This document shows, in pieces, positions 1 through 64,000 of a stretch of DNA of 64,000 bases. Source of the DNA: Piromyces finnis finn (taxonomy: Eukaryota; Fungi; Neocallimastigomycota); contig MCFH01000022.1 of NCBI GenBank assembly GCA_002104945.1, positions 310,001-374,000 on the forward strand, written 5' to 3'. The stretch's first letter is position 1; each line of letters begins with the position of its first letter. A program made the translations under genes and the position numbers. Under the pieces are notes generated by a model that saw nothing but the letters and a program-made list of their open reading frames with translations, made no database searches and had not been told where the DNA came from.

Positions 1-426
1 TAATTAGATAATAATATTAAATATAATTTAAAAAAATAAAAAGTTTTATAATAAATAATATATTATTAAAAGTATAGTATAGTATATAAAGAAAAAAACA
101 AAAAAATAAATAATATATATTTTAAAGATAATTAATGATACAAAATGTATAAAATGACAATTAGTTTTTTTCTTTTTTTTTTATAAATGTATATATTCAA
201 TTTCATTTTCGTTTTGATGGATGATAATAAAAAAATAAATTTTCTTTTATCTTTTTTTTTTTTTTTTTCGTTATTAAAAATATTATTGATGATTATGTTA
301 ATATTATTAATATGAAAAGAAAAAAAAATAAATAAAATAAAATTTCATTTTTTTTATTTACAAATAATGATAAGGATGCTTTTTTTTTTTTTTTTTTTTT
401 ATTTATTTATTTATTTAAAGTTGAAA

Positions 427-3400
427 TTAATTTAATACGGTGGCCGAAGTAGTCTCTTCATTTGTTGAATTTATTATGTCGGTTGTAATATCGGAAGAAT
501 AGGGAATAGGTTTCATGGTATCGAGATTTGTAGAGGATGAATAATTTTTGGAATTAATTTGTTTGTTGTTGTTGTTGGAGTGATGTTGTTCTTCATTGCC
601 ATCACATTTTTTTTTAAACTTTTCTAATATTTCATTGAAAGTTACATTACTACTTCCACCATTTTTATTAGATATATCTGAATTATAAATAATATGACGT
701 GGACCATACTCTTTTTGTAAATCTGATAATGTAATATTATCATTATCTGTATTACAATTTCTTTGGAATTGCTTTAAAAGATTTTGAAAGGATTCACGAT
801 GATGATGACTACTATTGATGTTTCCATTTAGATGATGAATAGGATAGTTTGGATAGGATATATAGCTCAATGGATTATTTAAATCTACAGAACCTCCCTT
901 TTTTGCAAAGGAGGCATAACTATCATACTGAGTATTACGAGCTTTGTCATTGTCACCATTCAAATTACTATTTTTATTATGGGATGATTTAGATAAGGTA
1001 GGTGAAGAGTTTTTATTAAATATATCATTGGTAGAAGGATCATGATTTCTATATGAAAGAGATGAGGATGATGAGGATGATGAGGATGATGAATAATTAC
1101 AACTATTTTTAATTTTATTATTTAAAATTTGATGATGCACATTCTTTGCATTGTTTTCATTATCAAAGACTAGTTCTTTATCACAAAAATATTTATTATC
1201 ATCATCAATGTAGCCTTGACAATCATAATCAGATTTGTTGGATGAATATGTAGGAGATCCTGCTGAAGCAGTAAATTTGTTAAGACAATTTTTTTTATTT
1301 ATCTTTGACTCATTCTTGTATAGCGTGTCATTTTTTTTATTTTGAATTATTATATTCTTACCTTCTTTATCCAAACTTGTATGATAATTATTTTCATTTG
1401 TTTGATCACGAAGATAAACGTTACTCTCAGTATCCATGAGTACTTCGGTTATTTCTTCTGTGCAATTTTGACTAATATCTTTCTTTGATTCAAATGTTTC
1501 AATTGGATATTCCTCTTTCTCAGTTAAATAGCTGTCGTTTAATCTTCGTGTATTATAATAATCTGAAAAATTTTTACCTTCTTTTTTCTGTAAATCCTTT
1601 CTGTCTGTAAACGCTATTTTCTCTACTTCAAGCTCGGAATGTTTAGAAGGACTTGATATAGCACTTTTACCATCTTTAGCCGAGGATGAAATATCGGTAG
1701 ATGGAATTGAAGTAATAAAAGAAGAAATATTAGTCATTTCTCCTTCTTCATTTGATACTTTTGAAAAATCTGCATTAATTGTTTCATTTTGTTGTTCAAG
1801 GAAATTTTTTATATTATGAATTTCATTTTTATATTCATCTGTATTACTATCGCCACATAATTTATAATTTTTTTTTTGTCTAACTAATTCGGACTTTGAA
1901 GGCAATATTAATGATGACTCATTATCACTTTGGTCATTAGTTGCCTTGTAATAATTTTTAAGAATATTTATATTCTTGGCATCTTGCTTTAAAAGATTAG
2001 AAAAATTATTGAGTTTTTCTTCTACTTCAATTTTAGTATTATCAAAATCTTTGTTTTCTTTATATTCACCATTATAACAAACATCCTGATTATTCTCTTT
2101 TTCCCTACTATCATATTCATTACTATTTTCTTTTTCTTTCGTATGATTTAATGTTGGTATTTCATCCTTATTTGAATTATTAAGATTGGCATAATAACTA
2201 TATATATCTGTTGATGTATAGGAATGTGCCTTATTAATAAAACCAAAATTTTCTTTATTATTATCAGTTTTTGCTTTTTCATCTATTATCTTCAAGTCAA
2301 AACTATTCATAATATCTGTGGAGTTTTCAATATTACCATTATCTTCTTTTATTTCACTATTTTCTTCGGTATCATGATTATGATAATATTTATTAAAATC
2401 ATAGATATTTTGATTAAAACTTTTTTTTTCATCATTCAAATCATGGTAAATGGAGCTGGTATGTTCTTGAATATCATCAAACTCTCCTACATTAGTATAG
2501 GATGGTACTTCATCTACTGAAGGTTCATCTTGCTTTATAATTTCTGATACTTTTTCCTTTTCAATGTTTATAGTTTGATTATTTTCTTTAATAAAAGATG
2601 GTTCACTGTGATCTCTATTAGTGATACAACCAAAAGTAGTATCGCTAATATTCATTTCATTATTAGGAGATAAAAGACTACCACTTTCTTTTTCAGTCGA
2701 TCTGACGTTTAAATTTGAATTTGACCTCGAATTTGATTTTAAATTTGAATTTTGATTTTCAGTATAAGAATGATAAATTTCAGTAATTTGATTGATAGTA
2801 TCATTGGAGTTAGAAATAATTTTGATATCAACATCATTTAAATATGTACTATAATCTTTTTTCGAATTTTCCTTATTACGTTTAAGAATACTTGTTAAAG
2901 TTTCATAGTATCTCCTTGAACTTTCTAATGATATTTCTTCTTTTAATAACTTTTTTAATGAGGATGAGGATTTTTTACATGATTTTTCCTTTTTCTTTCC
3001 TTTTACTTTATCATGGGCTTTTATTTTAGAATTTGAATTTTTAACTCTTAAATTTTCATCACTATTATTTATTGCTTCATTATTGTTAAAATCATATTCT
3101 GGATCAGTTAAAAAATTTAACTTTTGACGCTCTGCATGTGATAAGGATGAAACTGAAAATGAATGACGCTCCTTTATACCTGAACCACTATCATGAGCAT
3201 CATTTTTATTTTGCTTTAATAGATGTGAAAGAGAAAGACCTTTGATTTTTCTTTCCATTAATTTTACACCTTTACGCACCCTAATAGTATTATTATTGGT
3301 ATTTATTAAATTTTCTTTCGCCTTTTCAGAAGTATCTTTAGTTTCAACAGCTTCTTTATCATAATCATTCTTATTAGAATGATCACCATTAAAATTATTT

Positions 3401-5472
3401 AATATACGATTAAAATTACGACTTAAACGCTTATGAACCTTTTCTTTGGAATGTTTTTTAACGGGTCGTTGTTGATCAACAAATTCATAGTTTTTACTTG
3501 ATTCGGATAAAACATTTGAAGAATATGATTTATCAATGGTTGTATTGAAACTTTCATCTTCGTTTGTTAATACACAATCCTCTGGTTGATATTCCTCATA
3601 TACTTTAAGTTGGTACTCACCATTCTTTATATTTTTAGATTGACTACTTCTATTTATTCTCTTTGCATTCTTATAACTGTTATTTGGCTTGGGTGATGAT
3701 AACTCAATGCTATCTCCGGTGTGATTATTTCTAATAATTCTATTATTTTCTAAAGGTATAGTACTTAAATTTTGTTGTTGACAACTATAATTTTTACGAG
3801 CTTGATTTAAATCTAAATGACTAATACGGTGATTATTTGGTTGTGAGGGATTTAATCCTTGATGTAAATGATGATGTGGTGATAAAGTTTGATAACTATG
3901 ATCATTAGTACGATAGTATGATTGGTCTATTTCACTGTCTAAAAATGAAAAAGATGATGAAGAGTTCGTATTGAAACTTTCATTTTCCTTTGAATTTATA
4001 TAGTTGGCATTGTTGGTGGTCTTTGAATGACTATAATCTTTATTTAATTTTTTTAAATTATTGTCTTTTGGAATTAATGAATCGTTAGTTACAGATGCAT
4101 TAGCAACCATGGTATCTGAATTCATATCATCAATAGGCACAACTTGTAACTGGGAAGAATCTGATTTGTTTTTATTTATTACTTCCTTAATATACATTTC
4201 TTTATAAATATTATATGTTTTTTGGTATTTTTCTGATTCTAAATCATTTAATTTATTCTCAGGATCTATAAAAGCCTTAAAGTTTGCCTTTATCAAATTT
4301 TCATCAATTTCTTGACTTCTTTTACGTGCTAATTTTATTACATCATATTTATCCGTTGAAACTTTTTTTGATGATTCGGTACAATATGGAAGATTGTTTG
4401 CCATATAAATCATAGAACCATGATGAGATGCATTTTTTAATTGCTTTTGTAAATCAACTTTTTCTTGATATTGAGAATGATTCATACTTTGAATTGAATG
4501 TCTATAATTAAGTTTTGAGTTACTACTCTTTTTACTGCTATGATGACTAAAGTCGCTACGTTTTGAATCACTTTTACCTGTAAGATAGGGTAGAGCATTA
4601 GGTGGTTGATAGGAATGACGGTAAGGCTCTTCAAATTTATCTTTTTTAGATGAAGCTTTCATGATATCATAAGATTTTGAGTATTTTAATGAACGATAAT
4701 TATTTGACTTGTTTCTTTCAAGTTCTCTATCACCACTTTTGGATCTTTCGTATAGACTATTTTTTATGAGACGAGCAGCACGTCCATATTTTCTTTCCTC
4801 ATCCCTTATTCTCTTTTCTATTAAAATGGTATCTTCAAATGTCAATGCAAATTTATTTATAGTTTTATTAAAGAAAACAGGTTGAGAAAGTAATTCCATT
4901 CTTTTTACACCATTTACCACAACTTGTTCTGGTAGTATATTATTTAATAAGCAATTTCCTGTATATTGTAATTCTTCAACACTAACATGTAAATCATAAT
5001 TATTAAGCATTAAGAATTCCATTTCTAAACTATTTAATTCATTTATAGGCAAACCACCAACTTTTGCATAATGTGAATTTAAAAAGAAGATATCGCTATT
5101 AAATTTAGCTGAAACCGTAACACCAGCGATTAAAAGTCTATGAATATTATAAGAATTGATTATAAATGGTTTTTTATTCTTTTTACATGAACTTGGAAAT
5201 GATGGTATATAATCTTGAATCTGTGACATACGATGAAAATAAATTAACACAGAAAGAAAACATTCATTACCACATAATGTATATTTTAATATACGGTTAA
5301 GATAGGATTCTATTGATATTGGGGCTACATGTTTTGAATGAAAATGCGTTAGCGTAGAATTTCCATTTGGGATTTTATCATTTAATTCTACAAACTTTTT
5401 TATTCGACGTGCCACTAACTTTATTGTATTTGTAGTGGAATGATTAACTAAATCGAATTTTTGATTGACCAT
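427..5472 (-). CDS. Pho80/PCL (cyclin U/PREG-like) cyclin with ~1500-aa low-complexity Asn/Ser/Lys-rich C-terminal extension
   Basis: Uninterrupted 1681-aa ORF. The N-terminal ~175 aa carry the Pho80-family cyclin box: FHSKHVAPISIESYLNRILKY...CFLSVLIYFHRM...NIHRLLIAGVTVSAKFNSDIFFLNSHYAKVGGLPINELNSLEMEFL. The remainder has no motif I recognise. Confidence 0.85.
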   Translation of the reverse strand: MVNQKFDLVNHSTTNTIKLVARRIKKFVELNDKIPNGNSTLTHFHSKHVAPISIESYLNRILKYTLCGNECFLSVLIYFHRMSQIQDYIPSFPSSCKKNKKPFIINSYNIHRLLIAGVTVSAKFNSDIFFLNSHYAKVGGLPINELNSLEMEFLMLNNYDLHVSVEELQYTGNCLLNNILPEQVVVNGVKRMELLSQPVFFNKTINKFALTFEDTILIEKRIRDEERKYGRAARLIKNSLYERSKSGDRELERNKSNNYRSLKYSKSYDIMKASSKKDKFEEPYRHSYQPPNALPYLTGKSDSKRSDFSHHSSKKSSNSKLNYRHSIQSMNHSQYQEKVDLQKQLKNASHHGSMIYMANNLPYCTESSKKVSTDKYDVIKLARKRSQEIDENLIKANFKAFIDPENKLNDLESEKYQKTYNIYKEMYIKEVINKNKSDSSQLQVVPIDDMNSDTMVANASVTNDSLIPKDNNLKKLNKDYSHSKTTNNANYINSKENESFNTNSSSSFSFLDSEIDQSYYRTNDHSYQTLSPHHHLHQGLNPSQPNNHRISHLDLNQARKNYSCQQQNLSTIPLENNRIIRNNHTGDSIELSSPKPNNSYKNAKRINRSSQSKNIKNGEYQLKVYEEYQPEDCVLTNEDESFNTTIDKSYSSNVLSESSKNYEFVDQQRPVKKHSKEKVHKRLSRNFNRILNNFNGDHSNKNDYDKEAVETKDTSEKAKENLINTNNNTIRVRKGVKLMERKIKGLSLSHLLKQNKNDAHDSGSGIKERHSFSVSSLSHAERQKLNFLTDPEYDFNNNEAINNSDENLRVKNSNSKIKAHDKVKGKKKEKSCKKSSSSLKKLLKEEISLESSRRYYETLTSILKRNKENSKKDYSTYLNDVDIKIISNSNDTINQITEIYHSYTENQNSNLKSNSRSNSNLNVRSTEKESGSLLSPNNEMNISDTTFGCITNRDHSEPSFIKENNQTINIEKEKVSEIIKQDEPSVDEVPSYTNVGEFDDIQEHTSSIYHDLNDEKKSFNQNIYDFNKYYHNHDTEENSEIKEDNGNIENSTDIMNSFDLKIIDEKAKTDNNKENFGFINKAHSYTSTDIYSYYANLNNSNKDEIPTLNHTKEKENSNEYDSREKENNQDVCYNGEYKENKDFDNTKIEVEEKLNNFSNLLKQDAKNINILKNYYKATNDQSDNESSLILPSKSELVRQKKNYKLCGDSNTDEYKNEIHNIKNFLEQQNETINADFSKVSNEEGEMTNISSFITSIPSTDISSSAKDGKSAISSPSKHSELEVEKIAFTDRKDLQKKEGKNFSDYYNTRRLNDSYLTEKEEYPIETFESKKDISQNCTEEITEVLMDTESNVYLRDQTNENNYHTSLDKEGKNIIIQNKKNDTLYKNESKINKKNCLNKFTASAGSPTYSSNKSDYDCQGYIDDDNKYFCDKELVFDNENNAKNVHHQILNNKIKNSCNYSSSSSSSSSSSLSYRNHDPSTNDIFNKNSSPTLSKSSHNKNSNLNGDNDKARNTQYDSYASFAKKGGSVDLNNPLSYISYPNYPIHHLNGNINSSHHHRESFQNLLKQFQRNCNTDNDNITLSDLQKEYGPRHIIYNSDISNKNGGSSNVTFNEILEKFKKKCDGNEEQHHSNNNNKQINSKNYSSSTNLDTMKPIPYSSDITTDIINSTNEETTSATVLN

Positions 5473-6218
5473 TCTGATATCATAAGTTATTATATACTAT
5501 ATTTTTAATTCCATTAAATCAATTTTATTAAAAGAAAATTAATAAATAGTTTAAATGAAAATATTTAATAATTCAAAAAAAAAAAAACCTATTTAATTAT
5601 TTATAATACATTATTTTCTCATTTTAAACTCTAATTATATTTTGATTTTTATTTATTTTGTAATATGATATTTATTCACTAACTCTTGATTTATTTTTTA
5701 ATTTGATATTTATTCACATTACTTAATTTTATATTTTTAAAAATTTTGAATAATAAAAACATTTATTATTAATTACATTAATATTTACCTTAATAGTTTA
5801 TAAAGATATTATTAAACCAAAAATATAGATATTAATATTATTAATTTGTGAGTATAATAAGATTATAATCTATGAGACTAAACTGTCTTGTTGATTGTTT
5901 CGTTATTAAAATATATTACTAATAAATTATTAATTGGTTAATTTTATATATATAATATATATTTAACAATAAAAATATTTAAATATTTATTAAAAAAAAA
6001 TGTTTTATTTTTTAAAATATCATTTATATATTATATATTGCTTACATTATATTCTGTTATAAAGAATAATTAAATTTACTATAATGAAAATAAATATTTT
6101 TTTGTTATTACCATTAATATTAACTATTTTAATTTTTAAAAATTTATATAATTTTTAATTACCTATATTTAAGAATTACAATAGAAAAAAATAAATAAAT
6201 AATTTACAGAAAAATTAG

Positions 6219-6331
6219 TAATCTGTATATAAATAGTAGATTTTGGGTAACAGTAACAATATGATTAATACTTGATTTAATCTGTATATAAATAGTAAAT
6301 TTTGGGTAACAATATGATTAATATTTGATTT
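6219..6331. repeat. Imperfect two-copy tandem duplication (~59/53 bp)
   Basis: TAATCTGTATATAAATAGTA(G/A)ATTTTGGGTAACA...ATATGATTAATA(C/T)TTGATTT starts at 6219 and again at 6278; the second copy lacks GTAACA. Confidence 0.85.
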
Positions 6332-8963
6332 CTTTTTCTATATACTGATTATAATAAAACAAAAACTTGTTTGTTTTTGAAAAAAAAAAAAAATTCTCTT
6401 ATTTAATTATAATGAATTTATATAATAAAAATTAGACTACGTTTTTTTTTTCTTCAAGTTGATATAAATGAAAAGTTTGTAATAAATAATAATGTTTAGA
6501 TAAAAATGAAGGGGAAAAAAAAAAATCGATTTATCCTGCTAAAAAAAATTGACTATATAATTTATATATAAATGTATTTCATTTCTATTTTCATCTTTTA
6601 ATATTTTATGTTTAAATTCCACTTTATTATATTTTTCCTTATTTTTTATTATTATTAAAGATTTATGTCATTTAATTAATAATTTTTATAATTGTATGTT
6701 CGATATCTTTATTCTCTTATTTTTATTGTATTGCTTTTCATTTAAATATCTTTTTTAAAATTATAACAAATAACGATTATTTTATATTATTCAATATGAA
6801 TGTTTTTAGGTAATAAGGAATATATATCTATTATTATTACCTAAAAAAAAAAAAAAAATAAGAAAAAAAAGAAAAAGAAAAATATAAAGATTTTGTTAAT
6901 AAAATTTTTAATATTCATTAATTAAAATAAAAAAATATTAATTTTTATATTTATATTCATAATATATTACTATAATATATTATAATAAATTGTTTATATT
7001 TAATATATATTTCTATTTCATTTATTATTTTTTTGACTGTGAAAAAAAAAAAAGAATAATTATTAAAATTTTAAAAGAATAATTTATTATTAAATAAGGT
7101 TTACGACATCGATTCAATATAAATTAAAATTAATTCTATACATAAAAAAGATGCAAGAATAATAATACCAGAGGTACATTGTTGGGAAAAAAAAGCCCAA
7201 TGGAAAAAAGACGCTTTACAAAAAAAAAGTTTAAAAAAAACTATTCCTTGAAAGAAAATATTGAAACAATAAAAAAAATGATTATTTAATTGAAAAAGTA
7301 TTAGTATTTAAAATCTTAGAGTTATTTTAAATTATTATAATTTTATTATTTTATTATATATCATAGATAGTAATAATAAATTTTCAATAAAAAGCAACCA
7401 ACACAATTTAAAGAGTCAAATGATTTAGTCTATAAAACCAAAATAAAAAAGAATTACTTTATGATTTTATTGTTTATTATATATTTATATTATTTGTATT
7501 AATTTTCTCATCATCTTTATTTTTTTTCCTTATGAAATAAACCTAATAAACACTCTCCAAAATAATATTATTCTTTAATCATTTATTTATTATAATTACT
7601 AATTATTATTTAAAATATTGTTACATTAAAACTATAATTTTTATATTAAAAAAAAACAAAATAGATACAAAATTTTAAAAAATTAATATTAATCCATAAA
7701 TGGTAAATCATATAATCTATGTATATTTAACATAGATTTTAATTAGTATTCTATTATATTAGCATAAATTTATATTATTAATGTATTAATGTCATAAAAA
7801 GATTTATATAGAGTAGTATATATTAAATATATTATGATTTGCTTATATTGAACTAAAACTTAATTCCAATGATAAATAAATTTATTTCTATTGTTATATA
7901 TATTATAAATATATTGTAAATATATATTTAAACAAAATATGATAGGACCATTTTGTTTATCATAAATAACCAGGTTTTTTTATATTATTTAAAATTCATT
8001 TAATTTCATTGGTGATACTAATTAATTTATATACGAATTGAATAATATTATCTATATATATTTATATAAATAGTATTAATCTACATCTTATTTTACATAA
8101 TGTATTTTAAATACATTATGTAGATTCGTTGGTTAATGGAAAATGTAAATCAAAGAAAGGTTTAAGAATAATACCAAAGACGATAGAAAAGAAAGGAGAT
8201 AAATAATTGTTACTTTAATATTCCTTAATTTTTATTTTCAAATACTTCATTCTTCTGATTTTAATTAAAATGATATATAATGTTTTGTAATAATATTAAT
8301 TTTATTGATTTATTAATAATAATTGATAAAACAAAAGAAACTATTAAAAGTCTCTAGGTTGTTATTGTATTATCAATTAATATATCAATTGTTAAAAGAT
8401 AAAAAATTGTCTGTATAGTGTTAAAAGGTTAAAAGATATTGTATACTTTTAATTTTTAAAATATTTTTTTTTATCTTAAAACTTTACTATTAAAAAGATA
8501 ATGATTTGTAATTTGGATTATACCTACCTATTAATAAATAAAAAATATATATTAATTAGGAATAATTATTCATAATGTCATCTAATAAAGTTATCTATAT
8601 CACATGTTTAAAGTGAAGAATAGAAAAATGTTGGTATTCCTATTTAGACTTAGATGTATCCATGAAAAAATTTATTAATTTTTCGGTTTGCATTAAAATA
8701 AGGACATTGAAATAGATTGACATTTTAATATTACTTTACTTTTTAAATAAATATTTATTCTTTTCTTTATCAAATATATAATGGTTATCATTACATAAAG
8801 GTTATCAGTGGAAATTCATTAATTTATAGATATTTACTTTGTATATTTTTATTACGCAGGAATAAATTGATTCTACAATAAATACAATAATATACATTTT
8901 AAAATAAAAATTTTAATAGTAAAATTTTAATTTAAAACTCTTATTTTTATTAATTATTATATC

Positions 8964-9073
8964 TTTGTGTTAGCATTAAAGTTGTTTATTTAACAATGAT
9001 TTACTTTTATTCATGGAAAAGTAAATCATTGTTAAATGTATATATTAATAAATAACTTTAATGCTAACACAAA
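8964..9073. repeat. Nested inverted repeat (fold-back hairpin)
   Basis: Outer arms 8964-8983 TTTGTGTTAGCATTAAAGTT and 9054-9073 are perfect 20-bp reverse complements. Inner arms 8988-9008 ATTTAACAATGATTTACTTTT and 9017-9037 are perfect 21-bp reverse complements around an 8-nt loop. Confidence 0.9.
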
Positions 9074-9186
9074 AACAAAATGATATACTTAAAAAGTATC
9101 ATTCTACTTATGTCAATATAATTAACTTTTTAAAAAATTGATGTATTAACAAGCAAAATAAAACTTATAAATAAATGGTCTATACA

Positions 9187-9395
9187 TAAATATTAAAACT
9201 TTATTATAAAAGGAATTACTATTCCTTATTATGATCTATACAATAAATATTAAAACTTTATTATAAAAGGAATTACTATTCTTTATTATGATCTATACAA
9301 TAAATATTAAAACTTTATTATAAAAGGAATTACTATTCTTTATTATGATCTATACAATAAATAAAGCTTTATTATAAAAGGAATTACTGTTTCTT
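9187..9395. repeat. 57-bp minisatellite, three full copies plus a degenerate partial fourth
   Basis: Unit TAAATATTAAAACTTTATTATAAAAGGAATTACTATTC(C/T)TTATTATGATCTATACAA starts at 9187, 9244 and 9301; a partial copy follows from 9358. Confidence 0.92.
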
Positions 9396-9930
9396 TTATT
9401 ACTACTTATTTTTAAATATGTAATAATATTGGAAATTTTTATAGTTTTATAATAATAATTTTTCTTCTTTTTTTTTTTTGCTAATATCAATTGTTAATTT
9501 TATTAATAAGCAGTTCATCAGCTTCACTATTTATTATTAATAGAAAAAAAAACTGATGTGAATAAGAATTATTGGTGGTAAGCATATTTTTTGGAAATCT
9601 TACATTTTAATATTATATACTATTAAATCCATAAATAATATTTAAATAGGCCATGCCATGGATTGAAACTTTAATTTCAAAAGCAATTCATTTGAATAGT
9701 TTTAATTGAATTGAAATTATATTAAATCATATATTATGGTTATATTCTATTTTATAAATGAAGAATAAACCAATATTATTAAAAATTGATCTTTATAAAT
9801 TTAAAATAAAAATATTATTAAATAAATAGAAGAAAAAAAAAACATTTATATTCTTTTATATAAGCAACTAGAGATTGTAATAATTATAATGATTTATTTA
9901 TAATTAAAATTTTAATGGTTATGAATATAA

Positions 9931-10051
9931 CCGTGAAATAAAACTTTCTACACTTGTAACATTGAATAAAAAAAAAAATACACTTTAAATATTTTGTGAG
10001 GATCACGGGACATTTAATAAAAAAAAGTACACTTTAAATGAGGATCACGGG
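9931..10051. promoter_or_regulatory. Candidate cis-elements upstream of the nitroreductase (TCACGG x3; TGAGGATCACGGG x2)
   Basis: TGAGGATCACGGG at 9997-10009 and 10039-10051, each preceded by TACACTTTAAAT. The reverse-complement hexamer CCGTGA is at 9931-9936. All lie 170-290 bp upstream of ATG 10218. Function is inferred only. Confidence 0.35.
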
Positions 10052-10217
10052 GAATTTTACTTAATTAAAATTTTAATTAATAATATTTTGATCGTATGAT
10101 CCATATTTATAATTAAATTTCCAAAAAAAAAAAAAAAAGTATATAAATATTGTATTTTGTTTTTTTTAAAAATTTTATTAATTTTAAATATCTAAGAAGA
10201 ATTATAAAAATATCAAT

Positions 10218-10985
10218 ATGAATCCAGTTTTAGAATCATTATTCAAGCATCAATCTATTCGTAAATACAAGGATCAACCAATTGAACAAGAAAAATTAGA
10301 ACTTATTATTAAGGCTGCTCAAGTTGCTCCAAATTGGTGTAATGGTCAACAAGTTAGTATTATTGCTGTCAAAGATAAGGAACGTAAAGCAAAACTTTGT
10401 CACTGTTGCTTTGATCAACCATGGATTAACGAATGTCCAGTATTTTTAATTTTCTGTGCTGATAATTACCGTACTAATCTTATCTTCAACAAGAATAACG
10501 ATAAAGAAGGTGGTGAAAGATATATTAAAAAGCTTGATACTGTTGTTATTGGTTCTCATGATGTTGGTATTGCCATGCAAAATGCTGTTGTTGCCGCTGA
10601 ATCCATGGGACTTGGAACTGTCCCAATCGGTGGTATTCGTATTCAATCTTTAGAAGTTGTTGATATCTTAAAACTTCCAAAATATGTAATTCCAATTGTT
10701 GGTTTATGTGTTGGTTATCCAGATGCTAATCCAGGTATTAAGCCAAGATTACCACCAAAAGCTGTTTACTTTGAAGAAACTTATAATACTGAAGATGTTG
10801 AAAAGGGTGTTGCCGAATATGATGAAGAATACAAGAAATACCTTGGTAATCGTTCTGAAAACGAACGTGAATCCACTTGGACTGATTCTGTTTATAGTAT
10901 GTATGGTGTTGCAAAAATTCCAAATCAAGACTATGAATTATTTAAACAACAAGGTTATATTGAAATCGAAAATAAGGAAAATTGA
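10218..10985 (+). CDS. NfsA/Frp/NfrA-family FMN-dependent NADPH nitroreductase / flavin reductase (bacterial type, intronless)
   Basis: 255-aa single ORF with family motifs HQSIRKY, AAQVAPNWCNGQQVSII, DVGIAMQNAVVAAESMGLGTVPIGGIR and LPKYVIPIVGLCVGYP...KPRLP. Length is typical of the NfsA group. Confidence 0.92.
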   Translation: MNPVLESLFKHQSIRKYKDQPIEQEKLELIIKAAQVAPNWCNGQQVSIIAVKDKERKAKLCHCCFDQPWINECPVFLIFCADNYRTNLIFNKNNDKEGGERYIKKLDTVVIGSHDVGIAMQNAVVAAESMGLGTVPIGGIRIQSLEVVDILKLPKYVIPIVGLCVGYPDANPGIKPRLPPKAVYFEETYNTEDVEKGVAEYDEEYKKYLGNRSENERESTWTDSVYSMYGVAKIPNQDYELFKQQGYIEIENKEN

Positions 10986-13881
10986 ATAAATGAATAATAT
11001 TAATGTTTATATGTTAATTTTAATATTTATAAAATAAAGGTATAATTAATAATAAAATTATAATATTAAAAATGTATTATGTAAATATTTTAGAAAATAA
11101 AAATATATATATAAATAAATAAATTATAATCATAATATGTAAATAAAAATAAAATAAATGTCTCTCTCTCTTTTTTCTTTTTTTGCTTTAATCTTTAATA
11201 TTTATTATTATAATTTTGTATACAAATATAAATTTTAATATTATTATTTTTTTTTTAACTTTTTCTTTTTTTTCTTATTTTTCTTCCATTATTGATACAA
11301 TGAAATCATTTCTAAAACAATAAATAAATTATTTTTTTTTTAAAAAAAAAAAAAGTAATCACATTGATAACCTTTGTATGAATGGAATCTAAAAATTATA
11401 CAAATAATAAAAATTAATAAATTTTATTATGCTTTAAAGTACATATCCATGATACTATAATGCATTGTAAAATACAATAATTATTAACCCTTTTTATAAT
11501 ATTTTATCAACAAGTTAAAACTTTTCAAAATAATAAAATTTTAAATTTGTTTTTTTTTTTTTTTTTTTTTTTTTTGATTTTGGTAGAATAAAAAATCGAA
11601 TTTACCAATATTTTCATAAAATAGTTTGATGGGAAATTTATATACTCATTTAGTATATAAAATATTCATAGGAAGCTAAATTGTATAGAGTACACATAGG
11701 ATATTGTATGGGTGAGTTAGATAAACTTTAGAATTGTATGGATTATTATAAAGTCATTTAGAATGCATTATTAGATGATGATGATATTTCAATATTGATG
11801 AATCTTTATTAAGTAAAATAGATTCTAAGCTATTAAAAAAAAAAAAAATTGAGCTTTTGATATATAATTTAAAATAAAATGTTCAAACTTTTTTGATTTT
11901 GGTTGTACAAATAATTTATATTTTAATTTTATTAAAAATTTAATTTACTAATAAAGTTTTACAAATTTACAAATTCTCTTAAAAAAAAAAAAAAAAAACT
12001 TTTATGATATTTCAAATTATCATCATTTTATTCATATTTTTTAATAATATTATAAAATATATTATTAATTGAATATTTTTGTATTTTTTATATTATTCTA
12101 TTCTATATTAAAAATAAAAAAGCTGCGTATTATTCACATTCAACATGTAGTAATAGAATTTATATTTATACTTTTTTGATTCTAATAAAAGTTAGTTAAT
12201 AATATACTTAAAAATCATATATATTTTATCTTTTATACTCATTTTATCTAAATATGTGTAAAATCTTCTTATATTAAATCATTAACAAAATAGATATCAA
12301 TTCTACTATTATAAAATTAATAATAATAATTAAGATAATAAAGAATCTATTTATAATCATATTGAAATACTTTTATTACAGATATCATTTTTATGAATAT
12401 AACTTTCGCCTTTAAAATCTATTTATTCAGTTTTTGGTATTATGGAATTACTAGAGTTTAATTATACAACTTTTAATGTTTCTGAATATATTATTGATAA
12501 AAATTATAATTCCTTAAATTATATATATATATATATATTTTTTTTTTAAAAAATAGACTTTTTTAAATAATATTAATAGTTAAGGTTAATAAAAAATACA
12601 ATTAATATTTCAATACTATTATATATAAACTATTTATTTTAGAATAAAATAATAATTGCTTTGCTTCACTATATATTACTTTATATTATCCATCAAGTTT
12701 TTTTTTTTTTTTTTTTTTTTTTAGAAAAAAAGATATTCTTTAGTATCATATAAATAAATAAAAAAAAATAAAGAATTATTACATAAACATATTTATGTAT
12801 TTAGCTATAAAAAAAATTATTAAAAATAAAAATATTTTTATAAGATTATAATATTTCCTTTATTGATTGTAATGGTATTTGTGATGATTAAAGTCATACT
12901 AAATAAGTTTAGTTTTCTTTTTTAATTAAAAAAAAAAAAAAGAAAAAGAATATAAATATAAAAAAAGAAATGTGAAAATATAAATATTATTATGATTTGT
13001 AATTTATTTTAATTAAATATTTAAATAAAGTTTAAATTCAATATTTTTATAGATTTATAAAACTATATTTTTACCTATTTTCTACTTTAGCTAAATAAAC
13101 TTTGTTTAATATATTATATCAAGTATCAGAAAATAAATAAAAAAAATTATCAGGATTAAATTATCAAAAAAGAATAAAAGTTTACAAGTTTAATATAAAT
13201 ATATAATTATATATACTTAACTTACTATGATTATATGATAGGATAATAAATAAAATCATTATAGCCTATTATATTATTATTTATTATTAAACAGTCGTTA
13301 ATGTTAAATCATTAAAATCATCAACCATGAAGTGTGTTATTAAACTTTGTTGTTTTAGTTTTTGATGTATATCATTTTATAATACATATAATAATTATTT
13401 TAAAGTTTTAATGTTTTGCCAAAACTTTATAATAGTTTTAACATTTTAATTAAATAATGACAAGATATATATATTATTTTTTTCTTATTTATTTTTTATT
13501 ATATATTTAAATTCATACTCTTATATAATTAGAACAACAAAAAACAATATAGATATTTGTATAATAAAAGTAATAAAAAAAAAAAAAAAGAAAAAAAAAT
13601 TTACAACTAAAAAAAAATTGGATGCTTAATAAAATACAAAAAAAATTAAAAGCATAAAATTAATAAAGTATTATTATATAATTTATTTTATTTTCATCCT
13701 CTTTTAATAGTAAATGTATTACAATAAACTATCATACTTTATTAAATAATTGTCTTTTTACATAAATAAGATTGAAATTGTAAAAAAAAAAAAAAAAAGC
13801 ATTATAATATTTCTTTTATACATAAAAATAGTAAAAGTAGAAATAGAATTATAGGAGTAAATCACTATATTTGTAACTAAT

Positions 13882-16800
13882 ATGAGTAGTGATAATGTTA
13901 AAAATGATCAATCCATACTAACTAATAAAAGTAACAATATAGAGTCTTTAGAATCTCTAAATGAGAAGATAGATTATAAAAAAAATAGTTATAGTAAGGA
14001 TTTAAAGGAACCAATAATATCAGAAGACTTGCTAAAACCCGAACGAAATACAAGAATAAAAAGTTTGGATTCATATGGAAATGTTGAAGGTATATAATAT
14101 TATTAATGTATTTATTATATTAAAAGAATCGTTATTTTTTTTTTTTTTTAAATAATAGTATATTTATCTAAAAAAAAAAAAGATAATATATTGCTTTTAA
14201 ATAAAAGTGTTATTTTATAAAAAAAAAATAATAAATATATTCTTTAAAAAAAACATTAATATTTTTAAAGTATTAGTCTTAAAAAACGTATATGACAATT
14301 TATATTTTAATTTGAAGATATCTTTTTAATTTAGTAATATTTAATAATTTTATTTTATGTTCTTTGCCTATATAAACATATATATTAATATTAATCTAAA
14401 CAAAAAAATAATAATAAAAAAAAAACATTTAAAATAAAAGGAGTAGGAAATGTACTTAATAGTATAGATTCATTAGTTAATAATAAGCAAGTTTCACAAA
14501 CTCCATCAAAAACAGAGATTGATAAATTAGTTTCAATTACTGATGATTCAACATCTATTTTACTTACAGCTCCTACGATGGAAGATATTATTGAAGATGA
14601 AATTATAAGTGAAGTTGAAGAAGATATTAATGGATTGATACCACCAATTACTAATAACACTAAGCATTCAAAAGTAAATAAATCTAATAATTCTGACAGT
14701 ACTAAAGAAAGAGCTAATGATTCTGCATCCATCCTTACAGAGGAAGAACTTTCCTCAAAAACTAACTCTCAAAATCAAATTAATTCTTCAAAAAATGATA
14801 TTGAAAGTATTAAAGTAGAAAAAAATTTAAAATTCGCTATGGACAAAGAATTATCATTCAATTATTTAGACGAAAATGAAAAATTATTTGATTCATTCAT
14901 AAATAAAGAGGCTTTACTAAAGGAGTACCTAGAAATTCGTAAAAAACTTGAAAAATATTTATTATCCTTTGAACATAACAAAAATCTAGATTCCTTAGCA
15001 TTTAATGGATATGAAAATTTAGTAAACAAGAGCGATTATGACGATCTACAAAGTAGTCAAAGTAATAATAATCCATTAAACAATAGCTTATCAACATCCA
15101 ATTTTAATATTTCAGATAAAAATATTTTTTCATTACTTGATAAATATTTTGAAAAAATTATTGAAAATGAAAAGGTAAATAGATATAAATATTATTTATG
15201 ATATTTACAATTTATATCAACATAAATGGTTAAGCATTAAAAGTACCGATTATCTAATGAACATAATAATAATATTATTTGAATTTTTTTATTTTTCTTT
15301 TTTTTTTTTTTTGTAATTTAAAAAATAACACAAATTATAATATGACCATATTAATTTAAACCTGGAATGATAATGGAATGAAAATATATTATAACCCATA
15401 GATTAATGAGAGATATAGAAAGAGGATGACGGAATTAATTGAAATTAAAGATAAATTTATTGGAAGACAAAGAATAAGAAATAATAAGTTAGAATTTGCT
15501 TTGAAAGAAGCTCTCTTTTTTTTAGAAAAACCTTTTGATGTTAATTTAGTTCAATCTCATTTTATTAATACTTTATTATCAAATTATAAAGACAATCAAG
15601 CAGAATCACAGGCCTTAAATACTTCAAACCCAAATTCTAATACAAATTCAAATTCAAATTCAAATTCTATGACCGCTCAAGCTAAAAAATATTTAAAAAA
15701 AATAAATAAAAAGCATGATAATAAAAATTCATTAAACCAAAATATAAATCCTGTACTTAGAATTTCCAAAGAAGAAAATGAATTATGCATGCAATTTTCA
15801 ATTAATTATTTAAGACAAGCGTTAGACTGGATAGAAAAAGATGTAGATATAGACGGTGATTATGAAAAATTTAAAATAAAGCGGTATATTTCAGTCGATA
15901 AAATACCAAAGATTGATGAATCTAAATCTATGATAGATGTAATCTATCTTAAAATATATTAATAATATATATATAAAGAAAAAATTTTAATTTATTTGTT
16001 ATATATATTTTTTTTAATATACCTTTTTAATATTTTAATTCAACTAAATTTAGGAAGATGAAAAATATCCTAATCTTAGTAAACCTCTTAGTACTGATTT
16101 AAGTGAAAATAACATTAATGTTAGTTATAGTAAAATTAAAATTAATTATCAGAAAGGGCCGTCTACTGAAGAATTAACAAATGAAATTAATTTGGATGAT
16201 ATCTTTGATAAACCTGAGTTTAATGATAATAAAAAGTATACACTTAAAAAAAGTAATACTTTTCGTAGGGAAAAAAATGAATCAATTCCTCAATTTTCAA
16301 ATTTTACTAAATCAAAGTCTGTAAATTCTCTATTTGCATCACAGTATAGTCAATCAAATATAGATTTTGATCAACTTGTTAATATGATTGATGAAATTGA
16401 CAATGAAGAAAATATGGCTTTTAATGAGATAAATGAAGAGAAAAATGAATCTTCTTCTATTATATCTCAAAATAGTGATAAAAGTAATAAAAGTGTACAT
16501 AAAAATGTTCCAATATTGATAACACCACTAAATGCAGATTCGGAATATAATCATAGTAATAGAGAAGGAAGCGATTCAATTAAAGATATTATGTCAGAAA
16601 AAGAACCAAGCGAAACTAGTTCTACTAATATAAATAGATCAATAACAAATATGTCTACCTGTAAAAGATCACTAAGTTTAAATGCTAAAGAGGCAAAAAT
16701 AATGTCAGCAAAACTTTATAATAACCTTCTAAAAGAAAATAATATGATTAATGTCATGATATCATTAGAAAATGAAAATGTAAGAAATGATTCAAGCATG

Positions 16801-19116
16801 AATGAATCAAATAAAAATGTTGAAAACCTACCCTTACCCAATTCCTTCACTATTCTTTCTAACTATAAATGTATCAATAATTTGAATATTGAAGAACTTC
16901 AAGAAAATTTTAATGAGCATTTCACAGAAAACCAATTAGAAAATAATAACACTAAATTTAACTTTAGTATTAATGGAGAGAATGGACTTAAACTATTTAA
17001 AGAAATATTGAAAGGTATTAATCAAGGAGGCGCAGAAAAAATAAATAATCTTGACAAAACCAACTTTGTTACCTCGTTAGAATATAATAAGCAATTAAAA
17101 AAGATAGAAGCTCTAGAAAAGGAGAATAATCGATTGAACTATCAATTAGAGAAAAAAACATTGGAATACGATCATGAGCATATGGCAAAGGTTATGTTAG
17201 ACAAAGAATTAGAAGACTTGACATCACAACTTTTCCTACAGGCCAATAAATTAGTAGAAACAGAGTGTCATAAGTTGGAAGATACAAAAGTTAAATTAAA
17301 GGAACTTAATGATAAATATAACGCTGTTAAAATTCAATTAGAAAAGAGAGAAAATGAACTAAATGCCTTAAAGAAAGTAATGATTAAAAATGAAGAGAAA
17401 AAAATTTCTAAGCGAACAAAAATGTTCCCAAAGATTTTAAATAATAATGTTAATAGTTCCACTGTAGGAAATTCTATTATTCTTTTGAATAATCCACCAT
17501 TGGAAAAGCTCAATATTAACTCTGTGGCAAATTCTGAAGAATTATTATCAACTTCATATAATTCTAATAACAGTAAATTGTACAGTATGGACAATAATGT
17601 ATCTTATATTTCGACTGATTCATATAATGTTTTTGCAAGTAATATATTGTCTACTAATAAAGCCAATAGTGAAGCTGTTGTCAATGTTAATTCAGAAAGT
17701 AATAAAGTAACAAAAGAAATCAATAACTTAAATACTTTAAATCTAGATATCTGCTCTGAAACAATAATGGATAGTAATGGAAGAGATGAGGATGATAAGG
17801 TAATCCATGTTAATAATAATGCATCAATCGAAGAACAATCTGAAGAAATAAAATCATGGAACTTATATTCAACTAAAGTAATTGCCATTCAAAATGACAA
17901 AATCTTTACATACATTGATGGGGGTCAATTTAATGAATTTCAAAACTACATTCGCGATTCTCTTATTAAAGTTAATAATAATAAGAAAAAGAAAAATAAT
18001 ATATTTTGTCTTCCAAATACATCATTTATGAAGAGATGTATTGAAGATGAAATTTATCCATGTTTATTTGAACATTTCTCGGATCAACAATCTTCCAGTC
18101 AGAGTAAAAGAAATTCTATCACTAAAACACATGTTAATTTTAAAAAAAAGCTTCAAAAAGCATTGTCATGCAACGGTATTATTATTATTCCATTTGAGCT
18201 TTTATCAAAGAATGGTAAACTCATTAAATCTACTACACCAGTGACGCCGAAAGAAAAACAAAATTTAGATAACAGCACTTCATTTAGTAGCAGTGATGAA
18301 GAAAATGGTAAGGATAATGAAACTGTAAATGAATCTAACGATTCTTATTCCTCCAAGAAAATAGAATACTATTTAGAATATGATTTTGTTCATCCATTAC
18401 CCTTACCACCACGTAAAAAGTGTTGCCTTTGTATGAATTACCGAGATTGTCACTATCATATCATTTTTAAGAATATAGAGAGTAAAGATAAAGATGGTTC
18501 CTTGATTAGTCCTGATTCATCTAAATTAATAAATAATATTAATATCATTGTAAATAATAATAAATTATCGAATAATCAGGATAATTTAACATCCTCTGAA
18601 ACAAATAATAAACATACAAACAATGATAAAGATTCAACGATATCACCTACAACTAATTCCAATAGTCTTTCAAATCAAATGAATAAAAAGAATACTAATT
18701 CTAATAATGATGTATCCCCAGTGACATCACCTACATCAAAAGTAGTTGAAGATTACACGGCAAAATGTTACAATATAAACAGTGATTTTTTACATCAACT
18801 AAGAACAGAAAATTGTTTTTCTTTCAACGAACAATTTTTCCTTTGTCCTATCTGTCGTGATAAAATTGTAAGTGTTGCAGATTTATATAGCTATCTATCA
18901 AGTTTAGAATCTAAATTAACAGGTAGTAGTAAAGGACAATCAAGTATTTTAAATATGTTTAAGAATGTTATATTATTAAAAAGACGAATAGCAACAGCAA
19001 AACTTGGAGCATTGCAATTCTTTGAACAAAATAATGATTTATTTAAAGATGAATCATTGACAGCTCTATATGATAACAGTTCAGAAGAATGGGAAAATTA
19101 TGTTAAAATTATTTAA
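13882..19116 (+). CDS. SEC2: Sec2/Rabin8-like Rab guanine-nucleotide exchange factor; probable exons 13882-14089, 14441-15174, 15402-15938, 16054-19116
   Basis: Sec2p coiled coil KVMLDKELEDLTSQLFLQANKLV, then C-terminal FMKRCIEDEIYPCL, KKCCLC..CHY and LCPICRDKIVSVADLYSYL motifs. The upstream ORFs join in frame through GT..AG introns (phases 1,0,0). Linkage of exon 1 is least certain. Confidence 0.75.
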
Positions 19117-19330
19117 AAATAAAAATTTTGTTTAAAATCATAAAAAAAAAAAAAACTTATTAGTTTATCTTTTAATAAAATGTAATATAGAATTAATATA
19201 TACATATATATAATTATCTTATTAATAGTTTAATATTATTAATTGTAGCATTTAAAAAATATTTTAACACTCATGTTAAAAAATAAAAATAAAATAATAG
19301 TAGTAAAAAGAAAAAGAAAAAAGAAAAAAG

Positions 19331-19364
<34 letters not shown>

Positions 19365-19447
19365 TAAGAAAAAATAAAAATATAAAACAAAATAATTAAT
19401 GTATGATTTATTTAATTTATTAATAATAATTTCTTTTTTCATCCATT

Positions 19448-19487
<40 letters not shown>

Positions 19488-20110
19488 CTTGCTTATGAAT
19501 ATACAAATATATACTTTATCCTTTCTTTAAAAATTATAAAGGTATAATTATTATTTTTTTATATTCATTTACTAATTATTAGACATTTAACCTTAATATA
19601 TAGAGTAAATGAAAATAAAAATAAAGTAGAAATTGAATAATCGAAATAATTTTAAAAAAAAAAAAAAAAAAATAAAATAAAAATAAAATTTATGAAATGA
19701 AAAAGTTCTAAAGAAAAATTGTTAATTTTAATATTATATAGAAGAATTAGAATAAATTATAACTTTTTACATGTATCTTTAATTATTATATTTATAAAAA
19801 AATAAACCCATAATACAAGTATTTAAAGCAATATAAAAAATAATTATTAGAATAAAAATCCTTTTCTTTCCTATCTTCTTATTTATATACAAATCTATAT
19901 TACTACGTTAATTTTTTTATATTAAATAAGATGTTGTTTTAGTTTTATGATATAATTTGAATAAAATAAAAAGAAATAGATTTGTATTTTCTTTGACTAG
20001 TTTTTAATATTGCTTAATAAATGGTTAATTTAAATTATTTTTTGTTGTAATTTTATCCATTTCAATTAAAAAGAAAATAATCCAATTGATAATACCAACA
20101 AAACTTTAAT

Positions 20111-21029
20111 TTAATTCTTTAATCTAGCAAAAAGTTTTCTTCCTTCATAATCATAATCGTTTAATTTTTTAATAGCTTCTTGAGCTTCTTCTTCTGTTTT
20201 GAAGTTAACAATACCAAAACCTTTAGCACGACTTCCTTCAATAGCAACATCAGTAAAAGCTGGGTTTAATTCAAGCTTTTCAACTAAATCCTTAAGTTCC
20301 TTCCAACGAGTACTGAATGGGATCTTTATTATATTTATTATATAAAAATATATTATAAATATAGATATATAAAATATTATATATTACAAAATCCTATCAT
20401 TTAATTTTTAACATTGATACGTACGTTACCAACAATGATGTCAACACCTCTTTGTGGAGAACGACTATTGTTGTAACCACCTCTACCACGGTATGGCTTA
20501 CGACCACCATTGTAACCACGATTATTGTAGCCACCTCTATTTCCACGATAGTTATTATTGTTACTTCTGGAATCACCAGCAAATTTATCAAGCTTAACTT
20601 GAATGGTTCTACCATTGAAATCAGTTTCATTGAACATTTCAATAGCCTTAGCAGCTTCTTCTTGAGTACTCATAAGTACAGTACCGAAACCCTTAGATCT
20701 ACCAGAGTTATCTAAAATAACATCAGCGTGAACAACATTACCAGCTTGAGAAAAGTGTTCTTTTAATGATTGCCATCTTTCTTCATATTTAAGATTACCA
20801 ACATGAAGTTGACATCCTTCCTTGCTCTTGATTAACATATTAAAAATTTTAATTTGAAATAATGTTTATTTAATAACAATATCAAATGCATATTTTTATT
20901 AGTAATTATTTCATGATAACATACACTATTTCTATCTTCACGAACTTCAAGTTTACGACCTTCAATTTCAAATCCATTTAAATCCTCTAATTATAATTTT
21001 ATATAATATTTACATTTTATATAATATAA

Positions 21030-21063
<34 letters not shown>

Positions 21064-21864
21064 GATTATATACTTAAATAAACATGTGTCATTTGTTTAA
21101 ATATTTACCAATAGCTCTAACAGCATCTTCAACACTCTTCATTTGAACAATACCATAACCCTTACTTCTACCTTGATAATCTTTGAAAACATCAGCATGT
21201 ACAACTTCACCCTTTGTACTACGGAATAAATCCTTTAATTCTTGCCAACCATAGGTAAATGGAAGGTTACCAACATATAAAGAGGTACTATTGACTTGAA
21301 CTGGTTCTTCTTCTTCTTCTTCACCTTTAATTGAAAATATACACATTTATAAATAATTTACATTATTTTTATTTTTTTCTAAATTTCTTATTTCTAATTA
21401 AACTTTATTTAAATAATTGAATATATACCAGCTCTAAAAACCTTAATTTCTTTTCCTTCCCATGTGAAGTTATCGTAAGTAAGAACAGCTTCTTTAACCT
21501 TTTCTTCAGAAGAGAAGGTAACAATACCAACAAATGAATTTCCCTTCTTTATAACATCAGCATGTTCAACAGGACAAGCTTTAAAAATAATTTAATATTT
21601 TAAAAATTAATAACTATATTTTATTTAAAATATATGTACATTTATTTGGATTTACTTTGATTAAAAAGATCCTTTAATTTTTGCCATGAGGTATGGAAAG
21701 GTAACTGTATTTAAAATAATTGAAAAATTTTATCATGATTAAAAATATAATTATTTTAATTATATTTGATGGAAAATTAATTTATTATCTTATTAATAAA
21801 ATTGTAATGAAATAAGACAAACATTTTTAACAATAATTTGGAACTTTTTGTTTTCTGCAGACAT
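20111..21864 (-). CDS. Multi-exon RNA-binding protein with four RRMs and an RGG-like linker (Gbp2/Hrb1, hnRNP M/MYEF2-like)
   Basis: Start MSAENKKFQ at 21864. RRM starts LPFHTSWQKLKDLF, NLPFTYGWQELKDLF, NLKYEERWQSLKEHF and IPFSTRWKELKDLV; RNP1-like GRSKGYGIV / GRSKGFGTV / SRAKGFGIV. The WQxLKD motif is characteristic of this family. Stop TAA at 20111-20113. Confidence 0.85.
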
Positions 21865-23787
21865 TTTGTATGTATCCTATTTTAATTTCATATTTATATG
21901 AATTTATAAAAAAAAAGAGTTAAATAATTGTAAAAATAAAATAACTAAAATATATTGTATTCACTATAAATTTACACTTTATTAATTACATAATTTAATA
22001 ATAATATATAATTATTCATGGATATATTGCTATATCTTTATATTTTTCACAATGTCTTTTTTTGTTTATTTATGATTATATATTTTTCTTATCAATTTAT
22101 TTTTTTAGTTTAATTTTTAAATTCTTCGATTAATTTACTTATTAAAATTATTACTTTAACAAAACCAACGAAAAAATAAAAAAGGAAATATAAATATTAT
22201 ATTTTGATATTTATAATTTCTATGAAAAAAGAATAGCAAATTGTATCTAAAAGGATATTTCCCATCTTATTATTTTAAGTTTTTTTTTTTTTTGCTTTTT
22301 CTAATACTATTATAATTTAAAAGTGTTTTAATTGTTTATAAATATTACTACTTTTATTATTATTATACATATTATGTTGTTTTTATTAACCTTTATTTTT
22401 ATTAATTTAATTGGTTCAACTTTTGATTGATTAATCATTAATTCATTTACTTCTTAGAATATTAAAAATAATATGAATATCGACAATAAATGTATATTAT
22501 TTTATTAAAAAAAAAATAATAAAATACCTTTTATATTAATTTGAATATGAAATTACTAGTATAACTATTATTTTGAACTAAAAATCAAAAAATAGAATTA
22601 AATTTTAAGATCAAGTTTATATTTATATTATTACTTGTTAATAAATAATTAAAAGTAAAATATTAATTAATAATTAAATGTGATGAAATAAGGATAACTT
22701 CACAAATTTTAATAACTAAAATTTTTGTTAGTCTTTTAATTTATTCATCCTATTCATTTATATTATTAAATTGATCTATTTAATTTTATTATATATGTCC
22801 ATTTATTTCAATTTATTGATAAACTATGACTATTTAAAATTTAAAAATTTAATTTAACTAAATATATACAATATATTTATTGATATATTATAAATATAAT
22901 GTATATAATGTATATAATATTTGGTATATTAAATTATTACTACAATTATAAATTTATTAATACAATTAATGACTAGCTAAACCTATATAAATTATAATTC
23001 AATTTTCCATTATCCAAAAAATGCAGTAAAAAGGTATTGCTTGATGATAAGTACTATCTTAGTAGTAAAACAGAGTTTTTTTGTTATAAATATAAATAAT
23101 ATAATATTATGTATAACTTTTAAGATGGATAAATATATTTTTTTTTATTTTATAAAACTAATTTTAAATATAAAAAAGAAATAATAACTTTGTACAAAAA
23201 TGTAATTAATTTTAAAAGTAAAAAAAAAAAAAAAAATCATACTTTCTTATAATTACTTTAAAGATAAGATTTTTAATGATTATATTTCAAAAAAAATAGA
23301 AATTATAATATACGAAATACTTGTTTAACTGGTGCTAATTAGATATACAATTAATATTTTATATAGAGTTCTACAATCTTCCAGAAAGAATATTTAGTAC
23401 AGCAATTTTTTTTTTTTTTTTGATATGAATTATAATGTATGAAATATTTAAAATAAAGTTAATAATGAAATATATATAATCCAATAATCTAATTGTGTTT
23501 AACAAAAAATAAAAACATATTTATTGTATGCTTTTGTTTTTGCTGTTTAAAGACCACAGGCTCTGGCTAAATTTTTTAAAAAGAGCGTCAAAATTAAAGT
23601 TTAATATCCAATCACAATTACTTATAGAATCTTTATATAAGAAAATTTTATTTTTTATATTTTAATAATTAAATTTTTTTAAAAAAATAAAAGATACACT
23701 GAAACAGTGTAAAATAAAGCAATTAAATTAAATAAATAAATATTAATAATAAAAATAAAATATAATATAATAAAAATATTAATAAAA

Positions 23788-26700
23788 ATGGAAACGAAAC
23801 AATTAAAATCTTCAAATGTACATATTTCCTTTTTTTTTTTTTTTACATTAATATTTCATTATTCCCATTCTTTCTTCTGAGTAAAAAGAAAAAAAAAAAG
23901 TCTTGAATAATTTCTTCATTATATAATTTTATCGAAAAGATTTGATTTAAAATCTAATTATTTATTATCTATTTTAAATAAAACATTCAAGAGTAACGTC
24001 GCAATTTCATTATTAATATTAAATGTATTGCTTTTATAAATCAAAGTAATATATTTAATGTTAATATTAAAAACATTTATTTTCCATTCGAGACATAATA
24101 ATTAACAATTTATATTGAATACTATAAAATGTCCTTTAACTTTTTTATAAAGATTTTTTTAATTTTTATTTAACATAAAATTAAATATTTTGTTTTCCTA
24201 TCAATTTAATATATATTAATTTTCACTTTCTTTTTTGTTTTTAATATATGTTTAACTTTAAAGTTCTTTGCAGAAGATGTTGTTGTTTTAAAAAAAAACG
24301 AAGATAAAATAGGTGTAGTTATTAAAACAGCATTAGACGAAGATGATGAGGAAGATATGGAAACTGAAAATGTAAATATTATAATTATATATATTATATA
24401 TGTTTAAAGGAAAATGAATGTATAAAAATTTTACAATTTTTATTTAACAATAAAAAAAAAGTATTATATACAGTTTATATTGTTCTCAATTAAATTATAT
24501 AAAATTATTAATAATATTTGCTATTATTATTATTATATTGAAAATGTTATTCTTAAAAGATTCCATTACAACAAAAACATGTAAGAGTCGCTTTTATGAA
24601 TGAAAATGAAAATTCAAGAGATATTAGTGAAAATAAGTTAATATGCATAGATAGATGTTTAAAATTAGGAGATATTGCAAGATACCCAGTAGAAAAGGGA
24701 AACAAACAACAAACGGGAACAGTAATAAATGTAAAAGTCATTGCTGACCTTCAAGCAACCTATAATGAAAATGAAATTACAATTCTAAAAGATATTGATA
24801 CTATAAAATTAATTAATTATTACGACATAGAAGAAGGTAAAATAGAATTAATTTTTAATATATATTTTAGGTATTAGTAATTAAAATTAACTCAATCAAA
24901 TGTAATAAATTTTATATTAAAACTGTTTATTATTAAAATTATTTAATTACATTAATTTCATCTAATGTTTAAAAGGTACATGTGTTCTTCTTAACAATTG
25001 GTTTGGTATAGTTAGAAATGTGTACGATGATGTATATGTAAAATTTACAGATGGCTCTGTGTGTAAATTATCGGTATCAAACGTTAAAATTGAAGATAAA
25101 TATCAGGAATCAAGTCGTTTTGGAATCGAACGTGTATACGCAGGAGTAAAAGTTCAAGCTCTTAAAAGCGACTCATTTAAAAATGCTCAATGGATTAAAG
25201 GTCAGTATAAACCAAGTAATGTAACAGGTCATGTAATTATGACACAGATATCAAAAGTATATGTAGAATGGCAATATAAAAATTTAAAAGTTGATACCAA
25301 AGAAAATGAAGCACCTCCACCATTTTCAATAAAGGATGTTTCATCCCTTACAATTTTAAGAAGTATGCATGAACATCAAGCAATGTGTCTTGGTTGCCTC
25401 GTTCAATTTGAATCAAAAGAAGAAGCTAAAGGTAGTATATGATAAATACTACGATATAAATTATATTGAACCACATATAGAGTTATATAAAATAATATAA
25501 TTTTTATTAATATTTTTATTATATTAAAATAGATTATGGCGTAGAAACTTTTAATGATATGATAAACCCATGTTTTGTATGCAGACTATTCTTTTAATAG
25601 ATATTTTAACTATTAAATTAATAAATAAATAAAAAAAAAAAAAGAGAGAGAGAGAGAGAAATTAACTGAAATGTAAAATATTATAATTTTTATTATAGAA
25701 AATTATAAAAACTAAAAGTTATGTAGATGTTCAATGGCAAGATGGCTCAATAACAAAAAATATAGATACAACTGAACTATTAATATGCTATAATATAGAT
25801 GAACAGGTAAAGATTAAATAATTAAATAGTAAATTAAAGTAAAGAAAAATTAATATAATATATTTAAAAAAATAATTGATAACAAAGGATTTCTGGCCAA
25901 CCGATTACGTTTATTTAAAAGAAGAATTTTCAAAGAAAAAAGCGTTGTCTAAAGTTAAAGTCGGTGTTATAAAATCTGTTAATGCATTGGAAAGAGTATG
26001 TGAAGTTCATTGGTTAGAAAGTCCTGACAAAGAAAGTCTTAAAGTTGTAAGTTACAAAACTATATGAAATATATTTCATATTAAATTATTGTTATTTAAT
26101 GATTAAAAATTCAATGTTTAATTTAATTGTTATATATATATTCAAAATTATAGGAAACTAAAGAACAATCAACATATGAAATTTCATCACACCCATTATA
26201 CACACAAAGGTTAGGTGAAAGAGTTATTATTACAAGTGATTTAAAACCAATTGAAAAACAATGTAAAGGAATTACTAAAAAAGAAGCAGAACACGATTGG
26301 GTTGGTGAAATCGTTTCTATTAACGATCCTGAACATTTAGGAAGAGTTGGTGTTTGTTGTTGTCCATCTAGAAATATTCATTATGTATTCCCATTCCAAA
26401 TATTTACTTTATCAGATACTGAAGAATATATGCATGAAGAATATATATCCGACAGTGATATGGGTGATTATGTGGTTATTGAAGATGATGATGATGAATA
26501 TGATGCTGATAAATATGAAGGTTTCAAATCAGAAAAAGTTGATTCAATGGAAGTAGATGATAATGAATGGGAAACTGAAGATAGTGAATGGGAAACCGAG
26601 GATGATGAAGACATGATTAGTGATATTGAAGATGGCCCAAGAATAACTGAAATAATAAGTGATGATGAAAATAAAAATATTAAAGAAGAAGAAGTTAAAA

Positions 26701-27894
26701 AATCCATAGACGAAAAAATAAAATTGGAATTAAAAACTGCCCAAGTTAATAATAACAATACTTCAGACTTGAAAAGTTTCATACTATTAGAGGATCCTCC
26801 AGAAAATCATCATTTTATTGATAATGAAAATAATGTTATAAATAAAAGTTTCTATAAGACTATTATGAAAGAACATAAATTACTTTCTTCTGAATTACCA
26901 GAAGGAGAAATTGTAGTTGTTGCATTTTCATCAAGATTAGAATTATTAAGAGCTATTATTTTTGGACCAAAGGATACTATATATGAGGGTAAATAAAAAT
27001 AGTCATTTTCATATAAAGAGTTATTTATATATTTATGAAAAATAAGAGGAATTTATAAAAATCTTTTACTAATTATTTTTTTTTTAATATAAAATAGGTG
27101 CAGTATTTATGTTTGATATATGTATACCAGGTGATTATCCCTATTCTCCACCATCAGTTCATTATTATTCATTAACAATTGGTATGGGTAAACTTAATCC
27201 AAATCTTTATGAAGATGGTAAAGTATGTCTTTCATTGCTTGGAACATGGCATGGTAAAGAAGAAACAGAAGAGTGGACACCAAAATCAAATATTCTTCAA
27301 GTAAGTTATTATTTGATAAATGGAAATTTATTATCATTGTTAATATTCACATTCATTGTTTCCTTAATATTTTATATCAGGTATTATTATCAATTCAAGG
27401 TCTTGTTCTTGGTGTTCAATTACCATATTTCAATGAAGCTGGATATGATAAATTAATGCAAAACACTGAAGAAAACTTTACAGCAAATTATTACAATGAA
27501 CGTGCCTTCTATCTCTCCGTTCATACTATTAATCAAACTTTAAATTTATTAAATCTTAGTAATGAATCTATCTTTGAAATTTTCAGAGAACATATCATGA
27601 ATTACTATTATTCTGGAAATAATATGTTAAAATACATCAATGAAAAATGTCAAAAAATTATCAAAAATTCAGAAAAAAATAAAGAAGGAAATTTAAATGT
27701 AAAAAAAGAAAAATTAGAAACTGTATCAAAAGGTTGTTTGATTTTACTAAAGGTAAATACAATTTATATACTAAATTTAATAATTAAAAAATATATCAAT
27801 CTTATATATTTTAATTTTATATATATATATATATTTTTAGAATGAAGTAAATTATCTTAAATCAAAATTAGAAAATAATACCATAAAAATTTAA
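23788..27894 (+). CDS. UBE2O-like E2/E3 hybrid ubiquitin-conjugating enzyme (multi-exon)
   Basis: C-terminal UBC domain LLRAIIFGPKDTIYEG..FMFDICIPGDYPYSPPSV..LNPNLYEDGKVCLSLLGTW..EEWTPKSNILQVLLSIQGLVL with the catalytic Cys. N-terminal SH3-like blocks (DVQWQDG, FWPTDYV, DWVGEIVSI). Start exon (METKQLKSSN) is tentative. Confidence 0.85.
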
Positions 27895-28297
27895 ATATAT
27901 TTTTTTTTAAATATTTTTATCGAATGGTACACCTTTACATAAAACAACCTTTAGAATAAAAAAAAAATATTTTTTTTTTTTTTAAATATTAATTTTATAA
28001 TTAAATAATTAAATATAAAATTAAATTTCATTTATTGTTATGTTATAAATAAATAAAAATAGAATAGAAATAAATTATTATTAAAATATAGTTTTAATAC
28101 GCTATTATTTAATAAATTAATTTAAATGATGCTTTTTATTCTCTGAGCTGATTAACAAAAATTAGAAATAGTATATTCTATATAAAATGGAAAAAACATA
28201 ATTTATAATTTGTAAATCTAATGATCTAATTTTTAGATATGAATTATTTAATCACCACAATGTAACAATATAATATCAAAGTATTTTCATTTGTGAT

Positions 28298-29529
28298 TTA
28301 TTCTTCTTCATCGTTGTCTTCTTCTTCTTCATTCTCATTTTTCTGATTAATTTCATTATTGGTATCATTATTTGCTTCGACATTATTATTCTTCTTCTTT
28401 TTTGTTCTTCTTCTTCTTTTCTTTTTAGGTTTCTCAACTTCTGTATTCTCAACTTCTGCTACTTCTTCTTCTTCTTTTTTTTCATCTTCATTTATTTTCT
28501 TTTTTTGTTGTTGTTGATTATTTGGATTAACCTTTTTTTTTTTACATGATAATGGATTTGGTTGTTTTGGACCTTTTCTCTTTTTAGATTTTGGTGCTTC
28601 TTCTGGTGTATCAGTATTATTTTTTATAATAGCATTTTCATAATTATTTGGAATAGTCTTATTATATTCAATTTCTTTAACTTTATTAGTAGTTGCTGGT
28701 GATGGTGGTTCCAATATCATTACACTTCTGTTAATATATATTAATGGAACACCAGGTATTCTTCTTAAATAATCTCTTAAATTTAAATCTTGAGTTGCTA
28801 CACAATAATTAAATTGATTGGTATCACCTTGAAGAAATTATAAAAGTCGATTTATAATATAAAATTTGTTAATTAATTATTATTAAATTAAAAAATGTAT
28901 TATTAACACTTTTTTAAAACATTTAAAATAATTGATATTGAAAATGCTCATTCATTTATTTATTTCAATAAAACGATAATATTGATAATTGATAACAATG
29001 AAATGTTAAATAGTAAAAAATACCTAAAATTTCTTTTATACAATCAGCTGCATTAACAGGATTTCCACCATGTGGACATCTTCTCTTTTCAAGTCGTTTA
29101 GCTGCTAAGGCAGCACCCATAAAATCTTCACCTAAGCTTCTCAATTCATTAATTACACAATTGGTTGTCACTAAAATTTAATTTTAATTTTAATTTATTT
29201 TTAGAATATCAAATTATGTAATTTTTAAAATAATATATTACAATGATAATAATTATTGATAATTACTAATTCTTGTTTTTCCAACAACAGTTTCTTGTAA
29301 CATTGATTTATAATCGAGTCTTGAATTCTGAGCAACCTTAATAAAATTACCATCAACTATATTAATTATATTAATAATATTTAAAAAAATTAATATGTTA
29401 AAATAAATATATATATATATTTATAAATATTGTTACATTACCAATAATTTGATATGGTTCTCTGAATCCAAATGAGTGTTGATAAACACCCATATACTTT
29501 TTATAGGTCTTTTGTCTTTTCAATCTCAT
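28298..29529 (-). CDS. UTP23: rRNA-processing PIN-domain protein Utp23 (multi-exon)
   Basis: MRLKRQKTYKKYMVFYQHSFGFREPYQII..., TTNCVINELRSLG, RRCPH..PVNAADCI, ATQDLNLRDYLRRIPGVPLIYI, and a C-terminal KGPKQPNPLSCKKKK basic tail. Confidence 0.92.
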
Positions 29530-30086
29530 TTCTTTTTATTATCGTAAGTGGAGGTACTGTTATAGTTTAAAATTTCGATAATTTAAAATTATAAAAATAA
29601 AAATTATTGTATATTTACGTATACATAATGTAGATAAATAGGTTAATAATATTACATAGTAAATTTTTAAAAATTAAAATTTAAAAATAATTTTATAATA
29701 GAATTTTTCAATACAAGATTTTAATTATAAAACATTAATAAAATAATAATAATTGACATTTAATAATTTTATTCAAAAAAAAATATGTAGTCTTATTCAA
29801 AATGTAAAATAAATATTAATAAAATAAATTATATTGAAATTTTTAATACACCCATATTAACATTTTTAATTTAAAAATTTCAACATTGCCTAACCCTATT
29901 TAATAAGGTTATTATAAAACACAAATAAATACTCACACACCAATACACCAATACACTCTAAATATCAATAATAATAATAATAATACTCAATTCACAATAT
30001 ATTCAATTTTTTTAAATTATATTAAAAAAAAAAAAGATTTATTTTTTTTAATTTTTTTTATATTTTTTAATAACATCTATACTATT

Positions 30087-30227
30087 AGCCAATCATATTT
30101 TAAAAAATGTATAATATATTATTATATATGTTTGAATTTATTTTATATATGTTTGAAGTATATTGTTCAGTATTATTAAATGTGGCTCATTTACTACTTT
30201 TATGTTTTTAGCCAATCGAGGCAATCA
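30087..30227 (+). promoter_or_regulatory. CCAAT boxes in the divergent UTP23/EGD1 intergenic region
   Basis: AGCCAATCA at 30087-30095 and AGCCAATCG at 30210-30218 match the RRCCAATSR consensus; degenerate AGGCAATCA follows immediately. Confidence 0.4.
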
Positions 30228-30784
30228 ATTTTTATTAGTATGAAAAAAAAAATTAATGATAATTCTTTAATATTATTATTCTTCTCTCTCTTGCCTTTTA
30301 TTTTGTTATATATTGAAGGTAATGCATTATGATATAAATAAATTTTATGTATATTATATAATGAAAAATATTAGATATTATTTTTATAAATAAGATATAA
30401 AATGTGGATGATAATATTATGAAAGTTATTATAAAATACTATAATATTATTTTATTATACTTTTATTTATTATGATTACATATACCTAAATGAAGAAATT
30501 GGTGGTTACAAAAGATAAATAAAGAAGACTTAATATCAAATAAAAAATCAGTAATAGTTAGTGGACGATTAAAATAATACAAGCAAATATTTCAAAATTA
30601 GTGAAAACAAATTAAATTACGAAAAATGATCTAAAATAAAAAAAATGATGGAAAAAATAAAGAAATTTTTTATTTTATATATGGAGAATAGTGCCGAATT
30701 TATATAATATAATTCTAATATTAAAAATATTTATATTAATATAATATTATAAAAATCTTGAAATGATTAAAATTATACAAATAG

Positions 30785-31441
30785 ATGAATAACGATAAAT
30801 TATCAAAGTTACAAACCACTGTTCGTATTGGTGGTAAGGGTACTCCACGTCGTAAGATGAAGAAGACCCACAAGACTAACGTTGTTGGTGGTGATGACAA
30901 GAAGCTCCAAACCGTTCTTAAGAAGATGGGTACCCAAAACATCTCTGAAATTGAAGAAGTTAACATGTTCAAGGATGATGGTAACATTATTCACTTCGAT
31001 AAACCAAAGGGTGAGTGTTGATAATTGTATTAATATTATTAAAGATTTTATGTATTATAATGTAAAATAATTAGCTAATAATAAAAATTGTTAAAAACAA
31101 AAATAGTTTCTGCCTCTATTGCCTCTAACACCTTCATCATTGATGGTAAGGGTGAAGACAAGGAATTATTCGAATTAGTTCCAGGAATCATCAACCAACT
31201 TGGTCCAGAATCTATTGCCAGCTTAAAGAAGTTAGCTGAAGCTGCTCAATCTGAAGCTGCCGCTGCCGGTGAAGCCCCAGCTGCCGAAGAAGACAATGAC
31301 GATGAAATTCCAGAAGTAAGTTTAGACAATGTTATAAATACATAAAAAATTTTAAAATAAATAAATATTAAATGATTTTTTTCTTTTAATAAAATAATAT
31401 AGCTCGTCGAAAACTTCGATGAAGTTGAAAACAAGGCTTAA
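30785..31441 (+). CDS. EGD1: Nascent polypeptide-associated complex beta subunit (BTF3/Egd1), three exons
   Basis: [24 protein letters not shown]...[27 protein letters not shown], then [25 protein letters not shown], then DDEIPE|[12 protein letters not shown]. Confidence 0.95.
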
Positions 31442-31774
31442 ATTATCTATTAATTAATTATTCATAAAATATATAAATAAAAAAAATTAAAAAAAATAGT
31501 TTAAATTGTGTTTTATGGGAAAATAAAATTGTTTAATAGTGTAAGCATATTATTTAAAAAATAAAATCACATTTATTCAATAAAAAGCAAAAAAAAATTT
31601 TTTATTTTTATTAAAAAATAAAGTGAATGTATTAAAAATATTTATTTTATATGAAAAAATGAAAAAGATTTATTGGAAATAATTAATAGTTTTTTTATTT
31701 TAAATATATATAGTTTCTTAAAACAATTTTTTCTATTTAAATATTGATTTTGTAAATTTATAATTATAGAAATT

Positions 31775-32573
31775 TTATATTTTTTTCTTTTTTTCTTCTG
31801 TTTTTTGAATTTCTGTATTAAGAAGAACAGTGCCAGTTACAATTAAACTAGCACCAAACCACCATTGAAGCGATAGTGGTTCATTAAATATAAGAAGGCC
31901 AAGGATTGCCTATATTTTAATATATATAAAACTTATTAGTACTTCTGTTATAAGTAAAACTATTTTTTAAAGGAAAAGAGCTATGCATAAACTTTTAGAT
32001 CCCAAAAATAATATAGTATATTTAAATTTTAAAAAATTAAGAAAAAATAAAACAGAAAAAATGCATCATAAATTGATTATATATTTACAGTTAAACAAAA
32101 GTTGGTAGCATTATTAATAACAGTAACTTGGATTGAAGATTTGGAAACATTTAAAGCTTTGGTAAAATAGGCCCACATTAATGCATTGCATAAGAATAAA
32201 CATAAAAATGAAATTAATCTAAAAATTCGAAAGATCTTTTTCAAGTATATATGTATATATATTTGATAATTAGTGTGTGTTTAGTATATATAAATATATA
32301 AATCTTTTATTTATTTATATTTGTAAAAAGCAATTACTATTATATAATAATACTTACTTTTTGAAATTTTATCCAACTGTCATCACCTCTAATGTAGACC
32401 CCATCTTCCACTGAACACCAATCTGGATTTGATACAAAGAATCTACACACAAAACGATAATATTGATTAGTATTAGAATCAACAGCTAATTTTGCACATA
32501 CTGAAGCTAATGCAGCTAAAGTTCCTGCTAATACTGAATAAAATATAGTAGAGATTATTGAAGTTTTTGCCAT
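31775..32573 (-). CDS. TMEM42-like DMT/EamA-superfamily membrane protein (multi-exon)
   Basis: AGTLAALASVCAKLA; LFLCNALMWAYFTKALNVSKSSIQVTVINNATNF; AILGLLIFNEPLSLQWWFGASLIVTGTVLL. Stop at 31775-31777. Confidence 0.8.
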
Positions 32574-33239
32574 AAGGTTATTTTTTTAAAAAGAAAAAAA
32601 AAATATTTTTGCTATATTATAATTTATTATTTTGTAATTAGTATTTTTATTTAGTTTAGTTTAGTTTTTTAAAAAAAAAAAAAAAAAATGTTTAGATGAT
32701 TGTTTTTAATTTTATTAATTTTATTATTTTTATGAGATATTTCTAAATTTTTACTTTTTATTTTTTTAATATCAAATAAAAATATTAAAAAAATAAAAAT
32801 AAAAATAAAATTAGAAATATAAAAATAAATAAAATTTGTACTATGAAAAAAAAATGAGTATTTATTTAAAAATATACTAAATAAATTATTTTAAAATTTT
32901 GTATTATCGTATTATTTAATTTGTTTGTTTGTTTAAACATTTATATTAATGATATTAATAAATATATAAAAAAAAAAAAAAAAAAAAAAAAAAGGATTTT
33001 ATTTTCATATTTTCTTTTAACCTTGGTTTTATTTTATTTATTTGTTTATTTCCTTCTTTAATCATTGGTTTTATATAATTAAAATAAGGTTTTAAAGTAT
33101 AAAATATTTTATATAATATTTTATATTTTAATTAATTTATTAAAAAAAAAAAAATTGTAAAAAACAAAACAAAAAGTAAATGGCATACTGTATTATTATA
33201 TTTCATATGTTCTTATCTATGAAATTATATGAAATCACT

Positions 33240-34426
33240 CTATTTCATAAATTGGTCAATTCTTCCTTTTCTTCTTTCACAGTACTATAAAAATAAATAT
33301 AAATTAGAATTAAATAATTATAAATAAAAATTTATAATATTCGATATTTTTAATCATATTCACCTTTTCATAACCATCTAAACTTCTAAATTTATCTTCA
33401 GGTAAAACATTATTTTCGATTTCAATAAAGCAAACAGTTGAATCAGAAAGAATTTCTGTTGGAAAATCAACTATGGAATTGTTATTTAATTTTAAATTCT
33501 TTAAACGAGGCATTTTGGCGATGGAAGTTGGAATATGAACAATTACATTATTAGTAACATTAATTTCTTCACAACTTTCAAGTCCATTTCCAATATCATC
33601 AGGTAAACTAATCATTTTTGTAAATAACATATAATATTATATTTTAATATTAACTGTATAGTGTCTATTAAACAAATCATACACTTAAATATATATACTT
33701 ACTTTTGGATTCTATTATTAGATAAATCCAGTTGTGTAATACTATTTAATTTATTAATTTCATTTGGAATTGAAGTTATTTCATTATTATAAAGTAATAA
33801 CTGATTTAAATTTTTAAGTTTTTGAATATCTTAAAAATAATTATTATGTTAATTTTCAGAATTGAAATATGAAAATATTTTATTATATATATTAAGTTCC
33901 TATTAAATTGCTATTTAAATATAAATATACATTAATACCTATGGATATGTTAGATATTTTATTATAAGATAAATTTAATGTTTTTAAATTTTTTAATTCA
34001 AATATTTCTGGTGGTAATTCGGTAATGGAATTATGTGATAAATTCAAAATTTTTAAATTTTGTAATTGCTTTATTTCTGGTGGACTTGAATATTATTTTA
34101 ATTTATAATCGCATTACATTCATTAGATATAAACAATATTAAAATATTTTATATTGATATTTAGAAGAAAAAGAAAAAAAGCATTAATTATATATTATTC
34201 ACATATAAACTTCAGTTCTTAAAGTATTGTTTATATATAATTACATTCGAGTAATCCTATTTCCTGATAAATCTAAACTTTTTAAATTTGGAAATGATAA
34301 AATGTAAATTGGAATTTCCTCTATCTTTGAATTAGGCAAAGTTAGGACTCCTGTTTTTTTTGACATTTCAATTTTGGAATGAAATTGATTTGAAGTGATT
34401 TTGTTAGAAGAAGGTGTGTTTCCCAT
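33240..34426 (-). CDS. Leucine-rich-repeat protein, LRRC57-like (multi-exon)
   Basis: MGNTPS.. start (possible myristoylation Gly2), SKKTGVLTL, several LxxLxLxxNxI repeats, and C-terminus FRSLDGYEK|YCERRKGRIDQFMK*. This resembles the LRRC57 layout as I recall it. Confidence 0.7.
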
Positions 34427-34814
34427 TTTTATTTATTATAATCTTCAATTGATTTTATATTAAATTTAAAACTTTTATAAAAAAATTTATAGTAATAATA
34501 AATAGTTATATATTTTTAGTTTTACTATTTAGTTAACTTTTTTTTTTGCTAAATATGTTAAATATGTTTTTATTATTAGATTTTTTTTTTTTAAATAAAG
34601 ATTTACTGCTTTTGTTATCTACCGTTTTTTAATTATTACTTTTATCTTTTAAGGTAAGAGAAATTTAATTAAAACTCAATAATTAATTTTTAATTACCTC
34701 TCCAATCACACCAATAAGATTTATTTTGTAAAGAAATTTCGATTTAAAATATAAAATTTTAATTATTATTTTTTTTTCTTTAATTATTTATTAATAAAAT
34801 TAAACTTATTAAAG

Positions 34815-36056
34815 ATGGAAAAGGAGGAGGAAACTGTAGTTGAATTAAATAAAAACGAAAAGCAAAATGTTGTTGAAAATGACAAAAAAAAGAATAAAAA
34901 AAATAAACCAAAAAAGGCACCAAAAACCCCAGTTGTTGAAAAGAAATTAAAAATTTTATGTCTTCATGGTTATGCTCAAAATTTAAAGATTTTCCAAAAA
35001 AGAACAGCTGTATTAAAAAAAGCTTTAAAAAGCGTTGCCGAATTATGTAAAAATTTAACTTAAATTTTTTTTTAAATATATATTTTAAATAAATTTAATA
35101 ATTGATTTGTAAAATGAACAAATAATTCTTTTCTTACAAATTTTAAATTTCAAAAATTTATAATAATAAAAAAGATTATGTTGCCGGACCACATGTATCA
35201 AGTATGAACCCAGCTGACCATCAAAAACTTGTTATTGATGAAAATACACCAGAAGGTACAATATAATAAATGTTTTGAGAATCTTAACATTAAACAAAAT
35301 TAAAAAATTTAGTTACAAAGATATTTACTATTTATACAATTTAAAATTCTTAAACATTAAAAGATGAAAAGCCTTTAGGATGGTGGAATTTCTCAGATGA
35401 TGACAAAAAGTATTTCGGTTTAGAAGAATCTCTTGAACTCTTATTAAAAATAATGAAAGAAGAAGGACCATTTGATGGTGTATTTGGTTTTTCACAAGGT
35501 TTATATATAATTAATTTGTTATTTATTTATTAATGTACAAGTAATAATTTAAAAATTTCAATGCATATTAATTTCATATAATCAATTTAATATAAACATT
35601 TATAATTTAAAACAAGGTTCTTCTATGGCTGCTATTTTATGTTCTCATTTAGAATTAGAAAATGAAAAAGGTAATCAAGAAGTTCCACCTACTCCAAAGT
35701 TTGTTATGTTTTTCTCTGGTTTTAGACCAGATGATGATGCCTATAATAAGTATTTTAATTCTGAACGTAAATTGAAAATTAAGAGTTTACATGTATATGG
35801 TGAAGAAGACAAATGGTTAAATCCAGGTTAGTATAGTATTAATGAAAAAAGTACTTTATATAATAAAGTATTTTTTTTTATTATTAATCAAATAATTGAT
35901 ACATCTTTTATTTTATATTATAATTAATATTTATAGAACGTAGTAAAAAATTAGCAACTTTCTATGAAAACCCAACTATTTTAACTCATTCTGGAGGGTA
36001 AGAATTTTTAATTTCAAAAAATTAGTCAAATAATCATAATCATGATAACTAAAAAT

Positions 36057-36088
<32 letters not shown>

Positions 36089-36191
36089 GTATTTTGAAAT
36101 AATTTTATAAATTAGTCACTTTATTCCAATGGAAGCTGAAAAAAGACACTATTATGTAGATTACATCAAGCAATTTTTAGATACTAATTAA
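34815..36191 (+). CDS. FSH1/OVCA2-family serine hydrolase (multi-exon)
   Basis: LKILCLHGYAQN, GPFDGVFGFSQG (GxSxG nucleophile), SLHVYGEEDKW (Asp) and HSGGHFIP (His). Confidence 0.9.
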
Positions 36192-36712
36192 GAATTATAG
36201 AAAAACAACATTTTGTTGATATTAAAAATCAAAAATAAAATATATATATACCAGAAACTAATATAAAAAAAAAAATTAAAAATAGAACATTATAAAAAAA
36301 ATATATATATATAACCAAAAAAAAATAAATAAACATTAGAACAATAAATGTTTTATTATATATATATATTAAATGAGATAGTTTTATGTAATTTTTTTAA
36401 TTAGATGATGTTTATCAAAAAAAAAAAAAAAAAAGGTCATAGTTTAATATTGTCAATTTTTAATATGCAGATGTAGATATTTTGTATTTATAATATTTTA
36501 TGATATGTTATTAATTTAACAATCAAAAATATGTGTTATATTCTAAACTTATTATATATTGATAAAAAGAATTAATAATTTTAATTATGCAGTAGAAACC
36601 AAAACAGATTGTATTAGTTTTTCAAAAACAAATATTAAATAATAATAATTAAAATTATTCTTTTAACCTAATCTCTTATATTTAACAATTAAATAATATA
36701 AATATTGTTTAC

Positions 36713-36895
<183 letters not shown>

Positions 36896-37043
36896 TGTAT
36901 TTTAATTTTTAAATAATAATTTTAGTATCTTCTTATTTAAAGAATAGTAATAATAAAATTGTATAAAAAATTATTTAAAAAGAATAAATTAGTAGTTCAA
37001 AAAGAAAAAATTACAATATATATATATAAATAATAAAAAAAAG

Positions 37044-38024
37044 ATGAAAAATTCTAAAAAAAAAGATGACAGCCTATCTGAAGAAAAAAAGCAAACTTCA
37101 GGAATAAGTTTAATGAAACATAACCGTCTAAGAGTTTTATCGGAATCTTCATCAAACAAAATAATATCCTCAAAAAATGATTTAGTGCTTTCTTCAAATG
37201 GTATATTATTATTTTTCATAGAAATAATAAAATATACTACATATAAATTAAAATTGTTTAAACATGTCATTAATTTTAAACTTTTGTAATTTAAAAATGA
37301 ATGATGCATTTTTTTTTTTTTCTTAACAAATAATATAAATAGATAATTTTATTTATAAGAAAGACATTACTATAGCAGAGAAGATAAATCAATTAAAACA
37401 TAAAAAATACTATCTGAGAAAAAATAATGAAAATGATAAAACAAGAAGCAATAATAATGATTCTAGAAGAAATAGTTCAAATAATAACGACTTTTCAATG
37501 TCAGATAATGGTATATATTTTAAAATATCAAAAAAATACAGTTAAAGATATAATATTAATATAATATATAATATATTATTTATAAAAAAGATACCATTCA
37601 AAATATTGATCCAATAACACCGTCATCATCGTATAATGTTGATACACGACGTAGTAGTAGAGATAATAACCAAAGTAACAATGCTTTAGATTCAATTATC
37701 ACAGATCCTTCAACCCTTGCTCAACCTATAAGGCAAGAGTTACAAATTAAGGCGAAAGAATCAATGTCGGATATTATTTTGGCTTGTCGTTCATTAATAC
37801 AATCAAGTAATGTTAGTAACAATCTTTCAAAAGCAGTCTACAACTTTTCACTTTTAGATTCTGTTTTTTCAGATATCGATAATTCCATTACTAAAATCAA
37901 TCAAAATCTAAGTAGTTGTAAACAGAAAAATGAAGATATAACAAAATCTCTTGAAGAATTAAATGAAGCACAAGAAGGTAGTAGAAGAGTGAAAGACTTA
38001 ATAGTAGCTTACATTACTGAATAA
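37044..38024 (+). CDS. Three-exon coiled-coil protein, C-terminus possibly BORCS7-like; probable exons 37044-37200, ~37365-37510, ~37592-38024
   Basis: Exons join in frame via phase-1 GT/AG introns. C-terminal LQIKAKESMSDIILACRSLIQSSNVSNNLSKAVYNFSLLDSVFSDIDNSITKI resembles my recollection of BORCS7 spacing. The family call is unverified. Confidence 0.5.
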
Positions 38025-38679
38025 TGAAAAATATAATACAAACATATATTACTATAAAACTTTTTTCTTTTGGATTTTCATTAGTTTTATTTTTATTTAA
38101 TATATTTATAATAACCTAATGACAAATATAATTAGGACACATTGCATAATTTAAAATACCTATAATATACCAGATATCAAACTTATGAGTTAACTGTAAT
38201 AAGTTATAATAATAGCAATTTTTTTTTTTAATAGATATTTTAAACTATGATAACCTATTCATCAATAATTAATCTATTACTTATACCTTTTGAATAAAAG
38301 AAAAAAAAAATTCTATAAATGAATTAAAAATGTAAATAAAACACAAAACACTAAAAATATAATAATTGTTTTGCTTTGTTTTGTTTTTTAAGCAATTGTT
38401 CTTTATATTGAATAATGTTTTAATACTTATTTATTATAATTCTATTTTAAAAAAATATAATTTTAATGATGATTATATTTTATTTAACACAAAAATTGTT
38501 TTTAAAAAAATGAAAAAAAAAAAAAAATATTTATAAATTTCGATATATTTTGTATATAAATAAATTAATAATAGATTATTTGATATTTTATAAATGAATG
38601 ATATAATGGTAAAAATAAAGAAATAAAAGATATATGATGGTAATAATTAATTAATTACTTTTTCTATTATTCATGATAT

Positions 38680-41600
38680 TTAATTTTTATATAAGTTTTC
38701 TATATCTTTAGTAGATTTTAAAACAATATTTGCTAATTGCATAATTTCATTTGTTTTTTGTTTCACCTAAAATGATTAATATTAAATATATGTTAATTTA
38801 TAATATTTTCTCAAACAAGCTTTTCAAATTTAATATAAAAAAGAAAAAATAAATTAAAAACTTACAATCATTTCCTTTGTTATTTCATCAATCTTAATAT
38901 TTACTGGTGGCCAAATATTTTTTATAGCTGTATGGAGTTGAGATGGAACCCATAATAAATAAGCATCTAAGAAAAATTTTGGTTGGGTTGACCATTTTTG
39001 TAATAACTTTTGTTTTGAATCAATATTTGAAGCTGCCAATACTCTAGTTAAATCTAATACTTTAGATTGAGTCTTAGCCCATGTCTTTGTCATAATTGAT
39101 GGTTTTGAATTAATAAATGGCTATATTAAAAATTATAAATTTAAAAAAAAATAATGTTATTATATTAGTATTAAGAATAATTAATATAAAAAAATAAATT
39201 TATATTTTATTCAAAAAAAAAAAAAATCTTTTTACCTCTAATAAACCAAAAAGACCTCTTTGAATAACTATTTTATGTATTGGATCATCATTCTTCTTAA
39301 CTGCTACTTTTCCACTATTTAAAGTTTGTTGATTAATAATTTTACCCTCTAAAAGGAAACGAGCAAACCATTGAATCTTAGAAGCAATTCCACTTATATT
39401 AACAGTTTGAGCTTCAGATGCAGATGGGAAATCTACTTCAATAGTTGAAAGTGGCCAGTTATGTGGACCATAATTTGGTGAAACAAAACATTTAATGGTA
39501 TCCTTTTCAGCATCATAATGAGGTTCCGGTTTTTCTAATATACGACCCCAACGACATAAACCACGAGTCATAAGTTTTCCAAGCCATTCATCTTTAATAA
39601 TAGTAATTCCTTTCATCCAGAATTTATCACCAGTTAAATTTTCGGAAGAACGTGTATGAATTAATTCCGATTGATCAGCTGATAAATGTTGTTCTTTACC
39701 AACCATTTCTTGATAGATAACCCAACGTGGAGTAGGATGCTTAGCATAAATACTACTATTACGATGAATACCAACGAATTGTTGATTGGAGGTATAGATA
39801 GTAGTATAACTTGGTTGAGGATTTTTAATATTCTTAGGATAACTATCGTTTATATAAGCGACTTGATCTGGGAAACCAGATAAAACAATTTGACAGATTA
39901 AATTAATTTGGTTTTCATTTGGTGGAGGCATACGTGGATTCATATAAAGACTATCTAATGTTTGACTTAATTGTTTACTAATAGATACGTTAGTATCATA
40001 AAATACTGTTTTAATTAAATTTGTTAATTGATGTCTTAATTTTGAAATTTCTAACATAGCTTTTAAACGAACAAATTTTTCTTTACAATATTCATTAAGT
40101 TTTTCTTCAGAAGGATTAGTAGAACGGAAATGTTCAAATGCACCAATACTTGTTAATAATTTTATGAAATCAGAAATAGGATTTTTACCATTGTAAGCTT
40201 GCATAACCTGGTAATACTTTTTACGTAATTCTCTACGTTGAGCTTTCATTTCATTTTCTACCTTATTCTTAAGTTCACCTTTACGGTCAAGAAGTTCATT
40301 TTCGTTTTTTATATCATCATCACTTTCACTATCACTATCATTTTCATCATCTGAATCTTCCTCATTATTATTTGATAAAAGTGTTTCATCACGCTCAAAT
40401 GGATCACCAACAGATAAACCTGCAACAATAGCAATAACATATGGAAGAATTGCATTTCCTTGTTGTGCAGCTAAAATTAACATTTTACCATATCTTGGAA
40501 GTACTGGTAACTTTGCAATTAATTTACCTAATGGAGTAATCTTTAAGTTCTTGGTATCAGGATCTAATGCACCTAAATAGGTTAAAATTCTTTCAGATTT
40601 TCTTAATTGGTCACGATTAGGAGCTGTTGGGAATGGGAAATTACATACTTGAGAAATACCCATTGATTTCATTTGAACTACCACACCATCAATTGGTGTT
40701 TTAAGAATTTCTGGTTTTGAGAAACCTTCAAATTGGTCATTAAAAACAGCACTACTAAACAAACGATAACAATGACCTGGACCTGTTCTACCTGCACGAC
40801 CAGCACGTTGATCAGCTGAAGCCTTAGAAGTCCAACGAATTTGATAAGTTTGAATACCAGTATATGGATCATAAACTCTAGTTTTTACTTTACCAGTATC
40901 AACAACATAACGAATATTTGGAATAGTTAATGAAGTTTCAGCAACATTAGTAGCAATAACACAAAGTCTTGAGTTTTCCGGTGGTTTTTCAAAAACTCTT
41001 AATTGAGCTGCAGTAGGCAATAATGAATATAATGGTAAAACATGTAATCCACCTACCGGAACTATTTTTTTCATAGAGATGAACAAAAAATAAAAAAAAA
41101 AGGAAAGAAAATATAAATAAACGAAATTTAATATTTGAACTATTTTTTTAAATTAAAATTAATAAAATATTTTCTGAAAAAAAAAAAAAAAATTACCATC
41201 ATCGTCATCTTCATCATCATCCATTACTTTATCAAATTCTTCATCTTCCTCATCATCAATATCACCATTTAATATAGTAATCTCTTCTTCTTCACTATCA
41301 CTAGCCTCTTCATCTTCATCTTCTATATCAGACATATCATCTAACATTTGGGTAGTTTTAGCCTTATCTTTGTTATCATTTTCTAATTCTACATTATCAT
41401 CTTCAGCACCAAATCCACCAGCACCTGTAGCTTTTTCTTTCTTTTGTAAATTATCAATATCATCTTCATTGTCTATTATATTTATTGTTATATTAATGTT
41501 AATATTATAATTATAAGGATTATTATTTATATAATTAAAAAATAAATTAATAAAATTACCACTTGATTCATCTGATGAATCCTTAGACTGATTATCTATC

Positions 41601-44227
41601 AACATAGCATCTTTATTACGATTAATTGGGAACTTCTTTCTTAACTTTTTACAAAGAATTTGAATTTCTTGTTGACCAGTTAAAAAGACAAGAATTCCAC
41701 CGGATGGTAACTTTTTATGAATTTTGCAAATCTTTTTGTAAACATCTGTAATATAATCATCAACTGGAGTACGTTTATTGTAGTGAACAACAACTTTATG
41801 TTGACGTCCATCAACTTTAATAACAGGAGGAACCTTTGTTGGAAATAGTGTCTTATTTTGTGTAAAATCGTCAACACGTAATGTAGCTGACATAATAATT
41901 AATTTAAGTGGTTTATTTAATTTTTTTGCTAGCATACTGTCCTTATCATTACGTAATTTAACAATTCTAGTCAACCAACCAATTAATACATCAGTACCAA
42001 CGGTACGTTCGTGAGCTTCATCAATAATAATAGCTGAATATTTAGTTAAAAGCAAATCTTCGACATTTTGGTTTTTAGCAGTATCCTTTGAAGCATTATT
42101 ATTAGATTTATCGGAAGAAGCTGCTAAACTAAGTTCTCTTAATAATATACCATCAGTCATAAACTTTATACGAGTGAAAGGTTTAACAGTACCAGAATCG
42201 TAACGAATTTGATAAGCAACTTCACCATTTGTTAAATTCATTTCCTCAGAAATACGTTTAGCCATACTTACAGCAGCCACACGACGAGGTTGAGTAATAC
42301 CAATCATACCTGTAAATTGAGGATGTTTTGGATTACCAAAACCAGCTTCATATAAAAATTGAGGAATTTGAGTAGTTTTACCGGAACCAGTTTCACCACA
42401 AAGAATAGTAACATCATTTTCCATAATAGTTTCCATGATTTGTTGTTCTTCAGCAGTAACTGGTAATTGTAATCTAGCTAATTGAATTTCATCTTTACGA
42501 TAAACAGGGTCATAGAATGCTGGTCTGTATGGCTTACTAGCTTCAAGAAGTTTTCTTTGTCTTTCTTTTTCCTCTTCCTCTTCTTTTTTCTTGCGTCTTT
42601 CTTCTAATACATATTCAGGGATCTTTGGTAAATTAGCTAAAACACAAGTCTTTACTAATCCATCTTCATTTAATTCTTCTCCATTTTCATCTCTATTAGT
42701 AGAATCAGATTCGGATTCAGAATTAGATTCAGAATCAGATTCAGACTCAGAAGTATTGTTTTCATTTTCGGATTCTGTTTTTTCATCTTTAATTTCATTT
42801 TCATTTTCATTTTCGCTATTTTCAGTATTATCTTCTTCTTCTTCCTTTGCTTTTTTCTCTAATTCTTCTTGTTTTTGTTTTTCTTTTAATAATCTCTTTT
42901 CTTCTTTCTTTTTCAATTTTCTTTGTCTCTTTTTTAATTTTCTTTCTGAAATTGGTTTATCTTCGTCATCATCAGAAGTCTTCCGTTTTTTCAATGCACT
43001 ACCAAATTCAATTGGTGTGAATGAAGTTTTTGAACTTTTACTACTTTTTAATGCACTACCAAAAGCTGGTATACTTTTAATAAATTTACTAGGTTTTTTA
43101 TTAAATGAAATTTCTTCTTTTGGTTTATCTTCTACATCATCTCCACGTCTTTCACCATACATACCATCATATTCAACAACTTCTACTTTAGATGCTTGAT
43201 TCTTATTATTTAAAGATGATTTGCTTTCATCATTATTATCACTATTATTATCATCTTCTGCACTATCATAATCATTAAATTCCTCAATCATATCATCATT
43301 ATATTCCGAAGGTTCTTTTCTGTCAACATATATATCAACACTATCTTCTAAATGTATTCCTGCACGTTGTTGATTTAATGCACTTAATAATTTTTCTTTT
43401 GATGTTTCTTTTCCTCTACCTAAATTCTTTGAAGATTGAAGAAGTGAAGTTTCTGAAAATGTTTCTTTTCTTTTAATTATAATTTTAAAGTTTTTAAAAA
43501 ATAATGATATTAATAATTTCATTAATTTTAAATTTTAGAATAAATATAAAATTGGTTAATATTGAATGGAATCTATTAATAATGATATTCATCATTGTAT
43601 TCTATATGCTCTTTTATTTATATATATTATTAAATATCAATTACACATGGTAAACTTACGATAATTTTTCAATCATTTTTACTCGATTTTCTTTTTTCAT
43701 TTGACGTTCCTTTGATATAAGAAAAAAAAAATTAATTAAATAAGCACAATAAAAATTATAAAATCTAATTGTAACATAAAATTTTAATTTTATACTTACA
43801 ACAAATTTTTCAAATCTCTTACGTTTTTTAGTTGACATTTTTAACTGAGCAGGGGACTACATTCAATTATTAAATTGAAATAAAAATAGTAATAATAATG
43901 AATAATAAAATTCATAATAAATAATTAATAATTATCAAATTAAATACATTCTATTTATATTATTATTTATTATACCTCGGTATATTGAACAATTTCCTGT
44001 TCTTCATTTTTCTTTTTAAGATTTTGTTGTTGGTTGGTATTATTCATATTATTTAAATCGATAATATCACCTTCAATAGCATCAATTATTGGTGCTGAAT
44101 TCTTTTTCTTTAAAGTTTTATCCTTTTTGCCATAACCATCTCTTGGTCTTGGATGAGCGATAGCATGTTTAGCATTTTGAGACGAGGCTCTTGCCTTTTG
44201 ATTAAACCTTGGTCTTCTTCTACCCAT
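38680..44227 (-). CDS. DHX37: DEAH-box RNA helicase Dhr1/Ecm16/DHX37 (U3 snoRNA release), multi-exon
   Basis: [13 protein letters not shown] start, [87 protein letters not shown], then HA2 and OB-fold regions. PLYSLL and FLYEAG are typical of the Dhr1 subfamily. Confidence 0.93.
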
Positions 44228-44451
44228 TTTATATTTATATGAATAATATTAAATAATTTAAAATATATATAATATAAAAAGGAAAAACAAAATTGGGAAA
44301 AAATAATTACAAAACAATAAAATATTATAAAAAAAAAACTAAGAATTGTTTGAAATTAATTCTATTTTTTAAAAATTTCAAACTAATTCCATATTAAAAA
44401 TAATTTTATTATTATTTAATTCATATATTCAAATATGAATAAATTATAATC

Positions 44452-44497
<46 letters not shown>

Positions 44498-44696
44498 GGA
44501 TAGATTAGTAACCAATTAAATCTAATTGAAATTTTAATATGTAATTTAAAGAAAAAGATTTTATAAATTTTAAATTTTCATTTTCTGTATATAAAAAGGT
44601 ATATTTTTAAAATAATATTTATATATTTATATTATCTCTTGAACCTTTATCATTTGTTTTATTCTGTTTTTTTTTTTTTTTTTTTTTGTAATATAC

Positions 44697-44734
<38 letters not shown>

Positions 44735-45393
44735 GATTCTTACTCAATAAAATTTTGTTTTCTTCCAATATTATTATTAATATTTCTATACTTTAAGTAT
44801 CTTTTTATAATAGTTTCAATTCTAACTTCTTAATCATTCTCTTTAATTATTATTAAAACTATTAATAATAATCATTATAATAAATTTATAATCACTAATT
44901 ATTCCATATAAAAAAAATACTAATCTATAATAAATTTTATTTAATCTATTATAATTCTATTATAAAGAAATAATAAAGTAATTCAATGTTATTAACAAAA
45001 TGTTAATAAGCATGTTTTTTAAATTTTTAACACACATTAAAATAGCACTATATTTATATTTTTTTAAAATTTATATTTTTTATTTTTAATAAATATTATT
45101 ATCATTTATATTTTTTTTATTTTTAATGAATGATAAATTATATATATATATATTTAAGGGGGATGGTTATATATACAATTTTTCATTTTTATCTTTGTAA
45201 ATTTTTTATCAAATTTGTTTATTATTCTTAACTTTTTTTCTAAATATTATTTGTTTATACTGATTTATTTTTTTTTTCTTTATTATTATTTAATTTTTTC
45301 TTTTATTTATTTATTTCATTTTTATGTGATTTTATTCTAAATCATAAATCACTCAGCTTCATTAAAAAAAACTTATATTTTATGAAAAAAAAT

Positions 45394-48300
45394 TTAGTTG
45401 CATGAAGTTGGAATACCACACCAGTATCCTTGGGAGTTAACACCCCAATCACCATCAGCATCACTAAGAACAATGTAGGAACAGGTTTCACAACATTCAT
45501 AACCTAATGGACGAGACCAACAAGTATCTTCAGCATCCTTAACAATACCACACCATTCTCCATTTTCGGCACCCCAGGCTCCACTTTCATCTGTAAGAAG
45601 AACCATGTAGTTACCAGCTGAACAACACTTGTAACCAAGAGCTTCGGCCCAACAACCAGATGGTTCAGTAGTACTGGTTGGTTCGGCAACAGCTGTGGTG
45701 GTGGTGGTTGGTTGGGCTGGTTCATCAAAGTCTGGGAATTCAAATGGTGGTTCATCAGCAAAGGATGGATTGGCGTTGACGGCTAATTCAACAATTTGCT
45801 TGTGGAACCATTGACCAGCTCTTGGTGAATCAGTAAGTGAGTCTTCACTAGCACAAACTGGATCATAACCAATAATGTTCTTGTTGTCACTACCATCAGA
45901 TTCACCTGGTGGCTTGAACCAGTAAACAGCATCAAGTCCTGGAAGATCTGCTGGATTGGCTTCTGGTCTTCTACCAATACCGGATCCCTTAATGTTACAC
46001 CAGTATTCTCCCTTGGTCTTAATGTTAGATACACCATTACGTGAAGTATCAACAACCCATCCAAAGTCAACCATACCAATCTTCTTTAATTCTTCTCTGA
46101 CATTCAAACTGTATTCGTATTCACTTTGACTTGGGTTACCGGCTAAAGTAACATCAAGAGTTTCTGGTCTAACTAATGGTTGAGTGTTGGAAATGTTAGA
46201 TGAGAAACCACGTAAAACTCCAGTACCAACCTTGTTTAAGAGTTGTTCAAGAATTGGAATAAGGAAACGCATGTTACCACTCCAACCTAACCATCCAACT
46301 TGTGCAAGATCCATGTAAACACCAACATTCTTCATGTTAAGCTTAGTAATGGCATAGACAAGAGCTTCCATTTGAGTATCGAATGCTTCTTCACAAACTG
46401 GATTATCATTGTGACTAACCATGTTACCCATGGCATCTGGTTCAACAATAGCAACAATTGGTCCTTCGTGAGCTGCAAAGTATCCTGCAATTTCATCAAT
46501 CCATTCCTTGTACTTACCAAGATGTTCAATACCTAATTCACCTCTGGAGGCTTGAGCAGAACAATCTCTGTTTGGTAAATTGTAGATAATGAAGGAAGTT
46601 AAAACCTTCTTACCGGTCTTCTTCATTTGTTCGGTAACTTGTGCTAAAACCTTTGGAACAAGCTTGACGGAATCAGTACTAGCTAACCAAGTTGGAGTTG
46701 GGTATCTAGCAACCTTAGCAACAATTTCGGCAACTTCATTTTCTCCTTCAGCAATTAACTTGTCGTATGAACTCTTGATTTGCTTTTGGTAGTCTGGGAA
46801 AACGTAGAATTCTTCAGCATCATCATAAATGTTGTGTGGATTACCAAAGATAGTTGGTTCTGGATAAGTGAAGGTAGTAGTGGTTTCTGGTGGTGCAGTC
46901 CATCTTGGTTGTTCAACACCACACCATTCTCCCTTTTCATTAATACCCCATTTACCACTTTCATCTTCATAAACAACTTCATTATCGAAACAACATTCGT
47001 AACCATCAGACTTGGCGAAACAGTATCTTTCTGGTGGTGGTGGAGTCTTGTTAAGGTTTTCAATTTCAGTGGTAAAGACAATATCATCGTGTGAGAAACC
47101 AACATGAACCTTGTATGTACCATCAATAGTTGTTTGCCATTCATTCTTGGTAGTGTTGAAGTATTGAGTATCAGCATAGGCTACAAGAAGGTTAACCTTT
47201 CTCTTTTCACCAGCTTCAAGATAAATCTTGGTGAAGTTCTTGAAGTTAAGTTCTGGGTAAACACCAATACGTGGATCAGCTTCAACAGTTGGCATGGTAA
47301 GATAAACTTCTGGTGTAATGTAACCACCAAAGTCACTAGTGTTTTCAATAGTGAAAGTAGTGGAAATACCGTTAATAAGGTTAAGAAGACGTTGAGTTTG
47401 AATGTTCCAGTAACTGAAAGCATCATCGTGAATCTTGAATTTAGCATAAGTAAGACCATGACCGAATGAGAAGTGTGGTTCAATCTTTTCCTTATCGAAC
47501 CACTTGTAACCAAGGTAGAAACCTTCACTGTATTCAATCTTTGGATAGACATCATTGTTACTAACAATATCACAACAGTAATCTTCGCGCTTCTTACCCC
47601 AAGTGAATGGTAATTTACCAGATGGTGAAACATCATGGAATAAAATATCAGCAAGACCATGACCAGCTTCCTTACCTGGCATACCAGCGTAAACTAAACC
47701 ATCAACATCGTCAATAAATGGTAAGTTAACAACACCTGGAGAATAGATAACAACAACAGTATTTGGATTGGCTGCAGCAACTGCGGCAACTAATTCATTA
47801 CCATTATGCCATAAATCAAGATTCTTTCTGTCACCACGATTACCTTCAACACTTAAATAGCCTTCACCAGAATTGGCAGTAACAACAACAATAGCAAGAT
47901 CAGCATCAGAAGCAACTTGAGCTGCCTTTTCAGTATCTTCATCATCTTCAGTAAAACTAGTAACTGTAATACCATCCTTTTCAGCACGTTCAGTAAGAGC
48001 TGAAAGTGGATCACTAATATCTTCCATATTAGTAGTACCTGAACCCCAACCTAAAGCAACAACACCAGACATCTTACCTTGAGTACAACCATTATCGGTA
48101 CATAACTTGGTTGGAAGAGCACCGTCACCAATAATAGCAATCTTACCGTATTTCTTACCAGATATTGGTAAAATATCCTTATCGTTCTTTAAAAGAACAA
48201 CAGAAGCAGCAGCAGCCTTACGAACAAGTTCAGTGTGACCTTCAGTACCATCAGCATCAAGATTGATTTCTGGGAAATCATCCATTTGTCTGTACTTATA

Positions 48301-49698
48301 TAACATAGTTAATACACGTTCACAAGCTTCATCAAGATAAGAAATATCAATTTCTTCGCTTTCAATAGCAGCCTTGAGTTCTTCTCCCCAGTAACTATCT
48401 TGAACACTTTCTCCCCATTCAGTACCACCTGGCATGTTAAGATCTAAACCATTTTTAATTTCATACTTATCCTTAGTACCCCACCAGTCACTAGTGACAA
48501 AACCGTGGAATTTAAATTGCTTCTTTAAAACTTGGTTTAAAAGATAAGTGTTATTTGCAGATGGAATACCATTAAGATCATTATAAGCTGACATAAAAGC
48601 ACCAGCACCAGAAACAACAGCAGCCTTAAATGGTGGGAAGTAAACTTCTTGTAAAACACGTTCATCAATAACTGAATTTGAGTTTTCACGTCTGGTTTCT
48701 TGTTCATTACCAACAAAGTGCTTAGCAGTAGCAAGAACACCTTGACTTTGAATACCAGCAACAACATTCTTTGAAGCAACAGTAGCAAGGAAAGTATCTT
48801 CACCATAACCTTCCCAGTTTCTACCAGCAGCTGGAGAACGGTACATATTCTAATTTACAATAAATACATTTTTATAAAAATTATTAACAAATAATAAATA
48901 TATATTAATATAAAAAGTAATATATTATTTAATATTATATCAACGCATTAGAATATTAGTTATTATTGTTATACACACCATAGCTGGACCTAAAAGAACA
49001 TTGACACCCTTAGCTCTGCATTCTTCACCAAGAGCAACACCCTATTATAACAAAATAATGAAGCATATGTAAATATTCCATTATAAATTATACATTTTTA
49101 AATTATTTATGTTTCGTCTCCTTTCTGGTATACTAACAATATCTTTCATAAGATTTTGATCAAAAGTAGCAGCAACATTTAAACCAGATGGGAAAGTGGT
49201 TGAATGCTTAGCGGAACGAACACCAGCTGGACCATCTTGTAAGCATACACCCTTAAAACCTAATCTTTCGATTGGAGGAATGTAACCAACACATGGACCA
49301 AAACTATTACCAGTACCTTTTTTATTTTTATTTTCATTATTATTATTATTATTATTATTATATTTTAAATTTTAATATAAATTATGCAAAAAAAATAATA
49401 ATAATTGCTTTAATTTTTGTAATTTCTATAATTTTTTTTTTAAGTTATTACTTCAATTTATTTTTCAAATAGTTTAAATTATAAAAATTTATAATTGTCA
49501 CTAATTCTTTTTTTTTAAAAAAAAAAAAATTATATAATTACCAGTAACCATATTGATCTTTTCATCTAAAGTCATTTCTTCAACGAAGGCTTTGGCTAAA
49601 TCTTCTGATTCAGACCATAAACGAGTTTTAATTTGGAAAGCATTAACCATAGGTGCTGCAATAGCACATACGGCTAATAATTTTTGATATAATCTCAT
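45394..49698 (-). CDS. Secreted cellulosomal GH3 beta-glucosidase - dockerin - GH6 cellobiohydrolase - dockerin - dockerin fusion, copy A (4 exons; last exon ~45394-48849)
   Basis: Signal peptide MRLYQKLLAVCAIAAPMVNA. GH3 motifs CLQDGP, GPAMNMYRSPAAGRNWEG, KHFVGNEQE, FVTSDWW (nucleophile) and NSGEGY (acid/base), plus an Fn3-like tail. Internal dockerin CFAKSDGYECC..WG..GEWCG. GH6 motifs IYNLPNRDC, IVEPDAMGN, GWLGW, YWCN and WFKPPGESDG. Two C-terminal dockerins; Pro/Thr linkers. Confidence 0.93.
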
Positions 49699-49819
49699 TT
49701 TATTTTATTTTTTTAAAACTTAAATAATCCTTTTTTTTTTCTCTCTTTATTCTAAATTTTTAATTTTACTTCATATATATTTTTATTTATTTATTTTATT
49801 CTTAAAATTTATTCTTTAA

Positions 49820-49893
49820 ATAATCCGGTTATTTATTTTATTGATAAAAAATAAGTATAACTACCAGAGTTATCCTATTAAAAAATTATTTTT
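49820..49893 (-). promoter_or_regulatory. Upstream block conserved between the two GH3-GH6 genes (copy A), containing palindrome ATAACT-N5-AGTTAT
   Basis: AAAATAAGTATAACTACCAGAGTTATCCTATTAAAAAATTATTTTT (49848-49893) matches 55708-55753 except at one base. The palindrome is at 49857-49873, ~160 bp upstream of ATG. Confidence 0.55.
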
Positions 49894-51404
49894 CTAATAA
49901 AATATAAAAAAATAAGATTTTAAGAATTTATTATGAAATATAAAAAGAATAATAAATTCCTTTAATTTTTTTGTAATTCTAAGGAATAAATATCTTTTTT
50001 ATGAAAATTGTAATATAAAAATTAAATTAAGTTCAATAATGGAACTGATCTACAAATATAAATTAAAAAATGAAGATCCTTAAATTTTATATATATTAGC
50101 GTTTTGTGTAACATTAATTATTCTAAAAAAATTGAAAATATATTAAATATTTTTTATTAAAATAAAATATAAACCTTAATATATATAAAACTGTAGTTTT
50201 TTTAATTAATTATATGTAGAAACAATTGACTAGAAATTAATATATAATTTAAAAATAAGAAAAGTTCTCTATTTTTTAATACTATGAAAAAAATAGTGTA
50301 CAAAAGGAAAATATGTTAAAAAAAAAGTATATATTAATAATATTATTAAAATCGATTAGTTTATCTTTAATAGAAATTTATTAAACAAAACAAAAAAATG
50401 AAAAAATTATATAAAGAATTATTTTCAAACCTATTACTATAGTTATTATTATTTTGGGGAAACAATTTTTAATTACTATGATTTTTCATTAATGATAAAA
50501 TTATTATAATAATAATAAATAATAATCAACAATTTGACTATTTTTTTTTTTTTTTTTTTACATTATATCACAATATTTCTATACTTTAAATCTTCATTAA
50601 TTAATAATTAAATAATTATACTTTAAAATAATTTTTATTAAAATTAATTGATTATAATAACACAAAACAACAATATTTAACATTTTTATCATATTTTATT
50701 TGAAAATAAATTAAATTTTTAATTTCAATAAATTAATCTTTTCTGAAAAATATTTAAAAGTTTATGTTAAACAGTATATATATTGACTAGAAAAAAAAAA
50801 AAAAAAAAAAAAAAAAAACAGAAAATAGTATATTTATATATTGTGTTAATCTTTTTTTGAAAAAAACACATTTTTTGTTTTATTTATTTTACATACTAAC
50901 AGTTATTAATTAATAACCAAATTTTTATATTTATAAAAAAATATATCATTTTACATTTATTATTTCCTAATTATTTATAACATCAGTAAATAAAAACAAT
51001 TTTATAATCTTTTTTATTAAATTTATAAACATTTTGTTTCTTCTTTCTAAATAAATAAAATAAACTATATGCATTATATTATAAATTAAACACTTACAGT
51101 AATATTGACAATCACTAAAAACTTTAAATATTTAATTAATTTTTTTTTATTCTTTATTAAAAATATATTATAATATATTATTTTTCTTTCTACATCTTTT
51201 AAAACTTTTTTTTTTCTTTTAGCTTTTATATTTTATTTTTTTATTTTAAAATTATATTTTTTTAATTTATACTTTTACTCTTTTAAATTTAATGTTTTTA
51301 TATTTTCATATTCTAAATTTTTTTTTCTTTCCAATTTCATATATATTTCTATTTTTGTATGTATATATAATTTATAAAATAAAAATATTTTTATATAAAC
51401 TTAT

Positions 51405-54400
51405 TTAGTTGCATGAAGTTGGAATACCACACCAGTATCCTTGGGAGTTAACACCCCAATCACCATCAGCATCACTAAGAACAATGTAGGAACAGGTTTC
51501 ACAACATTCATAACCTAATGGACGAGACCAACAAGTATCTTCAGCATCCTTAACAATACCACACCATTCTCCATTTTCGGCACCCCAGGCTCCACTTTCA
51601 TCTGTAAGAAGAACCATGTAGTTACCAGCTGAACAACACTTGTAACCAAGAGCTTCGGCCCAACAACCAGATGGTTCAGTAGTACTGGTTGGTTCGGCAA
51701 CAGCTGTGGTGGTGGTGGTTGGTTGGGCTGGTTCATCAAAGTCTGGGAATTCAAATGGTGGTTCATCAGCAAAGGATGGATTGGCGTTGACGGCTAATTC
51801 AACAATTTGCTTGTGGAACCATTGACCAGCTCTTGGTGAATCAGTAAGTGAGTCTTCACTAGCACAAACTGGATCATAACCAATAATGTTCTTGTTGTCA
51901 CTACCATCAGATTCACCTGGTGGCTTGAACCAGTAAACAGCATCAAGTCCTGGAAGATCTGCTGGATTGGCTTCTGGTCTTCTACCAATACCGGATCCCT
52001 TAATGTTACACCAGTATTCTCCCTTGGTCTTAATGTTAGATACACCATTACGTGAAGTATCAACAACCCATCCAAAGTCAACCATACCAATCTTCTTTAA
52101 TTCTTCTCTGACATTCAAACTGTATTCGTATTCACTTTGACTTGGGTTACCGGCTAAAGTAACATCAAGAGTTTCTGGTCTAACTAATGGTTGAGTGTTG
52201 GAAATGTTAGATGAGAAACCACGTAAAACTCCAGTACCAACCTTGTTTAAGAGTTGTTCAAGAATTGGAATAAGGAAACGCATGTTACCACTCCAACCTA
52301 ACCATCCAACTTGTGCAAGATCCATGTAAACACCAACATTCTTCATGTTAAGCTTAGTAATGGCATAGACAAGAGCTTCCATTTGAGTATCGAATGCTTC
52401 TTCACAAACTGGATTATCATTGTGACTAACCATGTTACCCATGGCATCTGGTTCAACAATAGCAACAATTGGTCCTTCGTGAGCTGCAAAGTATCCTGCA
52501 ATTTCATCAATCCATTCCTTGTACTTACCAAGATGTTCAATACCTAATTCACCTCTGGAGGCTTGAGCAGAACAATCTCTGTTTGGTAAATTGTAGATAA
52601 TGAAGGAAGTTAAAACCTTCTTACCGGTCTTCTTCATTTGTTCGGTAACTTGTGCTAAAACCTTTGGAACAAGCTTGACGGAATCAGTACTAGCTAACCA
52701 AGTTGGAGTTGGGTATCTAGCAACCTTAGCAACAATTTCGGCAACTTCATTTTCTCCTTCAGCAATTAACTTGTCGTATGAACTCTTGATTTGCTTTTGG
52801 TAGTCTGGGAAAACGTAGAATTCTTCAGCATCATCATAAATGTTGTGTGGATTACCAAAGATAGTTGGTTCTGGATAAGTGAAGGTAGTAGTGGTTTCTG
52901 GTGGTGCAGTCCATCTTGGTTGTTCAACACCACACCATTCTCCCTTTTCATTAATACCCCATTTACCACTTTCATCTTCATAAACAACTTCATTATCGAA
53001 ACAACATTCGTAACCATCAGACTTGGCGAAACAGTATCTTTCTGGTGGTGGTGGAGTCTTGTTAAGGTTTTCAATTTCAGTGGTAAAGACAATATCATCG
53101 TGTGAGAAACCAACATGAACCTTGTATGTACCATCAATAGTTGTTTGCCATTCATTCTTGGTAGTGTTGAAGTATTGAGTATCAGCATAGGCTACAAGAA
53201 GGTTAACCTTTCTCTTTTCACCAGCTTCAAGATAAATCTTGGTGAAGTTCTTGAAGTTAAGTTCTGGGTAAACACCAATACGTGGATCAGCTTCAACAGT
53301 TGGCATGGTAAGATAAACTTCTGGTGTAATGTAACCACCAAAGTCACTAGTGTTTTCAATAGTGAAAGTAGTGGAAATACCGTTAATAAGGTTAAGAAGA
53401 CGTTGAGTTTGAATGTTCCAGTAACTGAAAGCATCATCGTGAATCTTGAATTTAGCATAAGTAAGACCGTGACCGAATGAGAAGTGTGGTTCAATCTTTT
53501 CCTTATCGAACCACTTGTAACCAAGGTAGAAACCTTCAGTGTATGGAACATCAATAATTTTATCATTACCGTAGACAACATCACAACAGTAATCTTCGCG
53601 CTTCTTACCCCAAGTGAATGGTAATTTACCAGATGGTGAAACATCATGGAATAAAATATCAGCAAGACCATGACCAGCTTCCTTACCTGGCATACCAGCG
53701 TAAACTAAACCATCAACATCGTCAATAAATGGTAAGTTAACAACACCTGGAGAATAGATAACAACAACAGTATTTGGATTGGCTGCAGCAACTGCGGCAA
53801 CTAATTCATTACCATTATGCCATAAATCAAGATTCTTTCTGTCACCACTGTTACCTTCAACAGTTAAATAACCTTCACCAGAATTGGCAGTAACAACAAC
53901 AATAGCAAGATCAGCATCAGAAGCAACTTGAGCTGCCTTTTCAGTATCTTCATCATCATCAGTAAAACTAGTAACTGTAATACCATCCTTTTCAGCACGT
54001 TCAGTAAGAGCTGAAAGTGGATCACTAATATCTTCCATATTAGTAGTACCTGAACCCCAACCTAAAGCAACAACACCAGACATCTTACCTTGAGTACAAC
54101 CATTATCAGTACATAACTTGGTTGGAAGAGCACCGTCACCAATAATAGCAATCTTACCGTATTTCTTACCAGAAATTGGTAAAATATCCTTATCGTTCTT
54201 TAAAAGAACAACAGAAGCAGCAGCAGCTTCACGAACAAGTTCAGTGTGACCTTCAGTACCATCAGCATCAAGATTAAGTTCTGGGAAATCATCCATTTGC
54301 TTGTATTTGTACATCATAGTTAAAATACGTTCACAAGCTTCATCAAGATAAGAAATATCAATTTCTTCGCTTTCAATAGCAGCCTTGAGTTCTTCTCCCC

Positions 54401-55565
54401 AGTAACTTTCTTTTTCAGTTGGACCCCATTGCTTACCACCTGGCATATTAACATCTAAACCATTAGTAATTTCATACTTATCCTTAGTACCCCACCAGTC
54501 ACTAGTGACAAAACCGTGGAATTTAAATTGCTTCTTTAAAACTTGGTTTAAAAGATAAGTGTTGTTAGCAGATGGAATACCATTAAGATCATTATAAGCT
54601 GACATAAAAGCACCAGCACCAGAAACAACAGCAGCCTTAAATGGTGGGAAGTAAACTTCTTGTAAAACACGTTCATCAATAATAGAGTTAGAAGATTCAC
54701 GCTTGTATTCTTGTTCATTACCAGCAAAGTGCTTAGCAGTAGCAAAAACACCTTGACTTTGAATACCAGCAACAACATTCTTTGAAGCAACAGTAGCGAG
54801 GAAAGTATCTTCACCATAACCTTCCCAGTTTCTACCAGCAGCTGGAGAACGGTACATGTTCTATTTCACAATATTTTAAAAAATACATTACAATTTAAAA
54901 TTTTTAATTATTTGTTATTAATTAATAAAATAAATTTAATGATTATATTATTAAATTTTACAAAAAAAAATTCCTACCATAGCTGGACCTAAAATAACGT
55001 TAACACCCTTAGCTCTGCATTCTTCACCAAGAGCAACACCCTATTAAATATTAAAATATAATTAATTTAATAATATTTTAAAAAAATTACTTTTTAAAAT
55101 ACATTTTACTAACAAGTTTCTTCATAAGATTTTGATCAAAAGTAGAAGCAATATTTAAACCAGATGGGAAAGTGGTTGAATGTTTAGCAGAACGAACACC
55201 AGCTGGACCATCTTGTAAACATAAACCTTTGAAACCTAATCTTTCAATTGGAGGAATGTAACCAACACATGGACCAAAACTATTTTCAGAACCTTTTATT
55301 TCATATAATAACAAAAAACAATTATTTTTAATATTCTTCTATTTTAACAAATTTTTTAATTTTAATATACGGAAAGTATGGGAAGAAGTAAAAAAATTTT
55401 AATCATACCAGTAACCATGTTAATCTTTTCATCTAAAGTCATTTCTTCAACAAAAGCTTTAGCTAAATCTTCTGATTCAGACCATAAACGGGTTTTAATT
55501 TCAAAAGCATTAACCATAGGTGCTACAAAAGCACATACGGCTATTAATTTTTGATATAATCTCAT
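51405..55565 (-). CDS. Secreted cellulosomal GH3 - dockerin - GH6 - dockerin - dockerin fusion, copy B (4 exons; last exon ~51405-54860)
   Basis: Same architecture, intron positions and catalytic motifs as copy A. Signal peptide MRLYQKLIAVCAFVAPMVNA. Differs from copy A only in the GH3 part. Confidence 0.93.
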
Positions 55566-55669
55566 ATTTTTATTTTATTGAATACTATTAAATTATTATT
55601 TTTTGTTTTTATTTTAATTAAATGCTTCTTTTTTTTTTATTTATTTTTTCTTAAAATTTATTATCCAAA

Positions 55670-55753
55670 TAATCCTGTTATTTATTTATATTTTTTTTAT
55701 CTTGAGTAAAATAAGTATAACTTCCAGAGTTATCCTATTAAAAAATTATTTTT
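55670..55753 (-). promoter_or_regulatory. Upstream block conserved between the two GH3-GH6 genes (copy B), containing palindrome ATAACT-N5-AGTTAT
   Basis: ATAACTTCCAGAGTTAT at 55717-55733, ~150 bp upstream of ATG 55565, inside a 46-bp block nearly identical to 49848-49893. Confidence 0.55.
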
Positions 55754-58076
55754 TTAATAAAATTTTTTTTATAAAAAAAAACTTATTTTATTCAATAAAA
55801 ATCAAATAGTAAATTTTAAGAATTTATTATAAAAATAAAATAATAATAAATATCTTATTTTTAAAAATTGAAATTTTAAGGGAAATTAGACCTTTTATAT
55901 TCAATAAAAAATTTTTTAATATAAAATATTAGTTAGTATAATAATAAATTAGGTTTTGTGAAACTTTTGATATATTCATGCTCAAATATATAAAAATATA
56001 AAATAGTGTTAAAATATAAATCTTTAATATTATTATTAATAAAAACGGTGTAATTAATAATTCTATAAATTAAAAATTTATATTATCAAAAAAAAGGATT
56101 CATTTTTTAAACCATTTGTTAACTATGGAGGTTTTAAACTTTAATTATTATATAAACTTTTATATCAAAAAAAAAGAAAAATTACCCAATAAAATATAAA
56201 AAATAAATGAATAGTTTAATTTATAATTTAATATAATGAGTAATATTTTACAGTCATTATGAATAACAATACTTTATTGGTAAAAATCTTGTTTTATTAA
56301 ATAAAAACAATACGAAAAAATAATACTTTAAAATAATAAAATTCTTCCCTTTTTCTATTAATATAGCTTTTTTTAATTTTTTAATTTACTAATACAATAT
56401 AACTTTATCTAATATACTTCTTTGCATACTCTATATTTATAAGTGTAAAATATATTAATAATATATTGAAATTAATTTTTATATATTTTATCTATAAATT
56501 TAAATTAATTTAAAATAAACAAATATATATCATTAGTAATACAAAAACAAACTTTATTTTATATAAAAAAAGGTAATACCTATGAATATATTAAGCTTGT
56601 AATATATTATTAATTTATATATATATTTATATTATAATTTTCAACCCAAGGATCTCAATAAAATATCTCATCATGATAACAATATTTCTTATAAATATAT
56701 TATAATCTAATGAAAAGGATAAACATAATAAAATTTTATTTTATAATAAACATCATTATAGGTAAAAAAAAAAAAACATTTAAAAAAGTATATTTAAATA
56801 TATTATATAATTAGTACTAAAAATTATACAAAATAAAAAAAAAGAAAAATAAATGATTAAGTAATATAGAAATATCTAAAATAACTTTTTTGTATATATT
56901 TCATTTTAATATATTATTGTTTTGTTTTAATATTATTATTGAATGTATACAAAATTATAATTATTACATATATAGTTTAATATATATTAATATATGAAGG
57001 AAAGAAATTGAAAGAAAATTTATACAACTAGCATAGATGGTTTTATTGAAAAAGAAACTTTTCCAGTACATATATCAATTATATCAATTATTGAAATAAA
57101 ATGGAAAATTCTGATTTATTGGTTACCACAAAAGTAGCTTTATACAATTATAACAGCCTATCTAAAATTATTAAAAAATGATAGGTAATAAAATGAATCA
57201 TAAATTAAAAAAATGTTTTCAATAGAAATTTAGGGATTTATTAAGAATTATAATTGTTGTTTTTTTCTAATAATATTCTTATGGAATAAATTCTCCACAT
57301 TCAAATCATTAATTTTTTTTAAAAAAAAAAATATAAATTATAAATATTGATTAATAATGATTTCTTTATAATATGTTTTTATTATGCCTATATTGTTTTG
57401 TAATGAAAGTAAAATTTACAATAATAATAAAATTAAATAAATAAAACTTAATCTTTTATTATAAATATTTCATCTGATTCTAAAAATGATTTATTTAAAT
57501 ATATTGTTCCTTTAATTGTTTTCCTATAGTTTCAATAATAAAATTAATTGTTTAAAGTTGATAGTAGATATAATGTTTCTTTTTTTATATAAATAAATAT
57601 AATATCTTTCCTATTATTTTAAATAATATATTTTATGATTTTTATAGCATTAAGCAATATAAAAATCTAAAAGCATGGAGTTATATAAATGATCATTAAT
57701 ATAAAAAAGATTATATGAAAATACATAATATTATTATTCAGGGATATTAATCTAAAAATAGTAAGATAAAATTAAAATTTAAATAATAATAAAGGATTAA
57801 TTTTTATTAAATTTTCCACTCTGAATTATTTTTAAAATTTAAAAAAAGTTTTTTATGCTTCACTAACAATAATAAATAATTCAATTGTATATTAAAGAAT
57901 AAATAGTAATATAACATTCTTTTTAAAATCATTACTTCTACTACGTTTTAAATAAATAATAAATCTCAATTATAATGCTGTTCTTGTAGCTTTAAAACTT
58001 TATACAAATAAGAATAAATTACTATGTGTATAATAACTATTTAAAAGAAAAATATAGATGATATCATTAAATATAT

Positions 58077-58623
58077 GTCGTTCCAGTTTTTATCCTGGTT
58101 GTTAAGGCGTTTCCTTAGCATATATAAGGCTTCTGGTTCGACCCCGCAGATGTCAGTGTCTGTGGATTTTCCCACTGGGTTTGCCATGGGTTGGGTTATG
58201 ATATTCAGGTAAGTATAAATGAACTTTCTAATTTACTACTATGATAATAACACTCGTCTAGCCGGCCTGAGAGGGTCTAGTGTACATGGTACATTCCAAA
58301 TTAGAACTTAATAAGTGGTGACTTAGGCTATGCCAAAAATACATAATATTCCTTAATCAATTTAAGTGTAAACATTAGGGGGCGGTTGACACGTGATCAA
58401 ATTGACTATAAGAGGCTTAGCATTGTAGTTGTGAAATATCGTACAACGACATGCATCTAATGTACATGGATTAAGTGAGCGTCGAAGCTGAAGAAACAGT
58501 ATGACAGACCAGGAGGGTCACAACCACCTAGCAATAGGAATGAGCCAACGTTTCTCTAAGAACCACCATTGGAGCTAACTCTGATCGATGGGAGAAATGC
58601 ACTCGGAAGTTAAAAAAAAAAAA
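58077..58623 (+). mobile_element. SINE-like non-autonomous retroelement (547 bp) with poly(A) tail and 14-bp target-site duplication
   Basis: ATCATTAAATATAT directly flanks both ends (58063-58076 and 58624-58637). A12 tail at 58612-58623. Abrupt GC increase relative to the flanks and no long ORF. B-box-like GGTTCGACCCC at 58135-58145 is preceded by a CCTTA-7nt-TAAGG hairpin. Confidence 0.8.
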
Positions 58624-60479
58624 ATCATTAAATATATTAAAATTTTTCCATTTATTAAATTAAATTACATAATTGTTTATGTAACCCAAACATTTTCTAT
58701 CTTCTATTGTTTAAACCTTTTTTTTAATTTTTTGGTTTGTCTAACTTAATAAAAGATTTTAATTTATTTGCATATTTTTTTATTATATTATCTTAAATTT
58801 TAATGATTATTATATATAATGATATTTAATTGAACAACAAATTCCATTATGGTTTTCTTAAAATGAAAAAAAAAATAATAAATAAAATAATTATTATATT
58901 ATTTATTAAGATTATTTTATATACAAAAATTTAAATTAAAATATAATATATTTGAATAATATTAACAATATAATAATAAATTGATTATTTAATAGAATAA
59001 AATTTGTATAAAAATACAACATAACTTGGTAAACATGATAATTATGATAAATAATGAAACCAATAGGAAAATATTTAATTCAAATAAAGGAGAAATTAAA
59101 AAGACAATTGGGGAAAAAATGAATATGAGTAAGAAAGATAAATTAAATAGATATTTATCTTAAAACAAGCATATAACAAACAAACTCAAATGACCAAAAA
59201 TAATAGAATAAAGAATAATAATATAATTATTAATAATAATAACAATAATAATAACTTAAAAACATATTTTGAATTGTAATGTTAAAATTATATCAAAGTA
59301 GTGTTAATTTTTTAATTTTACTCTTTTATATCTCTTAAATTAAAATATATAATATGTTTTCTTTTTAATAATAATAATAATAATTTGGAGATTTAAATAT
59401 ATTAAAATGTTAAAATGAGATTTTAATATAAAAAAAAAATAATATTTCATTATATTCTATATTATTATTTACATTTTAATTCAAAAAAGTTATTAAAATA
59501 GAAACACACATAATAATATTTTTGAATTCCCATTTTATATATTGTATTATTAATTACTTTCAAATAATCAAAAACTCAATAGTTTCAAATAATGAATGTT
59601 TATTTATTAATAACATAATTAAACCTTGTATACACCAAATTTTAATTCTAAAAAAAAAAATAAAGAGAAAAAATAATATAATGTTTTACTTTATTTTTAA
59701 TAATTTTTTTTTTCTTTTTTTTTCCCTTTTCTTTCTAAAAATTTATTTTTATATTTTTTTATTGTGTACTATAAAAAATAAGCTTTGAATTAACATTCTT
59801 ATATTATTAGTAGTCATAATATTGATTAAAAAATTAGCATTCTTGTATTATTAAACATGTAGTAATCATATCATTGTATTATATGACTCACATAAAACAG
59901 AAGAATGGAAACAAAAAATAACCCGTCTTTCTTTTTTCTTTTTTGTTTTAAGAATGCATTAATAATAATAACTTTGAAAGATAAATTCAAAAAAAGAAAA
60001 ATTAAAAAAAAATCAATTATTATAACTATCATTATTCTATTTGTAATATAATATATTTAATAGCAAAATAAATAGAATAGAAAAAAAAATTAAATTAAAA
60101 ATGGATTTATGATAATATAAAATATAAAATGCTTATTATTGTCTGATGTTACTGTTGTTACTGTTGTTTATTTGAAAAATTAAAATAATGATAATTAAAA
60201 ATAAATACATGTGGGTAAAAATAAAAAAAAAAAAAAGGAAAAAAGATAAAATAAAAATAAAAAGAGCTTAATATTGAATATTATTGATTTAAAGTAACTA
60301 TATTTTAAGAGGTTGTGAATGTTATTTGTTTTTATTATGAAAATAGTATTAATAATAATAGAATAGTAATAATTGTGAAATTATTAGTATATATGTATAA
60401 TGTATATTAAAATAAATATTATTAATAATATATATTAAATTTAAAAAATAAAACTATATATATATATTTTTTTTTGTAT

Positions 60480-64000
<3,521 letters not shown>

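What the first reader, a model, noticed from the sequence alone, without database searches (positions are those of the whole stretch)
45394..49698. Bifunctional cellulosomal enzyme: beta-glucosidase (GH3) fused to cellobiohydrolase (GH6) with three dockerins
Seen: one secreted polypeptide, signal-GH3-Fn3-dockerin-linker-GH6-linker-dockerin-dockerin, with both catalytic sets intact (GH3 SDW and SGEG; GH6 RDC, EPD and ESDG). Known: GH6 enzymes release cellobiose and are product-inhibited by it, GH3 converts cellobiose to glucose, and both families occur separately as dockerin proteins in gut-fungal cellulosomes. Inference: a single-chain cellulose-to-glucose module that relieves product inhibition by proximity, useful as a natural template for enzyme engineering. 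I cannot determine whether this fusion has already been characterised.
Basis: partly seen in the sequence, partly recalled or inferred. Interest (0 to 1): 0.8.

Follow-up and report, generated by a model that had tools for sequence, protein, structure and literature searches.

The report
Natural beta-glucosidase–cellobiohydrolase fusion enzyme, already catalogued
This gut-fungus gene really does encode one secreted protein joining a cellobiose-splitting enzyme to a cellulose-chopping enzyme with three anchoring modules, but the same architecture, and this very gene, is already listed in published tables, though nobody seems to have tested how it works.

Summary
Window 45394-49698 (minus strand) is a four-exon gene of Piromyces finnis, ORX49994.1 / Pirfi3|327415, 1284 aa. 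It encodes signal peptide, GH3, Fn3-like, CBM10 dockerin, 24-aa linker, GH6, linker and two dockerins.

- **One reading frame:** everything from mid-GH3 to the stop lies in a single uninterrupted exon.
- **Catalytic residues:** all are present and invariant in 14 orthologues.
- **Selection:** both halves are under purifying selection (dN/dS 0.12 and 0.08).
- **Expression:** a spliced 3.65-kb transcript contig spans both halves. It comes from the tandem twin gene at 51405-55565.
- **Distribution:** the fusion occurs in Piromyces, Neocallimastix, Anaeromyces and Pecoramyces.

It is not new. Berlemont 2017 lists "GH3-CBM10-GH6-2(CBM10)". The supplement of Hagen et al. 2021 lists "GH3-DOC2-GH6-DOC2-DOC2" for this gene and its twin, detected in a rumen metaproteome. 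A 2026 preprint mentions the same architecture.

I found no biochemical characterisation. Relief of product inhibition by proximity therefore stays a reasonable, untested inference, and cleavage into two enzymes is not excluded.

Points that may be new are the fixed-length, highly conserved dockerin-linker bridge, and the lack of any stand-alone orthologue of either half. Interest is modest.

The parts
49542..49698 (-). Exon 1: start codon, signal-peptide-like N-terminus (residues 1-20) and start of GH3
   Evidence: Translates to P0001 residues 1-52 exactly. GT donor at 49541.
49317..49541 (-). Intron 1 (225 nt, GT..AG, 8% GC)
   Evidence: Skipped by the X1 transcript contig.
49138..49316 (-). 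Exon 2 (GH3 N-terminal domain)
   Evidence: Translates to P0001 residues 54-112. The split codon 53 is G|GT = Gly.
49042..49137 (-). Intron 2 (96 nt, GTTAGT..TAG)
   Evidence: Joint 49041->49145 in the X1 and X5 contigs; the 7 letters in between are the twin gene's version of the exon 2 end.
48979..49041 (-). Exon 3 (21 codons of GH3)
   Evidence: Translates to P0001 residues 113-133.
48850..48978 (-). Intron 3 (129 nt, GTGTGT..TAG)
   Evidence: Joint 48849->48979 'skips 129' in the X1 contig.
45394..48849 (-). Exon 4: rest of GH3, Fn3-like, dockerin 1, linker, GH6, linker, dockerins 2 and 3, stop
   Evidence: One ORF. Pfam hits. Translates to P0001 residues 134-1284.
48487..48489 (-). GH3 catalytic nucleophile Asp254 (SDW)
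   Evidence: Aligns with the TDW Asp of T. reesei Cel3A (4I8D/3ZYZ, E 3e-138). Invariant in 14 orthologues. Codon checked.
47863..47865 (-). GH3 acid/base Glu462 (SGEG)
   Evidence: Aligns with the SGEG Glu of Cel3A. Invariant. Codon checked.
47092..47259 (-). Fn3-like domain core (residues 664-719) closing the GH3 module (GH3 ends near residue 728, base 47065)
   Evidence: Pfam PF14310, 38 bits. The Cel3A alignment runs to residue 728.
46915..47025 (-). Internal fungal dockerin 1 (CBM10, residues 742-778)
   Evidence: Pfam CBM_10. Matches the P. equi Cel45A dockerin 1E8P/2J4M, E 1e-10. Most conserved region of the protein, 85% mean pairwise identity.
46843..46914 (-). Linker 2 (24 aa, residues 779-802) between dockerin 1 and GH6
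   Evidence: Fixed at 24 residues in 11 orthologues, 81% mean identity. dN/dS 0.11.
45754..46842 (-). GH6 catalytic domain (residues 803-1165) with Tyr889, Asp895 (RDC), Asp938 (EPD) and Asp1118 (ESDG)
   Evidence: Pfam PF01341, 255 bits. Best solved relatives are cellobiohydrolases 3A64, 3VOG and 5XCY, E about 1e-60. Residues invariant. Codons checked.
45658..45753 (-). Linker 3 (Thr/Pro/Glu-rich, residues 1166-1197)
   Evidence: Variable: 32-66 aa and 39% identity among orthologues.
45409..45657 (-). C-terminal double dockerin (CBM10 2 and 3, residues 1198-1280)
   Evidence: Pfam CBM_10. Aligns over its whole length with the double dockerin 2J4M, E 4e-15.
51405..55565 (-). Tandem twin gene (copy B, ORX49995.1 / Pirfi3|327427), same architecture
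   Evidence: 100% identical to copy A over 45394-47457. There are 74 nt / 33 aa differences in exon 4, all in GH3.

Best explanation
This is a real, expressed Piromyces finnis gene for a secreted cellulosomal enzyme of about 139 kDa with two active heads. The N-terminal GH3 is a Cel3A-type beta-glucosidase. The C-terminal GH6 is a tunnel-type, non-reducing-end cellobiohydrolase. A 37-aa fungal dockerin and a fixed 24-aa linker join them, and a double dockerin follows. Shown: the single reading frame, the splicing, one mRNA across both halves, conservation of all catalytic residues, purifying selection on both halves, and presence in at least four genera. Inferred: the dockerins place the protein on the scaffoldin; the GH6 releases cellobiose from cellulose chain ends; the tethered GH3 hydrolyses that cellobiose to glucose within nanometres. 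This would keep the GH3:GH6 ratio at 1:1 and lower the local concentration of the GH6 inhibitor.
For: One ORF holds GH3_C, Fn3-like, CBM10, GH6 and 2 CBM10. The exon-by-exon match to the 1284-aa public protein is exact. A 3651-nt contig in run X1 has all three introns removed and runs from exon 1 to the last dockerin; metatranscriptome contig 46680-47070 in X5 bridges Fn3-like, dockerin 1 and the start of GH6 at 100% identity. The GH3 half matches T. reesei Cel3A at E 3e-138 over residues 28-728, with nucleophile and acid/base aligned. The GH6 half matches fungal cellobiohydrolases at E 1e-60, including the C-terminal tunnel loop, whereas the alignment to endoglucanase 1DYS stops before that loop. 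D254, E462, Y889, D895, D938 and D1118 are invariant in 11-14 orthologues at 72-96% identity. dN/dS against Piromyces sp. E2 is 0.119 for GH3 and 0.079 for GH6. Protein groups containing Pirfi3|327415/327427 and Neosp1|699432 were detected in a cow-rumen metaproteome. A Neocallimastix proteome also contains such a chain. In an engineered analogue, a CelS-beta-glucosidase fusion raised saccharification more than twofold.
Against: There is no enzyme assay of any member. No evidence shows that the secreted chain stays intact. The metaproteome detections were in single animals and cannot show a junction-spanning chain. Over the diverged GH3 part the spliced contig carries the twin gene's letters (34 of 40 listed variants), so copy-A-specific mRNA is not shown. 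Stand-alone dockerin-bearing GH3 and GH6 enzymes also exist in these fungi, so the cellulosome already provides proximity and the added benefit of covalent fusion is unknown. AlphaFold gave no confident inter-domain geometry: pTM 0.64, with dockerin 1 and linker 2 at pLDDT 30-40.
Confidence: 0.75

Rival explanations
1. It is a polyprotein precursor. The chain is made as one and then cut in the conserved bridge, giving GH3-dockerin (about 84 kDa) and GH6-dockerin-dockerin (about 55 kDa). These dock independently. Fusion would then serve co-expression and 1:1 stoichiometry, not tethering.
For: Each half would keep its own dockerin(s) after a cut in linker 2. Linker 2 is unusually conserved for a linker (81% identity, fixed 24 aa, invariant Q-P-R), as a recognition site would be. 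Old cDNA entries of the GH6-dockerin-dockerin part alone exist.
Against: Linker 2 has no dibasic Kex2-type site; the KR/RR sites lie inside the domains. The stand-alone cDNA entries begin inside the linker or inside the GH6 fold without a signal peptide, so they look like 5'-truncated clones, not products. There is no proteomic evidence either way.
Confidence: 0.18
2. It is an intact bifunctional chain, but without kinetic coupling. The fusion persists for reasons such as dockerin economy, co-regulation or folding, and gives no advantage over the two enzymes docked separately.
For: Gut-fungal cellulosomes already carry separate GH3-DOC and DOC-GH6 proteins. Cellobiose diffuses much faster than the enzymes turn over (general knowledge). 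AlphaFold shows no fixed orientation of the two active sites.
Against: The fusion has been kept with nearly invariant length across genera, and no stand-alone orthologue of either half was found. This argues that the linkage itself is under selection. The engineered exoglucanase-BGL fusion did help.
Confidence: 0.25
3. It is an assembly or annotation artefact: two neighbouring genes wrongly merged.
For: In Piromyces sp. E2 the same locus is annotated as separate 'GH3, partial' and 'GH6' genes.
Against: The E2 split is caused by runs of N. Beside the gap, one frame reads from Fn3-like through the dockerin and linker into GH6. In P. finnis the junction lies inside one exon with no stop. Transcript contigs and eight independent protein clusters carry the fusion.
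Confidence: 0.01

Closest known systems
Published orthologues with the same architecture: Orpsp1_1|1176522 (Pecoramyces/Orpinomyces C1A), Neosp1|699432, Anasp1|291096, and Pirfi3|327415/327427 themselves
   Same: Identical domain order: 'GH3-CBM10-GH6-2(CBM10)' in Berlemont 2017, Table 1 (PMC5428031), and 'GH3-DOC2-GH6-DOC2-DOC2' in Hagen et al. 2021, Table S2 and Data S2 (PMC8026616). Identity is 77-80%.
   Different: Nothing structural differs; this is the same protein family, and for Pirfi3|327415 the same gene. None has been characterised biochemically in the papers I could search.
Trichoderma reesei Cel3A beta-glucosidase (PDB 3ZYZ, 4I8D)
   Same: The three-domain GH3 fold (barrel, alpha/beta sandwich, Fn3-like) aligns end to end, E 3e-138, with the nucleophile and acid/base conserved.
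   Different: Cel3A is a free single-head enzyme. Here the Fn3-like domain runs on into a dockerin and a GH6. This lineage has a vicinal Cys pair (C558-C559) and a variable loop at 561-574.
Fungal GH6 cellobiohydrolases (Coprinopsis Cel6C/Cel6A 3A64/3VOG, Phanerochaete Cel6A 5XCY, T. reesei Cel6A 1QK2)
   Same: The catalytic Tyr/Asp set and both active-site loops are present, including the C-terminal loop with its Cys pair. E is 1e-54 to 1e-60.
   Different: There is no CBM1. A two-residue deletion lies in the N-terminal loop. It is attached C-terminally to a GH3-dockerin.
Canonical gut-fungal cellulosomal GH6 (DOC2-DOC2-GH6, Cel6A/CelA type)
   Same: Same family, same organisms, dockerin-borne.
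   Different: Identity is only 31-35%, and it forms a separate clade on a long stem in the GH6 tree. Its dockerins are N-terminal rather than C-terminal.
Engineered exoglucanase-beta-glucosidase fusions, e.g. C. thermocellum CelS-CaBglA (PMC5429504)
   Same: A cellobiose-producing cellulosomal exoglucanase is covalently joined to a beta-glucosidase to relieve cellobiose inhibition; saccharification rose more than twofold.
   Different: It is artificial and bacterial, with GH48 + GH1 rather than GH6 + GH3, and has no internal dockerin.
Piromyces equi Cel45A fungal dockerins (PDB 1E8P, 2J4M)
   Same: All three CBM10 modules match. The C-terminal pair aligns with the double dockerin over its full length.
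   Different: Dockerin 1 is single, internal, and has Phe instead of Trp after the first Cys in every orthologue.

Membership tests
Glycoside hydrolase family 3 (Cel3A-type beta-glucosidase) | GH3 N-terminal barrel, C-terminal alpha/beta sandwich and Fn3-like domains | tested here: met
   Pfam PF00933 130 bits, PF01915 176 bits, PF14310 38 bits, all above cut-off. End-to-end alignment with 3ZYZ/4I8D.
Glycoside hydrolase family 3 (Cel3A-type beta-glucosidase) | Catalytic nucleophile Asp and acid/base Glu | tested here: met
   D254 in SDW and E462 in SGEG align with the corresponding Cel3A residues. Both are invariant in orthologues.
Glycoside hydrolase family 3 (Cel3A-type beta-glucosidase) | Hydrolysis of cellobiose to glucose | not testable with these tools
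   Needs an enzyme assay. The top dozen solved relatives are beta-glucosidases.
Glycoside hydrolase family 6, cellobiohydrolase type | GH6 fold with the catalytic Asp acid (EPD), the pKa-modulating Asp (RDC), Tyr, and the candidate base Asp (ESDG) | tested here: met
   Pfam PF01341 255 bits. Y889, D895, D938 and D1118 are present and invariant. The roles assigned to these residues come from my knowledge of T. reesei Cel6A.
Glycoside hydrolase family 6, cellobiohydrolase type | Both tunnel-forming loops present (exo type) rather than deleted (endo type) | tested here: met
   Gap-free alignment of the C-terminal loop with cellobiohydrolases 3A64/3VOG. The alignment to endoglucanases 1DYS and 1TML ends at about residue 1120, before that loop. 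The N-terminal loop is present with a 2-residue deletion. Modelled at pLDDT 84-95.
Glycoside hydrolase family 6, cellobiohydrolase type | Processive release of cellobiose from non-reducing ends | not testable with these tools
   Needs an assay on PASC/Avicel with product analysis.
Fungal (non-catalytic) dockerin, CBM10 | Module of about 40 aa with the conserved Cys pattern and Gly-Tyr / Trp-Cys-Gly motifs | tested here: met
   Pfam CBM_10, three stretches, 102 bits. PDB 1E8P/2J4M matches for all three. At least 4 Cys in each.
Fungal (non-catalytic) dockerin, CBM10 | Binding to scaffoldin (ScaA) cohesin repeats | not testable with these tools
   Needs binding assays. Whether the internal dockerin binds at all is open.
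Gut-fungal cellulosome component | Secreted (signal peptide) and found in the cellulosome fraction | tested here: inconclusive
   The N-terminus is hydrophobic and ends in VNA|F, judged by eye with no predictor available. The protein was detected in a rumen metaproteome on switchgrass fibre in one animal.

The most novel reading that the evidence does not exclude
GH3, dockerin 1, the 24-aa linker and GH6 form an obligate, co-evolved unit rather than two modules on a loose tether. Residues 21-1170 keep nearly the same length (1149-1153 aa) in every genus. The internal dockerin (85% identity) and linker 2 (81%, fixed length, dN/dS 0.11) are as conserved as the catalytic domains, while the C-terminal linker and dockerins drift. 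Neither half has a stand-alone orthologue: the nearest complete GH3 is 46% identical, and the nearest GH6 is 41%, with 31-35% to the ordinary gut-fungal GH6. The internal 'dockerin' may therefore act as a structural bridge that sets the geometry of the two active sites, or as a conserved processing signal. No paper I found describes such a role.
Probability: 0.25. Interest if true: 0.5.

Novelty: already known. Interest (0 to 1): 0.3.

Why it matters
A natural, evolutionarily stable fusion of a cellobiohydrolase with the beta-glucosidase that removes its inhibitor is a ready-made template for one-chain cellulose-to-glucose catalysts. It is also a clean system for asking whether covalent proximity adds anything beyond co-docking on a scaffoldin. 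The gene and its architecture are already in public databases and in published tables. What remains to be done is the biochemistry, not the discovery. The conserved dockerin-linker bridge is the one feature that might repay a specialist's attention.

Tried and rejected
- **NpaBGS:** I asked whether this characterised N. patriciarum GH3 is the GH3 half of an orthologue. It is not. Its cDNA starts MKFSSVLST and encodes a 776-aa stand-alone enzyme.
- **AlphaFold, fusion orthologues only (14 rows):** mean pLDDT 45, pTM 0.34, unusable.
- **AlphaFold, block alignment of 150 rows:** both catalytic domains fold well (mean pLDDT 82.8). Dockerin 1 and linker 2 stay at pLDDT 30-40 and pTM is 0.64. This gives no information on inter-domain geometry and no support for a rigid unit.
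- **Literature strings:** 'GH3-GH6' and its variants found nothing relevant. The gene number with 'Piromyces' found nothing in main texts; it was found only in a supplement.
- **Haitjema 2017 cellulosome proteome:** not held.
- **P. rhizinflata cellobiohydrolase:** no relevant paper turned up.
- **Origin of runs SRR25404263-66:** I could not confirm it from the tortoise-fungus paper.
- **Gene neighbourhood:** no CAZyme cluster beyond the tandem pair. Neighbours are a DEAH helicase, a cyclin-domain protein, a Sec2p-like protein and a nitroreductase.
- **GH6 tree:** it has no aerobic-fungal sequences, so I make no claim about root or donor.
Full report
**What is there.** The window comes from Piromyces finnis. 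The protein encoded at 45394-49698 (minus strand) is 100% identical to ORX49994.1 (BCR36DRAFT_327415, 1284 aa, annotated 'hypothetical protein'; UniProt calls it 'Probable beta-glucosidase G').

A straight translation of the finding's coordinates reads through three AT-rich stretches with stops. These are GT..AG introns of 225, 96 and 129 nt. The exons are 49698-49542, 49316-49138, 49041-48979 and 48849-45394.

I translated each exon on its own and found each as an exact substring of the public protein: residues 1-52, 54-112, 113-133 and 134-1284. The split codon 53 reads G|GT.

The key point is that exon 4 alone is one 1150-codon ORF. It carries the second half of GH3_N, then GH3_C, Fn3-like, CBM10, GH6 and two more CBM10. 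The fusion therefore owes nothing to gene modelling.

**Expression.** In run X1 a 3651-nt contig lies on 45523-48849, 48979-49041, 49145-49307 and 49540-49623. All three introns are removed, so it is cDNA of one mRNA running from exon 1 to the last dockerin.

Its differences from the window fall only at 47458 and beyond. Of the 40 listed, 34 equal the letters of the tandem twin gene. So the assembled transcript is copy B's. The two copies are identical over 45394-47457, which includes the GH3-GH6 junction, so the junction evidence applies to both copies. Copy-A-specific mRNA is not shown.

A true metatranscriptome run (X5) has 100%-identical contigs over 45434-47070. One of them, 46680-47070, bridges Fn3-like, dockerin 1 and the start of GH6.

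**Are both heads intact?**
- **GH3 half:** residues 28-728 align end to end with T. reesei Cel3A (3ZYZ/4I8D, E 3e-138). D254 (SDW) lies on the nucleophile and E462 (SGEG) on the acid/base.
- **GH6 half:** residues 803-1165 match fungal cellobiohydrolases best (3A64, 3VOG, 5XCY, 1QK2; E 1e-54 to 1e-60). Y889, D895 (RDC), D938 (EPD) and D1118 (ESDG) are in place.
- **Exo or endo type:** the C-terminal tunnel loop aligns without gaps to the cellobiohydrolases. Alignments to endoglucanases 1DYS and 1TML stop before it.
- **Conservation:** all these residues are invariant in 11-14 full-length orthologues of 72-96% identity.
- **Selection:** against Piromyces sp. E2, dN/dS is 0.119 for GH3 and 0.079 for GH6. 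Neither half is decaying.
- **Dockerins:** all three CBM10 modules match the P. equi Cel45A dockerin structures.
- **Mass:** the mature chain is 139.4 kDa before glycosylation.

**Distribution.** Eight 90%-identity clusters carry the whole architecture. Named members come from Neocallimastix californiae, N. lanati, N. 'constans', Anaeromyces robustus and Pecoramyces ruminantium. There are also many metatranscriptome contigs of about 4 kb with a single intron-less ORF.

Piromyces sp. E2 seems to lack the fusion, with separate 'GH3, partial' and 'GH6' models. The split is an artefact of N gaps. Next to the gap, one frame runs from Fn3-like through the dockerin and linker into GH6.

Two older entries are at least 90% identical to the C-terminal part of a fusion protein: P. 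rhizinflata 'exocellobiohydrolase precursor' AAD02028.1 and N. patriciarum AEX92713.1. They begin inside the GH6 fold or the linker and have no signal peptide, so they look like 5'-truncated clones of fusion transcripts.

**Is it known?** Yes.
- Berlemont 2017 (PMC5428031), Table 1, lists 'GH3-CBM10-GH6-2(CBM10)' for Orpsp1_1|1176522 among multi-activity enzymes. It was the only such protein in 218 fungal genomes.
- Hagen et al. 2021 (PMC8026616), Table S2 and Data S2, list 'GH3-DOC2-GH6-DOC2-DOC2' for Neosp1|699432 and for the protein group Orpsp1_1|1176522; Pirfi3|327427; Pirfi3|327415; Anasp1|291096. Each was detected in a cow-rumen metaproteome, in single animals.
- None of these discusses mechanism. 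I found no assay of any member, within a library that lacks most subscription journals.

**How it probably works.** The shown facts fit an intact two-headed cellulosomal enzyme. The rest is inferred:
- The double dockerin, and perhaps the internal one, fix the protein to the scaffoldin.
- GH6 threads a chain end and releases cellobiose.
- The tethered GH3 converts that cellobiose to glucose.
- This holds a 1:1 ratio of the two activities and lowers the local level of the inhibitor.

The engineering precedent is a CelS-beta-glucosidase fusion in C. thermocellum, which more than doubled saccharification (PMC5429504).

Two rivals remain open:
- **Cleavage in the bridge.** Each product would keep its own dockerin(s). 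Linker 2 is suspiciously conserved, although it has no dibasic site.
- **An intact chain with no kinetic gain.** Separate GH3-dockerin and dockerin-GH6 proteins already share the scaffold.

**What may be new.** Among 11 orthologues, mean pairwise identity by region is:

| Region | Identity | Length |
|---|---|---|
| GH3 | 0.80 | |
| Dockerin 1 | 0.85 | |
| Linker 2 | 0.81 | always 24 aa |
| GH6 | 0.82 | |
| Linker 3 | 0.39 | 32-66 aa |
| Dockerin 2 | 0.65 | |
| Dockerin 3 | 0.53 | |

The bridge is thus as constrained as the catalytic cores.

Neither half has a stand-alone orthologue. The nearest complete GH3 is 46% identical. The nearest GH6 relatives are sequences of about 41% identity, from metagenomes and bacterial MAGs. 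The ordinary gut-fungal dockerin-GH6 enzymes are only 31-35% identical and form a separate clade.

AlphaFold with a 150-row block alignment folds both domains well. It leaves dockerin 1 and linker 2 at pLDDT 30-40 with pTM 0.64, so it neither supports nor refutes a fixed geometry.

**Verdict.** The feature is already catalogued but uncharacterised, so interest is modest.

Noticed in passing
window 45394-47457 versus 51405-53468; copy B gene 51405-55565: The tandem twin genes are 100% identical over the 3' 2064 nt (end of GH3, bridge, GH6, dockerins). They then differ at 74 nt / 33 aa of exon 4, all in GH3; dN/dS between the copies there is 0.43. This pattern indicates gene conversion confined to the 3' part.
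   Followed up: partly
L001 (Piromyces sp. E2, KZ150789.1) 1-10389, compared with window 39200-55565: Piromyces sp. E2 has the same two tandem genes beside the same DEAH helicase. At the 45 residues where P. finnis copies A and B differ, the helicase-proximal E2 copy is A-like (25 against 4) and the distal copy is B-like (29 against 11). So the duplication predates the species split. All other genera are B-like, which makes copy A a derived paralogue with altered GH3 loops (residues 276-284 and 561-574). In E2 the two GH6 halves are an 87%-identical mosaic; in P. finnis both copies carry the A-type GH6.
   Followed up: partly
L001 1362-2207 and 8125-8378: Runs of N in the Piromyces sp. E2 assembly split each fusion gene into a 'GH3, partial' and a 'GH6' model (OUM67453/OUM67451 and OUM67450). 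This hides the fusion in that genome's annotation.
   Followed up: yes
P0159 (AAD02028.1) and P0160 (AEX92713.1), compared with P0004 residues 780-1302: The P. rhizinflata 'exocellobiohydrolase precursor' and an N. patriciarum W5 'putative cellulase' are 91% and 99% identical to the C-terminal part of a GH3-GH6 fusion protein. They start inside the GH6 fold or the linker, without a signal peptide, so they are probably 5'-truncated cDNAs of the fusion.
   Followed up: partly
window 45754-46842 (GH6 domain): The fused GH6 belongs to a lineage separate from the ordinary gut-fungal dockerin-GH6 enzymes. Identity is 31-35% and the clades are separate, each with SH-aLRT 100. Its nearest non-fusion relatives, at about 41%, are sequences from metagenomes and bacterial MAGs (Deltaproteobacteria, Polyangiaceae). 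No aerobic-fungal sequences were in the tree, so its origin stays open.
   Followed up: partly
window 49523-49903 versus 55390-55763: About 380 bp spanning exon 1 and the upstream region are 83% identical between the two copies, while the rest of the 1.7-kb AT-rich spacer is not alignable. This may be a shared promoter or 5' UTR.
   Followed up: no
window about 47580-47440 (residues 557-604): An invariant vicinal cysteine pair (C558-C559, in D-Y-C-C-D) sits in a GH3 segment that T. reesei Cel3A lacks at that position. It lies next to the loop that differs most between copies A and B. AlphaFold confidence there is below 50.
   Followed up: no
L003, L004, L005 (Logan contigs of SRR25404263, SRR25404265 and SRR25404266): The two deepest-branching fusion proteins (P0007, and P0008 which has a fourth dockerin) come from intron-less contigs of 4.1-4.2 kb in these runs. 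The organism is not established. The tortoise gut-fungus RNA-seq project is an unverified lead.
   Followed up: partly
window 39200-43522 (-), 427-5472 (-), 16192-19116 (+), 10218-10985 (+): The neighbours are housekeeping-type genes: a DEAH-box helicase in two ORF pieces, a cyclin-domain protein, a Sec2p/Rabin8-like GEF and a nitroreductase. There is no wider CAZyme cluster.
   Followed up: partly
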